Origin: Polyangiales bacterium
GTDB lineage: Bacteria; Myxococcota_A; Polyangia; Polyangiales; Ga0077539
Assembly: GCA_041389885.1 (NCBI GenBank)
Contig: JAWKRB010000006.1
Span: 195,101 to 259,100 of the forward strand
Direction of reading: 5' to 3'
Length of the DNA: 64,000 bases
In this document: positions 1 through 64,000 of the stretch, piece after piece
Numbering within the stretch: position 1 is the first letter of the stretch
How the letters are laid out: every line of letters starts with the position of its first letter
The notes under the pieces: model-generated
The model's input: only the letters and a program-made list of their open reading frames with translations
The model's database searches: none
What the model was told of the DNA's origin: nothing
Program-made: the position numbers and the translations under genes

Positions 1-44
1 TTCTTGAACATCGTGGCGATGTCTCTATCACGGTCGCTGCGCGT

Positions 45-1181
45 GTGAAGATCGGGATGCTCACCACCAGCCTGCCCCACCGGGGCGACCCCGTCGCGGG
101 GAGCTTCGTGGCCGAGATGGCCGAGGCGCTCGCGGCGCGCGGGCACGAGCTGCGGGTGGTCGCGATTCGGCGGAGGGAGCCGCGGGGCTGGGACGATCCC
201 CTCGAGCTCCGAGGCGTCGCGAGCCACGCGCTCCGCGCCCCCGGCGCCACGCTGCTCTACGACGGCGGCGCGCCCGATCGCCTCGGTCGGTTCGGGGCGT
301 GGCCGCGCGTCGTCGGGGTCACCGCGGCGTCGGCCTGGGGCGCGGCGAGGCACCTCCGCGGCTGCGACGCGCTGGTGTCACACTTCCTCGCGCCCTCGGC
401 CGTCGTCGCGGGCGCGCTGCGGGGAGGCCGACCGCACCTCGCCATCGCGCACGGCAGCGACGCGGCGCTCTTCGCGAAGCTGCCGGTCGGCCTCCGCGCC
501 CTCGCGCTGCGGGGGGCGACCCGGCGCTGGTACGTGCACCCCGGGCTGCGACTCGCGGTCGACCCGGGCGACGTCGACGCGATCGTGAGCCCGATGGGAT
601 TCGTCCCGTCGGTCCGCGCGCCGGCTCCGCGCGCTCGCGTGCTCCGGGCGGCGGTGGTCTCGCGGCTCGTCCCCGTCAAGGACGTCGCGCGCGCCCTCCG
701 CGCCGTGGCCTACGCCCGCGCCTCGGGCGCCGCGCTCGAGGTCGACGTGATCGGCGACGGGCCGCTCCGAGGCGAGCTCGCCGCGCTGGCGTCGAGCCTC
801 GGGGGGTTCGCGGTGCTGCACGGCGCGCTCCCCCCGGCGGATCGAGACCGGGTGCTCGCCGGGTGCCACGTTCAGCTCCACGCCGCGACGACGCTCGCCG
901 ACGGTCGGGGCGAGGGGGCGCCGGTCGCGCTGCTCGAGGCGATGGGGGCGGGCCGGTGCGTGGTGGCGACGGGCTCAGGCGGCGTCGGCTGGCTGGTCGG
1001 CGACGCCGGGGAGGTGCTCGACGAGCGCGCCTCGGCGCGCGCGATCGGCGCGGCCTTGCATCGGCTCGCCCTCGACGACGACGCGCGCGAGGCGCTCGGC
1101 GAGCGCGCGAAGGCGCGGGCGGAGCGGTGGACGTGGGGGGAGCAGGCGCGGCGGGTGGAGGAGGCGCTGGGCGCGCGCTGA
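45..1181 (+). CDS. Glycosyltransferase family 1 (GT4-like) protein
   Basis: 378-aa ORF with a GT-B N-terminus (MKIGMLTTSLPHRGDPVAGSFVAEMAEALAARGHELRVV) and a C-terminal EX7E-like region (ALLEAMGAGRCVVAT). Convergent with lolA. Confidence 0.75.
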   Translation: MKIGMLTTSLPHRGDPVAGSFVAEMAEALAARGHELRVVAIRRREPRGWDDPLELRGVASHALRAPGATLLYDGGAPDRLGRFGAWPRVVGVTAASAWGAARHLRGCDALVSHFLAPSAVVAGALRGGRPHLAIAHGSDAALFAKLPVGLRALALRGATRRWYVHPGLRLAVDPGDVDAIVSPMGFVPSVRAPAPRARVLRAAVVSRLVPVKDVARALRAVAYARASGAALEVDVIGDGPLRGELAALASSLGGFAVLHGALPPADRDRVLAGCHVQLHAATTLADGRGEGAPVALLEAMGAGRCVVATGSGGVGWLVGDAGEVLDERASARAIGAALHRLALDDDAREALGERAKARAERWTWGEQARRVEEALGAR

Positions 1182-1955
1182 CTACGGTCGCACGATGGAG
1201 GTGCCCGCCGGGGGCGTCCATCGAAAGGTCGCCTCGGGCACGTTGGTGTTCACCCGGGGGTTGCTGAAGTCGAAGCGGTTCTGGTTGCCCTGCGCGTCGA
1301 TGACCGCGGTGCGAACGACCTGATACGACGTGCGGTCGACGTAGAAGATGATGCGCTCGTACGAGGGCTGCGGCGTCGTCGGCCGAAGCTCCAGCACGTA
1401 CCCCGAGGGGAAGCGAAACTGGTTCGCGTCGAGGAGACGAAACGTGAACGAGTCCGTGAGCCGCCCCGTGCCCGCGAGGAAGGTGATCGCGGTGGGGAGC
1501 TGCGACTGACCGAGCTGCTGCTGCACCGCCTGCCGCTCGTCGGCCTGGTAGGCCCAGAGCGTGCGGCCGTCGGAGACGATGACGTCTCCCGAGGGCGCGT
1601 TGTAGTTCCAGCGCATGCGCCCCGGCTTGCGGAACACCACCTGCCCCGTGCGGCGCTCTTCGCCGTAGAGGCGGTTGCGCGAGACCTGCACGAAGTCGGC
1701 CTGAAAGTCGGTGGTGCGGTCGTAGAAGGCCTGAATCTGCTGCGCGATGTTGCGCGCGGGGTCGGCGGGGTTCTGCCCCGGCGCGTTGGCGGGACTGGCG
1801 GTCGCCGCGGGGGTCGCGGTCGCCGCGGGAGGGGGCGCGGCGCGGCGCGGCTGCTGGGCGGCGCGGGTCGCGGGAGACGCCGCGTACGGCGACGGGTCCG
1901 CGTGCAGCGGCGAGGCCAGGAGGATCGAGGCGAAGAGGATCTTGGTCGGTCGCAT
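1182..1955 (-). CDS. lolA: Outer-membrane lipoprotein carrier protein LolA
   Basis: C-terminal 257 aa of the long minus ORF. It has a signal peptide (MRPTKILFASILLASPLHA) and a LolA-like body (VQVSRNRLYGEERRTGQVVFRKPGRMRWNY...TLWAYQADERQ). The ATG was seen as CAT at about 1953-1955. The rest of ORF 1182..3461 is a GC-frame artefact. Confidence 0.8.
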   Translation of the reverse strand: MRPTKILFASILLASPLHADPSPYAASPATRAAQQPRRAAPPPAATATPAATASPANAPGQNPADPARNIAQQIQAFYDRTTDFQADFVQVSRNRLYGEERRTGQVVFRKPGRMRWNYNAPSGDVIVSDGRTLWAYQADERQAVQQQLGQSQLPTAITFLAGTGRLTDSFTFRLLDANQFRFPSGYVLELRPTTPQPSYERIIFYVDRTSYQVVRTAVIDAQGNQNRFDFSNPRVNTNVPEATFRWTPPAGTSIVRP

Positions 1956-2099
1956 GAGCACCTCCGTCGGTGCGAATGCCCGGGCGCGCGGGCCGAGGGG
2001 TCGGTGGGGGTTATACGCAGGTCGGCGCGAATCGGTGCAATCGTGCCCCGGTCTCCGCAGTTTTCTCAGGCACCCGATGGTTGTAGGCTGCGAGTCGCG

Positions 2100-2714
2100 A
2101 TGCCCCTGCGAGCTCTGACGCTGATGTGCCTTCTCGTGCTCCCGGGGCTCCGCTGCGCCGAGGCCACCTACGTCGAGCCCGACGTGCCGGGCGCAGACGA
2201 CGCGGGGGAGAAGCTCGACGTCGATCCCGGCGAAGACGCCGTGGTGAAGGACGACGTGAAGGTCCCCCCGGTCGACCTGGGCGAGGGCGCCGACGCGGTG
2301 AACGGAGAAGACGCGCTGGTCGGCGACGACGCGGGGGACGACGCCGGGGACCTCGACGCATCGACGGTCGATGTCGACGCCGTCGACGCGGTGGCGCAGG
2401 ACGTCGGCTCGCCCGACGTGGTGATCATCGACGCGGGGCCTCCCGACACGGGCGTGCGAGACACCGGGGTGGTCGACACGGGCCCTCCCGACACGGGCGT
2501 GCGAGACACCGGGGTGGTCGACACGGGCGTGGTCGACACGGGCGTGCCTGACACCGGGCCGACGTATCCGCCGATCGTGTGCCCGCTGCTGGGCACGCCG
2601 ATCCCCATCACCTGCCGCAGCCGCAACGGGCTGCCGCCATGCTGCGGCATCGGTGGGGCCTGCTTCTGTGAGCAGGCGTCTCCCTTCGGGCCGCTCTGCC
2701 TGCCCTGCAATTAG
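2100..2714 (+). CDS. Small secreted protein with tandem DTGV repeats and a Cys-rich C-terminal knot
   Basis: Internal Met start (MPLRALTLMCLLVLPGLRCAEA, signal peptide). Acidic repeat region (PPDTGVRDTGVVDTG x2 plus partial copies) followed by an 8-Cys C-terminus (CPLLG...CCGIGGACFCEQ...CLPCN). No family recognised. Confidence 0.5.
   Translation: MPLRALTLMCLLVLPGLRCAEATYVEPDVPGADDAGEKLDVDPGEDAVVKDDVKVPPVDLGEGADAVNGEDALVGDDAGDDAGDLDASTVDVDAVDAVAQDVGSPDVVIIDAGPPDTGVRDTGVVDTGPPDTGVRDTGVVDTGVVDTGVPDTGPTYPPIVCPLLGTPIPITCRSRNGLPPCCGIGGACFCEQASPFGPLCLPCN
2437..2560 (+). repeat. ~45-bp tandem repeat (2.5 copies) encoding the PPDTGVRDTGVVDTG units
   Basis: The block ggccctcccgacacgggcgtgcgagacaccggggtggtcgacacg is duplicated directly in sequence. 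Confidence 0.6.
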
Positions 2715-2803
2715 GCCCCGCCTCGCCTCGCCCGCGAGGCGTGGGGGACCGGGGGGCTCCAGGGGAGACGAGGCCGGGGCCCGAAGGGGCCCTGGCGGGG
2801 TGA

Positions 2804-5992
<3,189 letters not shown>

Positions 5993-6199
5993 CGCGTAGC
6001 CTTTGGGTGTCGGGGGATGCAGGTCGCCGCGCCGGAGCAGGGGCGCGCCGGGAGCGGGAAGGCGCGGCAGCCTAGTCGCCGCCGTGCGGCGTGGCAACGT
6101 GTCTCGACCCGAGAACCCGCCGCGCCCGGCGGAACTTCCGACCCGGGCGATTGACAGGGCCGAGGTGGCGGCCTTAGGTGCCGCGCCGGAGCGAGAACC

Positions 6200-6526
6200 A
6201 TGGAAGACGCAACACGCCAGCGCATTCAAGACCTCATCGACCAGAACAAGGTCGTGCTCTTCATGAAGGGCACGCGGCACTTTCCGCAGTGCGGCTTCTC
6301 GGGGGCCGTCGTGCAGGTGCTCAACGGGACCGGGGCGAAGTACGAGACCGTGAACGTGCTCGCCGACCCGTCGATCCGCGAGGGCATCAAGGAGTTCGCG
6401 AGCTGGCCCACGATCCCGCAGCTGTACGTGGGGGGAAAGTTCGTGGGCGGCTGCGACATCGTGCGCGAGCTGAGCACCCGCGGAGAGCTCGCCGCGATGC
6501 TCCAGGAGGTCGGCGCGGTCGGGTAG
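6200..6526 (+). CDS. grxD: Monothiol glutaredoxin (Grx4/GrxD family)
   Basis: 108 aa with the CGFS active site ([14 protein letters not shown]) and [19 protein letters not shown]. Confidence 0.9.
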
Positions 6527-6642
6527 CGCCCCCGAGCTCGACCCCGCGACCGGGGCGAACGCCCGCGCCCCTCCGACGATCACCACCCGCGTGACGATCT
6601 GGGGTACAGTCCGCCGCCCCGCGCAGGACCATGTGACCCGAA

Positions 6643-9210
6643 ATGACCCAGAACGCACACCGACCCCGCCTCGCCGACCTCGCCCTCGTCACCTACCTCG
6701 CCCCGATGCTTCAGGGGCGCCGCGTCGCCGTCGCGGGGAGCACCTCGGGTGAGGTGGCGCTCCGCCTCCGCGCCCTGGGCGCGCACACCGTGATCTGCTT
6801 CGGCGGCGTCGGTGAAGACCTCGCCGTGCGAGCGCTCACCCCAGGCGCCGTCGCGGCGTTTCATGGGCGCATCGACGTGCTGGTGATCCCCGACGCCACG
6901 GCGGTGCCCTCGCTGGTCGCCCTCCTCGACGAGGCCCGACGCGCGCTGGGCTCCGAAGGGGTCGTCGTCGTGGGCGCAGAGGCCCCGCAGTCGCCCCGTC
7001 CGATGGAGCCGACCGGTCGAGAGGGCACCACGGCCTACCACGACCTGTACGACCTCTGCGCGGCGCGCTTCTCGAACGTTCGCATGTTCGGTCGGGGGCC
7101 CTTCCTCGGGTACACCCTCGCGGCCTTCGACGACGCGAGCGATCGGGTGGCGCTCGACACCCGGCTGATCGATGGGGACCCGGCGCGCCCAGAGTCGTTC
7201 ATCGCCATCGCGAGCGACGCACCCGTCGAGCTTGACCCCGTCGCGCTGGTGCAGGTCCCCGACACCCTCATCGAGGCGCTGCGAGACGCCGGCGGCAAGG
7301 AGCTTCGCGAGAAGCTCCACGATCGAGAGCAGAAGCTCAAGGAGGTCGAGGCCGCCAGCGCCGAGCGGTGGGTGAAGATCCAGCGCTTCGAGCACGGCCT
7401 CAAGGAGCTCGAGGAGGAGAACCGCAAGGCCCGCGAGAAGGTCGTGCGCGCCACCAAGGAGCTCGAAGACGAGCGCAAGCTCCGACAGCGGGTCGAGCTC
7501 GACGCGCAGATGTCGCGCCGCGCGCCCGAGCTCCCCAAGACGCCCGACCTCGCCCCCGAGCTCCAGCGCGCCCGCAAGGAGCTCGCCGAGCTCCGCGAGG
7601 CCGCCGCGAGGGAGCAGGCGGCGCGTGACGCCGAGCTCGCGAAGCTCAAGTCTGCCCTGGAGCGAGAGACCGCCGAGCGCGCCGCCGCGCAGCTCGCGCT
7701 CGCGTCGCGGGCCGAGACGGCCGCGGGCCTGGAGGCCTCGCTGCGCGCGGCCGCGGAGGAGCGCGACGCGCTGCGAGAGGCCGAGCGCGCCGAGCGCGAA
7801 GCCCTCCAGGCTGAGCGCGCGCGCGTCGCGGAGCTCGAGCGCGAGCTCGACGAGACCCAGGCCACCGAGGCCGAGCTCCAGGCGCTCCTCGAGGCGGCGC
7901 AGTCGGCGCAGCCCGCGGCCCCGCCCGTCGACGACCGGGCGCTCCGCGCGCTGCGCGACGAGCTCGACGCCACCAGGGCGAGCCTCGCCGCGCTCCGCGC
8001 AGCGCACGACGCCCAGGGGCTTGACCTCGACAGGCTGCACGCCGAGCGCGACGCCGTGAAGTCCGAGCTGGCCGCCGCGCTCGCGACGCAGCAGACGCTC
8101 AAGGCCGACCTCGCCCAGGCGCTCTCGCGCCCGGCGCTCGACGACTCCGCCCACGAGGTCGCCGCCCTCGAGGCGCGCCTCGCCGACCGCGCCACCGAGC
8201 TGCTCCGCATGACCGCGCTGCGCGACGACGCGCTCACCGCCGTGCGCGAGCTCACGATGTCGACGCGAGCTCCGGTCAGCGTGACCCGCGACGACGCGCG
8301 CGACGCCCTGGAGCCTGAGCTGCGCGGGCTGCGCGAGCGGGTCTCGCTGCTTGAGGCCGAGGCGATCGCCTTCGCGGGCCAGAGCCAGCAGGCCATGTGG
8401 AAGGTCGAGGAGCTCGAGGCGGCCCTCGCGCTCGCCCGGTCCCAGCTCGCCGCGCGCACCGCGCCGCCCGAGGCCGGGGCGACCGCCGCGGAGCTCAGCT
8501 CGCTGCGCGCGGAGAACGGCGCGCTCGAGGCGAAGCTCGCGCAGGCGGGGATGGAGATCGACGGGTTCAGGGCGGGCTACCAGCGCCGGATCCTGGAGCT
8601 GGAGCTCGAGATCGATCGACTGCTCCGGGCGCTCGAGGTCGCGGGCTCGCAGACCGCCGCCGAGTCGGACGCGCAGCTCGCCTCGGTGCGCCGACAGGCC
8701 GCCGAGGCCGCCGCGGAGCTGCAAGGCGTTCGATACCGCATGTGCGAGGCCGAGTCGGCGCTCTCGGCGCGGTCGGCGCCGGCGGTCGCGCCCGTGGCGG
8801 TCGAGGTCCGCGCGGACCAGGCGCTCACCGATCTGGGGCAGACCGCGGAGCGCCTCGCGGCGACCGAGGAGGCCCTGCGGGAGGTGCGGCTCCGGCTGCG
8901 GGCGACCGAGGCCGAGCTCGCGGCTTCGCGCCGGGAGCAGACCGTCCTCGCCGAGCGCGTCGACGAGGCCGCCGCGCAGCTCGACGAGCGCGACCGGCGC
9001 GACGCCGCCGCCGCGCAGCGTCACCGCGAGCAGCTCGTCGCGCTGCAAGACCGCGTGACGAGCGCGGAGCTCCGGGTGCAGTCGCAGCGAGAGCTCCTCG
9101 GGGGCGTGCGGTCGAGCGTGTCGTCGATCCTCGCCGACGGGCGCGGGGCGCTCGTGGTGCATGACCTGTTGCAGATCCTCCGCACGGTCGAGTCCAGCGA
9201 CGAGGGCTGA
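6643..9210 (+). CDS. Large coiled-coil protein with an N-terminal alpha/beta (pseudo-receiver or Rossmann-like) domain
   Basis: 855 aa. The N-terminal ~200 aa are globular ([30 protein letters not shown]). The next ~650 aa are heptad-rich with many E/R/A/L ([33 protein letters not shown]...). The stop overlaps the start of the next gene (ATGA). Confidence 0.75.
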
Positions 9211-9839
9211 TGGGGGCGTGCGGCGCCGAGTGCGGCATCACGCGGCAGCGCGACCGAGAGCGTGAGGTCGCGAGGCGCGTCGCGCGCGCGGTGTGGCCGG
9301 AGGGTCGACGCGCGGCGTCGGGCGCCCTCCGCGGCCTGGGCGTCGACCCCGAGCGGGTGAGCGCGCTCGCGGCTCGGCTCGTCGAGACCCTCCCCGTCGC
9401 CGTGCTCGAGGAGCCCGAAGAGCCCGACCGCGCACCGTCGATCTACTGCATCGCCACCGTCGCGGACGAGACCTGGGTCGGCTTTCGCTGCGGGCGCAGC
9501 CCGAGGCCCGCGCACCGCGTCGAACTCGGGCTCCGCGTGGCCTTCTCGCCCTTCGGTCCGTACGCGACGCTTCAGGAAGTGCATCTCGAAGCAGACGTCG
9601 ACGACGAGGGTGTCTGGATCGAGGAGCGCCGGCTCGCGGGGGTCGAGGACCGTCGCATGCAGCACCTGGTGCGCGGGGTTCAGGGCGCCCTCCGCAAGGC
9701 CCGAGTCACGGCGCTCGACGCGGCCTTCCTCGCGGAGCCGTTCGGCGACGGCACCCTGTGGTCGGCGCTCTTCGACGCCGAGCCCGCGGTCGCGACCCGC
9801 GGGGACTACCTGCCCGCGGGGGCGCCTCCCGCGCCCTGA
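9210..9839 (+). CDS. Hypothetical protein, translationally coupled to the coiled-coil gene
   Basis: 209-aa ORF whose start overlaps the upstream stop (ctgATGg). Composition looks like coding sequence. No recognisable domain. Confidence 0.55.
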   Translation: MGACGAECGITRQRDREREVARRVARAVWPEGRRAASGALRGLGVDPERVSALAARLVETLPVAVLEEPEEPDRAPSIYCIATVADETWVGFRCGRSPRPAHRVELGLRVAFSPFGPYATLQEVHLEADVDDEGVWIEERRLAGVEDRRMQHLVRGVQGALRKARVTALDAAFLAEPFGDGTLWSALFDAEPAVATRGDYLPAGAPPAP

Positions 9840-11257
9840 CGGAGGCGGATCACGTGCACCTCGGTGCGTCGGTTCAGGGTCCACGCGTCGGGGGTCTGCC
9901 GGGGGTCGAGCGGGCGGTCGGAGCCGTAGCCCGCGGCGCGGAGCCGTGAGGGGGCGACGCCTCGGCTGGTGAGGTACAGCACCGCGGTCTCGGCGCGCCT
10001 GCGAGACAGCGCGAGGTTGGCCGCGCGCGGGCCGCGGGCGTCGGTGTGGCCCTGGACCTCGACCAGCTCGATCTCGGGGTGCTGGATGAGCAGGCTCGCG
10101 AGGGCGTCGAGGGTCTCGAACGACGCGCGCCCCACGAGGTTCGCGCTCCCGCGCAGGAAATTCACGTCGCCCCGCAGCGAGATGACCCGGTGCTCGGGGT
10201 CGAGGGCGACGGGGGGCGCGGAGGCGTCTGGGCAGCCGTCGTCGTCGTCGACGCCGTTCAGGTCCTCGGGCTCGTCGATGCACCGGTCGACGCCGTCGCG
10301 GACGCCGTCGTGGTCGCGGTCGCCGTCGGGGCACCCTGGACGGGCGGGGTCGGGGTGCTCGCCCGCGCGCTCGGTCGGGCAGCGGTCCTCGTCGTTGAGG
10401 GTGCCGTCCCCGTCGTCGTCGGGGGAGGGGCACCCCGGTCGGGCGGGGTCGGGGTGCGGACCCTGCGGCTGCGTCACGCAGTGGTCGTCGGGGTCGAAGA
10501 CCGTGTCGAAGTCACTGTCGAGGGTCGCGCACCCTGGCCTCAAGGGGTCAGGGCGAACGCCCTGGGGAGCGCGGGGGCACAGGTCCTCGGCGTCGGGCAC
10601 GCCGTCGCCGTCGTCGTCGGCCGGGGCGCGCGCCTGGCTCACCGGCGCGGGGACCTCGGGCTCGACGCGCGCTCGAGGCGGGGCCGACGCGAAGCGCACG
10701 GCGAGCGTGAGCCCCGCGGAGAAGTACCGAGCGTCGTCGGGGAACCGCTCCGGCGTGCCCGCGCTCGAGTCGGGCTGGACCATCTGTCCGTACCGAATCG
10801 ACGGGCCGAGGGCGAGGTAGTCGCCGAGGCGAAACTCGAAGCCCAGGCCCACGTCGAGGGCGAGCCGCGCGACGTCCCCCGTGAGCCCGACGCCGGCGTG
10901 CGCGTCGAACCAGAGCCGCCCCGCGCGCCCGACGCGCGGCTCGAGGCGCAGGCCCACCGAGGGCGCGAAGACCCACCCCGTGCCCTCAGCGCCCCCGGGG
11001 AACACCCAGTTCGTCACCCCCACGTCGAGCGCGAGCGGGTCCGCGAGCGTGATCCCCAGCCGCGCGCTGCCCTGCCACATCGCGTCGAAGCCGCGCGCGC
11101 GCCGCTGATAGTCCGAGAGCATCGCGCCGTACCCGCCCTCGAGGCGAACCGCGGCGCGCTCTCGACCCTGCGCGACGGCCTCGCGCGGCGCGGCGCACGC
11201 GAGCGCCAGCGCCGCGGTCGCGGCCCCGAAATGCCTGGGTGAGAGGAGGTTGCGCAT
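9806..11257 (-). CDS. OmpA-family outer membrane protein with thrombospondin type 3 (Ca-binding) repeats
   Basis: Starts at the internal MRNLLSPRHFGAATAALALACAAP (signal peptide). Has a beta-barrel-like N-domain, TSP3-like D-rich repeats (DDDGDGVPDAEDLCP, DDDGDGTLNDEDRCP, DRDHDGVRDGVDRCID, DDDDGCPD) and a C-terminal OmpA domain (VQGHTDARGPRAANLALSRRRAETAV). Confidence 0.85.
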   Translation of the reverse strand: MRNLLSPRHFGAATAALALACAAPREAVAQGRERAAVRLEGGYGAMLSDYQRRARGFDAMWQGSARLGITLADPLALDVGVTNWVFPGGAEGTGWVFAPSVGLRLEPRVGRAGRLWFDAHAGVGLTGDVARLALDVGLGFEFRLGDYLALGPSIRYGQMVQPDSSAGTPERFPDDARYFSAGLTLAVRFASAPPRARVEPEVPAPVSQARAPADDDGDGVPDAEDLCPRAPQGVRPDPLRPGCATLDSDFDTVFDPDDHCVTQPQGPHPDPARPGCPSPDDDGDGTLNDEDRCPTERAGEHPDPARPGCPDGDRDHDGVRDGVDRCIDEPEDLNGVDDDDGCPDASAPPVALDPEHRVISLRGDVNFLRGSANLVGRASFETLDALASLLIQHPEIELVEVQGHTDARGPRAANLALSRRRAETAVLYLTSRGVAPSRLRAAGYGSDRPLDPRQTPDAWTLNRRTEVHVIRLRQGAGGAPAGR

Positions 11258-11457
11258 CCTACGGCGTCCGTCGGCTCGCGCGCGGTTGCGTCGCGCCGAG
11301 GCGCAGAGTGTCCCACCGCGGCGACCGGAGCGGCAACATCGCCGTGCGAGACAGCGTGTTGCTTGACCGCTCGTCTCGCCAGAACCTACGCTGCCGACTC
11401 TGCCCACGGGCACGGGACGACCTTCTGGCCCGCACCGCGTGGAGGGAGAAGGCGACG

Positions 11458-14400
11458 ATGTCGCGCGCGATCTCGAGACCCACCTTCGCCCTCTGCGCGC
11501 TGATCACCACGCTCCTCGACGGGTGCACCTTCGGGACGGCGATCGTGGGCGGCGACGCGAGCGGCGACCTCGGCGTGTTCGACGCGACCGTCGACCTCGG
11601 CTCGAAGCTCGACGCCGCCGAGGCCTCGCCCGCCGACGTCCCGGTCGTCGAAGACCTCGCGCCCGACGTCCCCGACGCGCCTTCGCCCGAGTGCCTGCGC
11701 AACGCCGACTGCCTCGACCCGAGCCGCCCGGTGTGCGACCTCGGCGCGAACCGCTGCGTCCAGTGCCTCCCGTCTCCCGACACCTGCCCCACGCGGAGGT
11801 TCTGCGACCCCGGCACGCTCACGTGCCAGGACGGCTGCCGCGGCGATCAAGACTGCGTGCTCAGCAGCTCCGGGGGCGACGGGGGGCTCGTGGTGCGGGT
11901 CTGCGACCTCAGCCGGCGCATCTGCGTCGCGTGCCGGGGCGACGCCGAGTGCCCCGCGGGGACCCAGTGCGCCGGCGGCCTCTGCGCGCCCTCCTGCGGG
12001 GGAGGGCGGGCCTGCCTCCCCAGCGAGACCTGCTGCGCCGGCGCGTGCGTCGACCTGCGAGAGAACGACGCGAACTGCGGCGCGTGCGGCGCCTCGTGCG
12101 CGGCGCCCAACGCCGCCGGGCGCTGCCGCGCGGGGCGCTGCGAGGTGGGCTCGTGCATCGGCGCCTTCGGCGACTGCGACGGCGACGCCTCCAACGGCTG
12201 CGAGACGAGCCTTCGCTCGGCCACCGACTGCGGCGCCTGCCGCTCCGCGTGCCCCGTGCGACCCTTCGCGGCGACGGTGTGCGACACGGCCTCGGCGACC
12301 TGCGCGCTGCGCTGCGACCCCTCACGAGCCGACTGCAACCTCGTCGCCGACGACGGCTGCGAGGTCGACGTGCGCGAGAGCGTCGACCACTGCGGCGCGT
12401 GCGGCCGCGCGTGCGCCGCGGCCCACGGCACCGCGCGCTGCGACGAGGGGCGGTGCGCCATCGCCTCGTGCGAGGCGGGGTTCTCCGACTGCGACGGCGA
12501 CCCGCTCAACGGGTGCGAGGTCGACACCCGCGCGAGCGCGGCGCACTGCGGCGCGTGCGGATCGCGCTGCGCCGCAGGGGCGAACGCGTCGGCCCAGTGC
12601 CGCGACGGCGGGTGCCAGGTGAGCTGCGAGGCGGGCTTCGCCGACTGCGACGGGCGCGTCGACGACGGCTGCGAGACCGACCTGCGCGCCTCGACGGAGC
12701 ACTGCGGGGCCTGCGGCGCTGGGTGCGTCGCGCAGGGCGGCGTCGCGCGCTGCGCCTCGGGGCGCTGCGAGATCGCGAGCTGCGAGGCGGGCTTCGCCGA
12801 CTGCAACGGGCGCGTCGACGACGGCTGCGAGACCGACCTGCGCAGCAGCGCGACCGCGTGCGGCGCGTGCGGGGTGCGGTGCCCGGGGTCGCAGCGGTGC
12901 GCGCGGGGAGCGTGCGTGCTCGAGTGCCCGGTCTCGCAGCAGGTGTGCTCCGGCGCGTGCGTCGACCGGCTCACCGACCCGCGCAACTGCGGCGGCTGCG
13001 GGAGCGTGTGCGCCTCGAACACGCGCTGCGTCGCCGGGGAGTGCAGCCTCGACTGCGCCGCGGGCCTCGCGGCCTGCGACGGACGCTGCGAGAACCTCCT
13101 CACCTCTGCCGCGAATTGCGGCGGCTGCGGCGTGGCCTGTCCGGCGCGACCGGGCGCGACGCCGACGTGCCAGGGCGGCCTCTGCGGCAGGTCGTGCCTG
13201 CCCGGCCGCGCGGACTGCGACGGGGTGGCGAGCAACGGCTGCGAGGTCGACCTGCGCGCCGACGCGAGCAGCTGCGGCACCTGCGGCTTTCGCTGCGTGG
13301 TGGCCAACGGCGTGGGCGCGTGCGTGAACGGGGGCTGCGGCATCGCGGCCTGCGCCGCGGGGTTCGCAGACTGCGACGGCGCCGCCTCGGACGGCTGCGA
13401 GACGCCCGTTCGCCGCGACGACCGCAACTGCGGGGCGTGTGGGAACGTCTGCGCGACCGGGACCTCGTGCGTGGACGGGGCCTGCGTTCCGCCCCCCGGC
13501 TCGCTCTTCGTCGACGCGCCGACGGTGATCAACACCATCGCCGCGGCGGCTCAGGCAGGCGCGGGTTCCCTCACGGTCACCCTGGGCTCGCCGGTGGGTG
13601 TGTTCCTCCCGGGCCAGCGGGTGATGCTGCACCAGACCCAGGGGCCCGAGGGCGTCGCCGGTCGGTACGAACTACGGCGCGTGGCCGCGGTGCAGGGCGC
13701 GCTGCTCACCCTCGACGCGCCGCTCTCGAACGCCTACGTGAGCGCGGGGAACTCCCGCGCGCAGATCCTCGTGGTGCCCGAGTACTCCAGGGTCACCGTC
13801 ACCGCGAGGGGGACCCTGACCGCGCCCCCCTGGGACGGTCGCGCGGGCGGGGTGCTGGCGGTCTGGTCGCGGGGGGACGTCGACGTGCTCGGGCGGGTCA
13901 GCATGGACGGTCGGGGCTTTCGGGGCACCCAGCACGGCTGCGCCCTCGGGCGGCTCTTTCAGTGCTCCGTCGGGGTGCAGGGCGAGTCGTTCCTCGGGCC
14001 TGGGCGCGCGTCGGTCTTGGCCAACGGCGGAGGCGGGGGCGGCGGCTCTTCGGGGCAGGACTGCGCCGCTGGAGGGGGAGGCGCCAACGGCGCGAGCGGT
14101 CGCGTAGGGACGAGCGGCGATTGCAACGGCGGCTCGATCGGCGAGTGCACCTCGGTGTGCCCCAACGTGGGCGGCGACGGAGGCGCGGCTCCGCGCAGAG
14201 ACCCCCTCGGGGGGCTCGCGCACCTGGGCGGCGCGGGCGGCGAAGGCGGCGCGGATGAGGACGGGGCCTTCCCTGGCGCGGGAGGCAACGGCGGCGGCTT
14301 CGTCTGGATCCGCGCCGAAGGGGCGCTCACCGTCAGCGGCACGGTCTCTTCGAGCGGGGCCGACGGGCGCAACGGCAACCAGTCCGACTGCGGCGGCCAG

Positions 14401-14640
14401 GGGTGCGGAATGGGCGGCGGCGGAGGCGGCGCGGGAGGCTCCATCCGCTTCGATGTGGACGGGGCCGCGATGTTGGGCGATGGAAGGGTGCTTGCGGTCG
14501 GTGGGACCGGGGGGCTGTGCTCCTGTCGCATCATCGACCTGTCCCGCGCCGCGCCTGGCGGCGGTGGTGGTGGCGGGCGGGTCGCCGTGCGCGCCCAGCG
14601 CGTCGTCGGGCAGACCTTCCCGACGGCGGAGCAAGAGTAG
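11458..14640 (+). CDS. Large lipoprotein with ~10 tandem cysteine-rich repeat modules and a Gly-rich C-terminal region
   Basis: Lipoprotein signal (MSRAISRPTFALCALITTLLDGC) with a GGAGGG Shine-Dalgarno sequence upstream. Carries repeated ~50-aa modules (CGACGxxC...GRC...SCEAGFADCDGxxDDGCETDLR). The C-terminal 350 aa are Gly-rich (GGGGGGGSSG..., GGAGGEGG). The upstream part of ORF 11239.. is read-through. Confidence 0.8.
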   Translation: MSRAISRPTFALCALITTLLDGCTFGTAIVGGDASGDLGVFDATVDLGSKLDAAEASPADVPVVEDLAPDVPDAPSPECLRNADCLDPSRPVCDLGANRCVQCLPSPDTCPTRRFCDPGTLTCQDGCRGDQDCVLSSSGGDGGLVVRVCDLSRRICVACRGDAECPAGTQCAGGLCAPSCGGGRACLPSETCCAGACVDLRENDANCGACGASCAAPNAAGRCRAGRCEVGSCIGAFGDCDGDASNGCETSLRSATDCGACRSACPVRPFAATVCDTASATCALRCDPSRADCNLVADDGCEVDVRESVDHCGACGRACAAAHGTARCDEGRCAIASCEAGFSDCDGDPLNGCEVDTRASAAHCGACGSRCAAGANASAQCRDGGCQVSCEAGFADCDGRVDDGCETDLRASTEHCGACGAGCVAQGGVARCASGRCEIASCEAGFADCNGRVDDGCETDLRSSATACGACGVRCPGSQRCARGACVLECPVSQQVCSGACVDRLTDPRNCGGCGSVCASNTRCVAGECSLDCAAGLAACDGRCENLLTSAANCGGCGVACPARPGATPTCQGGLCGRSCLPGRADCDGVASNGCEVDLRADASSCGTCGFRCVVANGVGACVNGGCGIAACAAGFADCDGAASDGCETPVRRDDRNCGACGNVCATGTSCVDGACVPPPGSLFVDAPTVINTIAAAAQAGAGSLTVTLGSPVGVFLPGQRVMLHQTQGPEGVAGRYELRRVAAVQGALLTLDAPLSNAYVSAGNSRAQILVVPEYSRVTVTARGTLTAPPWDGRAGGVLAVWSRGDVDVLGRVSMDGRGFRGTQHGCALGRLFQCSVGVQGESFLGPGRASVLANGGGGGGGSSGQDCAAGGGGANGASGRVGTSGDCNGGSIGECTSVCPNVGGDGGAAPRRDPLGGLAHLGGAGGEGGADEDGAFPGAGGNGGGFVWIRAEGALTVSGTVSSSGADGRNGNQSDCGGQGCGMGGGGGGAGGSIRFDVDGAAMLGDGRVLAVGGTGGLCSCRIIDLSRAAPGGGGGGGRVAVRAQRVVGQTFPTAEQE

Positions 14641-14677
14641 CCTGCGGGGTTCGCGTTTCGAATGCGAGGACAGCGAC

Positions 14678-17011
14678 ATGACGGAGCGGAATGATTCCAG
14701 CGGCGGCGACTCGGGGGCCCCCCCCGCTCGAGAGTTCGAGCAGGGCGACAAGGTCCTCGATCGATGCACGGTAGACCGTTGCGTTCGGCGAGACCGACTC
14801 GCCTCGTTCAACACCGCACGCGGCGACGGACCCGAGGGAGAGGGGCTCTTCACGGTGTGGTCGGTGCACGCCGGCATCGTGCACCGCTCCGAGCGCGCCT
14901 CGACGGTCTTCTTCGATGAGATGGCGTCGACGAGCGCCCTGAACCACGCCTCGATCCCCGCCGTGGTCGCCTTCGACCCCATGGCCCCGGGTCCCGTCGT
15001 CATCGCGCGCTTCGTGCAGGGCGTCTACCTGCGCGACCGCCTCGCGGACGGGGAGCTCCTGAACACGCGCGAGGTCTCTCGCATCGTGCTCGCCGTCGCC
15101 GACGCCCTCGCGGTGCTCCACCGCGCGAGCCCTCCGGTGTTTCACCGCGCGGTCACCCCCGAGCGCGTGCTCAGCGCGGGCGAGACCGTCTTTCTCGAGG
15201 AGTGCGGGTACCTCCACGCCGTCGTCTCCGCGGGCATGCTCAGCGAGAAGGAGCTGGAGACCTTCGCGCAGCCCGGATACCGCCTGCCGAGCCGGGTCTC
15301 CTCCGCGGGCGGCGCGGCGATCGACCGGTTTCAGCTGGCGGTGCTCGCCTTCGAGGCCCTCACCGGGCAGCTGCCCTTCGGCGCCGCGACCGTCGCCGAG
15401 CTCGACGACCTGACCCAGCGCGCGCCCTCGGCCCGCGGCGCGCGGCCGACGCTCCCGGCGGAGATCGACGAGGTCTTTCGCCGCGCCTGGAGCCCCTCGG
15501 CCGCGGACCGCTACGCCACCACCACCGAGTTCGCCGCCGACCTCGCGCGGGTGCTCGAGCCTCGAGACTCGGTGCCCCTCGGCGAGCTGAAGCCCGACGT
15601 CGCCGCGACGATCTTCTCCAGCCCCTCCCAGCGTCCGGAGGTCGCCGACGAGATCGACCGCGCGCTCGACGCGGCGCTGGGCGAGCCCCGCTCGGAGCCC
15701 TCGCCCGCGCAGCGAAAGATCGACGTGGAGCGGCTGCTCCCGATGGTGAGTGCGGCGCTGCAGGCGAACGAGCGCACCTCGTCGGTGCCGCCTGAGCGAC
15801 GCAGCGGCATGGAGCTCCCGCCCCTCTCACGCGCGCTGGACCTGCCGCCGTCGAAGCCCACGCTCCTCGGCGCCGCGACCGGCAGCGCCAAGGGCTCCGC
15901 GCCGTTCAAGATCCGTCCCGCGTCGGTCGCGGCGCCGACGAAGCCCGAAGCCCCACCCCCCGCGGAGGCGCCCGAGCCTGGCTCGCGAGAGAGCCGCCCC
16001 CTCGACCTCACCGAAGAGGCCGAGCTGCAGGAGCGGCAGTCCCAGCTCGAGCTGGCTTCAGACCCGGGCGACCGCTCGGTGGTCGAGCTCGATGAGGCGC
16101 TCCTCGAGCCCTCGACCACGAACACGAACCTCCAGCGGATCATGGATGAGATCGCGTCGTTTCGTCCGTCGGAGCGCTCGCCGATGCTCGAGGAGGAGGA
16201 GCTGATCCGCTTCGGCGATCCCCTCGACGACGGGGTGACCCGCGCGGGACAGGACGAAGAGCTCGTGCGCGGGGAGCTCGCCGGGGCGGGGCGTTCTGGC
16301 GATTCGCCGGCCTCGAGCCCGCCGGTCCACGTGGGGACGATCCGCGCCCCGGTGGCGCCGCCCCAGAGCCTTCAGGCGAAGAAGACACCGCTGCCGCCCC
16401 TGCCTCCGCTCGAAGGCGGCGTCGGTCGGGGTACGCCTCTCTCCTCGATCGCGCCGCTTGGCCGAGGAAAGCCCACCACGCTGCCCCCCGACGACGCGGG
16501 GGATCACCCGGGCTCGGGCGCGCACGAGGTCGTCGTGCCTCGACCTCCCGTCTCGCGGTCGGGCTACGGCAAGGCGGCGGGACTGCCGACGACGACGCCC
16601 CCGCCGACGCGGCTCAACACGCCGATTCCGATGGGCGCGCGACCGGCCCGCCGCTCGGTGCCGCCAGGGACGGTCTCGCGGCCCGCGGCCAGCGCTCCCC
16701 CGGTGGACGAGGCGCCTCGGTCGGAGCCGGCGAAGGTCGAGCAGGCCGTGGCGCTCTCGCGAGAGCCCGACGCGCTCGCGCAGGTGGCGCCGACGGTCGC
16801 CAAGCTCACGGCGCTCGCGTCGCTGATCGCGACGGTGGGGCTGATCTTCGCGGCGCGGCAGCTCGACGCGTACATGGCCGACCCTGGGGTACTCCGTGCG
16901 GGAGCTGCGCGCGGAGCCGCTGCTCCGGCGCCCGACGCGGGCATGGCGGTCGACGATCTCGGCGGGGGCCGTTCCTCGGCGAACGCGACGACGCCTCGGT
17001 CGAGCTCATGA
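14678..17011 (+). CDS. Membrane-anchored Ser/Thr pseudokinase-domain protein with a long Pro-rich disordered region
   Basis: Starts at MTERNDSSGG. Kinase fold with a degenerate catalytic loop (FHRAVTPERVL in place of HRDLKPEN), no DFG motif, and a conserved alpha-F/G region (DRFQLAVLAFEALTGQLPFG). Followed by ~350 aa of P/E/S-rich low complexity and a C-terminal TM segment (VAKLTALASLIATVGLIFAARQL). Confidence 0.7.
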   Translation: MTERNDSSGGDSGAPPAREFEQGDKVLDRCTVDRCVRRDRLASFNTARGDGPEGEGLFTVWSVHAGIVHRSERASTVFFDEMASTSALNHASIPAVVAFDPMAPGPVVIARFVQGVYLRDRLADGELLNTREVSRIVLAVADALAVLHRASPPVFHRAVTPERVLSAGETVFLEECGYLHAVVSAGMLSEKELETFAQPGYRLPSRVSSAGGAAIDRFQLAVLAFEALTGQLPFGAATVAELDDLTQRAPSARGARPTLPAEIDEVFRRAWSPSAADRYATTTEFAADLARVLEPRDSVPLGELKPDVAATIFSSPSQRPEVADEIDRALDAALGEPRSEPSPAQRKIDVERLLPMVSAALQANERTSSVPPERRSGMELPPLSRALDLPPSKPTLLGAATGSAKGSAPFKIRPASVAAPTKPEAPPPAEAPEPGSRESRPLDLTEEAELQERQSQLELASDPGDRSVVELDEALLEPSTTNTNLQRIMDEIASFRPSERSPMLEEEELIRFGDPLDDGVTRAGQDEELVRGELAGAGRSGDSPASSPPVHVGTIRAPVAPPQSLQAKKTPLPPLPPLEGGVGRGTPLSSIAPLGRGKPTTLPPDDAGDHPGSGAHEVVVPRPPVSRSGYGKAAGLPTTTPPPTRLNTPIPMGARPARRSVPPGTVSRPAASAPPVDEAPRSEPAKVEQAVALSREPDALAQVAPTVAKLTALASLIATVGLIFAARQLDAYMADPGVLRAGAARGAAAPAPDAGMAVDDLGGGRSSANATTPRSSS

Positions 17012-17484
17012 CCCCGTCCGTGATCGACGCGGCCACCGCCGACGCGGTCACCGAGGACGCGCCCGCGGACGGGTCGACGCCCGTCGACGCGGCCGTCGGC
17101 GCTGACGTCGTCGAGCTCGCCGACGTCGTCGCGGCCCCCGCGGTCTCGACGCCCCGACGTCCGCCGGTGGCGCCGCCGCCCGCGCCGTCGAACACGCCCG
17201 GCGACGCGGTGCACGCTCGGGTCTGGACGCAGCTCTCGCGACGGATCGCAGACTGCGTCGAGGGCGTCGACAGCCACACGTCGGTGACGGTGCTGGTGCG
17301 CTTCGACGGACCGACGGGGATGGTCCGACGCATTCGCAGCCGCGGGATCTTCGCCGAGCCCCCGATCGGTCCGTGCATCGAGCAGGCGGCGACGGGGATT
17401 CGCGTCGCGCCCTTCGAAGCGCCGACCTGGGACACCACCTTCTCGTTCCCCATCGCGCCGCCCCGGTGGCGCCCGCCGCAATGA
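17008..17484 (+). CDS. Hypothetical protein, translationally coupled to the pseudokinase gene
   Basis: The ATG overlaps the pseudokinase stop (tcATGa). 158 aa with an acidic, low-complexity N-terminus and a C-terminal globular segment. No family recognised. Confidence 0.5.
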   Translation: MTPSVIDAATADAVTEDAPADGSTPVDAAVGADVVELADVVAAPAVSTPRRPPVAPPPAPSNTPGDAVHARVWTQLSRRIADCVEGVDSHTSVTVLVRFDGPTGMVRRIRSRGIFAEPPIGPCIEQAATGIRVAPFEAPTWDTTFSFPIAPPRWRPPQ

Positions 17485-17501
17485 GCCTCGCCCGCCGCCC
17501 G

Positions 17502-19310
17502 TCAGGGCGCAGGCACCGAGATCGCCGCGACCCTTCGCCCGCCTGATCCAAACCACAGCACCGCGCCGGTGGGGTCGTCGCTCCGGCGACAGTAGCTCTG
17601 CGACCAGTCGCAGCGCAGCGCCGCGCACCGCTGACCCGCGAAGGGACCCAGGAGCGCCTCGACGGATCCCGCGCGGGTGATGTCCCTCGCCGGCACGCGG
17701 CGCGGCTGACCGCGCAGGGGCTGGTTCGGCTCTGAGTACGTGATCACGGCGAAGCTCCCTCCGGTCGCGCGCTGCAGGGTGCGACCGTCGGGGGTCTCTG
17801 CCAAGCGATCGAGCACCGCGCAGGCGATCTCGGACGAGGCGGGGTCGGCCCTGAACGCGCGGAGGTGCGCGTCGACGGCGGCGACGCGGTCGTCTCCGAA
17901 GGTCGCGCGCAGCATGTCGAGGCGATGGCGGAGCGCGCGCTGAGACACCGTCGCGGGCGCGCTCTGCGAGGCGATCGAGATCATCGACGCGCCGTCGTTC
18001 GCGTGCCCGAGCGAGACCAGCTCGAAGCCGCCGTCGCGCTCGTAGTCACGGATGTGGAGCTCGGGGTCGTCGGTGACGCGGTCGCCGAGGGAGGTGTCGT
18101 CGAAGGGTCTCGGCGCCCTCCCTGGCGAGACGAGGTAGGCGCGAACGGCGCGCCCGCCGCGGTGCAGCCCCACGCCGAAGGCGACGACGCGGTCCTCCCC
18201 GCGCGAGGCGCTCACGACGTGGCCGCGAACGCCGCCATCGAGGGTGAGCGCGCCGGCCATCGCGACATCGGCGGCGTCGTCGCTGCGCTCGGAGCCCCAG
18301 GCCGCCGTCCGCGCCGAAGAGGCCGCGGGCGCGGGCGCGGGCGCCGCGGCGATGATGGCCGCGATGGTCACCCGCCCTCCCTCCTTTCGCAGGAGAACCT
18401 GCGCCGGAGCCGCGCCCAGGGGCAGAGGGACCTGCGGGATCGCGATGCAGCGGTCGCCGAGGGAGCAGTCCATCGCCGGCGCGACCTCACGAATGAGCGA
18501 GAGCGTGCGCGCGATGTGGGGGTTGGTGGGGTCGCCCTGCGGGGATACATAGTCGATCTCTTCGAAGAGGCCGACCTGCCACGCGCGCAGCGTGGGCGCG
18601 CCCTCGGGAGAGAGCGCGTCGAGGAGCGCGTTGGGGCCCCCTCGCGCGATGCGCACGACGGTGGCCTCGGCCTCGCGCGCCGAGGGGTCGGTGGGAGGCA
18701 CCGGGAAGCGGATGCGCCGCTCGAACTCCGCGGCGTCGTTCGCGCGCAGGAGCGGCGCCTCGAGCGGCGAGAGCACGCGCACCGCCGTGGGCGCGCCGCC
18801 GGGGCGGGGCAGGGGAAAGATCGCGAGGAGCTTGCCGTCGGCGGGCTGGTCTTCGAGCTCGACGCCCCGGCCGATGAGGTAGACCCAGCCCTGCACGATG
18901 CGCCCGAACGCGATCTGCGCGCCGACGGGCCAGCGCCCGACGCGGTGCACCTCGTCGCCGCGGGTGTCGTGAAACACCGCCCAGACATCCGAGACCTCGC
19001 GACCCTCGCCCGTGGCGAACACCGCGGAGAAGCGGCCGTTGTAGACGTCGGTGCAGAGCGGGCCGAAGACCACCGTGCGGCCGGCGGTGAGGCGGCGGAG
19101 CGCCGAGGCGGTCTCGGGAGCGCAGCGGGCGGCGGAGTCGACGCGAGGCGGCGCGGTCTCGCCGGCGACGGCGCGGGCGCCCGCGGGGCCGACGCTCCTG
19201 GAGCTCCCCACCGTGCGCGCGGGGCGGGGGGGAGGGGCCGTGGCCTCGCATCCGCCGCCGGCGGCGAGGGCCGCGGCGAGGAACGTTCGGGGTAGGTCGC
19301 GCAGGTCCAT
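17502..19310 (-). CDS. Hypothetical lipoprotein
   Basis: Internal start MDLRDLPRTFLAAALAAGGGC (lipobox). ~600 aa with a coding-like composition. No recognised domain. Confidence 0.6.
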   Translation of the reverse strand: MDLRDLPRTFLAAALAAGGGCEATAPPPRPARTVGSSRSVGPAGARAVAGETAPPRVDSAARCAPETASALRRLTAGRTVVFGPLCTDVYNGRFSAVFATGEGREVSDVWAVFHDTRGDEVHRVGRWPVGAQIAFGRIVQGWVYLIGRGVELEDQPADGKLLAIFPLPRPGGAPTAVRVLSPLEAPLLRANDAAEFERRIRFPVPPTDPSAREAEATVVRIARGGPNALLDALSPEGAPTLRAWQVGLFEEIDYVSPQGDPTNPHIARTLSLIREVAPAMDCSLGDRCIAIPQVPLPLGAAPAQVLLRKEGGRVTIAAIIAAAPAPAPAASSARTAAWGSERSDDAADVAMAGALTLDGGVRGHVVSASRGEDRVVAFGVGLHRGGRAVRAYLVSPGRAPRPFDDTSLGDRVTDDPELHIRDYERDGGFELVSLGHANDGASMISIASQSAPATVSQRALRHRLDMLRATFGDDRVAAVDAHLRAFRADPASSEIACAVLDRLAETPDGRTLQRATGGSFAVITYSEPNQPLRGQPRRVPARDITRAGSVEALLGPFAGQRCAALRCDWSQSYCRRSDDPTGAVLWFGSGGRRVAAISVPAP

Positions 19311-19435
19311 CGCGCGGGACCGTACCCAATTCGGCGCGCGGGAGACACCGCGAGTCGCACCGCGCGCCGCCGAAATGCACAAGGCCCCGACCGTCGTAGA
19401 CGATCGAGGCCCGTGCGTCTCCGTCAGTCAGGGGA

Positions 19436-21109
<1,674 letters not shown>

Positions 21110-21400
21110 TCACTGCTCGATCACGCCGAGGATGTCTTCCTCGCGAATGATCAGATGCTCGACCTCTTCGATCTTGACCTCGGTGCCCGAGTACTTGCCG
21201 AAGAGGATCTTGTCGCCGGGCTTGACCTCGAGCGCGCGCACCTTGCCGTCGTCGCCGACCTTGCCATTGCCCACGGCGATGACCTGGCCCTCGATGGGCT
21301 TCTCCTTCGCGGAGTCGGGGATGTAGAGGCCACCCTTGGTGCGGGTCTCGGCCTCGAGGCGCTTGACGAGGATGCGATCCTGGAGCGGGCGAATCTTCAT
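21110..21400 (-). CDS. groES: Co-chaperonin GroES
   Basis: [46 protein letters not shown]; 96 aa. Confidence 0.97.
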
Positions 21401-21610
21401 TTCCGGTTCCCTCTACCTGTGCGGCCTGGCCGTTGCGCGGCGCCGCAGTTGATGCGACACAACCCCCCGGCGACAGGACCCTTCCTGCCCCCGGTCAGCC
21501 GGTGTCATGACCCCGCCACCCCTCAGCCGTGCCCCCGGCGGAACACCGCGCGGGGAGACGCCGCCTGACGGGAGGTGGCGCCGGAACGACTCGAGGGTAG
21601 ACAACGATTC

Positions 21611-21637
21611 CTGGCACTCTCGTTCGGAGAGTGCCAG
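21611..21637. promoter_or_regulatory. CIRCE element (HrcA operator) upstream of groES-groEL, copy 1
   Basis: Inverted repeat CTGGCACTC-TCGTTCGGA-GAGTGCCAG, compared with the consensus TTAGCACTC-N9-GAGTGCTAA. It matches at 7 of 9 positions in each arm. Confidence 0.8.
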
Positions 21638-21729
21638 CAACGGCGCGCAACATAGTCAGCGGTCCTGACCTGTCAAGGCGCCCTCTGCACGCTCTGTCAC
21701 CGCGCGAGTTCTTTTTTGACTTCGCCGCG

Positions 21730-21756
21730 TTGGCAGCCTCGTTCGCAGAGTGCCAG
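21730..21756. promoter_or_regulatory. CIRCE-like element, copy 2 (less perfect)
   Basis: TTGGCAGCC-TCGTTCGCA-GAGTGCCAG. It shares the spacer TCGTTCG(G/C)A with copy 1. Confidence 0.6.
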
Positions 21757-21884
21757 GCGCCGCTCGGCCCTCGTCTGGCGCCTCCCTCGGGAGGGGAGAG
21801 TCAGCGAATTGTGCGCGCTCGGGGTCGTCCTAGACTCAGGGGGTGGCGAGCGAGCCGGCGCTCGTCGGAGAGGAGTCGATGTGA

Positions 21885-22466
21885 ATGAAGGTCGAAGCCT
21901 GTCATGACCTGAGAGCGTTCTTTCGTCAGCAACTCACCCTGGCGCTCACCCGCCGCCGCATCGACGCGCGGCCCGAGACCGAGGCCTACATCGCCGGGGT
22001 GCTCGTCGACTGCGGGATGCAGCCGCCGCGCCTCGACCGTCCCCTGGTGGTCGCCCTCAACGAGGCCCTCGCGTGCGAGAGCGCCCTGCGCACCGTGCGG
22101 CTCATGCGCACGGGAGACGCCGCGCTCTGCCTCGCGGGGCTCTTCGCGCCGCACGTCGAGCGCACCGTGGGCAGCCTGGGGCTCTACATTCACCTCGGGT
22201 CGATGGCCTACCAGCGCGCGGCCGACGCGTCGCGCGGCGACGCCTCGCCGCCCGCCCCCGTCGATACCCTGGCCGAGCTGGGCGAGGGCTTTCCGCGCTT
22301 CGTCGACGCGCTGCACGAGGTCGCTGAGTCGAGCGCGTTGGGCGCGGTGACGCGCGACGTGGTGCGGCTCTACGACCGACTGCGCGCCGCCGGGTCGGAG
22401 CGGGCGGCGGAGGAGATGGCGAGGCAGGGCTTGTTCCCCGCGCCGGGCGCGAAGGGGACGTGCTGA
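21885..22466 (+). CDS. Hypothetical protein
   Basis: 193-aa ORF divergent from groES, with a coding-like composition. No family recognised. Confidence 0.45.
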   Translation: MKVEACHDLRAFFRQQLTLALTRRRIDARPETEAYIAGVLVDCGMQPPRLDRPLVVALNEALACESALRTVRLMRTGDAALCLAGLFAPHVERTVGSLGLYIHLGSMAYQRAADASRGDASPPAPVDTLAELGEGFPRFVDALHEVAESSALGAVTRDVVRLYDRLRAAGSERAAEEMARQGLFPAPGAKGTC

Positions 22467-22491
22467 GCTTGCACGCGGAGAGGGCGAGCGC

Positions 22492-22740
22492 TCAGCCGAA
22501 GCGGCGCTTCTGATCGGCGATGTACTGGTCCACGGCCTCGCGGGACGGGCGGTCGAAGTGGACCTTGCTCGCGGCGATCTCGCGCAGGGCCAGCACGGCG
22601 GGCTTGTTGCGGTAGCGACCGCCGTCGAGCTGGACCTTCGCGCCCTTCATGATCTGACGGGTGCGGGTCGCGGCGAGGACCACCATCGCGAAGCGGTTCT
22701 CTTCCTTGTCGAGGCAATCTTCTACGGTCACGCGAGCCAT
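22492..22740 (-). CDS. rpoZ: DNA-directed RNA polymerase subunit omega
   Basis: Internal start [30 protein letters not shown], which is an RpoZ signature. 82 aa. Confidence 0.85.
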
Positions 22741-22798
22741 GAGGGACCTCCTTGAAGGGGGCGGGACCATACCGCATCCCGCCGAGCGCACGCAACGC

Positions 22799-24799
22799 TC
22801 AGGTCGGTTCGCCCTCGTTGGCGGAGCGGTTCAGGTTGAGGATCTTCGCTCCGCCCACGTAGTCCTGCGTCTCGTAGCGCTGCACCGAGCCCAGCCGACG
22901 GACGATCAGCGCCATGCGCTCGGCCTCGCGGAGGATCACCTCGGCGGCGCGGCCGATCGCCACCGGGTCGTGGGTGCAGCGCCCGATGAGCTCGGCGTAG
23001 CCCTGCACCGCCGTCAGTGGCTGGTTGAGCTCGTGCGCCGCCGCCCCCGCGACCTCGCCGACGACCGCCTGACGCTCGCCGACCGCGAGCTCCTCCTGCG
23101 CCTTGGCGAGCCGCCCCTCGAGCCGGAGCCGCTCTCTCAGGTCTGAGAAGATCCCCACCGTGGCGCCCTGGGGGTCGCTCACCAGGGCGACGGAGAGCTG
23201 CACCGGGATCCGCTCGCCGCTGCGGGAGATCACCTCGGTGCGCACGCCTTCGAGGTTGCCGTGGGGGGAGGCTCGCAGCCTCGCCATGATGTCCCGCGCG
23301 GCGCCGGCGGGGTACAGGGTCTTCACCAACCGCCGCCCGATCATCTCCTCGCGGGAGTACCCGAGCACCCGCTCGGCGGCCCGGTTGAACAGCAGCACGC
23401 TGCCGTCTCGGGCGCCCGCGATGATCGCGTCGGGGGAGCTCTCGATCAACGACGAGAGGAACTCCTTGGTGCGCGCGAGCTCGCGGGCCGTCGCCCGGTC
23501 GTCGGTCACGTCGCGAAAGGTCAGCAGCACGGCGTGGTTCTCGCGCAGCAGCGACGCGGTCGAGACCGACAGCGTGCGCACCGCGCCGTCGCGGCGACGG
23601 ACGCGAACGTCGGTGTCGGCGGGGAAGCGCCGCGCGCGAAACCCCTGCCGCAGGGCCCTCGCCAGGCCGCGGTCCTCGGGCGCGACGATGAAGTGCGCGA
23701 AGGCGCCCCGCAGGTCGGCGTCGGCGTACCCGGTGATCTCCGCGGCGCGCGGGTTCGCGAACAGCACCCGACCGTTCGGGTCGACCACCACCATGCCGTC
23801 GGCCGCCGAGACGAAGAGGTCGGCGTAGCGCTCCAGGAGCCGGGCGCGGTGCTCGGCCTCCAGCCGCGCGTCGGTCACGGCCTGGCTCTGCTCGCGCAGG
23901 CGCTGCATCTCGTTCGCGTTGCGGAGCGCGACGCCGGTCGCGTTGGCGATCACCTCGCAGAGCGAAGACTCGCGATGGTCGAGGGGCCCCCGGCGCCCCC
24001 GACCCCGGAGCACGAGCACCCCGTGCACGCTGCCGTCGCAGAGGATCGGCAGGAGGGTCAGCGAGGTGAGCTGCACCCCCGCGAGGTGCGCGCGCACGCC
24101 GTCGAGGAGGGGGTGGCTGGCCACGTCGTGAATCACCAGCGGCGCGCCGCGGCGGAGCACCTGCTGCACCTCGGGGTAGCGATCGAGCTCCACCGGGTGG
24201 TTGTGCAGGTCGGCGTCGTCGCTCGCCGCGACCACGTAGCCGGTGCGCTCGCCCACCTGACCGACGACGATCGAGCAGCTCTCGACCCTCACCAGCTCCG
24301 CCACGCGGCGCACGACCGTGGACAGAATCTCCCGCGGATCGAGGCGCGAGGCGAGGGTGCGCGTGAGCTCCACCATCGCCTGCGCGTCGCGCTCCTTCGA
24401 CGCGAGCTCATGGACATACGAGCGCAGGCGAAGCTGCGCGCGGATGCGGGCGAGGAGCTCAGGCCGTCGGCAGGGCTTGCGGAGGAAGTCGTCGGCTCCG
24501 GCGGCGAAGACCCGCTCGACCTCGGCGTCGTCTTCGAGCGCGGTGAGCACGATCACCGGGAGGTCTCGGGTGGCGTCGTGGGCCCGCAGCACGTTCAGCA
24601 CCGCGTAGCCGTCGCTGGGCGGCAGCACGAGGTCGAGGATCATCACCCCCGGCGGCGACTCGAGGGCCGACGCGATGGCCTCGTCGGCGCGGGCGAAGGA
24701 CGAGACCCGGTAACCAACGCGGGCGAGCCAGCCGCCGATCAGACGACGGGTGACCGCGTCGTCGTCGACCAGCAGAATCCTTGGCCCCTCGTCTCCCAT
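22799..24799 (-). CDS. Response-regulator receiver / GAF / PAS / PAS / HisKA protein lacking an HATPase_c domain
   Basis: REC domain ([14 protein letters not shown]...[12 protein letters not shown]...DFLRKP), a GAF-like middle, two PAS-like segments, and an H-box ([18 protein letters not shown]). The protein ends ~60 aa after the H-box with no N/G1/G2 boxes. Confidence 0.8.
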
Positions 24800-24836
24800 G
24801 CTCGACGCGCAGCGTATCCCGCGTTGGTTCTGGCGA

Positions 24837-26138
24837 TCAACGCGTTCGGGCGTCGCGCGTCCACCACGCGCTGAGGGCCTCGGTGTGGACCGTGCGCACC
24901 GCGACGCCCGCGCGGGCGGCGAGGTCGCGGCACACGTCCCACTCGGGCTGCGCGCTCGGGGCGATGCCGTCGCCGTCGGCGACCTTCACCGGGACCTTGC
25001 CGTAGCGCGTCTCGACCTCGTCGACCCGCCGGGGGCGCTCGATGCGGTGCACAGGACGCCAGCGCAGCCCGAGCGAGCTGCTCTCGCCGAGGAGGAGCTT
25101 CCCGATGCGGTCCTCCTCGCCGCGGCGCACGAGGGCCGAGACCATCACGCCCGGTCGACCCTTCTTCATGCCGACCGGGGTGGTCCAGGCGTCGAGGGCG
25201 CCGTCGCGCAGGAGCCGGTCGGTCACGTGCGCCGAGAGCTGCCCCGTCACGTCATCCAGGTTCGACTCAAGCACGACGTGAGACCCCATCGTCTGGTCCT
25301 CGCCCGCGCGCGCCGCGTCGACGTCGCCGAGCACCAGCCGCACCATGTTGGGGCGATCGGGGAGCTGCCGCGTCCCGGCGCCGAAGCCCGTCGCCACCGG
25401 GCGCATCGAGGGCCAGCGGGTGAACTCCGCGGCGTTCGCCTTCACCAGGCACGCGCCCGTCGGGGTGACCAGCTCTACGTCGACCGCCGCCGCCTCGGTC
25501 GGAACCCCCTGGAGGATCTCCACCACCGCCGGCGCCGGGAGCGGCAGCACCCCATGCGCCGCTCGCACGAAGCCTCGCCCCATCGGCAGCGGCGCGCAGG
25601 TCACCCGCGCCCCCAGCCAGTCGAGGGCCGCGCTCGCCGCCACGATGTCGACGATCGCGTCGACGGCGCCGACCTCGTGAAAGTGAACGTCCTCGACGGA
25701 GATGCGATGCACCCGGGCCTCGGCCACGGCGAGCACGCGAAACGCGTCCTGCGCCCTGCGGCGAACGCCCTCGAGGAGCTCGGCCGACTCGAGCATCGCC
25801 TTGATCTCGCGGTACGTCCGGTGGGGCTGCGCGCCGCTCACCCGCACGTGAAAGCGGGTCGCGGCGACGCTGCTCACCATCGTCGGCGAGGTGCCCACCT
25901 CGAAGCCCGTCAGCGACAGGCTGCTCAGCGCCCGGTGAATCGGCGCGAGGGGGACGCCGAGGTCGATCAGCGCGGCCACGAGCATGTCGCCCGCCACGCC
26001 GCTGAAGCAGTCGATGTGAAGCACCCGGCCCACGCCGAAGCCGTGCGAGAGCTCCGCCCGTGGCGGAGCGTCAGCGTGCGGGCCGTGCGCGTGGCCGTGC
26101 GCGTGGCCGTGATCGTGGTGCGAGTCGCCGTGCGGCAT
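24837..26138 (-). CDS. larC: LarC-family (DUF111) nickel-insertion protein with a His-rich N-terminus
   Basis: Starts MPHGDSHHDHGHAHGHAHGPHAD and contains the LarC N-terminal motif HIDCFSGVAGDMLVAALIDLGVP. 433 aa. The upstream part of ORF 24837..28193 is antisense artefact. Confidence 0.8.
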   Translation of the reverse strand: MPHGDSHHDHGHAHGHAHGPHADAPPRAELSHGFGVGRVLHIDCFSGVAGDMLVAALIDLGVPLAPIHRALSSLSLTGFEVGTSPTMVSSVAATRFHVRVSGAQPHRTYREIKAMLESAELLEGVRRRAQDAFRVLAVAEARVHRISVEDVHFHEVGAVDAIVDIVAASAALDWLGARVTCAPLPMGRGFVRAAHGVLPLPAPAVVEILQGVPTEAAAVDVELVTPTGACLVKANAAEFTRWPSMRPVATGFGAGTRQLPDRPNMVRLVLGDVDAARAGEDQTMGSHVVLESNLDDVTGQLSAHVTDRLLRDGALDAWTTPVGMKKGRPGVMVSALVRRGEEDRIGKLLLGESSSLGLRWRPVHRIERPRRVDEVETRYGKVPVKVADGDGIAPSAQPEWDVCRDLAARAGVAVRTVHTEALSAWWTRDARTR

Positions 26139-26612
26139 GGGGAAGGTCTCCGTGACTGAAGCGCCCTCGCCGCAGGGACTCCAAGGTCGTGCAGACCCAG
26201 AGCGACAAGCGAGGCTTGGACCGTCGGAATACGCAATGCCGCTCGCTCGCGTCAACGACCCGAGACGAAACCCCTCGCGCCTCGCGCGCTCCCGAGAGCG
26301 CCGAGCGCGCACATTTTTTTCCGTGGCGGCGGGAGGGGCGCGCCAGTATGCTCCTGCGAGGCTCCGACGGCCTGTGCCCTCCGCTTGTTTGCGGAGGCTC
26401 CAAGGGGCGGCTTCAGGGCACCCCAGAGGGTGCTGGTCGCGGGATGCGCATGGCAACGGGTGCGGCGTGAAGGTGAATAACCAGGAACTGCCCGAGGGGT
26501 TGGAGATCGAAGGGGCGATTCCCCCTCGCGCTGCGCAGCGGCTGCGCCCCGGGGGGCCTCCCCGGCTCGCGCCGCTCACGGGCGTTCTCATGACCGACCC
26601 CACGGCGCCCTG

Positions 26613-27824
26613 GTGATTCGCCGCGTGCGGGTTCGCGTGACCAGCGGACCCGATCGAGGGCGCGAGGCCCTGCTCGAGGCGGGCACCCTGCTCGTCGGCA
26701 CCCACACCGACAACGACCTCATCCTTCGCGACCCGCAGGTGGGCAAGTACCACCTCGAAATCGCGCTCGTCGCGGGCGGAATTCGAGTGCGCGACCTCGG
26801 CTCGGAGAGCGGCACCTTCGTCAACGCCGCCAGGCTCTCCGCGGGCGTCGTCGCCGTCGGCACCGAGATCTCCATCGGCCGAAGCACCCTGCAGCTCCTG
26901 GTGGGCGACCTGACGGTGACGATCCAGCCCAGCGAGCGACCCTCCTTCGGGCCGGTGGCGGGGCAGTCGGTGGCGATGCGAATGCTCTTCGCCGTGCTCG
27001 AGCGCATCGCGGCGACCGACACGCCGATCCTCCTCGAGGGAGACGCCGGCACCGGGCGCACGCTCATCGCCAAGGCCGTGCACGCCGCGTCGCGCTTCGC
27101 GGCTTCTCCCGTGACGGCGGTCGACCTCCGTCTGCCCACCTCCGAGCGCCCGTCGCTCACGCAGATCTCCCAGCGCTCCGACACCTTCACGCTGCTGCTC
27201 GAGCGCATCGACGAGGCGAGCAACGCCGACATGACCGCGCTGCTCTCGATCTACGAGCGCCGAGAGGAGGGCGTGCTCGACGCCAGAATCCTCGCCACCT
27301 GCTCCGCGGACATCAAGCGCGCCGCCGCCGAGGGGCGGTTTCGGCGCGACCTCGCGAACCACGTCGCCGCCGTGAGGCTCCAGGTGCCGCCCCTCGCCGA
27401 GCGAACTGAAGACATCCCCGTGCTCATCCGGCAGTTCGCGCGCGAGATCTGCGGGGCTGATCCCGAGTTTCGCGACGAGGATTTCGCCCGGGCCATCGCG
27501 CGCAGCTACCCCGGCAACGTGCGCGAGCTTCGCGGCCTGGTCGTGAAGGCGCTGCAGGTCGAGGCGGCTCCGCCCACGCTCCCCAAGGCGGGCATCGCCC
27601 GCGCGCGCGCGGCGCTGGTCATGCCTCTGAACGCCCGGCCCAAGCCGCCGCCGCCCCGGGTCGCGCGCGACCGCATCGTCGAGTTCTTTGAGCGAGATCA
27701 CCTTCAGTCCATGTACAACCGCATGGGCGGAGAGCTGAACGAGATCGCGCGGGAGCTCGACCTGCCGCGCAAAGAGGTCGTTCGGCTGCTGAAGCAGCAC
27801 GGCGTTCAGGTCGCCGAGAAGTGA
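26613..27824 (+). CDS. FHA-domain transcriptional regulator with a degenerate sigma-54-interaction (AAA+) domain and a C-terminal Fis-type HTH
   Basis: N-terminal FHA-like region (LLVGTHTDNDLILRDPQVGKYHLEIA...GSESGTFVNAARL), a Walker-A-like GDAGTGRTLIAKAVH without a GAFTGA motif, and a C-terminal HTH (LNEIARELDLPRKEVVRLLKQHGV). Confidence 0.75.
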   Translation: MIRRVRVRVTSGPDRGREALLEAGTLLVGTHTDNDLILRDPQVGKYHLEIALVAGGIRVRDLGSESGTFVNAARLSAGVVAVGTEISIGRSTLQLLVGDLTVTIQPSERPSFGPVAGQSVAMRMLFAVLERIAATDTPILLEGDAGTGRTLIAKAVHAASRFAASPVTAVDLRLPTSERPSLTQISQRSDTFTLLLERIDEASNADMTALLSIYERREEGVLDARILATCSADIKRAAAEGRFRRDLANHVAAVRLQVPPLAERTEDIPVLIRQFAREICGADPEFRDEDFARAIARSYPGNVRELRGLVVKALQVEAAPPTLPKAGIARARAALVMPLNARPKPPPPRVARDRIVEFFERDHLQSMYNRMGGELNEIARELDLPRKEVVRLLKQHGVQVAEK

Positions 27825-28741
27825 TCCCAGCCCTGAGGGCTGACCTCGGTGAGGCGGGACGCGTCGCGTAGATAGACCCCGGCGCCCTCGAGCACCTCGC
27901 CGACCAGGGTCCAGCGCGCGTCGAAGGCCGAGGCGGGGCCCGTCGCGAGCAGCTCGTAGTCTTCGCCGCCGTGGAGCGTCGCGTCGAGGGCCTCGTCGGC
28001 CGTTGCGTACGGGTGCAGCCGAAGGGCGTCGCGGTCGAAGACCACGCGGGCTCCCGACGCCTCGGCGAGGCGCGCGGCGTCGAGGGCGAGGCCGTCGGAG
28101 ACGTCGATGCACGCGGTGGCTCGGCCGCTCAGGACCGCGCTCAGGTCGACGCGGGCGAGGGGGTGGCGCCAGCGGTCCACGGCCTCCCGCCACCGCGGGT
28201 CGGGATCGCCCCGGAGCAGCGCGCGCAGGCCCAGCGCCGCGGCCCCGACCGGCCCGCTGATCGCGACGCGATCACCCGCGCGCGCGCCGCCGCGGAGGAG
28301 CGGCGCGTGAGCGGCCCGGCCCAGCACCGTGGTGCTGAGCGAGAGCTCGACGCCGGCGGAGAGGTTGCCCCCGACCACCCGCGTGCCCACCCGACGAGCC
28401 GCGCGCAGGGCCCCCCTCGCGAGCAGGAGGAAGTCCTCGTCGGAGAGCGCGGGCGGGAGGGTCCAGGAGAGCAGCAGGCCGCAGCCAGGGCCGTCGAGGG
28501 AGGCGCCCATCGCCGCGATGTCGCTCATGGCGGCCTCGCACGCTCGGGCCGAGGCGTCTTCGAGCGTGAGCAGGTCGCGGCGAAAGTGAACGCCCTCGAC
28601 CGCGGCGTCGACGGTCGCGACGAGGGGGCGCGGGTCGACGAGCACGGCGGCGTCGTCTCCGACGCCTAGAGAAGGCGCCTCGGCGGCGCCGAACAGCGCT
28701 CGGAGCAGGGCGAGGCGCTCCCGCTCGCTCGAGCGGCTCAC
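27806..28741 (-). CDS. thiL: Thiamine-monophosphate kinase
   Basis: AIR-synthase-related fold with LGVGDDAAVLV and the ThiL length (311 aa). Confidence 0.8.
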   Translation of the reverse strand: MSRSSERERLALLRALFGAAEAPSLGVGDDAAVLVDPRPLVATVDAAVEGVHFRRDLLTLEDASARACEAAMSDIAAMGASLDGPGCGLLLSWTLPPALSDEDFLLLARGALRAARRVGTRVVGGNLSAGVELSLSTTVLGRAAHAPLLRGGARAGDRVAISGPVGAAALGLRALLRGDPDPRWREAVDRWRHPLARVDLSAVLSGRATACIDVSDGLALDAARLAEASGARVVFDRDALRLHPYATADEALDATLHGGEDYELLATGPASAFDARWTLVGEVLEGAGVYLRDASRLTEVSPQGWDHFSAT

Positions 28742-29157
28742 GACGACCGACCGCCGAGTCTCCGCCAGGGGATCAGCAGCACCACCGCGAGCTCAAAGGC
28801 GAAGACCCAGGGCTGCGCGAGCTCGGGTCGCTGGAGGATCTTCGCGACCACCGGGGTCGCGATCCAGAGGCACGCGAGCGCGGCGGCGGCGAGGAGGTAG
28901 TTCGTCTTGGGGGCCATGGGGGTGTGACGGTCGGGGCTCAGCGTCGCCAGCGCGGCGCCGAGCACCCGCTGAAGCCCCTTGGAGGCCTCGGCCCCTCGCT
29001 CGGGGTCGTCGCGCAGCGCGCGGTAGCGCCCCGCGGCGTCGGGGAGGCGGTCGAGGGCGGCGGCGAGGGCGACGAAGGCGCGGTGCTGCTCGTCGAGGTC
29101 CCACTTCTCCTGGAGGGCGATCCAGGCCTGCTCGATCGGGTCTTGGGCTTCGCTCAT
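28738..29157 (-). CDS. Small hypothetical membrane protein
   Basis: Internal start MSEAQDPIEQAWIALQEKW and a C-terminal TM segment (YLLAAAALACLWIATPVVA). The stop overlaps the thiL start. The rest of ORF 28738..30024 is antisense to rsmH. Confidence 0.45.
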   Translation of the reverse strand: MSEAQDPIEQAWIALQEKWDLDEQHRAFVALAAALDRLPDAAGRYRALRDDPERGAEASKGLQRVLGAALATLSPDRHTPMAPKTNYLLAAAALACLWIATPVVAKILQRPELAQPWVFAFELAVVLLIPWRRLGGRSS

Positions 29158-29274
29158 CGCGCGTGGGATTTCGGTCACAGTCCTGGCCGCCGCGCAATCG
29201 GGGCGGCCGGGCGCCGCCGATTCTTTGACCGGCCCATCGGATCGTGACGATAGGAGCCTGGAGCCGCACACGCG

Positions 29275-30165
29275 ATGGAACCCTTGCGCCACGAGACCGT
29301 TCTGCTGGACGAGGTGATCCGAGGGCTCGACCTCAGGCCGGGCGCCTTCGCCGCCGACGTCACCACCGGGCTCGGGGGGCACGCCGAGGCGATCCTTCGC
29401 GAGACCTCCCCCGACGGCGCGCTCCTCGCCCTCGACCGGGACCCCTACGCCCTGACGCGGGCGGGCGAGCGACTCGCGGCCTTCGGCGACCGGGTGCGCT
29501 TTCACCAGGGGCCCTTCTCCGAGCTCCGCGACGTGCTGCAGGGGCGGCGCCTCGACGCGCTCGTGGCCGACCTCGGGGTCTCGTCTCCGCAGATCGACGA
29601 CCCCGAGCGCGGCATGAGCTTTCGCGCCGAGGGGCCTCTGGACATGCGCATGGGCCCCGACGCCGACGACACCGCGTGGTCGGTGGTGCGTGAGCTGCGA
29701 GAGGCCCAGCTCGCAGACGTGATCTACCAGTTCGGCGAGGAGCGCGCGTCGCGGCCCATCGCGCGCTCGATCAAGCGCGCCATCGACGAGGGCGCGATGG
29801 AGACCACGAAGGACCTCGCGCGGGCGGTCTACCGGGTGCTCGGCCCCCCGCGATTCGGCAAGCTCGACCCCGCGACGCGCACGTTTCAGGCGCTGCGCAT
29901 CTCGGTCAACGACGAGCTCGGTGAGGTGCAGCGGCTCCTCGCGTCGCTCCCCGAGGTGCTCGCGGACGACGGTCGCGTCGCGGTGATCTCGTTTCACTCG
30001 CTCGAAGACCGGCTCGTGAAGCACGCCTTTCGAGGCGACGCCGCGCTGGAGCCGTTGACCCGAAAGCCCGTCGAGCCGAGCGAGGCTGAGCTCGAGAGAA
30101 ACCCGCGGTCGCGCAGCGCGCGGCTGAGGGTGGCCCGTCGTCGACCGAGAACGGAGGTCCCGTGA
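29275..30165 (+). CDS. rsmH: 16S rRNA (cytosine1402-N4)-methyltransferase RsmH (MraW)
   Basis: MEPLRHETVLLDEVIRGLDLRPGAFAADVTTGLGGHAEAIL...FHSLEDRLVK. Confidence 0.95.
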   Translation: MEPLRHETVLLDEVIRGLDLRPGAFAADVTTGLGGHAEAILRETSPDGALLALDRDPYALTRAGERLAAFGDRVRFHQGPFSELRDVLQGRRLDALVADLGVSSPQIDDPERGMSFRAEGPLDMRMGPDADDTAWSVVRELREAQLADVIYQFGEERASRPIARSIKRAIDEGAMETTKDLARAVYRVLGPPRFGKLDPATRTFQALRISVNDELGEVQRLLASLPEVLADDGRVAVISFHSLEDRLVKHAFRGDAALEPLTRKPVEPSEAELERNPRSRSARLRVARRRPRTEVP

Positions 30166-30467
30166 ACGCCCGATTCTCTCTGCTGTTCGCCGTCGCGATG
30201 CTCAGCGCAGGGGCGGCCTTTGTCGTGCACCTCGCGCTGCGCAACCAGAACGTGTCGCTGGGATACACCGTCGAGCGAGAGCGCGCCCTCTCGCTGCGCC
30301 TTCGCAACCAGATCAACACGCGACGCCTCGAGCTCGCGTCGCTGCGAACCCCCGCCGCGCTCGAGCAGATCGGCCTCGCGGCAGGGATGGTCCGCTCGGA
30401 GGACGTGCCGGTGTATTTCGTGGGCGGCGCGCTGCGCCCGACGCGCGTGAGCGGGAGGCCGCGGTGA
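30162..30467 (+). CDS. ftsL: Cell division protein FtsL
   Basis: 101 aa, with a single TM (FSLLFAVAMLSAGAAFVVHLAL) followed by a coiled segment. Position between rsmH and ftsI. GTG start overlapping the rsmH stop. Confidence 0.8.
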   Translation: MNARFSLLFAVAMLSAGAAFVVHLALRNQNVSLGYTVERERALSLRLRNQINTRRLELASLRTPAALEQIGLAAGMVRSEDVPVYFVGGALRPTRVSGRPR

Positions 30468-32557
30468 ACAACCTCGACCCCCGTCGGCAGCTCTGGATGC
30501 GCGCGCGCATGGGCGTGCTGCTCTGCGGGCTCACCCTCGGCGCGAGCCGGCTCGTGCACGCCGCGTGGCTCCTCCAGCACGGCGGCTCGGTGCAGACCCC
30601 CGACGGCGGCACCGTCAACCTCGGCCTCGAGGCGCGGAGCCAGTACTCCGACACCCTCCGTCGCCAGCCTCGCCGCGGGACCATCTACGACCGACACCAC
30701 AACCCCCTCGCGGTGAGCGTTCCGACGCACTCGCTCTACATCAACCCCGCGCGCATCGCGGAGCTCTCCGCGGCGAGGCGCGCGCGTCGCCTCGACCCCG
30801 AGCGCCTCGCGTCGCGCCTCGCGGCGGCCCTGCGGATCGACGTCGAGACCGTGCGACAGCGGGTCCAGCGAACCAGCGGGTTCGCGTGGATCAAGCGCGA
30901 CGTGACCCGCGAGGAGCGCGCCGCGGTGGAGCGCATCGCCGACGAGATGCGCCGCGAGGTCGGGCTCCGCGGGCAGGACTTTCTCGGCTTCGCCGAGGAG
31001 TCTCGCCGCTGGTACCCCCAGCGCGAGACCGTCGCCCACATCACCGGCTTCATCAACAGCGAGGGCGTCGGCGTCGAGGGCGTCGAGCGCCGCTACGACG
31101 AGCGGCTGCGCGGCCGCACCGCCCAGGGCGAAGCGGTGATCGACGCGCGGCGCCACGTGGTCTTCGCCGACGGCGTGCGCCCCGGTGACGGCCAGAGCGG
31201 CGACGACGTGGTGCTCACTATCGACTCGACGATCCAGATGATCGCCGCGCGAGAGCTCGCGCAGACCTGCCAGATGTCCGAGGCCGTCGGCGGCTCGGTG
31301 ATCGTGATGGAGCCGCGGACGGGCGAGGTGCTCGCGATGGCGAGCTATCCCACCTTCAACCCCAACGACCTCCGGGGCTCGACCGCAGACTCGCGGCGAA
31401 ACCGCGCGGTGACCGACCGCTTCGAGCCGGGCTCGACCATGAAGGTGTTCAGCGTCGGCGGCGCGCTCGACGCGGGGGTGATTCAGCCGGGCCAGCTGAT
31501 CAACTGCTACGGCGGCACGTACAACATCGGGCGGCTGACCATTCACGACTCGCACCCGGAGACGTGGCTGACGCCGATGCAGGTCCTCGCGCGCTCGAGC
31601 AACATCGGCGCGGCGCAGATCGGCGCGGCCCTCGGGAGCGACGGGCTCGAGCGGGCGTATCGACGCTTCGGCTTCGGCGACCGCACGGGGATCCAGCTCC
31701 CGGTCGAGTCTCCCGCGCGCTTCGGTCAGCGCCGCTGGTACGAGGTCGAGGTCGCGACCGTGGCCTTCGGCCAGGGGCTGGGCGTGACCGCGGTGCAGCT
31801 CGCGCAGGGGCTCAACGCCGTCGCCAACGGCGGCCGGCTCGTGAGCCCGCTGCTGGTGACCCGCGTGACCGACGCGACCGGCGCGGTGGTCGAGGAGCAC
31901 CTCCCCGAGGCCGGGCGCATCGCCATGCAGCCCGCCAACGCGAGGCTGCTCTCGGAGATGCTCACGTCCGTCACCGAAGAGGGCGGCACCGGGACCTCCG
32001 CGGCGATCCCCGGCGTGCGCGTCGCGGGCAAGACCGGCACGGCCCAGAAGGCCAACGAGACCCGGCGAGGCTACGACGACTCGCGCTGGGTGAGCTCGTT
32101 CATCGGCTTCGCGCCGGCGTCGCAGCCGCGGCTGGTGATCACCGTGATCATCGACGAGCCGCAGATGAGCCACTCGGGCGGTGAGATCGCCGCGCCGCTG
32201 TTTCGGCGGGTGATGGAGCAGTCGCTGCGGTACCTGGGCGCGCTGCCCGCGTCGGCCCGACCGGTCGTCGCCGCGCCGCGAGCGCCGCAGCCCGCGGCGC
32301 GCCCCGCGACGGCCCCCGCGCCCCGCGGACCGGCGAGCCCCGGAGGCGTGCCCGACCTCACCGGGATGACCGTGCGCGAGGCCATGCGCGCGCTGAACCC
32401 CCACGGCATCGAGGCCGCGGTAGAGGGCAGCGGCGTGGTCGTCTCTCAGGATCCTCCGGCGGGGAGCGCGATTCGACCGGGGCAGGCGGTGCGGATTCGG
32501 CTCGAACCCGCCGGGGGCTGGGCGCCCGCCGCGCCCCCCAGCGAGCCCGCGCGATGA
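30464..32557 (+). CDS. ftsI: Class B penicillin-binding protein (FtsI-like transpeptidase) with a C-terminal PASTA domain
   Basis: Transpeptidase motifs (STMK in GSTMKVFSVGGAL; SSN in ARSSNIGAAQ; KTGTAQKA) and a C-terminal PASTA-like stretch (VPDLTGMTVREAMRALNPHGIEAAVEGSGVVVSQDP). Confidence 0.9.
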   Translation: MNNLDPRRQLWMRARMGVLLCGLTLGASRLVHAAWLLQHGGSVQTPDGGTVNLGLEARSQYSDTLRRQPRRGTIYDRHHNPLAVSVPTHSLYINPARIAELSAARRARRLDPERLASRLAAALRIDVETVRQRVQRTSGFAWIKRDVTREERAAVERIADEMRREVGLRGQDFLGFAEESRRWYPQRETVAHITGFINSEGVGVEGVERRYDERLRGRTAQGEAVIDARRHVVFADGVRPGDGQSGDDVVLTIDSTIQMIAARELAQTCQMSEAVGGSVIVMEPRTGEVLAMASYPTFNPNDLRGSTADSRRNRAVTDRFEPGSTMKVFSVGGALDAGVIQPGQLINCYGGTYNIGRLTIHDSHPETWLTPMQVLARSSNIGAAQIGAALGSDGLERAYRRFGFGDRTGIQLPVESPARFGQRRWYEVEVATVAFGQGLGVTAVQLAQGLNAVANGGRLVSPLLVTRVTDATGAVVEEHLPEAGRIAMQPANARLLSEMLTSVTEEGGTGTSAAIPGVRVAGKTGTAQKANETRRGYDDSRWVSSFIGFAPASQPRLVITVIIDEPQMSHSGGEIAAPLFRRVMEQSLRYLGALPASARPVVAAPRAPQPAARPATAPAPRGPASPGGVPDLTGMTVREAMRALNPHGIEAAVEGSGVVVSQDPPAGSAIRPGQAVRIRLEPAGGWAPAAPPSEPAR

Positions 32558-34095
32558 GCCCCGCGACGCCGCGACCCCGCGGCGCGACCCTCGCGGAGCT
32601 CGCGCGAGAGCTCCAGGGCGCGCGCGTGCTCGGTGACCCCACGACGCGCGTCGAAGACCTCCGTCACGACTCCCGCGAGGTGAGGCCGGGCGACCTCTTC
32701 GCGGCGCGTCGCGGACAGCGCGACGACGGCGCCCGCTTCGCGCACGACGCCCTGACGCGCGGGGCCGTCGCGGTGCTCGCCGACCGCGCGCTCGACGTGA
32801 GCGCGCCGGTGCTCGTGGTGCGCGATGTCGAGCGGGCGATGGCCTTCGCGGCGAGCCACGTGTGGGGGCACCCGTCGTGGACCGTCGACGTGATCGGCGT
32901 CACCGGCACGAACGGAAAGACCACCGCGTCGTGGCTCATCGAGCACGCGCTCGCGGCCACCGGCGCCCGGCCCGGGCTCCTCGGGACCGTCTCGCACCGC
33001 TTCGGCGACGCGAGCTGGCCGGCGCTGCACACCACCCCCGAGGCCGACGACCTCGCGCGGCGCTTCGGGGCGATGCGCGACCTCGGCGCCACCCACGCGG
33101 TGATGGAGGTCAGCTCGCACGCCCTGGCGCTGGGCCGCGTCGCCGCCGTGCGCTTTCGCGTCGCGGCCCTCACCAACATCACCCAGGACCACCTCGACTT
33201 TCACGGCACCTTCGAGCGCTACGTCGCCGCCAAGGCGAGCCTCGTCACCGAGCTCGGCCCCGGCGCGAGCGTGCTCAACCTCGACGACGAGAGCGGCCGC
33301 GCCATCGCCGCGCGCGTGCGCGACCCGATCACCTACAGCGCGCGCGGAGCCCCCGCGACGCTGAGGGTGCTCCGCGGCGGGGCGCACGCCGAGGGCATCG
33401 ACGCCGAGGTCGCCACGCCCGAGGGCGCGGTGAGCCTGCGCTCGGGGCTGCGAGGCGCGCACAACGTCGAGAACCTCCTCGCCTCGATGGCGGTGCTGGG
33501 CGCCCTCGAGGTGCCCTACGCCCGCGCGGCGGAGGCGCTGGCCGACGCGAAGGGCGCGCCGGGCCGCCTGGAGCGCGTCGTCGGCGCATCGGGGGATCCG
33601 CCCTTCGACGTGCTCGTCGACTACGCGCACACCGACGACGCGCTGGCGCGGGTGCTCCAGACGCTTCGCGCGACCACCCGGGGGAGGGTGATCTGCGTCT
33701 TCGGCTGCGGCGGCGACCGCGACCGGGCGAAGCGCCCGCGCATGGGGGAGGCCGTCGCTCGAGGCGCGGACATCGCCGTGCTCACCACCGACAACCCCCG
33801 CGGCGAGGCGCCCGCCGCCATCGCCGAAGACGCCGCCGTCGGCCTGCGCAGGGCCATGCGCGAGACCTCGGGCGAGCCCGCGCGGGGGGAGTTCGCGGTG
33901 CTCCTCGATCGGGAGGAGGCGATTCGCGGCGCGATCGGCCTCGCCGCCGCGGGCGACGTGGTGCTGATCGCGGGCAAGGGTCACGAGGCGTACCAGGAAG
34001 TCAGGGGCGTGCGACGGCCCTTCGACGACCGCGCCGTCGCCGCGGTCGCCCTGGAGCTCCGACTTGCGCGCGACCCCAGAACGGGCGAGGGATAG
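32554..34095 (+). CDS. murE: UDP-N-acetylmuramoyl-L-alanyl-D-glutamate--2,6-diaminopimelate ligase
   Basis: Mur ligase with GVTGTNGKTT and MurE position and length (513 aa). Confidence 0.93.
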   Translation: MSPATPRPRGATLAELARELQGARVLGDPTTRVEDLRHDSREVRPGDLFAARRGQRDDGARFAHDALTRGAVAVLADRALDVSAPVLVVRDVERAMAFAASHVWGHPSWTVDVIGVTGTNGKTTASWLIEHALAATGARPGLLGTVSHRFGDASWPALHTTPEADDLARRFGAMRDLGATHAVMEVSSHALALGRVAAVRFRVAALTNITQDHLDFHGTFERYVAAKASLVTELGPGASVLNLDDESGRAIAARVRDPITYSARGAPATLRVLRGGAHAEGIDAEVATPEGAVSLRSGLRGAHNVENLLASMAVLGALEVPYARAAEALADAKGAPGRLERVVGASGDPPFDVLVDYAHTDDALARVLQTLRATTRGRVICVFGCGGDRDRAKRPRMGEAVARGADIAVLTTDNPRGEAPAAIAEDAAVGLRRAMRETSGEPARGEFAVLLDREEAIRGAIGLAAAGDVVLIAGKGHEAYQEVRGVRRPFDDRAVAAVALELRLARDPRTGEG

Positions 34096-34101
34096 CGCCC
34101 C

Positions 34102-35532
34102 ATGGCGACCCCGCTCCCGCGCATCGTCGCGCGCTTCACCCTCCGAGAGGTCGCGCTCGCGACCGGCGGCACGGCCCTCGGCGACCCAGAGCGCGCGATC
34201 GTCGGCGTCAGCACCGACTCTCGCGCCATCGAGGCCGGGGCGATCTTCGTCGCCCTCCGCGGCGAGCGCTTCGACGGGCACCTCCACGTCACGACCGCGG
34301 CGGCGCAGGGGGCGGCGGCGGCGCTGATCGAGCGAGACGAGGGGCTCCCGCCGGGGCTGCCCCGCGTGCTCGTGCGCGACACGACCCGCGCCCTCGCGGA
34401 CCTCGCGGCGTACCACCTGGAGCGGCGCCGCGCCCGCTCGCCCCTGCCCACGGTCGCCGTCAGCGGCGCGGTGGGAAAGACCACGACCAAAGAGCTCCTG
34501 GCCGCGGGGCTGACTGCGGTGTTCGGCGAGTGCCTCGCGCCGCGCGGGAACCTGAACAACCTGGTCGGCGCGCCGGTCACCGCCCTCACGCTCTCAGACG
34601 AGCACCGCGCCGCGGTCATCGAGTGCGGCTCGAACGCGCCAGGCGAGATCGCGCGCATCGGCGCGATGGCGCGCCCCGACGTCGCCGTGTGCATGAACGC
34701 CGACATCGCCCACACCGAGGGCGTCGGCTCGATGGAGGCCGTGGCCGACGAGGAGGGCGCCATCTTCGGATGCGCTTCGCGCGCCGTCGTGGGCAACGCC
34801 GACGACGCCCTCTCGAGGTCGCGCATGGCCCTGGCGGGCGATGGGGTCGCGCGCTGGACCTTCGGCGCGGCGCCCGGCGCCCACGCGCGCCTGACGGCCC
34901 GCGAGGTCCTCGCGGACGGTCGCGCGAGGCTGACCATCGCCCTCGACCCCGCGCTCTGCGTCGGGGGGCCCGTGCTGTCGTTGGACACCGCCCTCCTCGG
35001 CCCCGCCGTGGCGACGAACTTCGCCGCCGCGCTCGCCGCGCTCGCCGCGCTGGGGGTGGGCGCCGAGGGCCTGGCGCGGGCCGCGCGGGCGATGGGCGAG
35101 GTGCCGCCCGTGTCGGGGCGGCTGGTGCCCCGCGAGGTGCGCGGAGCGCTGGTGCTCGACGACACGTACAACGCCTCGCCGCGGGCGGTGCGCGCGGCCC
35201 TCGACGCCGCGGTCGAGGTCGCCCGCGCCCGAGGCGCGCGCCTGCTGGTGGCCCTGGGCGACATGCTGGAGCTGGGCGCGCTCTCGGAGGGCGCGCACGC
35301 CGAGGCGGTGGCCGAGGTCGCCCGCGCGAGGCCCGCCGTCTTCGTCGCGTGCGGACCCGAGTTCGGTCGGGCGGCGGCGGTCGGGGTGCCCGGCGCGGAG
35401 GTGATCCGGGTGCGCGAGAGCGACGCGGCCGGCGAGGCGCTGCGGGTGAGGGTCTCGCCCGGCGACGTCGTGCTGGTGAAGGGCTCGCGTGGGACGCGAA
35501 TGGAGCGCGCGATTCGCGCGCTAGAGGGCTGA
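34102..35532 (+). CDS. murF: UDP-N-acetylmuramoyl-tripeptide--D-alanyl-D-alanine ligase
   Basis: Mur ligase (AVSGAVGKTTTKELL) directly after murE. Confidence 0.9.
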   Translation: MATPLPRIVARFTLREVALATGGTALGDPERAIVGVSTDSRAIEAGAIFVALRGERFDGHLHVTTAAAQGAAAALIERDEGLPPGLPRVLVRDTTRALADLAAYHLERRRARSPLPTVAVSGAVGKTTTKELLAAGLTAVFGECLAPRGNLNNLVGAPVTALTLSDEHRAAVIECGSNAPGEIARIGAMARPDVAVCMNADIAHTEGVGSMEAVADEEGAIFGCASRAVVGNADDALSRSRMALAGDGVARWTFGAAPGAHARLTAREVLADGRARLTIALDPALCVGGPVLSLDTALLGPAVATNFAAALAALAALGVGAEGLARAARAMGEVPPVSGRLVPREVRGALVLDDTYNASPRAVRAALDAAVEVARARGARLLVALGDMLELGALSEGAHAEAVAEVARARPAVFVACGPEFGRAAAVGVPGAEVIRVRESDAAGEALRVRVSPGDVVLVKGSRGTRMERAIRALEG

Positions 35533-35539
35533 GGGTCCG

Positions 35540-36691
35540 TTGCTGTACCTGCTTCTCTACCCGATGCGCACCGCGTCGGACTCGCTGTCGTGGCTCAACG
35601 TGCTGCGGTACATCCCGTTCCGCGTGATCATGGCCACGCTGACCGCGATGGTGCTCTCCTTCGTGCTCGGCCCCTGGTTCATCAAGCGCCTGCAGGAGAA
35701 GCAGATCGGTCAGGTCGTGCGCGGCGACGGCCCCGAGTCCCACCTCTCCAAGCGCGGCACGCCGACCATGGGGGGGTCGCTGATCCTCTTCACGCTCACC
35801 CTCTCGACGGTGCTCTGGACCGACGCGACCAACACCTTCGTGTGGCTGACCCTGCTGGTCACGATGGGCTACGGCTTCATCGGCTTTCTCGACGACTTCT
35901 TGAAGCTCAAGCGCAAGAATTCGGGCGGCCTCGCGGGGCGCTACAAGCTCATCGGGCAGTTCGCCATCGCGGCCCTGGTGGTGGGCCTGTTGTTCTTCGG
36001 CGGCCCGCGCTTTCTCCCCGCCGACTGGATCGCCGTGCGGCACCAGCTCGCCCTGCCCTTCGGCGCGTTCTCGAAGCACCACCTCGTGCTCGGCCCGTGG
36101 GTGTACTGGGCGCTCGGGATGGTGGTCGTCGCCGGCACCTCGAACGCCGTCAACCTCACCGACGGGCTCGACGGCCTGGCCATCGGCCCGGTGATCATCA
36201 ACGCGGGCACCTACCTCATCTTCGCCTACGTGACCGGCGTGACCTTCGCGGGCTTCTCGATCGCGCGGTACCTCGACCTGCCGCAGCTCCAGTCGACCGG
36301 CGAGCTCGCGGTGCTGTGCGGGGCCATGATCGGCAGCGGCATCGGGTTCCTCTGGTACAACACGTACCCCGCGACGGTGTTCATGGGCGACGTGGGCGCC
36401 CTCGCGCTGGGCGGCGCGCTGGGGATGCTCGCGCTCATCACGAAGAACGAGCTGCTCTCGGTGCTCCTCGGGGGGATCTTCGTCGTCGAGACCGTGTCGG
36501 TGATGATCCAGCGCGGGTACTTCGCGTACACCAAGCGCGTGACCGGCACCGGCAAGCGGATCTTCTTGATGGCGCCGATTCACCACCACTTCGAGAAGAA
36601 GGGCTGGGCCGAGCCGAAGGTCATCGTTCGCTTCTGGATCATCTCCATCATGCTTGCGCTGATTTCGCTTTCCTCGCTGAAGCTACGCTAA
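35540..36691 (+). CDS. mraY: Phospho-N-acetylmuramoyl-pentapeptide transferase
   Basis: Polytopic membrane protein (MLYLLLYPMRTASDSLSWLNVLRYIPFRVIMATL...NAVNLTDGLDGLA...HHHFE). Confidence 0.95.
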   Translation: MLYLLLYPMRTASDSLSWLNVLRYIPFRVIMATLTAMVLSFVLGPWFIKRLQEKQIGQVVRGDGPESHLSKRGTPTMGGSLILFTLTLSTVLWTDATNTFVWLTLLVTMGYGFIGFLDDFLKLKRKNSGGLAGRYKLIGQFAIAALVVGLLFFGGPRFLPADWIAVRHQLALPFGAFSKHHLVLGPWVYWALGMVVVAGTSNAVNLTDGLDGLAIGPVIINAGTYLIFAYVTGVTFAGFSIARYLDLPQLQSTGELAVLCGAMIGSGIGFLWYNTYPATVFMGDVGALALGGALGMLALITKNELLSVLLGGIFVVETVSVMIQRGYFAYTKRVTGTGKRIFLMAPIHHHFEKKGWAEPKVIVRFWIISIMLALISLSSLKLR

Positions 36692-36722
36692 GGGAGCTGT
36701 CACCAACCGGAGGCCCGAATCG

Positions 36723-37901
36723 GTGTCAGCAAGCATGATCAACGTGCGGCGCGCCTCGCTCTGTCCCCCCGAGCGCGGGGCCGACCTCCCGCCCCCGCAG
36801 GACGTCACCGGCGGCGCCGACGCGCCCCTCATCGCCGTCACCCTGCTGCTCACGGTGTTCGGCGTGGTGATGGTGTACTCGGCGAGCGCGGTGTTCGCCG
36901 CGCGCGTCCACCACGACGCGCAGTTCTTCCTCGTGCGCCAGGGGCTCTACGCGCTCGTCGGCGCCGCGGCGATGGCCTTCGTCGCCAGCCTCGATCACCG
37001 GCGCCTGCGCGCGCTGAGCTACCCCGTGCTCCTCGGCACCTTCGGGCTCATGGCCGCGGTGCCCTTCCTCGGCCACCGGGTGAACGGCGCGGTGCGATGG
37101 ATCCGCCTGGGCCCGGTCAACCTCCAGCCCTCAGAGCTCGCGAAGATCGCGCTCGTGGCGTGGCTCGCCCACTCGCTCAGCAAGAAGCAGGAGAAGATCC
37201 GAACCTTCTCGGTGGGCTTCTTGCCGCACCTGCTCGTGGCGATGCTGCTCATGGGGCTCTGCCTCCAGCAGCGCGACATGGGCAGCGCCGTGGTGCTCCT
37301 CGCGCTGACCTTCACCCTGCTCTTCGTCGCGGGCGCCCGCCTGGGGTACATCATGCTCGCGGGCCTGCTCGCCGCGCCGGCGGCGGTCTGGCTGGTGAAG
37401 GGGACGAACTACCGGCACCAGCGCTGGCTCGCCTTCACCAACCCCTTCGACCCGCAGTACCGCCGGGGGATCTCGTACCAGCTCGTGGAGTCTCTGCTGG
37501 GATTCGGCGCCGGCGGCACCACCGGGGTCGGGCTGGGCGACTCGCGGCAGAAGCTGTTCTATCTCCCCGAGGCCCACACGGATTTCATCTCCGCCATCAT
37601 CGGCGAGGAGCTCGGGTTCGTCGGCGTCGCGGCCCTCATCGCGGCGTACGGCGTGATGGTCTGGCGAGGCGTGGTCATCGCCTCGCGCTCGCGCGACGAC
37701 CACGGGACCTACCTCGCCTTCGGGATGACCACGCTCCTCGCGATTCAGGCGCTGATCAACCTCGGCGTGGCCATGGGCCAGCTCCCCACCAAGGGGCTCA
37801 CGCTGCCCTTCATCTCGTACGGGGGCAGCTCGCTGATCGTCGACCTCGTCGCCGTGGGCGTGCTGCTCTCGGTGTCGCGGAGCGCCGCGGCGAGCCGGTA
37901 G
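36723..37901 (+). CDS. ftsW: SEDS-family peptidoglycan glycosyltransferase FtsW
   Basis: SEDS motifs (...IRLGPVNLQPSELAKIALVAWLA...LPFISYGGSSL). Confidence 0.9.
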   Translation: MSASMINVRRASLCPPERGADLPPPQDVTGGADAPLIAVTLLLTVFGVVMVYSASAVFAARVHHDAQFFLVRQGLYALVGAAAMAFVASLDHRRLRALSYPVLLGTFGLMAAVPFLGHRVNGAVRWIRLGPVNLQPSELAKIALVAWLAHSLSKKQEKIRTFSVGFLPHLLVAMLLMGLCLQQRDMGSAVVLLALTFTLLFVAGARLGYIMLAGLLAAPAAVWLVKGTNYRHQRWLAFTNPFDPQYRRGISYQLVESLLGFGAGGTTGVGLGDSRQKLFYLPEAHTDFISAIIGEELGFVGVAALIAAYGVMVWRGVVIASRSRDDHGTYLAFGMTTLLAIQALINLGVAMGQLPTKGLTLPFISYGGSSLIVDLVAVGVLLSVSRSAAASR

Positions 37902-37908
37902 ACCGACG

Positions 37909-39009
37909 GTGGCCGCGCCCTTCAAGCTGATGATCGCCGGGGGAGGAACCGGCGGCCACGTCTTTCCTGGCGTCGCCGTGGCCGACGCCCTCGCGCGCCG
38001 CGTGCGAGACCTCGACGTGCTCTGGGTGGGCACGAGCCGCGGGATCGAGAACAAGATCCTGCCGACGACCCCGTGGCGCTTCGAGGCCATGGAGCTCTCG
38101 GGGCTCAACGGCGTGCGCGGGCGCGCGCTGCGCGACGCCGTCGGCAAGCTCCCCCGCGCGGGCTGGCGGGCCGTCGAGCTCGTGCGCCGCGAGCGACCCC
38201 ACGCGGCGCTCGGCGTGGGCGGCTACGCCGGCGGCCCCCTCATCGCCGTCGCCGCCGCGCTGGGCGTGCCCACGGCGGTGCTCGAGCCCAACGCCATCCC
38301 CGGGCTGACCAACCGTCTCCTCGCGCCCTTCGTGCGGCGCGCCTTCGTCACCCATGAGGTGACCCTGCAGTCGTTCCCCGCGGGGGTGGCGACGGTGACG
38401 GGCTCGCCGGTGCGCCGTGGCTTCTTGCGCCGCATGGGCAGCCCGGTGCCCCACGACGACCCGCCGACGGTGCTGGTGATCGGCGGGAGCCAGGGCGCGC
38501 GCGCGATCAACGAGGTCGTGCCCGAGGCGGTGGCCTCCCTCACGCGGGGCGGGCTGCGCGTGCGGCTGACCCACCAGACCGGCGGCGCCACCCGCGACGC
38601 CGTGGCCGCGCGCTACGCCGAGCTGGGCGTCGAGGCCGAGGTCGTAGGCTTCATCGACGACGTGGCCGCCGTGATGGAGCGCGCCTCGCTGGTGGTGTGC
38701 CGCGCGGGCGCGATGACCCTCGCGGAGATCGGCGTGCTCGGGCGCCCCGCGATCTACGTGCCGCTGCCCACCGCGGCCGACGATCACCAGCGCCGCAACG
38801 CCGAGGCGATGACCGAGCGCGGCGCCGCGCGGTGGATCGCCCAGTCTGAGCTCAGCGCCGAGGGCCTCGCCCGCGAGATGCGGGCGCTGCTCACCGATCA
38901 CAACCTCTTGCGAGACATGGGGATCAAGGCGTGGGAGACCGCGCACCCCGACGCCGCGGGCACCATCGCCGACGCGCTGCTCGACCTCGCCCGCTGGCCG
39001 CGGTCATGA
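37909..39009 (+). CDS. murG: UDP-N-acetylglucosamine--N-acetylmuramyl-(pentapeptide) pyrophosphoryl-undecaprenol N-acetylglucosamine transferase
   Basis: MIAGGGTGGHVFPGVAVADAL...GGSQGAR. Confidence 0.95.
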   Translation: MAAPFKLMIAGGGTGGHVFPGVAVADALARRVRDLDVLWVGTSRGIENKILPTTPWRFEAMELSGLNGVRGRALRDAVGKLPRAGWRAVELVRRERPHAALGVGGYAGGPLIAVAAALGVPTAVLEPNAIPGLTNRLLAPFVRRAFVTHEVTLQSFPAGVATVTGSPVRRGFLRRMGSPVPHDDPPTVLVIGGSQGARAINEVVPEAVASLTRGGLRVRLTHQTGGATRDAVAARYAELGVEAEVVGFIDDVAAVMERASLVVCRAGAMTLAEIGVLGRPAIYVPLPTAADDHQRRNAEAMTERGAARWIAQSELSAEGLAREMRALLTDHNLLRDMGIKAWETAHPDAAGTIADALLDLARWPRS

Positions 39010-40056
39010 CCCCGCGAGGGCGTCGAGGTACCAGGCGTAGGCGCGGCGCACGCCCTCTTCGAGGTCGACCTTCGGCGCCCAGCCCAGCGCGCGGATGCGC
39101 GACGAGTCCATGAGCTTTCGCGGCGTGCCGTCGGGCTTCGTCGGGTCCCAGCGCACCTCGCCGTCGAAGCCCACGACCCGCTGCACGCAGTCGGCGAGGT
39201 CGCGGATCGACACGTCGTCGCCGTATCCCACGTTGATCAGCGCGCAGGGGTTGCGGTCGTCGGTCGCCTCGCCGCCCAGCGTGGCCGCGGAGACCTCGCG
39301 CAGCAGGAACACGCACGCGTCGGCCAGGTCGTCGCTGTAGAGAAACTCCCTCCGCGGCGACCCGCTGCCCCAGAGCGAGACCACGCCCTGCAGCAGCCCC
39401 TCGGCCACGCCCTCGGGGATCGCGCCGAAGCGCGCCACGTCCCGCGCGAGGGCGTCGTGCTCTCCCGCTCGGGCGAGCTTCGCGAGGTGAAACTTTCGGA
39501 TCATCGCCGGGAGCACGTGCGAGCTCCGGAGGTCGAAGTTGTCTCCGGGGCCGTACATGTTCGTCGGCATCGCCGAGAGAAAGTCCGTGCCGTGCTGCCG
39601 GTTGTAGGCGTCGCACAGCTTGATCCCCGCGATCTTGGCCAGGGCGTAGGCGTCGTTCGTGGGCTCGAGGGCGCCGGTGAGCAGGCTGTCCTCGCGAATC
39701 GGCTGCGGGGCGTACTTCGGGTAGATGCAGCTGCTGCCGAGGAAGAGCAGCTTGCGCACGCCGACGCGGTGCGCGCTGGAGATCAGGTTGTTCTGGATCG
39801 TCAGGTTCTTGAGCAGAAAGTCGACCGGCTCGGTCTTGTTCGCGAGGATCCCGCCGACCTTCGCCGCGGCGATGACGACGTGCGTGGGGCGCGTGTCGTG
39901 AAAGTGCCGCGACACGGCGGAGGCGTCGAGGAGGTCGAGCTCGGCGTGCGTGCGCAGCACGAGCCTCTCGAAGCCCGATCGCCGCAGCGACCGCTCGATG
40001 GCAGAGCCGACCAGGCCCCGGTGCCCGGCGATGTAGATCCTCGCGTTGGTGTCCAT
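39004..40056 (-). CDS. fcl: GDP-L-fucose synthase (GDP-4-keto-6-deoxy-D-mannose 3,5-epimerase/4-reductase)
   Basis: Internal start MDTNARIYIAGHRGLVGSAIERSL, an SDR fold, and SCIYPKYAPQPIRE. Convergent with murG, whose ends overlap. Confidence 0.9.
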   Translation of the reverse strand: MDTNARIYIAGHRGLVGSAIERSLRRSGFERLVLRTHAELDLLDASAVSRHFHDTRPTHVVIAAAKVGGILANKTEPVDFLLKNLTIQNNLISSAHRVGVRKLLFLGSSCIYPKYAPQPIREDSLLTGALEPTNDAYALAKIAGIKLCDAYNRQHGTDFLSAMPTNMYGPGDNFDLRSSHVLPAMIRKFHLAKLARAGEHDALARDVARFGAIPEGVAEGLLQGVVSLWGSGSPRREFLYSDDLADACVFLLREVSAATLGGEATDDRNPCALINVGYGDDVSIRDLADCVQRVVGFDGEVRWDPTKPDGTPRKLMDSSRIRALGWAPKVDLEEGVRRAYAWYLDALAGS

Positions 40057-40199
40057 GTGCAAAGCCTCCTCGTGCGACCGCGCGGGACCTATCACCGACC
40101 GGGACGAGTCTCCAGTGAACTCACGCGACCGCACACCCGGGGGGGAGGTGGGGGCGGCGCGCGTTGAGGCCCACCCGGCGCCGGTGCGACGCTCGGGCA

Positions 40200-41114
40200 A
40201 TGATGACCATCCCCGTGATCCCTGCATCTGGAGCGGTCTCTCCGGGCGAGATGGACCGCGTGCTGACCTGGTGCGCCCACGAGCGCTTCACCGGCCTGCT
40301 GACCTTCGAGTCGAGCGTGGGCGAGGTGTCACTGCCCATGCGCGGGGGCGCCCTCGACCTGGGCCTCGACCCCTCCCTCGTGGAGGTGGCCGAGTCGCTG
40401 CGGCGCGCGCCGGCCGGGCGCTACACGCTCACCGAGGCCCTTCCTCCCCTGGAGGGCGCCTCGGCGATGCACCCGCTGCGCAGGGAGGGCAGGCTCGGCC
40501 CGGCCACCTTCGCCGACCTCCTGCGCTGGTGCGAAGACGTCGCGCTGACCGGCACCGTCCACCTCTCGGTGACGCGCCCCGAGGCGCGCTCGCACGTGTT
40601 CTCCTTCGTGCGCGGGGGCCTCGCGTCGGTCGAGCTGGAGAGCTGGAGCGAGCGCGACCTCAGCGAGGTCTTCGCCCTCGACGAGGGCGTCTTCGTCGTG
40701 AGGCTGACCTCGCGCTTCGGCGCGACGACGCCGAGTCAGATGCCCCCGGCCGACGACGCGCGCGCCCGGCGCGACGATTTGCGCGCGGTGCGACTCGGCC
40801 TCGAGGGGATCCTCCGCAAGCGCGACGCCGCGAGCTCGGGCCGGTGGCGCTGCGGCTCGGCGGACGCCGCGCCGGTCGCTCGCCCGAGCCTCGCGCCGGT
40901 CCCCCCGGAGTCGGCGGTGGTGGTGTACGTCCTCGACCCTGCTTCGCTCGCCGCGCGCAAGGCGCCGCCCTCAGACCGCACCGAGCGCCTCGACGCGATC
41001 GTGCTCCCCGCGCCCGCGCGGCCTGCGTGGATCGCGGCCTGCGTGCTGGGCTTTCTCTGCGTCGTCGCCGCGGGCTTCGGCATCGCGGCGGGGGTCGACC
41101 TGCTGCGCTCGTGA
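40200..41114 (+). CDS. DUF4388 domain-containing protein with a C-terminal TM segment
   Basis: Two DUF4388-like repeats (GEMDRVLTWCAHERFTGLLTFESSVGEVSLPMRGGAL and FADLLRWCEDVALTGTVHLS) and a C-terminal TM (WIAACVLGFLCVVAAGFGIAAGV). Confidence 0.6.
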   Translation: MMTIPVIPASGAVSPGEMDRVLTWCAHERFTGLLTFESSVGEVSLPMRGGALDLGLDPSLVEVAESLRRAPAGRYTLTEALPPLEGASAMHPLRREGRLGPATFADLLRWCEDVALTGTVHLSVTRPEARSHVFSFVRGGLASVELESWSERDLSEVFALDEGVFVVRLTSRFGATTPSQMPPADDARARRDDLRAVRLGLEGILRKRDAASSGRWRCGSADAAPVARPSLAPVPPESAVVVYVLDPASLAARKAPPSDRTERLDAIVLPAPARPAWIAACVLGFLCVVAAGFGIAAGVDLLRS

Positions 41115-41154
41115 CCTCCCTCACACCGCGCGAATCCATGTACAACCGCGGGCC

Positions 41155-42180
41155 ATGCGCGCGCTGCTCATCACACGTCACGGCGGTCCTGAGGTCTTGT
41201 CGGTGCGAGAGGTGCCCGACCCGTCGCCCGCCGCGGGCGAGGTGCGGGTCAGGGTCCACTTCGCCGGGCTGAACTTCTCCGACGTGATGGCGCGCCAGGG
41301 GATGTACCCCGACGCGCCGCCGCCGCCGTGCACGGTGGGCTACGAGTGCTCCGGGGTGATCGACGCGGTGGGCGAGGGCGTCGATGCCTCGCGGGTGGGC
41401 GAGCGCGTCATCGCGCTCTCGCGCTTTCACGCCCAGGCCGAGCTGCTGTGCGTGCCCTCGTCGCAGGCCCTCGCGATGCCCGAGTCGATGACCTTCGAGC
41501 AGGGCGCCGCGCTCCCGGTGGTCTACGTGACGGCGTACCACATGCTGTTTCGGGTCTCTCACCTGCGGCCGGGGATGAAGGTGCTGGTGCACATGGCCGC
41601 GGGCGGCGTGGGCACCGCGGCGCTGCAGCTCTGCCGGACCGTGCCCGGCGTGACCACCTTCGGCACGGCGTCGCCCTCGAAGCACGAAGCGATTCGCGCC
41701 GAGGGCTGCGACCACCCGATCGACTATCGGAGCAAGGACTACGCGGAGGAGGTCCTTCGGCTCACCGACGGCAAGGGCGTCGACCTGATCCTCGACCCGC
41801 TCGGGGGCAAGGACTGGAAGAAGGGGATGAGGCTCCTACGACCCGCGGGGTTGCTCGTCGCGTTCGGCTTCGCGAACATGTCGAGCGGCGAGCGCAGGTC
41901 GGTCGTCCACATGCTCCGCGAGGGGGTACAGATCCCGATCTTCACCCCGCTGCAGCTCATGGACTCGAACCGGGGCGTCGCCGGGGTGAACATCGGGCAC
42001 CTCTGGGGTGAGATCGAGATGCTCTCCGAGGAGCTCCGCGCGCTGGTCGAGCTCTTCGTCGAGGGGCGCATCGCGCCGCGCATCGACGCGGTGATCCCCC
42101 TCGACCGCGCCGCCGAGGCGCACGCGAGGCTCACCGGGCGTCAGAACGTCGGGAAGGTCCTGCTCAAGATCCAGGCTTGA
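41155..42180 (+). CDS. Zn-independent medium-chain dehydrogenase/reductase (quinone oxidoreductase / VAT-1-like)
   Basis: MDR fold (VRVRVHFAGLNFSDVMARQGMY...HMAAGGVGTAALQL). Confidence 0.85.
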   Translation: MRALLITRHGGPEVLSVREVPDPSPAAGEVRVRVHFAGLNFSDVMARQGMYPDAPPPPCTVGYECSGVIDAVGEGVDASRVGERVIALSRFHAQAELLCVPSSQALAMPESMTFEQGAALPVVYVTAYHMLFRVSHLRPGMKVLVHMAAGGVGTAALQLCRTVPGVTTFGTASPSKHEAIRAEGCDHPIDYRSKDYAEEVLRLTDGKGVDLILDPLGGKDWKKGMRLLRPAGLLVAFGFANMSSGERRSVVHMLREGVQIPIFTPLQLMDSNRGVAGVNIGHLWGEIEMLSEELRALVELFVEGRIAPRIDAVIPLDRAAEAHARLTGRQNVGKVLLKIQA

Positions 42181-43516
42181 AGAGCACGGTGGGGATGGTC
42201 TTCAGCAGGATCACCACGTAGAGCAGCAGCGATCGCTCCTGCACGTAATAGAGCTCGTACGAGAGCTTCACCCGCGTGTCGTCGACGCTGGACCCGTAGC
42301 GAAACGACACCTGGGCCCACCCGGTCAGCCCCGGCTTCACCTGGAACCGCAGCGAGTAGTACGGCAGCTGCTCGACGAGCCGCTCGACGAACTCCGGCCG
42401 CTCCGGGCGAGGGCCTACCAGGCTCATGTCGCCCCGGAGCACGTTCCAAAGCTGCGGGAGCTCGTCGACGCGCGTGCGACGGAGGAACCGACCGAAGGCC
42501 GTCACGCGCATGTCGCCGGGCTGCGACCACTGCGGCCCGTCGCGCTCGGCGTCGGCGCGCATCGAGCGGAACTTGTAGATCGTGAAGGGTCGACCGAGCT
42601 CTCCCGTCCGGCGCTGCGCGAAGAACACCGGGCGCCCCATGGTCAACAGGATGCCCGCCGCAGCCACGAGCCACAGCGGCAGCGAGAGCAGCAGGAGCGT
42701 CGCCGCGCCCAGCACGTCGAGGACGCGGAGAAGGTTGGGCGAGACGCCGCGTCGCGACGTGGTGAACGCCGGGCGCCGGAGGAAATACAAATCGTCGACC
42801 ACCTCGACGGGGATGCGCCCGGCGATGCTCTGAAAGACGTCCGCGGTGTCGTGCACCTCGACGCCGTCGCGCTTGAGCGCCAGGAGCGCCTTCGTCCCGG
42901 CGGGGGAGAGCGACTCGAGGCCGGTGACGAGGATGTGCCTCGCGTCGCACCCCTGAACGATGCGCGCCCAGCTCTCGGGGGGGTCGTTGGAGTCGATGGT
43001 CGCCGCCAGGCGAAAGCGGCGCTCGGGGTGGTCGCGCAGGCCCGAGATCACCTCCTGCGGCGCCTCGCGGAGCGCGAGGTGCACCGAGGCGTCTGCGAGG
43101 CCCGCGCGCGCCAGCGCCGAGAGGAGGATCGCCCGGGACAGCGACGCGGCGACCGCCAGGCCAGAGGCCTGGAGCACGAAGAGGCTGCGGTGAAAGCCCC
43201 AGCGGGGCACGAGAAAGCTCAACGAGGCGACGACGCCCGAGGCCAGCGCCACCGCGGCGACCACGCGCAAAAGGTTGCGCCCGCGTCGAAAATCCAACTC
43301 GGCGCTGTACAGCTCGAAGACGTAGAACACCAGCAGGTGGACCCCGAGCACGAGGAGCGTGGCGCCCTTCCAGTGGCGGAGCAGGTCGGGGAGCACCGAG
43401 GCCGAGCCGGCCTGCCACGCGAGCTGCGCCGCTGCGCCCAGCGAGCCGAGGATCAGCACGACGTCGAGCGCCACGGCCCACCGGGCGAATCGGCTGACGT
43501 TGAGCCCTGACACCAC
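42164..43516 (-). CDS. Undecaprenyl-phosphate sugar phosphotransferase (exopolysaccharide-initiating bacterial sugar transferase)
   Basis: N-terminal TM helices and the C-terminal PF02397 signature (GRPVFFAQRRTGELGRPFTIYKFRSM...LVGPRPE...KPGLTGWAQV). Confidence 0.9.
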   Translation of the reverse strand: MVSGLNVSRFARWAVALDVVLILGSLGAAAQLAWQAGSASVLPDLLRHWKGATLLVLGVHLLVFYVFELYSAELDFRRGRNLLRVVAAVALASGVVASLSFLVPRWGFHRSLFVLQASGLAVAASLSRAILLSALARAGLADASVHLALREAPQEVISGLRDHPERRFRLAATIDSNDPPESWARIVQGCDARHILVTGLESLSPAGTKALLALKRDGVEVHDTADVFQSIAGRIPVEVVDDLYFLRRPAFTTSRRGVSPNLLRVLDVLGAATLLLLSLPLWLVAAAGILLTMGRPVFFAQRRTGELGRPFTIYKFRSMRADAERDGPQWSQPGDMRVTAFGRFLRRTRVDELPQLWNVLRGDMSLVGPRPERPEFVERLVEQLPYYSLRFQVKPGLTGWAQVSFRYGSSVDDTRVKLSYELYYVQERSLLLYVVILLKTIPTVLFKPGS

Positions 43517-43608
43517 GACGGGATCGTACCCTCGGCCCCACCGCGCGCGCAGCGAAATGCCGAGGGCGGCTCAGGGAGCGCGGCGCTCGGCGCGGCCGCG
43601 GGCGGGCC

Positions 43609-44655
43609 CTACCGCGCGGGGCGTCGAAGGAGGTCGGCCCGCACGGCGATGCCCACGCTGAACGAGTCGGTGGCCGAGGTGTTTCTCCCCCAGATCGTTC
43701 GCGCGTAGCCGACGTTCATCTCGACCTGCGGGGCGAGGCGAAAGATCACCCCGGCGCCGAGGTCGAGGGCGTCGCGCTCGAGGCGCAGCTCGCGCAGCAG
43801 GAGGTTGTTGGTTCCGCCGTATTGACTCGCGGGGAGGTCGGGGTCGATCGCGGCGACCGAGACCCCGATGAGGTCGCCCGTGGTGACGGCGTACGCGAAC
43901 TGCGCCCATCCGTAGAAGAGCACCTCGCCGAAGAGCTGCCCCACGCGGATGGCCGACTGAAACTGGTGCGCCGCGGCCCCGAAGCGAACGTTGTACCCGA
44001 CGTCGAGGCGCAGGAAGGTGCGCGAGGGGAACGACACGCCGAACAGCACCGAGGGGGTGACGTCGACCTGTCCGTCGCCGAGGGTCACGTCGTCGCGCAC
44101 GTTCGCGGGCGCCACGAACTGCGCGGCGTTGGCGAGGAATTCAGCCGAGGTGCGGGGCTGCGCGCCGAAGGTGCCGGCGGGGCCGTTGTACCCGGTGGGC
44201 ACCTTGATGCGCAGCTCCGCGGCGATGGCGACGGGGCGGAGCAGCAGGCGGTAACGCGCCGCCGCGGAGATGTCACCGACGCCGCTCGTGCTGCGGGAGA
44301 GGGAGATGATGTTGCGCTGGGCCCACTGAAACTCGCTGAGGGTCGAGCCCGCCGGGCGTGGGAGCAACAAGACCGGGTCGGAGTCGTAGGTCACCGAGCG
44401 GATCGGCACCTGGAGCTCGACCTCGAGGCGGTCGGTGAGACCCGCGCGCACGCCGAAGGTGAACGCGTGCCCGGTGTATCGCCCGTTGAGGGGAAAGTTG
44501 CGCGCGACCCGCTCCTCGAAGAACTCCTGCCCCGCGGACTGAAAGTTGTACGACGTGGCGAAGACCGCGTTGCCCCTCGGGAGCGTCCACGGTGACGCCG
44601 CCGCAGAGGTCGTGCAGAGCGCCAGGGCGCTCGTGAGGATCGTTGCGCGTCGCAT
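43609..44655 (-). CDS. Putative outer-membrane beta-barrel protein
   Basis: Signal peptide (MRRATILTSALALCTTSAAASP), alternating hydrophobic beta-strand pattern, and C-terminal aromatic-rich strands. Confidence 0.65.
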   Translation of the reverse strand: MRRATILTSALALCTTSAAASPWTLPRGNAVFATSYNFQSAGQEFFEERVARNFPLNGRYTGHAFTFGVRAGLTDRLEVELQVPIRSVTYDSDPVLLLPRPAGSTLSEFQWAQRNIISLSRSTSGVGDISAAARYRLLLRPVAIAAELRIKVPTGYNGPAGTFGAQPRTSAEFLANAAQFVAPANVRDDVTLGDGQVDVTPSVLFGVSFPSRTFLRLDVGYNVRFGAAAHQFQSAIRVGQLFGEVLFYGWAQFAYAVTTGDLIGVSVAAIDPDLPASQYGGTNNLLLRELRLERDALDLGAGVIFRLAPQVEMNVGYARTIWGRNTSATDSFSVGIAVRADLLRRPAR

Positions 44656-44671
44656 GGTCCCGTCCAGGAGG

Positions 44672-46289
44672 TCAGAAGGTTACGAAGGGCGGCGGCTCTG
44701 TCGGCGGCGGCGCCGGGGCAGGGCGAACCGGGGCCGGAGGAGGCTGCGCGACCACCGGCGCGGGGCGCGGCGGCGCGAGCACCACGACCGGCGCAGGGGC
44801 AGGCGCAGGGGCAGGGGGCGGGGCCACGGGCTGGACCGGCGCGGCGGGGACCTGCGCCCGCACGGCTGGGGGCTCTGGCGTCGCCAGCGCGGCTGGGGGG
44901 CTCGTCGGGCGCGGTGCCCCTCCCCGCACGCGGGGCGCGCTCCTCGCGGAGCGCTGCGCGGGTTCGGTGCGGGGGCGCGGCTCGGGGAGGCTCCGGCGGA
45001 GGGGCCAGCGCGGCGGGGGCGGTAACCGGAGCCGCCGGAGGAGCGACCGCCGCGACAGGGGCCGCGGCCGGCGGGGGGACCGGGGCCGCCGCGACGGGCG
45101 AGGAGGCGGCGGCGCGCTCTCTCTGAGGCGTGCGCGGCCAGAGCCAGGCCAGCAGGAGCGCGGCGGGCAGGACCAGGAGCAGGAGCCACGCCCGCTTCGC
45201 GCGCGGCTCCACGCGCGGCGCGGCGGCGGGCGCCTCGGGGGGCCGCGGCGTGAGCGGGATGGGCTCCATCGAGCGCGCGATCGGCCGCGGATCCTGGTCG
45301 AGGGTGACGGCCGGCGGCGTCGCCGAGGCGCGCTGGGCGCTGCTCTCAAAGGGGTCGCTGAAGGCTTCGGCGTCGGGAGGCGGCGGCGTCGAGAGGAAGG
45401 TCGCGGGGTTCACCGCCCGACCGCGGAGCGTCTCGACCACCTCGGGCCTCGCGAGCAGCGCCGCGAGGAGGCCGCGCAGCGTCGCCGCGTCTGCCGGCCG
45501 CTCGTTGGGGTCTTTCTCGAGACAGCGATCGACCAGCGCCGCGAGGTCGGCGTGCAGCCACGGCGCGCGCGTCGCGACCGGCGTGGCGACGTCACGGTTC
45601 GCGCGAATCAGCACCGCGTGCGGCGTGGTGCCGTCGAAGGGAAAGATCCCGCAGACGATCTGGTACATCGTCACGCCCAGCGCGTAGACATCCGCCGCCG
45701 CGCTCACCGAGCGGGCGTCGAGGGCCTGCTCCGGCGCCATGTAGTACACCGTGCCCAGGGCGGTGCCCTCGGTGGTCGCCGTGCGCGAGCCGCGCAGGTC
45801 GCGGGCGACGCCGAAGTCGAGGAGCTTCACCTCTCCGCCGCGGGTCACGAAGACGTTCTCGGGCTTCAGGTCGCGGTGGATCACCCCGACGTCATGCGCC
45901 GCGGCGAGCGGGTCGAGCAGCGCGAGCACCAGCGCCATGGCCCCCGCCTGATCGACCGTGCGCTCGGACAAGAGCGTCGCCATCGAGCGCCCGTCGAGGA
46001 GCTCCATCGCCAGGTACGGCGCGCCGAGCTCGGGGTCGAAGCCGGCGTCGAAGACCTTCACCACCCCCTCGTGCTGAATCCTCGACGCGACGCTCACCTC
46101 GCGCAGGAATCGAGACACGCCCGCGGCGTCTCGCGCGAAGGCGCTCTCGATGATCTTCAGCGCCACCTCCTGCCGGGTCAGGTGGTGGCGGGCCACGTAC
46201 ACCCGGGCCATGCCCCCCGCCGCCAGGTCGCGCACGATCTCGTAGCGCCCCCCCACGAGGTGCGTTGCGGCTTCGGGCGTTTCGCTCAT
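44672..46289 (-). CDS. Ser/Thr protein kinase (active, Hanks-type) with a TM segment and a Pro-rich C-terminal tail; the tail is probably frameshifted
   Basis: Starts MSETPEAATHLVGGRYEIVRDLAAGGMARVY. Contains VALK, HRDLKPENVF, DFG and APE, plus a TM (AWLLLLVLPAALLLAWLW). The Pro/Ala-rich tail continues convincingly only in a different frame that stops at 44672 (...PAPAPAPAPVVVLAPP...PPPFVTF*). The frame shift lies around 44890-44990, near a G6 run. Confidence 0.65.
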
Positions 46290-46372
46290 CGTGACTCTCA
46301 GCGTCGTAGGATGCTCTCCGCGCGCCCTGCGCGGCAAGCGCTCCACACTCTCCAGGGCTGATGCGATCGCGC

Positions 46373-46747
46373 TCAATGGGGCTGACCAGGGCTACGCCTG
46401 CTGCGCCGATCCTGGATTTGCGCCTCGCCGATGCCGCGCTCTCGCCGCGCGCGCAGGCACTCGTCGCTGCCCGCCTCGACCCGCCGGCACGCCGCGGGTC
46501 GCAGCGCGTAGAGCTCGCAGCGCACCGAGCGACCGAGGCTGCCGCGGAGCCCGGCGCACCGCTGCCCGGCGTCGAGGCGGAGGTGCGCTCGCCCCTCTCC
46601 GTCGAACCTCACGTACCGCGCCACCGCCTGCGGATGACGCAGGATCGCGTCACGCGGCGTCACCTCGACGTAGGCCTCGGTGCCCTCGGCGCGGTTCTCG
46701 TCGGGGTTGCAGCAGCAGGCGCCGCACCGGGTGCAGTCGAGCGACAT
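46373..46747 (-). CDS. YkgJ-family (UPF0153) CxxCxxCC metal-binding protein
   Basis: MSLDCTRCGACCCNPDENR...; 124 aa. Confidence 0.7.
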   Translation of the reverse strand: MSLDCTRCGACCCNPDENRAEGTEAYVEVTPRDAILRHPQAVARYVRFDGEGRAHLRLDAGQRCAGLRGSLGRSVRCELYALRPAACRRVEAGSDECLRARRERGIGEAQIQDRRSRRSPGQPH

Positions 46748-46772
46748 CGACGTGGGCGCTTCTCCGCGGCCG

Positions 46773-47723
46773 TCAGGTCGCGAGCCGCTCGACGACGGCC
46801 ACCGCCGTCGCGGTCACCAGGGGGATCGAGAGGTTGTCGTCGACGCGACCCGAGTAGAGCTCCGTCACGGCGCCGACCACGCCGGCGGTCGCGGCGAGCA
46901 GCAGGTGCGAGGTCGGGCCCCCGGGGATGATCGCGAGCACCGCGAGGCTGGCGAGGGCGCCCACGACGGCGAAGGCGAGCGCGCCCTCGAGGGTGCGGTT
47001 GCGGGCGATCTTCACGCGGCCCCAGCGGCGACCCACCAGGGCGGCCATGGGGTCGCCGAGCGCGAGCACCGCGCAGCCCACCGCCGCCGCGCGCAGCGGC
47101 GCGAAGGCCGCGAGGAGCAGCAGCGCCGTCACGAACCAGGTGGCGGAGTTGACCCGGTGCCACTCGTGCGGGTGCGCGATGGGGCCGAGCATGCGCATCA
47201 GCCGCACGTTGGCGCCGCGGGAGCGCCGACGCACGATCTCGGAGGGCCACGCGAAGAGCGCCCAGGCGAGGGCGATCGCCACGAGCCAGCGCCGCTGCGC
47301 GATCAGCGCGATGGCCGCGACCGCCGTGAGCCCCGACGCCGCGTGGAACGCCGAGCGCGTCAGGTTCGACGGGCGCGCCCGCGCGGCGGCCAGCTCTCGG
47401 AGCGAGTCGCTGAGCGAGTCGACCTGCTGCGAGGCGCTCGCGCGAAAGCTGGTCCACGCCGAGAGCGCCGCGGCGCGGGGCGCGGGGAGGGCGTCGAGCG
47501 CCGCGAGGAGCGCGGCCATGCGCTCGCGCGCCGCGTCTGCCGCGGGGCCCTCGTCGGCCGCCGCGATGCTGCGAAAGCGCTCACGCGCCGCCTCGACGCG
47601 CAGTCGCACGGCGTCGGCCAGCTCGTCGCGCCACGCGGCGGGGTCGATGCGCGCGAGCGCGTCTCGGAGCTCATCGAGGGCGAGCAGGCTCTCGCGCTGA
47701 AGCACAGGGTTCATCTCGTGCAC
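46773..47723 (-). CDS. CTP-transferase family membrane protein (phosphatidate cytidylyltransferase / dolichol-kinase-like) with an N-terminal coiled-coil extension
   Basis: C-terminal GRRWGRVKIARNRTLEGALAFAV and multiple TM segments. The N-terminal ~110 aa are helical and soluble. Confidence 0.65.
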   Translation of the reverse strand: MHEMNPVLQRESLLALDELRDALARIDPAAWRDELADAVRLRVEAARERFRSIAAADEGPAADAARERMAALLAALDALPAPRAAALSAWTSFRASASQQVDSLSDSLRELAAARARPSNLTRSAFHAASGLTAVAAIALIAQRRWLVAIALAWALFAWPSEIVRRRSRGANVRLMRMLGPIAHPHEWHRVNSATWFVTALLLLAAFAPLRAAAVGCAVLALGDPMAALVGRRWGRVKIARNRTLEGALAFAVVGALASLAVLAIIPGGPTSHLLLAATAGVVGAVTELYSGRVDDNLSIPLVTATAVAVVERLAT

Positions 47724-47800
47724 GCGTTACTCTTCGGCGAGAACGCCGTCAAACCCCCAGCCGCCGTCGACACGCTGCGTCACGCGAGGATCGTGTAGCC

Positions 47801-48907
47801 TTGGGGCGCATGCAGGCGAGCACCCATGGTTCTCTCGACGGCTCCCGCCCGCCCCGCGTCCTCGTGGTGGGATGCGGCGGCATCGGCGGGATCACCGCCG
47901 CGCACCTCCACCAGCACCTCACGCCCCTGGGCGGCGCCGTGGTGGGCTTTACGACCAACGAGGTCATCGCGGCCGCGGTGACGGAGCAAGGCTACCGACT
48001 GGCGGGCGCCGACGGCGCGCGCACGGTCCGCGGGAGATGCGTCACGAGCCTCGTGGGGGAGCCCGAGCCCTTCGACGTGGTGGTGCTCGCGACGCAGCCG
48101 CCGCAGGTCGAAGACGCCGCCCGAGGGGCGCTCCCCTGGCTCGCGCCGGAGGGGGTGATGCTGGTCTTGCAGAACGGGTTGTGCGAGGCGCGCATCGCGC
48201 GCATCGCGGGGGTCGAGCGCGTCGTGGGCGCGGTGGTGGGGTGGGGCGCGGCGATGCCCGAGCCGGGGCGCTATGAGCGCACGGCGGCGGGAGGCTTCAC
48301 CCTCGGCCGCATCGACGGCGTCGACGACCCTCGGCTCCGCGCGGTGGCCTCGGCGCTGGAGTGCATCGGACCGGTCACGATCACGTCGAACCTCGCGGGC
48401 GCGCGCTGGAGCAAGCTCGCGATCAACTGCACCGTCTCGACGCTGGGCACCCTCGGGGGCGAGCGCCTCGGCGTGCTCATGCGCTCGCTCACCGTGCGGC
48501 GCCTGGCGCTGCGGATCATGACCGAGGTCGTGCGCGTCGCCGCCGCGGAGGGCGTGCGGCTCGAGAAGGTCAGCGGCACCCTCGACCTCGACTGGCTCGC
48601 CCTCACCGACGCGGAGATCGCCGCCGCGGGCTCGGCGTCGCTGGTGGCCAAGCACGCGACGCTACTCGCGGTGGGCGCGCGCTTTCGTCGCATGCGATCG
48701 TCGATGCTCGCCGCCATCGAGCGCGGTCGACCTCCGGCGGTCGACTTTCTCAACGGCGAGGTCGTCGACCGGGGCGCCCGCCTCGGGGTGCCGACGCCGG
48801 TGAACGCGGCGGCCCGAGAGCTGGTGCACGCCATCGCGCGCGGGGAGCGGCGGTCGTCGAGGGAGACGATCCGCGCGCTCGCGGAGGCGACGCTCAGCCC
48901 GGCGTGA
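47801..48907 (+). CDS. panE: 2-dehydropantoate 2-reductase (ApbA/PanE family)
   Basis: VLVVGCGGIGGITAAHL Rossmann motif, the KPR C-terminal domain, and 368 aa. The start may be further downstream. Confidence 0.8.
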   Translation: MGRMQASTHGSLDGSRPPRVLVVGCGGIGGITAAHLHQHLTPLGGAVVGFTTNEVIAAAVTEQGYRLAGADGARTVRGRCVTSLVGEPEPFDVVVLATQPPQVEDAARGALPWLAPEGVMLVLQNGLCEARIARIAGVERVVGAVVGWGAAMPEPGRYERTAAGGFTLGRIDGVDDPRLRAVASALECIGPVTITSNLAGARWSKLAINCTVSTLGTLGGERLGVLMRSLTVRRLALRIMTEVVRVAAAEGVRLEKVSGTLDLDWLALTDAEIAAAGSASLVAKHATLLAVGARFRRMRSSMLAAIERGRPPAVDFLNGEVVDRGARLGVPTPVNAAARELVHAIARGERRSSRETIRALAEATLSPA

Positions 48908-50675
48908 GGAGCTGGAGGTCGAGCCCGCCGGGGTACGTGTACGACGTGTAGCTGGCGATGCCGTAGACCTTGATCCCGAAGCCGTTCGTGCCGTCGGAGC
49001 GCATGCGGTGCGCGCCGGCTTCGATGGGCAGGGTGTACACGGTGAAGGCGCCGATGACCTCCATCGAGCCGCGCACGGGCTGCTCGTCGAGGTACGCCGT
49101 CGAGCCGGTGGGGACCACGATGTTGATGAAGTTTCGCGGGTAGGTCGACGGCACGTAGAAGTCGTAGCGGGTGCGGAACTGCTGCACCGGGACCTCGAGC
49201 ACCATCGCCGGGTCGCCCGCGCCGGTCTGCCCTGGAATCGACGGGCCCTGGCCCTGCATGAACTGCGCGACGACGAAGGGGCCGCCGCCCGTCACGCGAA
49301 AGTGCTGGTTGGTCTGAAACTCGATGATCCCTCCGGCCTGGAGGGTGCTGTCGCGGAACACCGGCGGGTCGAAGGTGATCGCGTTGTCGTCGACGCGAGA
49401 AAGGATGCGCACCGTCGTGGGCTGCTGCGTCCCGCGGTCTCTGAGGTGGGAGACGAGGTAGTCCGAGCCCCAGGTCTCGTTGGGCAGGAGCTGCTCCTCG
49501 AGGTGGTCGCAGGCGACGCGGTCGAAGGGCACGTTGGTGCAGTCGTGACCGACGAACACCGCGACGGGGTTGGTGGCCTCGATGGTCGTGCCCGTGAGGT
49601 CGCCCGAGCCCTCGCCGACGAGCTGCAGCACGTCTCCCTCGGTGAGGGTGAAGCTCCGCGTCTCGCCCCGCGCCATCGCGGGCACCCCGGCCCCCGCGCG
49701 GACGCGACCCGTCGCGCGCACCGTCACCGTGGTGCTCTCGCCCGTGGTCGCGGCGATGGACACGAAGCCGCCGAAGACGAAGTCGCGCCCCTCGAAGTTC
49801 GGCCAGGTGATCACCGTGTACCGCTGGGTCAGCACGCCCTGGGGGAGCAGCAGCGACGCGTCGTTCGAGTACGAGAAGAAGCGCGTGTTCTCTTGAAAGG
49901 TCAGCGGGTTGAACTGGTACGCCGCGATGGGGCCGTCGGCGTGCACGTGGTAGGCGCCGCCCCGCTGCAGCGCCGAGCGGGCCGGGTCGTTCGCCAGGCA
50001 GCGGTCCCCGAGGCGCGGGCAATTCGGGTTGAGCTGCGTCAGCGGCACGACCCACGGCAGCCGGACCACCTCGATGGCGTTGGGCGCCAGCACCACCGTG
50101 CGCGCCTCGGGGAGCGCGCCGCCGGTGACCTGCGCGGTGACCTCGTACTCCTGCGGGTTCGAGAGCACGACCGCGAAGTAGAAGTTCGGGTCGAGCCCGG
50201 AATTGGGGAGCGTGACGGGCCAGTAGTCGCAGCCCAGGTACGAGCGCCCGGCGGTGGCGGCCGAGCAGCGGTCGAGGCAGACGCCCGCGGCGCAGTACGC
50301 GCCCGAGCCCGTGCACTCGGGGCCGTCGTCCCAGCCCGAGCCGTCGGCGCGGCAGCGCTGCGTGCGGTTCGGCATCGCGGGGTCGCAGCGCGAGGTGTCG
50401 GGCATGCACGCCCTGCAGCCCAGGCCCGGCGCGCAGGTGCCTTCGGCGCCGCTGCAGAGGGTGCGCGCGGTGATGATGCCGTCGCTGGTGCAGCGGTACG
50501 ACGCGCTCACGCCCTCGCAGTAGATGCGGCCCGGCTCGCACCGCTCGGCGGAGCCGTCGCCGCTCGCGTCCATCGCCCCGCCGCCGCCGCCGCCGCCGTC
50601 GCGGGAGAACGTGCGGTCGGGGGAGCTACAGGCGGTCAGGGCGAGCGCAAGGATCAGTCGGCGAAGCGTGGGCAT
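48894..50675 (-). CDS. Hypothetical lipoprotein with a Cys-rich N-terminal module and a beta-rich C-terminal domain
   Basis: Lipobox (LALALTACSS), a Gly run, ~20 Cys in the first 150 aa, and a long beta-rich domain ending GFGIKVYGIASYTSYTYPGG. Confidence 0.65.
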   Translation of the reverse strand: MPTLRRLILALALTACSSPDRTFSRDGGGGGGGAMDASGDGSAERCEPGRIYCEGVSASYRCTSDGIITARTLCSGAEGTCAPGLGCRACMPDTSRCDPAMPNRTQRCRADGSGWDDGPECTGSGAYCAAGVCLDRCSAATAGRSYLGCDYWPVTLPNSGLDPNFYFAVVLSNPQEYEVTAQVTGGALPEARTVVLAPNAIEVVRLPWVVPLTQLNPNCPRLGDRCLANDPARSALQRGGAYHVHADGPIAAYQFNPLTFQENTRFFSYSNDASLLLPQGVLTQRYTVITWPNFEGRDFVFGGFVSIAATTGESTTVTVRATGRVRAGAGVPAMARGETRSFTLTEGDVLQLVGEGSGDLTGTTIEATNPVAVFVGHDCTNVPFDRVACDHLEEQLLPNETWGSDYLVSHLRDRGTQQPTTVRILSRVDDNAITFDPPVFRDSTLQAGGIIEFQTNQHFRVTGGGPFVVAQFMQGQGPSIPGQTGAGDPAMVLEVPVQQFRTRYDFYVPSTYPRNFINIVVPTGSTAYLDEQPVRGSMEVIGAFTVYTLPIEAGAHRMRSDGTNGFGIKVYGIASYTSYTYPGGLDLQLLTPG

Positions 50676-50732
50676 AGGACTGAAGCCCTACCGCATCGCC
50701 TCGGCCGACGTCCACACGCCCCGCCGCGGGGA

Positions 50733-51176
50733 TCAGGCGGAGTACTCCGCCACCGACGCGTCGGTCTCCCAGAACCGAACCGACACGAGCGGGATCGAGC
50801 GCGACCGGAGCTCGTCGTAGATCATCTTCGACAGGAACTCCGCGGTGGGGTTCTCCGCGAGCGCCACGAAGGGCTCCCCCTGCGCGCGGAGCACCGGCGC
50901 GATGGGGTCGTCGTGGCGGAGCAGCAGGCGGTGGTCGAGGGTGTCGTCGAACCACGCGAGGGCCACCCGGTGCAGCACGTCGAAGTCCATCACGAAGCCG
51001 CTCGGGTCGAGGCGCTCCGCGGCCAGGGTCAGCTCGACCCGGGCGTTGTGGCCGTGGATGCGCGCGCAGCGCCCGACGTAGTCCATCAGCCGATGGCCGT
51101 AGCAGAACCGAACCTCCTGGGTCACCCGATACACGCGCGCGTCACCGTTCCCTTCGATCGGGCGGCGCTGTATCAC
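50733..51176 (-). CDS. queD: 6-carboxy-5,6,7,8-tetrahydropterin synthase (6-pyruvoyl-tetrahydropterin synthase family)
   Basis: CYGHRLMDYVGRCARIHGHNARVEL (the Cx5HGH motif); 147 aa. Confidence 0.88.
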   Translation of the reverse strand: MIQRRPIEGNGDARVYRVTQEVRFCYGHRLMDYVGRCARIHGHNARVELTLAAERLDPSGFVMDFDVLHRVALAWFDDTLDHRLLLRHDDPIAPVLRAQGEPFVALAENPTAEFLSKMIYDELRSRSIPLVSVRFWETDASVAEYSA

Positions 51177-51283
51177 ATCCTCGGGGCGTCGGGACGGCTC
51201 TGCATTTCTCCGTCGCTTCGATCTGTCATCGTGGCACCATCCCGCGCTCCCGCGTCGCTCGATGGGAATTGGAGGTTCCGTAC

Positions 51284-52120
51284 ATGCTTTTCCGCGCCCG
51301 CTCGTCCGTCCTCGGTGGCCTCGTGGCCGGGATCATGGCCTGTGAGCAGCCCGCCGCCCCTCCGCCGGTGGTGGTCGCTCCCCCCTCCGGCGGCGAGGCG
51401 CCAGCCGCCCCGGCCGCGCCGCAGGCCACCGCGCGGGTGCGCGTCATTCACGCTTCGCCCGATCCCCTCGCGGCGCACGTCGCCGTGTACATGGACAACA
51501 GCACCGTCGCCGTGATCCGCGACCTGGCCTATCGAACCGGCGTCGGGTACGAGTCCATCGCCGCGGGGAGCCACGTCGTGCAGGCGCGCTTCCCCTCGGC
51601 GCCCCCCACGTCGCCGCCCGTGCTCAGCTACAACACCCCGAATTTTCAAACGAATCACTGGTATACAGTGATCGCCCACGGGCTCGCGTCGGAGCCCCAG
51701 GGGCCCCCGGTCGGCTTCGCCCCCGAGGAGGACCCGGGCGCCCCGATCGACCCCGCGCGCGCCGCGCTGCGGGTGTTCCACGCCGTGGTGGGCGGGCCGT
51801 CGGTGGACGTGTGCGTCGGCGGCGCGGCCGTCGTCGCGGGGGTCGCGTACGGCCAGTGGAGCGTCGGGAGCAGCGGTCGCTACGGCGTCGTCGCGCCGGG
51901 GCCGCAGCAGATCGTGTTCCGTCAGCACGCCGGCGCCCCGTGCTCAGGTCGAGCGCTCGGCGGCGTTCAGGCGATGATGTCCCCTGGAGCAAACTACACC
52001 GTCGTCGCCATCGGCCGCGTCGGTCGCATCGGCGCCGTGACCCTCGAGGCGCTGGTGTGCACCGACTCCCCGCTCAGCGGTCCGTCGCAGTGCGGGGCGG
52101 TGCCGATCGCGCCGATGTGA
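51284..52120 (+). CDS. DUF4397 domain-containing lipoprotein
   Basis: Signal and lipobox (MLFRARSSVLGGLVAGIMAC), followed by RVRVIHASPDPLAAHVAVYMDN, which is typical of DUF4397. Confidence 0.65.
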   Translation: MLFRARSSVLGGLVAGIMACEQPAAPPPVVVAPPSGGEAPAAPAAPQATARVRVIHASPDPLAAHVAVYMDNSTVAVIRDLAYRTGVGYESIAAGSHVVQARFPSAPPTSPPVLSYNTPNFQTNHWYTVIAHGLASEPQGPPVGFAPEEDPGAPIDPARAALRVFHAVVGGPSVDVCVGGAAVVAGVAYGQWSVGSSGRYGVVAPGPQQIVFRQHAGAPCSGRALGGVQAMMSPGANYTVVAIGRVGRIGAVTLEALVCTDSPLSGPSQCGAVPIAPM

Positions 52121-52159
52121 TCGTCAGCGCGGCCGCGCCGCGGCAGGAGTCGTGAGACC

Positions 52160-53416
52160 GTGGACCCCGAACTCAAGAAGATCCTCGAAGACGCCAAGGC
52201 CGCGCAGCGGTCGCTCGCGCGCGTCGACGCCGCGCAGCGCTCCGCGGGCCTCGGCGCCATCGCCGAGCGCCTCTCGGCCGCGCGCGCCGAGGTGCTCGCG
52301 GCGAACGCGGAGGACCTCGCGCGCGCCACCGACCTCGACGCGGCGATGACCGACCGTCTGCGCCTCACGCCCGCGCGCCTCGACGGCGTCGTCGCCGCGG
52401 TGCGCGCGGTGCGAGACGCCCCCGACCCCCTCGCCGAGGAGCGCTTCATGACGCAGCGCCCCAACGGCCTGCGGGTCTTTCGGCGTCGCGTTCCCCTCGG
52501 GGTCATCGCCGTGGTGTTCGAGGCGCGACCGAACGTGACCGTCGAGGCCGCGGCGCTCACGCTGCGATCGGGCAACGCCGTGGTGCTCCGGGGCGGAAAG
52601 GAGGCCGCGCGCAGCAACGCCGCGCTCGCCGACGTCGTCCGCGCCGGCCTCGTCGACGCGGGGCTGCCCGCCGAGGTCGTGGGCTTCGTGCGAGACCTGG
52701 CGCGCGAGCGCGTGGTCGAGCTCCTGGGCGCGACGGGGCTCGTCGACCTGGCCATCCCGCGAGGGGGCGCCTCGCTCATGCGGCTCGTCGACGCGCACGC
52801 GAGGGTGCCCGTGGTGCGACACGGCGCCGGGGTCTGCCACCTCTACGTCGACGCCGCCGCCGACCCCGCGATGGCCGAGTCCATCGCCTTCAACGCGAAG
52901 GTGCAGCGGCCGGGGGTGTGCAACGCCATGGAGACCCTCCTGGTGCACGCCGACATCGCGCCCGAGGCCCTGCCCCGCATCGCGAGGCGCTGGGCCGAGG
53001 CGGGCGTGTCGATGCGGGTCGACCCGCGCGGCGCGGAGGTGCTCGGCGCGGCCGGCGTCGCCTTCGAGCCCGCCACCGACGAGGACTGGGACCGCGAGTT
53101 TCTCTCGCTGACCGCGGCGGTCCGGGTGGTGCCGAGCTTCGACGAGGCGGTGCGTCACATCGACGCGCACGGCACCCAGCACACCGCCGCGATCGTGACC
53201 CAAGACGCGCAGGCGGCCGAGCGCTTTCTCGCCTCGGTCGAGGCGTCGTGCGTGCTCTGGAACGCGTCGACGCGCTTCAACGACGGCGGCGAGCTCGGCC
53301 TGGGCGCCGAGATGGGCATCTCGACGTCGCGGATGCACGCCTTCGGACCCATGGGCGCCAGGGAGCTCACCGCGGAGAAGTTCGTCGTGCGCGGCGACGG
53401 ACAGGTGAGGGGATAG
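52160..53416 (+). CDS. proA: Gamma-glutamyl phosphate reductase
   Basis: Aldehyde dehydrogenase fold, GVIAVVFEARPNVTVEAAALTLRSGNAVVLRGGKEA, and 418 aa. Confidence 0.95.
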   Translation: MDPELKKILEDAKAAQRSLARVDAAQRSAGLGAIAERLSAARAEVLAANAEDLARATDLDAAMTDRLRLTPARLDGVVAAVRAVRDAPDPLAEERFMTQRPNGLRVFRRRVPLGVIAVVFEARPNVTVEAAALTLRSGNAVVLRGGKEAARSNAALADVVRAGLVDAGLPAEVVGFVRDLARERVVELLGATGLVDLAIPRGGASLMRLVDAHARVPVVRHGAGVCHLYVDAAADPAMAESIAFNAKVQRPGVCNAMETLLVHADIAPEALPRIARRWAEAGVSMRVDPRGAEVLGAAGVAFEPATDEDWDREFLSLTAAVRVVPSFDEAVRHIDAHGTQHTAAIVTQDAQAAERFLASVEASCVLWNASTRFNDGGELGLGAEMGISTSRMHAFGPMGARELTAEKFVVRGDGQVRG

Positions 53417-53424
53417 GCGCCGCC

Positions 53425-54426
53425 GTGAGCTTCTCCCTCGGCACGTTCAACTGTCGCGACTTCTTCGACGACGCGACGCCGCATGTGATCGGCAACCTCG
53501 ACCGCGAGGGCTTCGGCGCGCACGCGCAGCGCCGCGCGAAGCAGCTCTACCGACGAAAGATCGACGCCGTGGCCGCGGTGGTCTCGCGCATGAACGCCGA
53601 CGTCGTGGCGTTTCAGGAGGTCGAGGGCGCGCAGGTGCTCGACGCCGTGCGCGCCGCGCTCCCGGAGATGAACTACCTCCCCGCCATGGCCGGCGCCTCC
53701 GACGCGAGGGGCATCGCGTGCGGGCTGCTGTCTCGCTTCCCGATCCGGAGCGCGGAGGTCCACGGCGTCGGCGAGCTGGCGTTCCCGGCCTTCGCCGACG
53801 GAGACCCGCGGCCCTTCATCGGGCGCCTCCACGCGCGGCGGGGTCTGCTCGAGTGCGACCTCACGCTCCCTGACGGCAGCCTGCTCACCGTCATGGTGGT
53901 GCACCTCAAGAGCGCGCGGCCCGTGCCCCGCGTCAGCGAGTCTGGCGCGAGCGTGCACATCGACGACCACTACGCCGCCGCCGAAGGCGCCTCGCGGGCG
54001 ATGGTCGTGCGCCTCGCCGAGGCCCTCCAGGTGCGCTCCCGCGTGGACGCGCGGCTGCACCGCGACGGCCGCGCGCAGATCGCCGTGCTGGGCGACCTCA
54101 ACGACGGCCCCGACTCCGTGACGGTGCGCGCCATCGCGGGGGAGCTCATCGAGACGCCCAGGGGCCGCCACACCGACCTCGACGCCCTCGCGGCCCTCGA
54201 CGCCGGCGTGCTCCACCACTGCATGCGCAGCGCGCCCGAGGGCTCGCGTCACACGCTGCTCCATCGCGGCGCCCGGCTGCAATTCGACCACGTGCTCGCG
54301 AGCCGGTGGCTCTGGCGGCGCTTTCGCGGGGTGCGGGTGCTGAACGAGTCGCTCCGCGAGGGGGGCGAGGGCTGGCGCGAAGAGGTCGAGTCGGACCACG
54401 CCGCCGTGGTCGCGTCCTTCGCCTGA
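53425..54426 (+). CDS. Endonuclease/exonuclease/phosphatase (EEP) family protein
   Basis: GTG start just after proA (VSFSLGTFNCRDFFDD). EEP motifs (VVAFQEV, LGDLNDGPDS, ESDHAAVVASF). Confidence 0.75.
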   Translation: MSFSLGTFNCRDFFDDATPHVIGNLDREGFGAHAQRRAKQLYRRKIDAVAAVVSRMNADVVAFQEVEGAQVLDAVRAALPEMNYLPAMAGASDARGIACGLLSRFPIRSAEVHGVGELAFPAFADGDPRPFIGRLHARRGLLECDLTLPDGSLLTVMVVHLKSARPVPRVSESGASVHIDDHYAAAEGASRAMVVRLAEALQVRSRVDARLHRDGRAQIAVLGDLNDGPDSVTVRAIAGELIETPRGRHTDLDALAALDAGVLHHCMRSAPEGSRHTLLHRGARLQFDHVLASRWLWRRFRGVRVLNESLREGGEGWREEVESDHAAVVASFA

Positions 54427-54621
54427 GGGGGGGCGTGACGGGCCTCGCCCGATCGGGCGTGAGTTCTTGCGCCCGCGGGAGCCCTTGAGGCATCTCCCTT
54501 CGGCGCGTGGTGTCTTCGAAGGCGCGGCGGCCTCGCGTCGGCCCTGATGGAGCGGGCGGCCCGAGGCGTGCGCGGCGGTCGCCGCAGTTGACCCTTCTCG
54601 CGAACGATGCTCTGTAAACTC

Positions 54622-54641
54622 GGTGCCGCGACGGCGGCACC
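54622..54641 (+). terminator. GC-rich hairpin (8-bp stem ggtgccgc/gcggcacc, 4-nt loop) followed by tcttcaataa
   Basis: Seen directly in the sequence about 200 nt after the EEP gene. The tail is only weakly T-rich, so function is uncertain. Confidence 0.3.
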
Positions 54642-54677
54642 TCTTCAATAACCCTTGTGGCACCGGCGGTGTGACTC

Positions 54678-55268
54678 GTGAGAACGACCCGTTCTTCCTG
54701 GCTTCAGAACATCGGCTTGATGGCGTCGCTCGCCCTGGCCGTCCTGTCGGCCCCGGCCTCGGCCGACGCGACGGTGGCGGTGGAGCTCCCTCGCGCGCAG
54801 CTCGTATCAGACGCAGACCTCGTGGTGCGGGTGACGGTCCTCGACCACCGCAGCGCGTGGGACGCAGACAACACCGCGATCCGCACCTGGACTCGCCTCA
54901 GGGTCACCGAGTACCTCAAGGGCAGCGGCCCCTCTGAGCTCACCGTGCGGCAGATCGGGGGCGAGGCCGAGGGGCTCGCGCAGTATGTGCCCGGCGACCC
55001 TCGGCTGCGTGAGGGCGCCGACCTCGTGGTCTTTCTCCGCCGCGGAGAAGGCGTGCAGTTCCTCACCGCGATGGCGCAGTCGGTCTTCTACGTCGAGCGC
55101 GGCCCCGACGGCGAGGCCTACGTGCGCCGCGACCTCACGGGCCTGACCTTCGCGAGGGTCTCTCCGACGCGCCCGATGGAGGTGTACGAGCCCGAGAGCG
55201 TCTCGGTGGTCGAGACCCTCGACCAGCTCCGCGCGTCCATCCGACAGGGCGCTGGGGGGGCGCGGTGA
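54678..55268 (+). CDS. Secreted hypothetical protein, translationally coupled to the downstream metalloprotease
   Basis: Signal peptide (MRTTRSSWLQNIGLMASLALAVLSAPASA). 196 aa. The stop overlaps the start of the next gene. Confidence 0.55.
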   Translation: MRTTRSSWLQNIGLMASLALAVLSAPASADATVAVELPRAQLVSDADLVVRVTVLDHRSAWDADNTAIRTWTRLRVTEYLKGSGPSELTVRQIGGEAEGLAQYVPGDPRLREGADLVVFLRRGEGVQFLTAMAQSVFYVERGPDGEAYVRRDLTGLTFARVSPTRPMEVYEPESVSVVETLDQLRASIRQGAGGAR

Positions 55269-56551
55269 GGCCGCGCGCGACCGCCGCCGCGGCGCTCCTC
55301 ACGGCGCTCCTCGCGAACGCCACCGCCGGCGCCTGGGTCTCTCAAGACGCGCAGTGGAACCCCGCGACCCTCCCCATCGGGTACCGCGTCAACGCCGCCA
55401 CCGCGCCCTCGTCGATCGGCGCGTCGGGCGCGCTCGCGGCGATCGACGGTGGCATGGCGAGCTGGGCGGGGCCGACCTGCACGCGCTGGCGCAGCACGAA
55501 CCTCGGCTCGACCTCGGTCACCCGCGCGAGTGCGCGTGACAACGTGAACACCTTCCTCTGGCTCTCGGGCTCGTGGCCCGCGGAGCTCGGGTCGGTGAAC
55601 GTGACGATCGGCGTCACGACGCCGGTGTTCATCCCCGGTCGGTACGTGCTCGACGCCGACATCCAGTTCAACGCCGTGGGCTTCACCTGGAGCACGACGG
55701 GCGCGAGAAACACGGTCGACACGCAGTCGATCGCGACGCACGAGGAGGGGCACTTCCTCGGGCTCGACCATCCCCCGGTGCGCGGCGCGGTGATGTACGC
55801 GTCGTACTCGGGGGGCGTGCTCCGCAACCTCAGCTCCGACGACATCGCCGGCGTGTGCGCGCTCTACCCTTCGGGGGGCGCCGTGCCCGACGCGGGCCCC
55901 CCGGCCGACCCCTGCGCGCGCTTCACCAGCTGCGCGGGGTGTACCCCCAACCAGAACTGCGGCTGGTGCGAGTCCTCGAACTCCTGCCAGACCGGCACCT
56001 CGACCGGATCGACCACCGGCCCCGCCTGCTCAGGCAACTGGCGCTGGGACCCGCGCACCTGCACCGGCGCCACCGACCCCTGCAACGCCTTCACGTCGTG
56101 CTCCTCGTGCACCGCGCAGAACCAGTGCGGGTGGTGCGGCGCGACCAACCGCTGCGTGCTGGGCACGCCGACAGGACCGGCGGCCGGCGGCAGCTGCGGC
56201 GGCTACGCCTGGACCTCGAACATGTGCGCCGCCAGCACCGACGCGGGCGCGCCGACGGGCACGCAGCGCTTCGGCGAGCCGTGTCAGATGCGCGCGGACT
56301 GCGCGTCGGGGCTGCTCTGCGTCGGCGGCAGCGGCGTGTCGCCCTTCTGCACGCGGGTGTGCACCGATGACTGCACGTGTCCGCGCGGCTACGGCTGCGC
56401 CGCGCGCTTGTCGACCGGGCAGACCGTGTGCGTGCCGGGCAACAACGGCTGCGTGACCGGCGTCGACGCCGGCGCGCCGACCGACGTTGTCGTCCCGCGC
56501 GACGTGGTCACCCCCGTGACGTGGTCGCTCCCCGCGACGTGGTCACCCTGA
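55265..56551 (+). CDS. Secreted matrixin-like (metzincin) zinc metalloprotease with two PSI (plexin-repeat) domains; the C-terminal anchor appears frameshifted
   Basis: Signal peptide, HEEGHFLGLDHP (the HExxHxxGxxH motif) and a Met-turn (AVMYASY). Two CxxCxxxxxCGWC modules (CAGCTPNQNCGWCESSNSC; CSSCTAQNQCGWCGATNRC). Confidence 0.85.
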   Translation: MRPRATAAAALLTALLANATAGAWVSQDAQWNPATLPIGYRVNAATAPSSIGASGALAAIDGGMASWAGPTCTRWRSTNLGSTSVTRASARDNVNTFLWLSGSWPAELGSVNVTIGVTTPVFIPGRYVLDADIQFNAVGFTWSTTGARNTVDTQSIATHEEGHFLGLDHPPVRGAVMYASYSGGVLRNLSSDDIAGVCALYPSGGAVPDAGPPADPCARFTSCAGCTPNQNCGWCESSNSCQTGTSTGSTTGPACSGNWRWDPRTCTGATDPCNAFTSCSSCTAQNQCGWCGATNRCVLGTPTGPAAGGSCGGYAWTSNMCAASTDAGAPTGTQRFGEPCQMRADCASGLLCVGGSGVSPFCTRVCTDDCTCPRGYGCAARLSTGQTVCVPGNNGCVTGVDAGAPTDVVVPRDVVTPVTWSLPATWSP

Positions 56552-56570
56552 TGGACGTCGTCGCCGCCCC
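56496..56570 (+). repeat. 17/18/18-bp tandem repeats (GACGTGGTC-containing units) at the 3' end of the metalloprotease gene
   Basis: GACGTGGTC occurs at 56501, 56518 and 56536, with GACGTCGTC at 56554. The first period is 17 nt rather than 18, which moves the reading frame. Confidence 0.6.
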
Positions 56571-56822
56571 GACGCGCCCGCGCCGACGCCCGACGCAGCG
56601 ACTCCCACGGACGACATGGGCAAGGCCGAAGACCTCGGGCCCCTGCCTTTCATCAACCCGGGGTCGACCGGTGGCTGCGGCTGTCGCACGACCTCGACCC
56701 CCTCCGCGCGCGCGGCGGCGTCCTGGCCGCCCTTCTCGCGCTGGGCGTGACGGTTCGTCGACGGCGCCGCCGCTGAATCCCCAAGTGCCTCGCGGCGCCC
56801 CCGGTCGGCGCCGCGGGGTTCC

Positions 56823-58097
56823 TCACCGCCGCCGCCGCCGGGTCCTCACCGCCGCGAGCGCCGCGAGCGCCGCGAAGGGCATGAGCGATCGAGAGGCGCC
56901 GGGGCTCGCGCTGCACGACTTGTACTCGACATAGCCACAGGGCAGCGGCTCTGGGGGGCGGTTCTGCAGGGTGCCGTAGCGGTAGAGCGTGTCGCGCAGG
57001 CCCAGGTCGCTCGCCTGGAGCTGGAGGTCACGGTCGAGGGCGCGGGGGCCGAGCTCGGCGCGGAGCCGCGTGACGTTGGCCTGATCGCCGAGGCCCTCGA
57101 AGGCCTGCTCGGTGTCGTTCGAGACCATCTCCGAGGGGAGGGAGCCGCGCACGCTGGAGATGAGGTTCGACACGGTGAACCGCGAGAGCACCTGCGACGA
57201 CTCCGTGAGCCAGAGCCGCTCGTCGTTGCGCGCGTTCAGCGTGCGAAAGGCGCGCAGAAAGTCGGCCGAGGCGTCGGCGCTGGGGTTGTTGTAGTCGTAG
57301 ACGAGGTCGGCGTCGCGGAGCTCGCCGTTGGGCCAACCCAGGGCCTCCATGCGTGAGGGCGCGAGCACGATCAGGAGCAGGCCGACCTTGTCGCCGACGC
57401 CCGCGGAGATCATGCGCAAGGGCAGCGTCGGCGCCGAGCCGGGGACCGTCACGCGCACCGGCTGCATCTGCGCCACGCCCTCGCCCGCGCGGAGCTTCAG
57501 GGCGACGAAGTCCATGCGCAGCGAGACGTAGTGGTCGAGGATCGGGTCGATGCTGGGCGGCACGAAGTACCCGTTGCTGCGCAGCCAGTCGCGAATGGCG
57601 TTGGGGTCGTCGCCACGGATCGTCGCCTGGTCATAGGGGCCCACGACCTGCTGCTGAAGCACCTGCACGGGGGGCTGGGTGGCGTTGTCTTCGGCCCCCG
57701 CGGCGCGGGACGACGAGGACGCGAAGAGTCCTCCGCCGCCGCTGTCGCAGAAGCGCGTGGGCGGCGGGGGCGCCGGCTGGACCCGCGGGGCCGAGAGGTT
57801 GTCCAGCACGGTCATGAAGCGCGGGTCGGAGAGCTCCACCCGCGCGTTCATCCCGTCGCGAATGGGGAGGATCCAGGTGAACTCCTCGGCGCGTCCCGAG
57901 AAGGCGAACTGGTCCCAGAGGATCGTGCGGCGATCGGAGACCGAGAAGACCATTCGGTGGTCGGTCACCACCTGCACCGCGGTGGGTGAGGGCTGGTGAA
58001 AGCAGCCCCCGCACGCGCGCGCCTCAGAGGCCGACCCCAGCGTCACGCCGAGGACCAGAGAAGAGACCAGCAGACTCCGGAGCGGGATCATTCGCAT
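56823..58097 (-). CDS. Secreted hypothetical protein with a C-terminal Cys/TM/RRRRR (MYXO-CTERM-like) tail
   Basis: Internal start MRMIPLRSLLVSSLVLGVTLGSASEARACGGCFH (signal peptide). C-terminus ...PLPCGYVEYKSCSASPGASRSLMPFAALAALAAVRTRRRRR*. Confidence 0.7.
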   Translation of the reverse strand: MRMIPLRSLLVSSLVLGVTLGSASEARACGGCFHQPSPTAVQVVTDHRMVFSVSDRRTILWDQFAFSGRAEEFTWILPIRDGMNARVELSDPRFMTVLDNLSAPRVQPAPPPPTRFCDSGGGGLFASSSSRAAGAEDNATQPPVQVLQQQVVGPYDQATIRGDDPNAIRDWLRSNGYFVPPSIDPILDHYVSLRMDFVALKLRAGEGVAQMQPVRVTVPGSAPTLPLRMISAGVGDKVGLLLIVLAPSRMEALGWPNGELRDADLVYDYNNPSADASADFLRAFRTLNARNDERLWLTESSQVLSRFTVSNLISSVRGSLPSEMVSNDTEQAFEGLGDQANVTRLRAELGPRALDRDLQLQASDLGLRDTLYRYGTLQNRPPEPLPCGYVEYKSCSASPGASRSLMPFAALAALAAVRTRRRRR

Positions 58098-58559
58098 CAC
58101 CTCAATGACCCAGTGTACTGCGAGCGCCGTGCCGGGGGCACCGGGCTCGGAGGGCGCGTCCTCTTTGAGGGACCCTCCGGTCGACCGCCGCGACGCGCGG
58201 CCAGCCGAGGGCGACCCGGCTCGCACCCGACCCGGAGCGGCGCGGTCCCCACCGAAGGTGGCTGTGCGCCGAATGCTCGGTCGCTGGGGGCACGGGTGTG
58301 AAGCCATGGCACACGCGCCTCTCCCAGGCGGGTCTCCCCGGGAGGGGGCCTTCGGGGCAATCGTGTGACGGGGCGGCGCAAAACTGGAGACGCATCGCTG
58401 AGGGACTACACAGGGTTCGCGCGGTGAGGTAATGCGGCACTCCCTCCTGGGCGGGTCTCGACCCCGTCGCGCGTCCTGCGCGTTGACGCGGCGGTCGGTG
58501 CCCCCGAGGGGACCATTGTTCTCCGCTTCGCCCTCGAAAGGAGCCGCAAGGAGCCTCCG

Positions 58560-60623
58560 GTGGAAACCAACCTGTCGTTCGCATCCATGGGCACCGGCGC
58601 TGTCGCGCTGGTCATCGCGTTCCTATTTTTCGCCCGCGTGAGGGCTGCCCCCGAGGGCAACGAGGCGATGGCCCGCATCGCGCGGTACATCCGCGAGGGC
58701 GCGATGGCGTTCCTCGCGGCGGAGTACAGGGTCCTCGCGGTGTACACCGCGGTCGTCGCGGGCCTGCTCGCGCTGGCGCTGGGACCCAAGGCCGCGGGCG
58801 CGTTCATCGCGGGCGCGTTCCTCTCGCTCCTCGCGGGCTTCATCGGGATGAAGGGCGCGACCTTCGCCAACGTCCGCACGGCCGAGACCGCGCGCGCCAA
58901 CGGCAAGCCCTCCGCGCTCGTCATGGCCCTCGACGGCGGCGCCGTCATGGGCCTCTGCGTCGCGGGCCTCGGGCTGCTGGGGATGGGCGCGGTGTACTTC
59001 GTCTTCCGCGGCACCCCTGACTTCAACACGGTGATCCACTCCTTCGCCGTGGGCGCCAGCTCCATCGCGCTCTTCGCGCGCATCGGCGGCGGCATCTACA
59101 CGAAGGCCGCCGACGTCGGCGCCGACATCGCCGGCAAGGTCGAGGAGAACATCCCCGAAGACGACCCCCGCAACCCCGGCGTCATCGCCGACAACGTGGG
59201 CGACAACGTGGGCGACATCGCGGGCATGGGCGCCGACATCTACGAGAGCTACGTCGCCGCGGTCGTGTCGGCGATGGCCCTCGCGATGACGCTCCCGCCG
59301 TCGAGCCTCCAGGCCCTCTCGAGCGAGACCGACGAGACGAACCTGCGGCGCCTCGGCGTGCTCCTCCCGCTGCTCCTCGCGACCCTCGGGCTCGCCGTGA
59401 GCATCGTCGGCATCTTCATCACGCGCATGTTGAAGAACATGGCGCCCGCGAAGGTGCTGCGCGCGGCGCTGATCCTCCCGCCGATCCTCGTGAGCGCGGC
59501 GTCGGTCGTGATCCTCCCGATGTTCGGCTACAACATGAACGCCGTGGTGACCCTCGCCGCGGGCGCGGTCGGCGGCGGCGTCATCGGTCTCATCACCGAC
59601 TACTACACGTCCATGGGCCCCATCGAGAAGGTCGCCGAGGCGTCGAAGACCGGCGCGGGCACCAACGTGATCCGCGGCCTCGCCGTGGGCCTCGAGAGCG
59701 TCGCGGTGCCGATCTTCACGATCTGCGTCGTGGGCTACGTGTCGAACTCGGCCCTGGGCCTCTACGGCATCGCCATCGCGGCCGTCGGCATGCTCGCCGG
59801 CACCGCGATCGTGATGACCGTCGACGCCTACGGCCCCATCGCCGACAACGCCGGCGGCATCGCCGAGATGGCCGGCCTCGGCAAGTCGGTGCGCGACATC
59901 ACCGACGAGCTCGACGCCGTGGGCAACACCACCGCGGCCGTGGGCAAGGGCTTCGCCATCGGCTCGGCGATCCTCACCGTGGTGGCGCTCTTCGCGGCGT
60001 TCAACCAGGAGGTGGCGAACCATCGCCTCGGCCTGCACCTGCCGGCGATCACCCTCGAGCTCACCGACGCCAATGTGCTGATGGGCGTGCTCTTCGGCGC
60101 GATCCTGCCCTGCATCGTCGGCGCCACCACGATGACCGCGGTCGGCCGCGCCGCCGGCGCGATCGTCGAGGAGATCCGCCGTCAGTTCCGGGAGATCCCG
60201 GGCCTGCGCGAGCTCAAGGAGGGCGTCGAGCCCGAGCCCGCGAAGATCGTCGCCATCGCGACCAACGCCGCGCTGCGGGAGATGATCCTCCCCGGCGCGG
60301 TCGCCGTCCTCGCGCCGGTGCTCGTCGGCTTCGTCGCCGGGCCGAAGATGCTCGCGGGCACCCTCGCGGGCGCGCTCGCCGTGGGCGCGACGCTCTCGCT
60401 CGTGATGGCCAACGGCGGCGGCGCCTGGGACAACGCGAAGAAGTTCATCGAGAAGGGCGGCCTCCCGGGCCACGCGAAGGGCTCCGACGCGCACAAGGCC
60501 GCCGTCGTCGGCGACACCGTGGGCGACCCCTTCAAGGACACCTCGGGCCCCGGCATCTCGATCCTCATCAAGGTGATGAGCGTCGTCTCCCTGCTCATCG
60601 CGCCGCTCATCGCGTCGCGCTGA
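58560..60623 (+). CDS. hppA: H+-translocating (K+-insensitive) membrane pyrophosphatase
   Basis: [19 protein letters not shown]...[21 protein letters not shown]; 687 aa polytopic membrane protein. Confidence 0.95.
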
Positions 60624-60629
60624 ACCCGC

Positions 60630-61151
60630 TCACCCCGAACGGCGGTCTCCGCGGCCGCCGTCGACCCCCAGCACCGAGCGAAGCCCCGTCAGGATCGCGT
60701 GCACCTCCTTGCGGTGCACGAGGTACTCCGTGACCTCTTGCGGGCTCAGGTCGATCAGCGCGCGAAAGAGCCGGTAGATCCGATCGGTCCCGCCGCCTGG
60801 GATCAGCGAGGCGCGGAGCTCTTCGTGCGACGCGCGGTCTCGGCTGTGCAGGTCGCGCAGGCGCTCGATCTCGGCGTAGGCGCCCAGGAGCTGCGCGGTG
60901 AGGAGCCCCATGGCGTGGGAGAGGTTCTCGTTGCGCTCGGTCTGCTCCTCGAGGCGCTTGCGGAGCTCGCCGATGTCCCGCTCCAGCGAGGGGACCACGC
61001 GCAGGAAGTACTCCTGCGCGCCCTGCGGCGTCATGCGGCGACCGACCTCGGCGTGGGTCATCGGCGTGGACGACGGCGCGGAGGACGGGGAGGTCGGCTG
61101 CGGCAGGAGGGAGTTACGGCTGCGCGGCCCTGGCGGCAGACCCGAGTTCAT
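60630..61151 (-). CDS. Hypothetical protein
   Basis: 173-aa ORF with a Pro/Ser-rich N-terminus and a helical C-terminal part. Weak support; the start may be internal. Confidence 0.35.
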
Positions 61152-61223
61152 CGGTCCGAGACGGTACCACGGCGCGCGAGGCGCCTCCGACGGAGCTGCT
61201 GAACCGGCAGAATTCTTTGGGGT

Positions 61224-63462
61224 TCAGCGCCGGGTGGGGGGAGGGCGCCCGAGCTCGTACTGCGCCGGCCAGGGCTGCGCGTCCCACAACTGCTGGGCCG
61301 CGGCGTGGAGGGTCCAGAAGGGGTCGGCGAGGTGTGGCCGAGCCAGGGCGCAGAGGTCGGCGCGCCCCGAGGCGACGAGGGTGTTCACCTGGTCGGCGGT
61401 GGTGACCGCGCCCACCGTGATCGTCGGGACGCCGACCTCGTTGCGGATCAGCTCGCTCCAGGGTGCCTGAAACATCCTGCCGTACAAGGGCTTCTGATCG
61501 GCCACGGTCATCCCCGTCGAGACGTCGATCAGGTCGCAGCCAGCGCGCTTGAGCGCGGCGGTGAAGGCGAGGACGTCCTCGTCGGTGATCCCCCCCTCGT
61601 GCCAGTCGGTGGCCGAGACCCGCACCGACATCGGCTTGCGCGCCGGCCACGCCGCGCGCATCGCGGTGAACACCTCCAGGGGGAAGCGCGCGCGCCCCTC
61701 GATGCCTCCGCCGTACTCGTCGCTGCGCGCGTTGGTGAGCGGCGAGAGAAAGCTCCCGAGGAGGTACCCGTGCGCGCAGTGCAGCTCGAGCAGGTCGAAG
61801 CCCGCGTCGTCGGCCAGGCGCGCGGCTCGAACGAAGGCGTCACGCACCGCGTCCATGCCGGCGCGGTCGAGCTCCAGGGGCACAGGCCAGCCCTCGCGGT
61901 AGGCGATGGGGGAGGGGGCCACGAGGGGCCAGGCGCCTTCGGTCAGGGGCGCGCCGCCCTCCCACGGCACCGCCGTCGAGCCCTTGCGCCCCGCGTGGCC
62001 GAGCTGCAGCCCGATCTTCGCGCGGCTGCGCTGGTGCACGAACGAGGTGATCCTCCGCCAGGCCTCGACGTGCTCGGGGCGGTACATCCCCGCGCAGCCC
62101 GGCGTGATGCGCCCCTCGGTACGAGACGTCGGTCATCTCGCACATGACCAGCCCGGCGCCGCCCTGCGCCCTGGCGCCGTAGTGCACGAGGTGAAAATCG
62201 CCCACCGCGCCGTCGACGGCGGAGTACATGCACATGGGAGACACCACCACGCGGTTCTCGAGGGTGAGCTCGCGCAGGCGCAGCGGGGTGAACATCGGCG
62301 GGGTGTCGGGGGTCGCCCCCGCGCGCTCGGCGAACCACGCGCGCACGTCGTCGACCAGGGGCGGGTCGCGCAGGCCGAGGTTCTCGTAGCCGATCTTCTT
62401 CGAGCGCGTGAGCAGCGCGAAGGCGAACTGCTTCGGGTGCATGCCGCGGTGGCGCCGCACGTTCTCGAACCACGTCAGCGAGTCCTGCGCGGCCTTCTGC
62501 ACGCGCTCGGTCATGGGTCGCCGCGCCTCCTCGTAGCGCGCGAGCGCGGCGGGGACGTCCTCGTCGACGCGGAACGCGTCGGCGAGGGCGATGGCGTCTT
62601 CCATCGCGAGCTTGGTGCCGCTGCCGATGGAGAAGTGCGCGGTGTGCACGGCGTCTCCGAGGAGCACGACGTTGCCCGTCGACCAGCGGGCGTTTCGCAC
62701 CGTGGTGAAGCGGCCCCAGGAGGAGCGGTTCTGCAGCAGGGGGTGGCCGTCGAGCCACGGCGCGAAGAGCGCCTCGAGCCAGCGCACGGCGTCGTCGACG
62801 GGCATCTCGTCGAGGCCGGCGTCTCGCCACGACCGCTCGTCGCACTCGACGATGAAGGTCGAGTGGCGGTCGTCGTAGCGGTAGGCGTGGACCTGAAAGA
62901 CCGCGCCCGGCACCGACTCGGGCTCGGCGAAGATGAACGTGAACGCGTCGAAGAGGCGCGTGGTGCCGAGCCAGATGAACATGCACCGGCGCGGGTCGAG
63001 GGAGGGCTGAAACTCCTCGGCCCACGCCGCGCGCACGCCGCTGCGAATCCCGTCTGCGCCCACGAGGAGGTCGCACCGCGCGGCGAGGGCGCGGGGGTCG
63101 GCGACCTCTTCGTCGTAGCGGATCTCGACGCCGAGCTGCTGCGCGCGCTCGACGAGGATGTCGAGGAGCCGGTGCCTCCCGATGCCCGAGAAGCCGTGCC
63201 CGCGCGAGCGGGTGACGACGCCGCGGTCGTGCACGTCGATCTCGTCCCAGTGCGCGAAGTCGCGGGTGATCGCGGCGTGGGTGGGCGCGTCGGCCTCGAA
63301 GAGGTTGCCGAGGGTCTCGTCGCTGAAGACCACGCCCCAGCCGAAGGTCTGAGCGCGCGGGTTGCGCTCGATCAGGGTGATGTCCCAGGTGGGGTGCTCG
63401 CGCTTCGCGAGGATGGCGAAATACAAACCCGCGGGACCCGCTCCGACGCCCGTTACCTTCAC
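61224..63462 (-). pseudogene. FAD-dependent monooxygenase / Old-Yellow-Enzyme fusion (salicylyl-CoA 5-hydroxylase/oxidoreductase-like) interrupted by a single-base frameshift near 62120
   Basis: ORF 61840..63462 encodes a FAD monooxygenase ([19 protein letters not shown]...[22 protein letters not shown]) and the start of an OYE domain ([26 protein letters not shown]...[24 protein letters not shown]). The OYE continues in another frame as [23 protein letters not shown]...HCAHGYLL (ORF 61224..62087). One extra nucleotide in tcgTaccgag joins the two. Confidence 0.7.
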
Positions 63463-63524
63463 CGTGCAACCTCCGTGGGACGGGAGCGCCTCCCGTCGGC
63501 GGCGGTAGTGTACCGTCTCGCGCC

Positions 63525-64000
63525 ATGAAGATCGTCAGCTGGAACGTCAACGGCATCCGCGCCGGGCTGAAGAACGGCTTCCTCGACTGGTTCAAGGCCG
63601 AAGACCCCGACCTGCTCTCGCTGCAAGAGATCCGCGCCGAGTGGCACGAGCTCGACCTGATGACCCAGGCCGCGCTGGGCGCGCACCACGACGTGTGCTG
63701 GTTCCCGTCGTCGGCGAAGAAGGGGTACGCGGGGTCTGCGACCTTGTCTCGCAAGGGCCTGGGCTTCAAGCACGTCAAGGGGATGGGCTCGCCCGAGGTC
63801 GACGCCGAGGGGCGCATGGTGGTCAGCGAGCACCCCGGCTTCACCTTCGTCGCCGGCTACTTCCCCAACGCCTCGTCGGAGCTGGTGCGCCTTGATTTCA
63901 AGCGCAGGTTCTCGAGGGACCTGACCGCGCTCGTGCAGCGCCTGCACGCCGAGGGCAAGCAGGTGGTGATGGTGGGCGACATGAACGTGGCGCCCGAGGA
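63525..64000 (+). CDS. xthA: Exodeoxyribonuclease III (partial; runs off the window end)
   Basis: [23 protein letters not shown]...LQEIRA...GYAGSATL... Confidence 0.85.

Follow-up and report, generated by a model that had tools for sequence, protein, structure and literature searches.

The outer-membrane exchange receptor pair of M. xanthus, TraA/TraB, consists of TraA, which combines a head, a Cys-rich 'rigid stalk' and a lipid-type anchor, and the OmpA-domain protein TraB, with which TraA works (PMC3325183). In the same species, Lys at position +2 of lipoproteins is an inner-membrane retention signal, and Ala tends to occur at +7 of matrix lipoproteins (PMC3222651). Curated families cover single parts of the protein described here. 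The NCBIfam model NF041328 (MXAN_6577-like) represents a repeat of CGxCG modules with 8 Cys; a literature search for MXAN_6577 found nothing relevant. NF047640 represents AgmC, a surface-related adventurous gliding motility protein of Myxococcus, reported from the mariner screen of Youderian et al. 2003, for which a literature search found nothing relevant. Pfam PF04885 represents STIG1, a plant stigma-specific family of Cys-rich secreted proteins, which in plants are small signalling peptides.

The locus compared with these systems lies in a 64,000-nucleotide stretch of a Polyangiales genome (the window). Its features are as follows.

9806..11257, minus strand: OmpA-TSP3 gene, whose product matches Pfam OMP_b-brl (outer-membrane beta-barrel), TSP_3 (TSP3 repeats) and OmpA (peptidoglycan-binding domain)
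11441..11448, plus strand: Shine-Dalgarno sequence GGAGGGAG, strong, 9 nt 5' of the ATG, read from the sequence
11458-14640, plus strand: target gene, encoding a lipoprotein-type protein of 1060 aa with a Cys-rich rod and a head
11458..11526, plus strand: predicted type II (lipoprotein) signal peptide, aa 1-23, MSRAISRPTFALCALITTL-LDG-C, with Cys23 as the predicted lipidated residue
11527..11688, plus strand: acidic linker, aa 24-77, free of Cys, 16.7% Asp, placed by composition and alignment
11689..12075, plus strand: N-terminal Cys-rich region, aa 78-206, 21 Cys, in a pattern unlike the CGxCG modules
12076..13497, plus strand: array of ten CGxCG modules, aa 207-680 (seven long, two short, one half)
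13498..13827, plus strand: head subdomain 1, approximately aa 681-790, a small beta-barrel placed by predicted strands and conservation
13828..14640, plus strand: head subdomain 2, approximately aa 791-1060 plus the stop codon, a predicted Gly-rich beta-solenoid
14678..17484, plus strand: kinase-like gene with one transmembrane helix, without the HRD, DFG, APE and VAxK motifs

The open reading frame around the target gene spans 11239-14640 on the plus strand, and the ATG at 11458 gives the 1060-aa protein. The gene's GC3 of 0.935 matches the expectation for a coding frame in a genome of 73% GC. Promoter and terminator scans found neither element. A signal peptide with a lipobox opens the protein; an acidic linker of 54 aa follows, then a Cys-rich region of 600 aa and finally a C-terminus of 380 aa that is rich in Gly. 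It contains 110 Cys (10.4%), 98 of which fall within aa 79-676, and Cys density reaches 15% over 645 aa. Gly makes up 17.8% of the whole and 26.6% of aa 723-1060, and His (0.7%) and Met (0.5%) are both rare. The reading frame, the composition and the mapping of modules thus confirmed the preliminary description of a 1060-aa lipoprotein-type protein with repeated Cys modules and a Gly-rich C-terminus. The same description had named no characterised full-length relative. This held, since the protein is 100% identical to a database entry called 'hypothetical protein' from a Polyangiales MAG, and database searches returned no functionally characterised protein that matched over the full length. 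Relatives are numerous (>5,500 among the 8,000 candidates scored). We hold with moderate confidence that the protein is an anchor-stalk-head surface adhesin or receptor, because of the beta-helix fold class of its head, the domains that partner this head elsewhere (lectin, PA14, PKD, cadherin, T9SS tail) and the analogy with TraA. A surface or adhesin-type role had been proposed before and is still the best reading.

The signal peptide has a positive n-region (R3, R7) and an h-region. The preliminary description saw a clear lipobox (LLDGC); the Asp at -2 of L-D-G-C is atypical, but canonical LSGC, LAGC, ASGC or LSAC stands at the aligned position in orthologues. The lipobox position is kept in 18 of 22 aligned homologues, namely those with complete N-termini. 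These features support a lipoprotein-type secreted protein with predicted lipidation at Cys23. The linker that follows opens with a conserved FGxxVVGGD motif, and the remainder is poorly conserved (mean column conservation 0.42). At +2, the protein has T, and the homologues have T, E, D, S, N or V and never Lys. Because this residue is not Lys, sorting to the outer membrane is probable, and the cell surface is a possible final location.

An outer-membrane lipoprotein without Lys at +2 could also face the periplasm. The protein would then be a structural lipoprotein whose rod and head lie inside the periplasm or against the outer membrane's inner face, serving as an envelope spacer or tether with the OmpA-domain neighbour. 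The peptidoglycan-binding OmpA domain of that neighbour would suit such a role, disulfides can form in the periplasm too, and no surface-export signal was identified in the protein. Also, its residue at +7 is Ile, as opposed to the tendency towards Ala in M. xanthus matrix lipoproteins (PMC3222651). However, an extended stalk of ~600 residues with a head of 380 residues is big for the periplasm, and TraA-type Cys-rich stalks are located at the cell surface. The head domain also occurs elsewhere in giant proteins whose T9SS tails, lectin, cadherin and PKD domains are extracellular. We regard a periplasm-facing protein as unlikely, with enough in its favour to be taken seriously.

Part of the argument for a surface adhesin or receptor comes from the head. 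The preliminary description gave a Gly-rich C-terminal region of ~350 aa; the richness in Gly stood, but the region spans aa 681-1060 (380 aa) and is predicted to be folded, with an AlphaFold pLDDT of 93. A low-complexity or disordered Gly tail was rejected on this pLDDT and on conservation at the level of motifs. Subdomain 1 bears HQTQG; it also has E738, Y760 and Q769, three residues conserved family-wide. In the model, the beta-solenoid has four rungs with an invariant Gly run before each, holds a Gly-rich insert of ~125 aa with clade-specific Cys pairs, and carries the family-wide conserved W792 at its N-terminal edge. R822, E843 and R1041 complete, with Gly, the set of residues conserved across the family. 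Non-Cys column conservation is 0.60 in the head vs 0.55 in the stalk. As modelled, the Gly-rich C-terminus forms a folded domain of its own, with high conservation.

AgmC provides the only curated link to this domain. Residues 732-1048 align to positions 103-398 of the 412 in the NF047640 profile, with 118.1 bits (E = 4.6e-34) against an equivalog cutoff of 275. By this profile match, the head is homologous to the AgmC N-terminal domain at a score below the cutoff, and the protein is not an AgmC equivalog. AgmC_N is the sole curated model that recognises the head, and it recognised all the diverse instances of the domain that were tested. The domain forms 7,246 clusters at 50% identity in Myxococcota, Chloroflexota and Bacteroidota. 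It is often multicopy, with as many as 7 copies in a single protein among the matches listed, and its partner domains include Laminin_G_3, PA14, Kelch, C-type lectin, PKD, cadherin, Big_13 and a T9SS sorting tail.

Pfam has no model for the head, none of its relatives has a solved structure, and a Foldseek search of it against the PDB gave nothing at E <= 1e-3. Its likeness to beta-helix structures is at class level only, with ~100-136 of 359 residues aligning at an identity of <=21%. An RTX-like Ca-binding beta-roll (tandem GGxGxDxUx nonapeptides with conserved Asp) was not supported, as Pfam gave no hit up to E = 10. The acidic cluster GGEGGADEDG is confined to the protein's own clade, and the only family-wide acidic residues are E738 and E843. 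It is conceivable, although we find it rather doubtful, that the head is an extracellular domain of a class not described structurally before, with invariant poly-Gly runs (possibly polyglycine-II-like) that would form one face of a short beta-solenoid, or that it is the sensor of an independently assembled TraAB-like module.

The genes on both sides bear on possible partners. A run of envelope genes had been proposed, and the part of it that stood is the OmpA-TSP3 and pseudokinase genes, which are conserved alongside the orthologues; this does not hold for the coiled-coil gene. The OmpA-TSP3 gene is adjacent and divergent at 5/5 orthologue loci, in a sample of fairly close relatives (50-70% identity). 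Its best curated match is NF033763 (TraB), where it scores 131.6 bits and the cutoff is 700, which would make it a distantly TraB-like candidate partner. At every orthologue locus the pseudokinase gene adjoins the target gene on the same strand, and at one of them the two genes overlap by 4 bp. In the window it consists of two overlapping ORFs (14678-17011 and 17008-17484), and the 38-nt gap that separates it from the target gene contains no terminator. The two genes are probably co-transcribed. A paralogous lineage lacks the OmpA-TSP3/pseudokinase synteny. Loss of synteny in distant orthologues was rejected as an account of this, as P0085 and P0015 share one assembly and are therefore paralogues. 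The synteny points weakly to functional coupling of the protein to its neighbours, because it was sampled in close relatives and the paralogous lineage is without it.

These neighbours also raise the reading of a TraA-like receptor for cell-cell recognition, in which homotypic contacts between the heads of different cells would trigger an envelope response, relayed by the TraB-like partner and the pseudokinase. The order of anchor, stalk and head follows the logic of TraA, the best family match of the OmpA-domain partner is TraB, and the adjoining membrane pseudokinase is conserved. However, the defining parts of TraA (PA14, TIGR04201 repeats and the MYXO-CTERM tag) are all absent, and the TraB match of the neighbour is far under its cutoff. 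A polymorphic recognition domain would be expected to vary more than the stalk, which the head does not. We consider such a receptor improbable.

The beta-solenoid could, in principle, be an enzyme such as a polysaccharide lyase or a tailspike-like depolymerase, which would make the protein a tethered matrix-remodelling enzyme. A catalytic signature is absent among the family-wide conserved residues of the head, and we give this reading very little credence.

The rod begins with the Cys-rich region of aa 78-206, which has no Pfam family. Its Cys are invariant or nearly so in the homologues, and it finishes in a partial segment that resembles a short module. CGxC-initiated modules then start at aa 207, 258, 312, 364, 416, 468, 511, 554, 606 and 658. 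The preliminary count of about ten modules of ~50 aa agrees with these ten starts, but only seven are of the ~52-aa type, with two of 43 aa and one half module. Six of the seven long modules, which have 8 Cys each, finish in DC[DN]G....GCE; the module at aa 258 is a variant long module that ends in DCNLVADDGCE. The modules at aa 468 and 511 (aa 468-553) are 43 aa long with 8 Cys, are STIG1-like and lack the DCxG...GCE motif. The last one (aa 658-680) is the half module and has 5 Cys. Thus, full modules carry exactly 8 Cys, and not the 6-8 described earlier. All module Cys are invariant across the 22 aligned homologues, a pattern far beyond chance.

The preliminary description could not assign the module spacing to a characterised protein, but the modules do fall into curated families. 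NF041328 matched in five stretches, the best of them at aa 440-576, with 174.5 bits against a cutoff of 100. Pfam PF04885 (Stig1) scored 30.4 bits with the whole protein and 34.3 bits with the module segment, above its gathering threshold of 24.1. The Stig1 match is partial, covering profile positions 37-83 of 85 inside the two short modules and not the full domain. Neither a six-Cys EGF fold nor a Pfam EGF match was found in the modules, and a PDB sequence search with both halves of the protein gave nothing significant. AlphaFold predicted a three-module segment with a pLDDT of 91.5 and one fold seen three times. Its structural matches were weak, and all were rod-like tandem disulfide arrays (fibrillin cbEGF, Notch EGF, CCP, TNFR).

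The modules are old. They share 35-65% identity at the protein level, and at the DNA level a single pair reaches 84% over a background of 65-75% in this GC-rich DNA. TRF detected only a weak 156-nt period (3.4 copies) in the array, and 7 of 10 modules show positional orthology with a 66%-identical orthologue. In addition, the 22 homologues come from independent assemblies and are tightly clustered in length (1027-1174 aa, with 20/22 at 1027-1095 aa). On these observations, a recent expansion of the repeats, for which a check of repeat divergence had been suggested, and a collapsed assembly, which the preliminary description had named as a possible refutation, were both rejected.

With 8 invariant Cys per module and confidently predicted hairpin folds, we infer that the modules are disulfide-bonded. 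A different use of the Cys, as a metal-binding scaffold, had also been put forward. MbnP and MauG-type genes are copper-associated, and PF11617, a MopE-type copper-binding motif, is present in some related proteins. A metallothionein- or MopE-like metal-binding or redox scaffold would suit this, the very high Cys density and the two members of the paralogous lineage that adjoin MbnP and MauG-type genes, but it found no support in the protein itself, which has no PF11617 match, little His or Met, an even number of invariant Cys in modules predicted as beta-hairpins typical of disulfide knots, and an orthologue clade that is not beside MbnP genes, and we rate it the least probable reading of all.

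For an anchor-stalk-head adhesin or receptor, the following mechanism is proposed. The protein would be exported by Sec and then lipidated at Cys23. An acidic flexible tether of 54 residues would lead into a rod of ~600 residues with disulfide-locked modules. The rod would start with the N-terminal Cys-rich region, continue as nine and a half MXAN_6577/STIG1-like 8-Cys modules and keep the 380-residue head, a small beta-barrel with an AgmC-type Gly-rich beta-solenoid, off the membrane. The head would be the part that binds a ligand, most likely polysaccharide, matrix or another surface. The protein probably cooperates with the TraB-like OmpA-TSP3 protein, which would link the envelope to peptidoglycan, and with the putatively co-transcribed transmembrane pseudokinase.

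The protein is real but uncharacterised, a predicted envelope lipoprotein of myxobacteria and an ordinary member of large known families and not a new kind of system. Myxococcota genomes encode thousands of uncharacterised Cys-rich repeat proteins, and one conserved architecture among them has now been read. The so-called Gly-rich tail is a large family of autonomous, predicted extracellular domains for which AgmC is the only curated handle, so that curating the domain and solving its structure would be reasonable aims. As a candidate adhesin, the protein is of use to myxobacterial surface biology and overturns nothing known. If true, a TraAB-like module in this Polyangiales clade, with a stalk receptor of reversed polarity, an OmpA partner and a pseudokinase, would link contact at the surface to a response inside the cell.

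Each described system shares a part of this architecture. The CGxCG 8-Cys modules are common to the protein and the NF041328 family, but that model covers the repeat only (145 positions), and its family has no defined lipid anchor or C-terminal head, both of which are predicted here. STIG1 resembles the short modules (aa 468-553) in Cys spacing; this is a partial match of Cys pattern within a 1060-aa bacterial lipoprotein, and transferring function from STIG1 is not justified. Tandem EGF-like or cbEGF arrays of fibrillin and Notch, which are eukaryotic and extracellular, are also among the systems closest to the rod. The AgmC domain is N-terminal in its model and C-terminal, behind the Cys-rich rod, in this protein. 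Beta-helical adhesins and passengers (HMW1, FHA, the EtpA and HxuA TPS domains, VacA p55, Ag43 and Hap) are like the head in fold class only. The head differs from them in rungs capped by invariant poly-Gly runs, which is unusual, and in the small beta-barrel before the solenoid, and neither Pfam nor NCBIfam recognised a TPS domain or, at the C-terminus, a translocator barrel. A TPS or autotransporter secretion apparatus is absent.

TraA/TraB has the set of parts predicted here for a surface protein, namely a ligand-binding head, a stalk of Cys-rich tandem repeats, a lipid-type anchor and an adjoining gene with an OmpA domain. The polarity is reversed, as the anchor is N-terminal and the head C-terminal in this protein. 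Its head is a predicted Gly-rich beta-solenoid, whereas that of TraA is PA14, for which there was no Pfam hit at E <= 1. The repeats are MXAN_6577/STIG1-like in place of TIGR04201, which is absent here, with NCBIfam at E <= 1 giving NF041328 and NF047640 only. The predicted anchor is a lipobox, whereas TraA has MYXO-CTERM (TIGR03901); the C-terminus here (...VVGQTFPTAEQE) is without a Cys/TM/Arg-rich tag and had no NCBIfam hit. TraA and TraB are encoded in a bicistronic operon, whereas the OmpA-domain neighbour described here is divergent. As a proposed anchor-stalk-head adhesin or receptor, the protein would be analogous to TraA/TraB, and it is not a member of that family.

The target protein is an uncharacterized MXAN_6577-like Cys-rich repeat protein fused to an AgmC_N-like head (AgmC is a Myxococcus adventurous gliding motility protein) and does not represent a new type of system. 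The preliminary description had placed the feature correctly at 11458-14640. GC3 of the target was 0.935, the level that a genuine gene should show in this genome (GC of the window ~73%). Translation from the ATG at 11458 gave a 1060-aa protein 100% identical to P0001, which NCBI lists as [quoted passage not shown]. Its 110 Cys include 98 in aa 79-676 and 10 in the C-terminal domain. The gene and its neighbors are listed below.

11239-14640, forward strand: target ORF, start ATG at 11458
11441-11448, forward strand: GGAGGGAG ahead of the target ATG, read from the sequence
9806-11257, reverse strand: divergent OmpA-TSP3 neighbor (outer-membrane beta-barrel, TSP3 repeats, and OmpA domain)
14678-17011 and 17008-17484, forward strand: kinase-like gene, split over two frames with an ATGA overlap
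within 17502-19382, reverse strand: 626-aa protein in convergent orientation to the kinase-like gene, in all ortholog loci (~534-602 aa)
within 6643-9839, forward strand: 855-aa coiled-coil protein, weak sub-threshold SMC-type NCBIfam matches only
within 6643-9839, forward strand: 209-aa protein
2804-6658, reverse strand: SecA; ~227 residues precede the first SecA domain in the ORF as listed, whose 5' end is probably over-extended
19436-21400, reverse strand: GroEL and GroES
22799-24799, reverse strand: hybrid kinase (response-regulator-GAF-PAS-HisKA)

The target starts with a lipoprotein-type signal peptide (MSRAISRPTFALCALITTL-LDG-C), with Cys23 as the putative lipidation site. The lipobox, LLDGC, is less clear than first described since Asp at -2 is atypical; homologs carry canonical lipoboxes at this column (LSGC, LAGC, ASGC, LSAC, and others). 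Residue +2 is Thr in the target and T, E, D, S, N, or V in homologs. Lys at +2 is an inner-membrane retention signal in M. xanthus (PMC3222651) and, because it is never found here, the target would be sorted to the outer membrane. That it is instead a periplasm-facing structural lipoprotein is conceivable, though unlikely. The motif FGxxVVGG[DE] (window 11527-11565, aa 24-36) lies 1-5 residues past the putatively lipidated Cys and, unlike the remainder of the linker, is kept in all clade-A orthologs; it might serve as a signal for sorting or exporting the lipoprotein.

A shared block of OmpA-TSP3 (-), lipoprotein (+), kinase-like (+), ~590-aa protein (-), GroEL, and GroES was found in five of five ortholog loci (the window, L001, L003, L004, and L036). 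Orthologs at the examined loci were 50-66% identical, and the DNA further upstream varied among the five. The 855-aa and 209-aa proteins were kept in the closest relative only, and neither these nor the 626-aa protein gave a Pfam family or an informative NCBIfam match. The kinase-like gene lies 38 nt downstream of the target, and no terminator was found in a scan of this gap. It lacks the HRD, DFG, APE, and VAxK motifs and has one transmembrane helix. Orthologous loci carry a single ORF, 806-1036 aa long overall and 972-1036 aa long in L001, L003, and L036, and the L001 protein matched window 14657-16894 (59% identity) and 17194-17481 (84%) in different frames. Either the split is real, or the Ala/Pro-rich linker contains a frameshift or an assembly error. 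Three homologs ~45% identical to the target (P0054, P0085, and P0101) have long modules only, without the shared block, and are a paralogous lineage; P0085 and another homolog, P0015, came from one assembly. P0054 and P0101 (L002 14925-17068 and L033 9212-11316) adjoin MbnP and CCP_MauG genes as well as a small response-regulator/histidine-kinase pair. This context is kept in two unrelated MAGs and may point to a role of this paralog connected with copper.

Among curated families, the OmpA-TSP3 neighbor best matched TraB, a protein of outer-membrane exchange (NF033763; 131.6 bits, cutoff 700); the matched stretch, aa 269-471, is wider than the OmpA domain. Its longest ORF (start 11413) is probably over-extended; the signal peptide starts at the Met encoded at 11257. 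In the published TraA model, TraB is the OmpA-domain partner of TraA (PMC3325183). The target itself is quite improbable as a TraA-like kin-recognition receptor, and searches with Pfam and NCBIfam found none of the defining parts of TraA in it.

The C-terminal head (aa 681-1060) had been described as a Gly-rich tail, and aa 723-1060 are indeed 26.6% Gly. Homologs keep long motifs across the head: HQTQG, PxWxGxxGG, GRGFRG, QGES, and NGGGGGGG, followed by GQDC.AGGGG, GGAGGEGG.DEDG..PG.GGNGGG, and CGMGGGGGG.GG. An AlphaFold model (31-sequence input alignment) reached pLDDT 93.1 and pTM 0.93, and the tail is thus predicted to be a folded domain. It comprises a small beta-barrel (about aa 702-790, from predicted secondary structure mapped to the sequence), four solenoid rungs (VLAVWS.., FVWIRA.., SIRFDV.., and RVAVRA..), each directly preceded by an invariant Gly run, and a ~125-aa Gly-rich insert that was confidently modeled without regular DSSP secondary structure. 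Among curated models, NF047640 (NCBIfam, AgmC N-terminal domain) alone recognized the head, on aa 732-1048, at 118 bits, below its equivalog cutoff of 275. Over 231 non-redundant instances, Gly, E738, Y760, Q769, W792, R822, E843, and R1041 were conserved, while the DEDG cluster and Cys pairs were restricted to the target's clade. These conserved positions argue against a tethered polysaccharide-degrading enzyme, which we consider very unlikely; together with multi-copy occurrence, they fit a structural or binding module better.

The most useful by-product is that the head represents a large extracellular domain family with a high-confidence predicted fold, for which there is no Pfam model or solved structure. 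A flank-free head profile (A4), searched against 1.84 billion representative proteins, matched 7,246 clusters at E <= 1e-3, of which 5,087 reached E <= 1e-10 and 1,061 reached E <= 1e-30, with the domain N-terminal, internal, or C-terminal. The best 150 of the 7,246 matches had up to 7 matched stretches per protein, in proteins of up to 7,697 aa. Named genomes were mostly Myxococcota (Polyangiales, Myxococcales, and Bradymonadaceae), with a few from Bacteroidia/Flavobacteriales, Chloroflexota, and Hydrogenedentes. Partner domains in diverse members were Laminin_G_3, PA14, Kelch, C-type lectin, PKD, cadherin, Big_13, a T9SS sorting tail, Peptidase_C13, and RCC1; NF047640 recognized all of these members, and none of the diverse proteins had an informative source name. 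In other lineages, Chloroflexota among them, giant proteins (P0241-P0249; 3,000-7,700 aa) contain the head-type Gly-rich beta-solenoid domain in 3-7 copies, and none is informatively named.

About ten tandem ~50-aa modules with 6-8 Cys each had been described. Ten CGxC-initiated units do exist (starts at aa 207, 258, 312, 364, 416, 468, 511, 554, 606, and 658), but only seven measure 51-54 aa, and all seven have 8 Cys. Six of these close with C..GF.DC[DN]G....GCE.D, and unit 258 has the variant DCNLVADDGCE. Units 468 and 511 (43 aa, also 8 Cys) lack the DCDG/GCE ending and form the Pfam Stig1-like part, unit 658 is a 23-aa half unit, and aa 79-206 are Cys-rich with a different spacing. The repeat can be assigned to a family: NF041328 (MXAN_6577-like cysteine-rich protein) scored 174.5 bits, above its cutoff of 100, and Stig1 was above its threshold, with only half its profile covered. 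A PDB sequence search with the rod found no related chain. Modules were 35-65% identical at the protein level, TRF found only a weak 156-nt period (3.4 copies), and 7 of 10 modules best matched their positional counterpart in a 66%-identical ortholog, which indicates an ancient array that was not homogenized, rather than a recent expansion. Assembly collapse, raised earlier as a possible artifact, was ruled out by the lengths of 22 aligned homologs from independent assemblies (1027-1174 aa, 20 of them at 1027-1095 aa). Each module Cys was invariant in 22/22, as were Gly and Glu of GCE. When aa 312-467 (three modules) were modeled with AlphaFold from a 22-sequence alignment (pLDDT 91.5), the same small fold recurred in each module, made up of a loop, a beta-hairpin, and two short paired strands plus a one-turn helix. 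This model and the residue composition speak against a metal-binding scaffold, which is very unlikely.

In the target, a lipoprotein-type signal peptide is followed by a flexible acidic tether, a rod of invariant 8-Cys modules, and a head confidently modeled as a beta-solenoid of a large extracellular family, among conserved neighbors. Four disulfides per module would stiffen the rod, and the head may bind a glycan, matrix, or surface ligand. In the model proposed for TraA, a PA14 head sits on a Cys-rich tandem-repeat "rigid stalk" with a lipid-type C-terminal tag (PMC3325183). The two share a head-stalk-anchor logic in outline, but the polarity is reversed in the target, which appears to be an independently assembled analog of TraA; it is not a member of the TraA family.

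Follow-up and report, generated by a model that had tools for sequence, protein, structure and literature searches.

The Polyangiales (myxobacterial) locus analysed here combines an intact larC, a sensor protein that has no kinase part, and an eroded regulator of the FHA/sigma-54 type; on balance, with some room for doubt, we read this region as the reduced version of a fuller locus that is specific to a Polyangiales clade, and not as one purpose-built module. The locus lies within a stretch of 64,000 nucleotides that was analysed as a whole and is referred to as the window. The elements of the locus and its immediate neighbours are:

22492-22740, minus strand: rpoZ (RNA polymerase omega), Pfam RNA_pol_Rpb6
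22799-24799, minus strand: REC-GAF-PAS-PAS-DHp(HisKA) protein, 666 aa, from its Pfam domains
24837-26138, minus strand: larC, nickel-pincer cofactor cyclometallase, 433 aa, single ORF, from Pfam, NCBIfam and a match to PDB 12bi
26139-26466, no strand: divergent intergenic region between larC and the FHA-regulator gene, 328 bp, from alignments
26613-27824, plus strand: main ORF of the FHA regulator, 403 aa as read in the window, from Pfam and solved relatives
27806-28741, minus strand: thiL (thiamine-phosphate kinase), NCBIfam TIGR01379, 205 bits versus a cutoff of 184

The genes for LarC, the REC-HisKA protein and the FHA regulator are all real, conserved genes, and their dN/dS values of 0.04-0.12, measured at unsaturated dS of approx. 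0.36-0.44, correspond to purifying selection. In deeper relatives the FHA-regulator gene diverges from a series ordered larB-larC-(LTD)-REC-HisKA-rpoZ. The order of the flanking housekeeping genes (the dcw cluster, thiL, rpoZ and groESL) does not change from one lar-linked relative to another; of these genes, thiL is convergent with the FHA-regulator gene and overlaps it.

The product of larC is predicted to be a nickel cyclometallase of the normal kind, active and dependent on CTP. It covers the whole Ni_insertion profile (PF01969, positions 1-375 of 375; 424 bits, E 8e-127) and exceeds the NCBIfam cutoffs for both halves of the protein, i.e., LarC1 at residues ~40-270 (TIGR00299, 197 bits, cutoff 90) and LarC2 at residues ~288-404 (NF052512, 121 bits, cutoff 50). 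The dN/dS value against its closest relative is 0.039. It shares this full LarC1+LarC2 architecture with LarC from Moorella thermoacetica (LarC_Mt; PDB 12bi), to which it is 40% identical (E 3e-83). Mutations that impair the activity of LarC_Mt have been described at eleven residues (PMC13510736), and all eleven are retained in the window protein: the histidine cluster H108, H116, H118 and H160 corresponds to H144, H152, H154 and H195, and the acidic pocket D15, R71, E104, E119, D124, D128 and E187 corresponds to D51, R107, E140, E155, D160, D164 and E222. The same residues are retained in every relative without larB at the locus. On the other hand, the window protein differs from LarC_Mt at the interdomain cleft, with the changes H53S, Y180E, H226R, N238D and Q241R. 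It also differs from the L. plantarum system, since it is read from one ORF, whereas LarC1/LarC2 of Lactiplantibacillus plantarum depends on a programmed frameshift (PMC13510736). Two other features set it apart from both of these LarC proteins: larB and larE are not nearby, and there is an additional tail at the N-terminus:

26070-26138, minus strand: N-terminal tail of LarC, rich in His, MPHGDSHHDHGHAHGHAHGPHAD, 23 residues of which 9 are His, read from the sequence

The initial annotation had noticed a His-rich start of LarC, and the full-length protein does open with MPHGDSHHDHGHAHGHAHGPHAD. In relatives this tail varies in length and composition, from approx. 50 residues of HD/HP repeats in L001, to HDHDHDHDHGHDHG in L085 and a run of seven His in L004. 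The nickel metallochaperones HypB, UreE, SlyD and CooJ carry His-rich metal-binding tails, and the tail of LarC resembles these in being a low-complexity His/Asp-rich terminal tract of variable length on a nickel-handling protein; here, however, the putative metal-binding tract would be placed on a cyclometallase and not on a GTPase or chaperone. The tail probably captures or stores Ni.

LarC had been described as an orphan, i.e., without larA, larB and larE, and this holds for the 64-kb window, where HMMs for these three genes, built from the larC neighbours in 80 genomes, gave zero matches even at E<=10. The part of the description that has to be modified is its origin. The FHA-regulator gene divergent from larB-larC is seen in the outgroups L168, L169 and L171, and larB adjoins larC in the seven other Myxococcota larC loci too. 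Since the deeper relatives carry larB-larC, the ancestral state is, as gene order indicates, a larB-larC operon of which the larC of the window is a leftover; thus, the gene stands alone at its locus as a result of a secondary loss of larB. A lone larC is common, given that 13 of 37 larC loci (those flanked by 9 kb or more in each direction) have no larA, larB or larE within 10 kb; in Haloferax larB, larC and larE occupy separate sites, and LarA homologues are present in 80-100% of Myxococcota species. A dispersed lar pathway is plausible, in which the substrate P2TMN would come from larB and larE encoded elsewhere in the genome.

It could also be that larB, and perhaps larE, was lost altogether and that LarC was kept for another job, such as the insertion of nickel into a different or salvaged substrate, or the storage or delivery of nickel through its His-rich tail. 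The deletion of larB from the ancestral operon is in line with this idea, as are the strong purifying selection on larC and its complete active site. Moreover, the closest LarB homologues (at least 63% identity) all appear to belong to the clade that kept larB (three were seen directly and the rest inferred); none of them could be assigned to the clade of the window, and neither could a LarB of intermediate similarity. Nevertheless, a LarB at ~60% identity would be masked by hundreds of matches from other phyla, dispersed lar genes are common, and the conservation of the whole P2TCD pocket and of the CTP-binding LarC2 domain favours the known substrate. We therefore regard a truly orphan LarC as improbable, and a dispersed pathway is the reading retained in what follows.

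The second gene encodes a protein with the following parts:

24440-24778, minus strand: REC, aa 8-120, PF00072, with Asp56
23924-24343, minus strand: GAF, aa 153-292, Pfam
23129-23836, minus strand: two PAS domains, aa 322-557, Pfam
22892-23056, minus strand: HisKA, aa 582-636, PF00512
23033-23035, minus strand: codon of His589, the phospho-accepting His of the H-box HELNQPLT, from the translation, in an invariant alignment column
22802-22891, minus strand: 30-aa C-terminal tail (RYETxxYVGxAxIL), conserved in the family

The receiver, GAF, two PAS domains and H-box without a catalytic ATPase domain, as originally claimed, are thus all confirmed by Pfam. The spacer that separates this gene from larC is short and on the same strand, as had been reported, but comprises 37 nt (24800-24836) instead of 38. 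The acidic pocket, phospho-accepting Asp and Thr/Lys residues of the receiver are complete (D12, D13, D14, D56, T86 and K108), and 18 diverse members of the family show no variation at Asp56, at His589, in ELNQPLT or in the tail motif; its dN/dS is 0.123. No HATPase_c domain (PF02518) was detected with Pfam in the 666 residues, only 30 of which come after the DHp. An ATPase domain in another frame would not fit either, because rpoZ begins 58 nt downstream on the same strand. The domain is also missing from the homologues, since HATPase_c occurs in none of at least 120 full-length proteins with at least 50% identity. From these four observations (no PF02518 match, a short tail, the position of rpoZ and homologues that all lack the domain) it follows that the protein is not a kinase. 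As the initial annotation proposed, its role would be limited to phosphotransfer or phosphatase activity, with no autophosphorylation of its own.

A split ATPase partner encoded nearby would, according to that annotation, speak against its reading, and one does exist in relatives, though not in the window. A HisKA+HATPase_c kinase gene lies directly 3' of the homologous gene in 69 of 81 non-lar loci, where ruvB is often found upstream and larC is absent; kinase, ruvB or both are paired with it in 74 of these 81. The lar-linked relative L085 also has the partner kinase downstream, and comparison with this locus shows that rpoZ occupies the partner-kinase position in the window. The window has no partner kinase gene after the REC-HisKA gene, and no other kinase core was found anywhere in its 64 kb. 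With Asp56 and His589 intact, the protein would be a kinase-less phosphorelay component that accepts, passes on or removes phosphoryl groups and does not make them from ATP. The family-wide source of these groups would be the kinase encoded immediately downstream, whose gene was presumably lost in the lineage of the window; the remaining protein would now need a kinase from another locus, or else serve chiefly as phosphatase or phosphoryl sink. Spo0B from Bacillus, ChpT from Caulobacter and RedE from Myxococcus xanthus are kinase-less DHp phosphotransfer proteins that work as relay or phosphatase between receivers. Like them, the 666-aa protein has a DHp-type helical hairpin with a phosphorylatable His and no working ATP-binding domain. 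In contrast, it has a bona fide Pfam HisKA with HExxN, shows no CA-like remnant but only the 30-aa tail, has REC, GAF and two PAS domains in the same chain, and belongs to a family that is mostly paired with an adjacent complete kinase.

The initial annotation joined the three genes in one non-canonical metal- or redox-linked signalling module. In a module of this kind, the GAF/PAS protein would sense LarC or the nickel status and pass the signal on to the FHA regulator. The genes are indeed contiguous or nearly so in the window and in L001-L003, L084, L085, L166 and L169, i.e., all lar-linked relatives with enough sequence; larC, REC-HisKA and rpoZ share a strand, with short gaps and no terminator-like site in the stretch from larC to rpoZ; and GAF and PAS domains are frequent small-ligand binders. 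However, the module is not supported. The conserved partner of the REC-HisKA protein is the downstream kinase, and co-occurrence with larC is not seen in the kinase/ruvB-paired loci outside the lar-linked lineage. In addition, extra genes separate larC from REC-HisKA in L168 and L169, LarC elsewhere accompanies larB and larE and not signalling genes, no metal-binding or redox motif was found in the sensor domains, and the FHA regulator has no receiver, so that no phospho-acceptor connects the DHp protein to it. A single module is in our view unlikely. According to the reduced-locus reading, the slot between larC and rpoZ would be an inherited gene order, possibly co-transcribed, and not a sign of a nickel-related function. 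The REC-HisKA gene may still have a functional tie to lar, given that it adjoins larC or is no more than ~5 kb away wherever a lar-linked locus is covered by enough sequence.

The third gene, on the opposite strand, encodes a protein with the following regions:

26634-26897, plus strand: FHA domain, aa 8-95, PF00498 with 43 bits and PF16697 (Yop-YscD_cpl) with 61 bits
26958-27395, plus strand: AAA+ core, Sigma54_activ_2 over its full length, Sigma54_activat (PF00158) over profile positions 2-57 of 168 only
27039-27062, plus strand: Walker A, GDAGTGRT, a sequence motif
27399-27554, plus strand: lid, AAA_lid_14
~27675-27806, plus strand: Fis-type HTH, from the C-terminus aligned to the HTH of NtrX

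A Walker A motif GDAGTGR without GAFTGA had been reported for this protein, and both the ZraR and the family alignments bear this out: the L1 loop that carries GAFTGA is deleted, and in the ZraR alignment ELFGHEKGAFTGA is swapped for PTSERPSLTQIS in the FHA regulator. The L1 and L2 deletions are present in every orthologue displayed. The Walker A Lys is replaced by Arg in the window, and 52 of 63 orthologues likewise read GxGR in Walker A, while the Walker B acidic pair is kept (LLLERIDEAS; Asp in 62/63 and Glu in 47/63). The FHA domain is affected as well. The Ser of SxxH and the Asn of NG, conserved phosphothreonine-pocket residues of FHA domains, are Gly44 and Ser66 in the window; in orthologues the first position is G, S or A and the second G, S or T (with one A and one N), whereas Ser and Asn are present in 39/39 canonical FHA-EBP relatives. 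As judged from these alignments, the family is uniformly degenerate. The dN/dS of the regulator is 0.041.

Canonical FHA-AAA+-HTH sigma-54 activators from Myxococcota have the same three-domain order and 33-36% identity, but keep GETGTGKE, GSFTGA, the L2 insertion and the FHA Ser and Asn, all of which were lost in the window family; this protein would thus be an enhancer-binding-protein derivative without GAFTGA, the L2 insertion, the Walker A lysine and two residues of the FHA phosphothreonine pocket. Its best solved relatives are NtrX from Brucella (PDB 5m7n, E 6e-25) and VpsR from Vibrio cholerae (PDB 7v2b, E 2e-21), which act with the sigma-70 holoenzyme rather than with sigma-54. All of these proteins have an AAA+ fold of the sigma-54 type that lacks GAFTGA, and end in a Fis-type HTH; residues ~355-398 align to the HTH of NtrX, and the NCBIfam NtrX match runs through the end of the profile. 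The likeness concerns mechanism only, since the N-terminal input is an FHA domain and not a receiver, Arg stands in place of the Walker A Lys, L1 and L2 are physically deleted, and the pocket Ser and Asn are also replaced. No -24/-12 promoter (TGGCAC-N5-TTGCW, up to two mismatches) was found in positions 26139-26612, and the same pattern gave 6 sites in the whole window versus 13 expected by chance. The absence of GAFTGA, the Arg in Walker A and the lack of such a promoter in the divergent region agree with the earlier suspicion that this protein is unlikely to engage sigma-54.

As read in the window, the regulator gene is split:

26467-26616, plus strand: ancestral 5' end of the FHA-regulator gene (MKVNNQELPEG...LMTD), out of frame, from orthologue comparison

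The orthologues P0121, P0122 and P0128 have 452-453 residues, start with MKVN or MKVV, and have their start codon 146 nt upstream of the window ORF, where the window has GTG 26467. The first 49 codons are split off by a 1-nt deletion at 26601/26602; DNA alignments with L001, L166 and L167 show that a single A is missing in the window only, and restoring it yields an ORF of 452 aa. The differences from L166 along 26467-26616 fall at third codon positions. From the orthologue start and this deletion, the ancestral intergenic region measures 328 bp, so that the ~470 bp reported before is right for the ORF ends (474 bp) and not for the ancestral state. The regulator of the window may be impaired by the frameshift. 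One could go further and consider the missing ATPase domain, the degenerate AAA+ and FHA motifs and the lone larC as pseudogene-like remnants, given the split gene and the disappearance of larB, the partner kinase, the LTD gene and the PocR kinase from the locus. This is very improbable, and the data on selection and conservation largely refute it already: all three genes have the low dN/dS values given above, and the "degenerate" architectures are conserved over 60-120 protein clusters. Furthermore, the frameshift is unique to the window sequence and leaves GTG 26613 overlapping the new stop, TGA 26614-26616, and another apparent frameshift, at a different place in the window, suggests assembly indel errors.

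The FHA regulator is divergent from lar genes in 10/10 loci inspected, with regulator identities that span 54-97% (61% in L168 and 54% in L169, with L171 outside the measured set). A link between the two, proposed in the initial annotation, is therefore supported despite the other rearrangements, and the regulator is plausibly a sigma-54-independent regulator of the lar genes, the evidence being a divergent adjacency placed inside conserved housekeeping synteny. Judging from this pairing, the Fis-type HTH most likely attaches the regulator to the 328-bp region between the two genes, from where it would control the transcription of lar, its own, or both, in the manner of NtrX and VpsR. There is a slim chance that the lineage is truly without larB, and that a fully equipped and strongly selected LarC stands beside a dedicated, triply degenerate FHA/AAA+/HTH regulator. 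If so, LarC would receive its substrate by another route, use a different one, or serve outside the LarB-LarE-LarC pathway, and this regulator family would give the nickel-pincer cofactor genes their first associated transcription factor.

The genes could also be neighbours without any functional link, held together by the conserved dcw-thiL ... rpoZ-groESL block. The constant order of the flanking genes in all lar-linked relatives is what would be expected from this, and a homologue of the regulator in Sandaracinus (38% identity) has no lar genes nearby. Such a passive arrangement is possible, although rather unlikely, because the pairing of the FHA regulator with lar outlasts the loss of thiL (L171), the gain and loss of the PocR kinase and the loss of larB. 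A reduced locus with a retained pairing, the reading that we prefer, also takes into account the sequence between the two genes:

~26305-26466, no strand: highly conserved non-coding block with a T7 run, an invariant TATGCT box and inverted repeats, from alignments

The inverted repeats are CCTCCGC-N6-GCGGAGG and GCACCC-N4-GGGTGC. The block gave no Rfam match, and its predicted RNA fold has a z of -0.37 and no covariation. Its identity is ~98% to L166 and ~90% to L001, with a synonymous divergence of 0.36-0.57 in the flanking genes, i.e., the shared intergenic block is constrained more strongly than synonymous sites.

The stretch has a G+C content of approximately 73%, and the genomes that match it best are from uncultured Polyangiales (Myxococcota); compared with a Polyangiales MAG, LarC is 83% and GroEL 96% identical, and an exact-sequence look-up returned no record of an identical LarC or 666-aa protein. 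The genes considered here belong to a housekeeping block with the order groEL, groES, a gene for a hypothetical protein of 193 aa, rpoZ, the 666-aa gene, larC, the divergent FHA regulator gene, thiL and the dcw cluster, which includes rsmH, ftsL, ftsI and murE. The 193-aa protein (21885-22466, plus strand) has no Pfam or NCBIfam match and is kept between rpoZ and groES in all the relatives in which lar genes lie near the REC-HisKA or FHA regulator genes (lar-linked loci), with 42-70% identity. The three central genes are:

26138..24837, minus strand: larC, 433 aa, N-terminus MPHGDSHHDHGHAHGHAHGPHAD, with matches to Pfam Ni_insertion over the full model length and to the NCBIfam models of the two LarC halves
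24799..22799, minus strand, starting 37 nt downstream of larC: the 666-aa gene, with REC, GAF, two PAS and HisKA domains and no HATPase_c
26613..27824, plus strand: the FHA regulator gene (FHA/AAA+/HTH), divergent from larC

The initial annotation had joined these genes into a single metal- or redox-linked signalling module. This reading is not supported, because the partners differ and the arrangement arose by gene losses: to judge from the homologous loci, the conserved partner of the REC-DHp gene is a kinase, LarC has larB and larE as its conserved partners, and the present gene order is the outcome of losses within one clade. What the comparative data favour as the sole functional connection is the link between the FHA regulator and the lar genes. 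These results do not overturn current understanding; they supply testable candidates.

LarC is present as annotated, a full-length protein of 433 aa with a His-rich start. It is 40% identical to LarC from M. thermoacetica, for which the full-length structure has been solved. Substitution of D15, R71, E104, H108, H116, H118, E119, D124, D128, H160 or E187 cripples LarC activity (2026 structure paper, PMC13510736); all 11 critical residues are kept in the window (D51, R107, E140, H144, H152, H154, E155, D160, D164, H195 and E222), and the same 11 are kept in all relatives that, like the window, have no larB at the locus. The dN/dS ratio of larC against the closest relative, L166, is 0.039 (dS 0.36); dN/dS comparisons with distant relatives were dropped because dS was saturated. 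By its sequence, LarC is an ordinary, standard enzyme. Its His-rich N-terminal tail is very unequal in length and composition across the clade: about 50 residues of HD/HP repeats are found in locus L001 (~9824-10000), HDHDHDHDHGHDHG in L085, and few His in L003, which suggests that the repeat expands and contracts rapidly. HypB and UreE also carry His-rich tails, and by analogy the variable length and composition of the LarC tail would fit a low-specificity metal-capturing appendage. Inside larC, at 25431-25457 (minus strand), a match to the weev_FSE ribosomal frameshift element (30.9 bits versus a gathering score of 40, E 0.078) was treated as noise; larC being one uninterrupted ORF, this match is most likely due to chance.

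The local absence of larA, larB and larE, already noted in the initial annotation, was borne out by HMMs built from the genes adjoining larC in other genomes, which gave no match in the 64-kb window even at E<=10; no larB remnant was found in the intergenic DNA of the window. In the deeper relatives L168, L169 and L171 the FHA regulator gene is divergent from a larB-larC pair, and larB is adjacent to larC in all seven other Myxococcota larC loci of the genome set; these contexts indicate that larB was lost from the locus in the clade formed by the window, L001-L003, L084, L085 and L166. LarC is an orphan locally, and this is a secondary state that is not unusual: of 37 larC loci flanked by 9 kb or more on each side, 13 have neither larA nor larB nor larE within 10 kb. 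In a published survey, LarB and LarE with no LarA were found within 20 ORFs for only 2,108 of 11,067 LarC homologues; in Haloferax, larB, larC and larE occupy separate sites, and LarA homologues have been reported in 80–100% of Myxococcota species. The LarB homologues at least 63% identical to outgroup LarB belong, where they could be placed, to loci of the larB-keeping clade (seen directly for L168, L169 and L171, and inferred for the others), and none was assigned to the clade of the window; because of this placement, it is possible that LarC has persisted after a real loss of larB from the lineage. The outgroup loci hold other genes lost from the window, i.e., one for an LTD-domain protein of 526–528 aa, placed after larC and before the REC-HisKA gene, and one for a PocR-HisKA-HATPase_c kinase, which overlaps thiL (L168:3635-7777, L169:3736-7668, and next to thiL or the FHA regulator gene in L168, L169 and L171), and the locus of the window looks reduced.

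A same-strand signalling gene does follow larC, at a spacing of 37 nt instead of the 38 nt first annotated, and its lack of a HATPase_c domain was confirmed by the domain matches. The protein ends just 30 residues after the DHp domain, and rpoZ starts 58 nt past the stop codon, which excludes a frameshifted ATPase domain. HATPase_c is also absent from all of the best 120 homologues (50–93% identity, nearly all full length). Among 18 diverse members that were aligned, His589, within ELNQPLT, and the C-terminal motif RYETxxYVGxAxIL are invariant, and at least 90% retain Asp56 of the receiver together with the acidic pocket. The tail after the DHp domain (22802-22891, residues 637–666), with the family-wide motif RYETxxYVGxAxIL(D/N)L, could provide a strand on which a partner kinase or a receiver docks. 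This kinase-less REC-GAF-PAS-PAS-DHp family is uncharacterised and widespread in Myxococcota; a literature search for myxobacterial HisKA proteins of this kinase-less type yielded no useful paper.

The genomic contexts of the family were taken from 80 metagenome loci, together with three loci that exact look-up identified in genomes or metagenomes. Outside the lar-linked lineage, a HisKA-HATPase_c kinase of approximately 430 aa directly follows the REC-HisKA gene on the same strand in 69 of 81 loci, the gap being usually within 250 nt; in most of the exceptions the sequence ends there. In 37 of the loci outside this lineage ruvB lies upstream. In L081-L165 (e.g., L081:10001-13378 and L082:10001-13430) the two genes form a very conserved unit, often with ruvB directly upstream, that appears to be an uncharacterised Myxococcota signalling pair. 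The REC-HisKA genes linked to larC and rpoZ form one basal lineage in a neighbour-joining tree. Within it, in the lar-linked locus L085, the REC-HisKA gene and rpoZ are still separated by a PAS-HisKA-HATPase_c gene, and the core of this kinase is 40–47% identical to the kinases that follow REC-HisKA genes in other lineages, versus 26–30% for an unrelated kinase. In the window, L001, L003, L086 and L166, rpoZ lies 58–117 nt downstream of the REC-HisKA gene. A split ATPase partner, the possibility raised in the initial annotation, is therefore true of the family and untrue of the window, where the partner kinase, to judge from these comparisons, was lost. Searches of the window with a kinase-core HMM and with tblastn using five kinases found no other DHp-CA unit, and its intergenic DNA contains no detectable remnant of the partner. 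Two other candidates were rejected: the 159-aa ORF in the partner position of L084 is unrelated to kinases, and the PocR-HisKA-HATPase kinase whose gene adjoins thiL in L168 and L169 shares only 26–30% identity with the partner kinases and is not encoded in the window.

The 666-aa gene is still constrained (dN/dS = 0.123), and its product keeps the phosphorylatable Asp, the phosphorylatable His and the H-E-x-x-N arrangement that in HisKA proteins supports phosphatase activity. Since these features are maintained under purifying constraint and the partner has been lost, the protein may be read as a relay, a sink or a phosphatase that would depend on a kinase encoded elsewhere. Its persistence without the partner offers a natural experiment on the role of a DHp domain after kinase removal.

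The FHA regulator has, as initially annotated, a Walker A motif (GDAGTGRT) and no GAFTGA. Among proteins of solved structure it is closest to NtrX and VpsR, the standard examples of EBPs without GAFTGA, and its C-terminus aligns to the Fis-type HTH of NtrX. The Walker A Lys is replaced by Arg in 52 of 63 orthologous clusters (49–97% identity), and every orthologue displayed has lost the L1 (GAFTGA) and L2 regions; in a middle group with 37–43% identity, which includes Sandaracinus, GAFTGA is gone and the Lys is kept. This is in contrast with the canonical myxobacterial FHA-EBPs (33–36% identity), which retain GETGTGKE, GSFTGA and the L2 insertion. Likewise, the SxxH Ser and the NG Asn, present in 39/39 canonical relatives, are Gly44 and Ser66 in the FHA domain of the window and variable in its orthologues. 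With a dN/dS of 0.041, the protein is, as far as sequence comparison tells, a conserved, multiply degenerate EBP derivative. The FHA/AAA+/HTH family, lacking the sigma-54 loop, the Walker A Lys and the pThr-pocket residues, is uncharacterised yet strongly conserved. The window also encodes a clear Ser/Thr protein kinase (44391-46391, minus strand; Pkinase E 1e-44) and a protein with only a weak kinase-like match (14108-17011, plus strand); such kinases could feed FHA proteins, however the pocket residues of this regulator have been lost.

In 10 of 10 inspected loci the regulator gene and larC or larB-larC point away from each other, and this pairing persists while thiL, the PocR kinase gene and larB come and go; the Sandaracinus homologue (38% identity) has no lar neighbours. 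Since a divergent arrangement that is kept across genomes typically marks a regulator and the genes it acts on, the FHA regulator probably controls transcription of the lar genes, its own transcription, or both, independently of sigma-54. We know of no dedicated regulator of nickel-pincer cofactor biosynthesis; if the FHA regulator controls the lar genes, it would be the first one tied to this pathway.

The 5' end of the regulator gene carries an apparent frameshift. Its orthologues are approximately 450 aa long and start with MKVNNQELPEG, and the equivalent start in the window is the GTG at 26467. One A is missing at 26601/26602 in comparison with L001, L166 and L167; this deletion, which is unique to the window, puts the first 49 codons (26467-26616) out of frame. 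They run into a TGA at 26614-26616, and this stop codon overlaps the GTG at 26613 with which the 403-aa ORF begins. When the A is restored, a 452-aa ORF is obtained. Relative to L166, the leader differs at third codon positions, which shows that it is truly coding; now out of frame, it contains a conserved TGVLxTD motif, also found in Sandaracinus. Re-initiation at GTG 26613 could still yield the 403-aa protein. Either the deletion arose very recently or the assembly is wrong at this point, and the latter is favoured by a second apparent frameshift near 62110, which splits a FAD_binding_3/OYE-type fusion. There (~62100-62130, minus strand) an Oxidored_FMN (OYE) domain is divided over the overlapping ORFs 61224-62132 and 61840-63534, with profile positions 2–66 at the end of the FAD_binding_3 ORF and 62–337 in the next frame, a split that hints at assembly indel errors or real pseudogenes.

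The true size of the intergenic region between larC and the regulator gene is 328 bp. No sigma-54 -24/-12 promoter was found in it, and an Rfam search of 21300-29400 detected no riboswitch or known RNA above threshold, the only sub-threshold match being the one inside larC. The sole strong sigma-70-like promoter match in 21300-29300 (TTGACA-16-TATGTT, 21649-21676, minus strand) is located upstream of groES, where it presumably drives groESL. The regulator-proximal half of the intergenic region (~26305-26466) is approximately 98% identical to L166 and 90% to L001, exceeding synonymous sites in conservation. A structured RNA is unsupported for this block, with a fold z of -0.37 and no compensatory changes among four sequences. 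It holds a T7 run and an invariant TATGCT box, and in the inverted repeats CCTCCGC-N6-GCGGAGG and GCACCC-N4-GGGTGC (at about 26379-26398 and about 26418-26433) the arms are kept while the spacers vary in L001; putative operator sites would be a more likely reading of the block than RNA structure.

What the first reader, a model, noticed from the sequence alone, without database searches (positions are those of the whole stretch)
56490..56780. Metalloprotease C-terminus: MYXO-CTERM-like sorting tail split across three reading frames around a 17/18-bp tandem repeat
The matrixin-PSI protease ORF stops at 56551 (...PRDVVTPVTWSLPATWSP*). Downstream, three partial frames read like protein. One gives DVVAPRDVVTLMDVVAAP. 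The second gives PDAPAPTPDAATPTDDMGKAEDLGPLPFINPGSTGGCGC (56568-56690). The third, which is the original protease frame, gives GGVLAALLALGVTVRRRRRR* (56711-56776). GC + TM helix + Arg cluster is the signature of the myxobacterial C-terminal sorting domain (MYXO-CTERM / GC_trans_RRR). The frame first changes inside GACGTGGTC tandem repeats whose first period is 17 rather than 18 nt. The three shifts are each -1 and sum to 0. This could be real slipped-strand variation or pseudogenisation of the anchor, which would convert a cell-surface protease into a released one. It could also be sequencing errors in a repetitive GC-rich stretch.
Basis: partly seen in the sequence, partly recalled or inferred. 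Interest (0 to 1): 0.65.

Follow-up and report, generated by a model that had tools for sequence, protein, structure and literature searches.

The report
Frameshifted sorting tail, probably assembly error
A myxobacterial surface-protease gene has its normal membrane-anchoring tail broken into three reading frames by three missing bases, and the evidence points to consensus errors in this metagenome-assembled genome rather than to biology.

Summary
The matrixin/PSI protease ORF (55265-56551) stops at TGA 56549-51. Its natural C-terminus continues downstream in frames 1, 0 and then 2 again. Adding one base at each of three sites gives a 504-aa protein ending GGCGC-TM-RRRRRR*. This protein passes the MYXO-CTERM model TIGR03901 and is colinear with every complete orthologue but one. 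The split itself is most likely (about 0.75) an assembly or consensus artefact, for four reasons. (1) The window comes from a MAG and contains at least two more frameshifts in conserved genes, one at a G5 run. (2) The one other orthologous locus with a broken tail is a MAG whose protein accession is close to the window's. There, an independent short-read contig (99% identical) has C5 instead of C4, its only indel, and an intact tail. (3) Three same-direction 1-nt deficits lie within about 200 nt, with no other decay. The second and third cannot be compensatory, because the stop comes before them. (4) All 24 other complete loci from other projects are intact. Real anchor loss, giving a released protease, remains possible (about 0.2). 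Only the reads can settle it. Interest is low.

The parts
55265..56551 (+). Protease ORF as deposited (428 aa; identical to NCBI MEZ4390074.1, 'MAG: matrixin family metalloprotease [Polyangiales bacterium]'). It has a signal peptide, a matrixin domain with HEEGHFLGLDH, two PSI/Cys-rich modules and the start of the DVV-PR linker. It ends at a premature TGA.
55265..56776 (+). Full reconstructed coding region. It gives 504 aa after adding one base at each of three sites and ends RRRRRR* at 56774-76.
56483..56571 (+). Five 18-nt tandem units (GACGTnGTC...; DVVxPR linker) starting at 56483, 56501, 56518, 56536 and 56554. The second unit is 17 nt long.
56511..56517 (+). Shift 1 (frame 2->1). The third base of the Pro codon in ACC-CC_-CGT is missing, inside or next to a C5 run. 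Repair gives DVVTPR, as in orthologue P0003.
56549..56551 (+). Premature TGA, reached 34 nt after shift 1. Translation of the deposited sequence ends here whatever lies downstream.
56567..56571 (+). Shift 2 (frame 1->0). The third base of a Pro codon is missing at a C4 run (GCC GCC CC_ GAC).
56698..56722 (+). Interval containing shift 3 (frame 0->2). The missing base lies either in the C5 run 56698-702 (tail scores 29.3 bits) or, more likely, in GCGGCGGCG (tail ...STPSARAGGVLAALL..., 34.9 bits).
56670..56776 (+). MYXO-CTERM sorting domain (GGCGC, a short S/T/P spacer, hydrophobic helix VLAALLALGVTV, RRRRRR, stop). It is split by shift 3.
54678..55268 (+). Conserved 196-aa secreted partner ORF. 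Its stop overlaps the protease start by 4 nt. It is present upstream of the protease in the close relatives examined.
56823..58091 (-). Convergent DUF2330 gene with an intact MYXO-CTERM-like tail that scores below threshold (C...AALAALAAVRTRRRRR*; 17 bits). It is a syntenic neighbour in relatives.
16964..16968 (+). Unrelated control. A G5 run where the kinase-like gene 14678-17484 is frameshifted by -1. As deposited it is 777 aa (R3A48_02995). Repaired it is 935 aa and colinear with 937-977-aa orthologues.
62089..62120 (-). Unrelated control. The FAD_binding_3/Oxidored_FMN gene (744 aa in relatives) is split into two frames at TCGTACCGAG, by one extra nt or two missing nt. There is no homopolymer here.

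Best explanation
The gene is an ordinary myxosortase-substrate-type surface protease: Sec signal peptide, matrixin (M10) catalytic domain, two PSI/Cys-rich modules, a disordered DVV-PR/DAG linker and a MYXO-CTERM tail. In the organism it is most probably one 504-aa ORF. The three reading-frame changes at about 56515, about 56570 and 56698-56722 are most probably single-base undercalls in the consensus of this metagenome-assembled genome. They cluster in a GC-rich, repeat-containing linker that varies in length between orthologues. How the intact protein would work is inferred from the family and was not tested here. It would be exported by Sec and held in the inner membrane by the tail's TM helix. 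[quoted passage not shown] This is the model of Guo, Haft and Wall 2025 (PMC11980579).
For: (a) Repair with three single bases gives an ORF that ends exactly where orthologues end. It passes TIGR03901 (23.3 bits for the whole protein; 29.3 or 34.9 for the tail; cut-off 20).
(b) Eleven close homologues have linker + GCGC + TM + RRRR in one frame. So do 24 of the 26 complete orthologous loci among GTDB species representatives; the 27th locus runs off its contig.
(c) Of the two complete loci without an uninterrupted tail, one is the window. The other is L018 (MAG ABC2.122). That makes 2 of 2 broken in that batch against 0 of 24 elsewhere.
(d) In L018 the defect is C4 where an independent Logan short-read contig has C5. 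That contig (L084) is 99.0% identical over 1614 nt, this is the only indel, and the protein is intact at 529 aa. The MAG's out-of-frame tail is identical in amino acids to the intact one.
(e) The window carries at least two more frameshifts in conserved genes. One is a -1 shift at a G5 run in a kinase-like gene; after repair, orthologues cover 100% of the protein. The other splits an FAD/OYE oxidoreductase. Three of roughly 55 genes are broken.
(f) Once shift 1 creates the stop at 56549, shifts 2 and 3 have no selective meaning. Yet all three are 1-nt deficits and they sum to zero. The shifted segments keep coding-type GC3 (0.94, 0.86, 0.79) and the motifs FINP..GGCGC. Real neutral decay should bring many substitutions for every indel.
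Against: No reads, coverage data or sequencing platform are available, so the error is inferred and not seen. The window's G/C homopolymer-length spectrum looks normal compared with 50 related loci, so there is no global homopolymer compression. The oxidoreductase shift is not at a homopolymer, and shift 3 probably is not either. Three errors within 200 nt is far more clustered than the window-wide rate of about 1 per 13 kb, so a local cause must be assumed, such as low coverage or strain heterogeneity in the linker. In L018 the 8 kb around the protease is otherwise free of frameshifts, so the tail is hit preferentially in both MAGs. The Logan contig is from a 99%-identical strain, not the same one. 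That the two MAGs share a project is inferred only from neighbouring accession numbers.
Confidence: 0.75

Rival explanations
1. Real, very recent loss of the anchor. The population truly carries the frameshifts, so the protease is made as a 428-aa protein without the lipidation Cys, TM helix or Arg cluster. It would be released or periplasmic instead of tethered to the surface.
For: The sequence as deposited says so, and NCBI annotates a 428-aa product. A second Polyangiales MAG has an independent -1 shift in the tail of the orthologous gene, while its neighbours over 8 kb are intact. This could reflect recurrent selection for release. The homopolymer spectrum gives no sign of a crude long-read assembly.
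Against: This needs three independent 1-nt deletions within 200 nt and no accompanying substitutions. The second and third would occur after the stop and still net to zero. The tail still scores 29-35 bits. The defect tracks the accession batch (2 of 2 against 0 of 24), not phylogeny, since the two proteins are only about 52% identical. The window has other broken conserved genes, which fits errors better than a free-living large-genome bacterium rich in pseudogenes.
Confidence: 0.19
2. Phase-variable anchoring. Short G/C tracts in the tail slip at high frequency, so the population mixes anchored and released forms, and the consensus caught an 'off' state.
For: Shifts 1 and 2 and the L018 shift sit at C4-C5 runs. 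Two MAGs are affected in the same gene region.
Against: Known contingency tracts are much longer (roughly 7 or more repeat units; from general knowledge) than these 4-5-nt runs. Three simultaneous 'off' events are not how a switch works, because one suffices. The other 24 complete loci show no variation. Population heterogeneity cannot be tested here.
Confidence: 0.04
3. The deposited sequence is correct and is decoded by three programmed -1 ribosomal frameshifts.
For: Only that all three shifts go in the same -1 direction.
Against: By inspection, no site has an X XXY YYZ slippery heptamer. Orthologues encode the same peptide in one frame. A triple frameshift has no precedent that I know of.
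Confidence: 0.01

Closest known systems
MYXO-CTERM sorting domain (NCBIfam TIGR03901), processed by myxosortase MrtX/MrtC. The prototype substrate is TraA of Myxococcus xanthus (Haft 2023 preprint 10.1101/2023.06.07.544157; Guo, Haft and Wall 2025, PMC11980579).
   Same: It has the same three-part design: a GCGC motif with the invariant Cys, a hydrophobic helix without Pro or charged residues, and an Arg cluster at the extreme C-terminus. It follows a disordered linker, sits in a secreted protein and occurs in a Polyangiales genome. The HMM score is above the cut-off after repair.
   Different: In the deposited DNA the domain is not in frame with the protein and is itself split between two frames. 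No single frame reaches the cut-off; the frame-0 piece scores 15.8 bits.
Myxosortase-dependent metalloprotease, MXAN_2677/MXAN_2678 family (NCBIfam NF041905).
   Same: It is a zinc metalloprotease with a MYXO-CTERM tail from Myxococcota. There is a partial HMM match over the catalytic core (residues 113-227).
   Different: It scores 58.6 bits against a cut-off of 250, so it is not a member of that equivalog. This protein has two PSI modules and an extra Cys-rich module, and it belongs to a separate clade with a conserved upstream partner ORF and a DUF2330 neighbour.
GlyGly-CTERM/rhombosortase substrates such as the Vibrio cholerae protease VesB.
   Same: It is a secreted protease carrying a C-terminal three-part sorting tag. 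According to the discussion in PMC11980579, loss or mis-processing of that tag turns a surface-tethered enzyme into a released one.
   Different: The signature motif, the sorting protease and the lineage are all different. This is an analogy only.

Membership tests
MYXO-CTERM sorting domain (TIGR03901) | HMM score at or above the curated cut-off (20 bits) | tested here: inconclusive
   Met only after conceptual repair: 23.3 bits for the whole 504-aa protein and 29.3 or 34.9 bits for the tail. In the deposited sequence the end of the annotated ORF has no hit, and the frame-0 piece scores 15.8 bits, below 20.
MYXO-CTERM sorting domain (TIGR03901) | Signature motif with an invariant Cys (often GCGC), then a TM helix free of Pro and charged residues, then an Arg-rich extreme C-terminus | tested here: met
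   All three elements are present in the right order and spacing on the DNA (GGCGC 56670-84; VLAALLALGVTV; RRRRRR* ending at 56776), although a frame change separates them. The feature list is from 10.1101/2023.06.07.544157.
MYXO-CTERM sorting domain (TIGR03901) | Host belongs to Myxococcota and encodes a cognate myxosortase (MrtX/MrtC) | not tested
   The lineage is supported by NCBI's name for the identical protein (Polyangiales bacterium) and by the relatives found. I did not look for a myxosortase gene. Only 64 kb of the genome is available.
MYXO-CTERM sorting domain (TIGR03901) | Lipidation of the Cys, cleavage by myxosortase and display on the surface through the T2SS | not testable with these tools
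   This is an experimental property, taken from PMC11980579.
Matrixin / Peptidase_M10 (PF00413) | Pfam score above the gathering threshold and the HExxHxxGxxH zinc motif with a downstream Met-turn | tested here: met
   47.3 bits against 24. HEEGHFLGLDH and AVMYASY are invariant across orthologues.
PSI / plexin repeat (PF01437) | Pfam score above the gathering threshold | tested here: met
   29.4 bits against 23.1, in two stretches.
MXAN_2677/MXAN_2678 myxosortase-dependent metalloprotease (NF041905) | Equivalog HMM score at or above 250 bits | tested here: not met
   58.6 bits, over the catalytic core only.
Phase-variable contingency locus | A long simple-sequence tract and length heterogeneity within the population | tested here: not met
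   The tracts are only 4-5 nt long. Heterogeneity cannot be tested without reads.
Programmed -1 ribosomal frameshift | A slippery X XXY YYZ heptamer at the shift, and conservation of the two-frame arrangement in relatives | tested here: not met
   No such heptamer is present at the three sites. The other 24 complete orthologous loci use one frame.

The most novel reading that the evidence does not exclude
The frameshifts are real and recurrent. In two distantly related Polyangiales populations with neighbouring accession numbers (probably one study), short C/G tracts in the linker and MYXO-CTERM region of the same protease family have independently slipped. This uncouples the enzyme from its lipid anchor and would be a cheap genetic route, possibly selected or reversible, from a cell-bound to a released, public-good protease.
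Probability: 0.05. Interest if true: 0.55.

Novelty: not a real feature. Interest (0 to 1): 0.12.

Why it matters
If the split is an artefact, as I think, the practical lesson concerns annotation. MEZ4390074.1 (428 aa) and the kinase-like R3A48_02995 (777 aa) are truncated models, and the window's oxidoreductase gene is split as well. Counts of MYXO-CTERM clients or pseudogenes from this MAG and MAGs like it will be biased. If the split is real, it would be a natural example of a surface-anchored myxobacterial protease converted into a released one by loss of its sorting tag. That bears on how predatory or social Myxococcota divide private from public extracellular enzymes. Even then it would be a single pseudogenised tail of a well-known domain.

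Tried and rejected
1. Looking for the same population in an independent assembly failed. Exact look-ups of the ORF found no contig on record. A degenerate-codon DNA scan of JGI metagenome contigs for the tail peptide found nothing. The GTDB representative scan did not contain the source MAG.
2. A homopolymer-length spectrum of the window against 50 related loci, meant to detect long-read compression, showed no deficit and was uninformative.
3. DNA alignment with L001 and L002 to pin down the indels failed, because the linker is too variable in length.
4. GC3 and codon-usage Viterbi frame maps of the whole window flagged further candidates. Those at 6525, 22700, 26598, 28770, 30450 and 46775 proved to be separate genes or alternative starts when I read their translations. 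The candidate at about 45100 remains unresolved.
5. A literature search for the MAG series name (STL-MYX) found nothing, so the sequencing platform is unknown.
6. Slippage of the 18-nt repeat as the cause of shift 1 is unnecessary. The deficit is one base in a Pro codon, not a repeat unit.
7. Programmed frameshifting and classic phase variation were considered and rejected (see the rival explanations).

Full report
**Observation**

The window has 72.8% G+C. The ORF 55265-56551 (+) encodes a 428-aa protein that ends ...PRDVVTPVTWSLPATWSP*, with TGA at 56549-51. Downstream, frame 1 reads DVVAPRDVVTLMDVVAAP (56518-71). Frame 0 reads PDAPAP...FINPGSTGGCGC (56568-56684). The original frame 2 reads GGVLAALLALGVTVRRRRRR* (56714-76).

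An 18-nt tandem array covers 56482-56548 (Tandem Repeats Finder score 81). Its units start at 56483, 56501, 56518, 56536 and 56554, so exactly one period is 17 nt. The frame order 2->1->0->2 means three 1-nt deficits.

**What the sequence encodes**

Adding one base at each of three places gives a 504-aa ORF. Pfam finds Peptidase_M10 (47.3 bits) and two PSI stretches (29.4 bits). NCBIfam finds MYXO-CTERM TIGR03901 at 23.3 bits for the whole protein and 29.3 bits for the tail alone, against a cut-off of 20.

If the third base is restored in GCGGCGGCG instead of the C5 run, the tail reads ...RTTSTPSARAGGVLAALL... and scores 34.9 bits. The third shift is therefore only bounded to 56698-56722. The match to the myxosortase-dependent metalloprotease equivalog NF041905 is partial (58.6 bits against 250), so the protein is related to that family but not a member.

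**Relatives**

The deposited 428-aa protein is identical to NCBI MEZ4390074.1, 'MAG: matrixin family metalloprotease [Polyangiales bacterium]', on a 356,633-bp contig. The window is therefore from a metagenome-assembled genome.

The next relatives are 73-74% identical and 513-518 aa long. In an alignment of 11 homologues, every full-length sequence carries a DVV/PRD-type linker, GCGC, a hydrophobic helix and RRRR in one frame. The repaired window protein aligns with them through all three frame segments, for example FINPGSTGGCGCRT against FINPNATSGCGCRT.

Synteny is conserved in the close relatives examined: a small secreted ORF, then the protease with a 4-nt overlap, then a convergent DUF2330 gene, then an H+-pyrophosphatase.

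Among 27 orthologous loci from GTDB species representatives, one runs off its contig. Of the 26 complete loci, 25 have the tail uninterrupted.

**The exception is informative**

L018 is contig JAWKRC010000027.1 of MAG 'ABC2.122'. Its protease ends GCGCRTGSSPPRAARAR*, and the rest of the tail (ASGRSGALMALAAVGLALSSRRRRR*) sits in the -1 frame. Its protein accession MEZ4408740.1 lies about 18,700 from the window's.

The 90%-identity cluster of that protein contains three full-length proteins of 528-529 aa from independent Logan assemblies. The closest contig, L084 from SRR28338165, is 99.0% identical to L018 over 1614 nt. The only indel between them is C5 in L084 against C4 in the MAG, exactly at the frameshift.

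So a broken tail occurs in 2 of 2 loci from that accession batch and in 0 of 24 complete loci elsewhere. The two affected proteins are only about 52% identical to each other. The defect follows the data source, not the lineage.

**Other frameshifts in the window**

- Proteins from L001 and L002 hit the window's FAD_binding_3/Oxidored_FMN gene in two frames that meet at 62089-62120. The orthologue reads [20 protein letters not shown]. The window reads CEMTDVS, then changes frame, then [12 protein letters not shown], with 7 nt where 6 are expected.
- A kinase-like gene is annotated as 777 aa (R3A48_02995). It continues in the -1 frame. Adding one G to the G5 run at 16964-68 gives 935 aa. Orthologues of 937-977 aa (83% to 48% identity) then cover 100% of it, including a strongly conserved C-terminal domain ending PIAPPRWRPPQ.
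- A third candidate, the 3' end of a Ser/Thr kinase near 45100, was not verified.
- A codon-usage Viterbi map found no further clear cases.

At least five frame-breaking indels therefore lie in 64 kb, and they affect 3 of roughly 55 genes.

**Artefact or biology**

The arguments for an artefact are these.

- The association with accession batch, and the direct contradiction by an independent assembly in the related MAG.
- The presence of other broken conserved genes in the same window.
- The internal logic of the site. Shift 1 creates a stop 34 nt later, so shifts 2 and 3 are invisible to selection. Yet they are again single-base deficits, and together they restore the original frame exactly.
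- The lack of decay. The shifted segments keep coding-type GC3 (0.94, 0.86, 0.79) and family motifs, and the tail still scores 29-35 bits. Real decay after inactivation should bring many substitutions for each indel.

The arguments against are these.

- I have no reads and do not know the platform.
- The homopolymer spectrum is normal.
- One, and probably two, of the five indels are not at homopolymers.
- Three events in 200 nt are far more clustered than the window-wide rate, and in L018 the surrounding 8 kb is clean.

A local cause is therefore required. Poor consensus in a GC-rich, repeat-bearing linker that varies in length between orthologues is plausible but unproven.

I put about 0.75 on artefact, about 0.19 on a real recent loss of the anchor, about 0.04 on tract-mediated population heterogeneity and about 0.01 on programmed frameshifting.

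**Mechanism of the intact protein**

This is inferred from the family. MYXO-CTERM has a signature with an invariant Cys, a TM helix and an Arg cluster (10.1101/2023.06.07.544157). In the current model, proteins are exported by Sec and held in the inner membrane by the tail helix. [quoted passage not shown]

The deposited 428-aa product would lack the Cys, the helix and the Arg cluster. If it is real, it would not be tethered.

**Verdict**

The frame split is most likely not a feature of the organism. The underlying gene is an ordinary new member of a known kind, a MYXO-CTERM-tagged matrixin. Interest is low.

Noticed in passing
window 14678-17484 (+), shift at G5 run 16964-16968: The kinase-like gene is annotated as a 777-aa hypothetical protein (R3A48_02995) and is frameshifted by -1. 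The repaired 935-aa protein is colinear with 937-977-aa orthologues. It carries a highly conserved C-terminal domain of about 100 aa, outside the membrane, ending PIAPPRWRPPQ, whose function is unknown.
   Followed up: yes
window 61230-63462 (-), junction 62089-62120: The fused FAD_binding_3 + Oxidored_FMN (OYE-like) gene, 744 aa in L001 and L002, is split into two frames at TCGTACCGAG by one extra nt or two missing nt. There is no homopolymer at this site.
   Followed up: yes
window 44672-45140 (-): The Pro/Ala-rich 3' end of a Ser/Thr kinase (gene start near 46290) may also be frameshifted. The annotated frame runs about 290 nt into the next gene. The -1 frame ends ...PPPFVTF* just before that gene's start.
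   Followed up: partly
window 54678-55268 (+): A conserved 185-196-aa secreted ORF always sits immediately upstream of this protease clade, and its stop overlaps the protease start by 4 nt (L001, L002, L003, L085). It has no NCBIfam hit. It could be a dedicated partner, inhibitor or chaperone of the protease.
   Followed up: partly
window 56823-58091 (-): The convergent DUF2330 protein has a MYXO-CTERM-like tail of its own (C...AALAALAAVRTRRRRR*) that scores 17 bits, just under the cut-off of 20. Its AAL repeats produce the 9-nt and 23-nt tandem repeats at 56809-56875. DUF2330 is a syntenic neighbour in close relatives.
   Followed up: partly
window 56777-56822: The 46-nt spacer between the two convergent tail-encoding genes contains a GC-rich inverted repeat (GCGGCGCC-N7-GGCGCCGC). 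It may be a bidirectional terminator.
   Followed up: no
L018 6925-6990 (JAWKRC010000027.1, MAG ABC2.122): The orthologous protease in a MAG with a nearby protein accession has a single -1 shift just after GCGC (C4 against C5 in Logan contig L084). Its deposited protein MEZ4408740.1 (511 aa) is therefore also a truncated model.
   Followed up: yes
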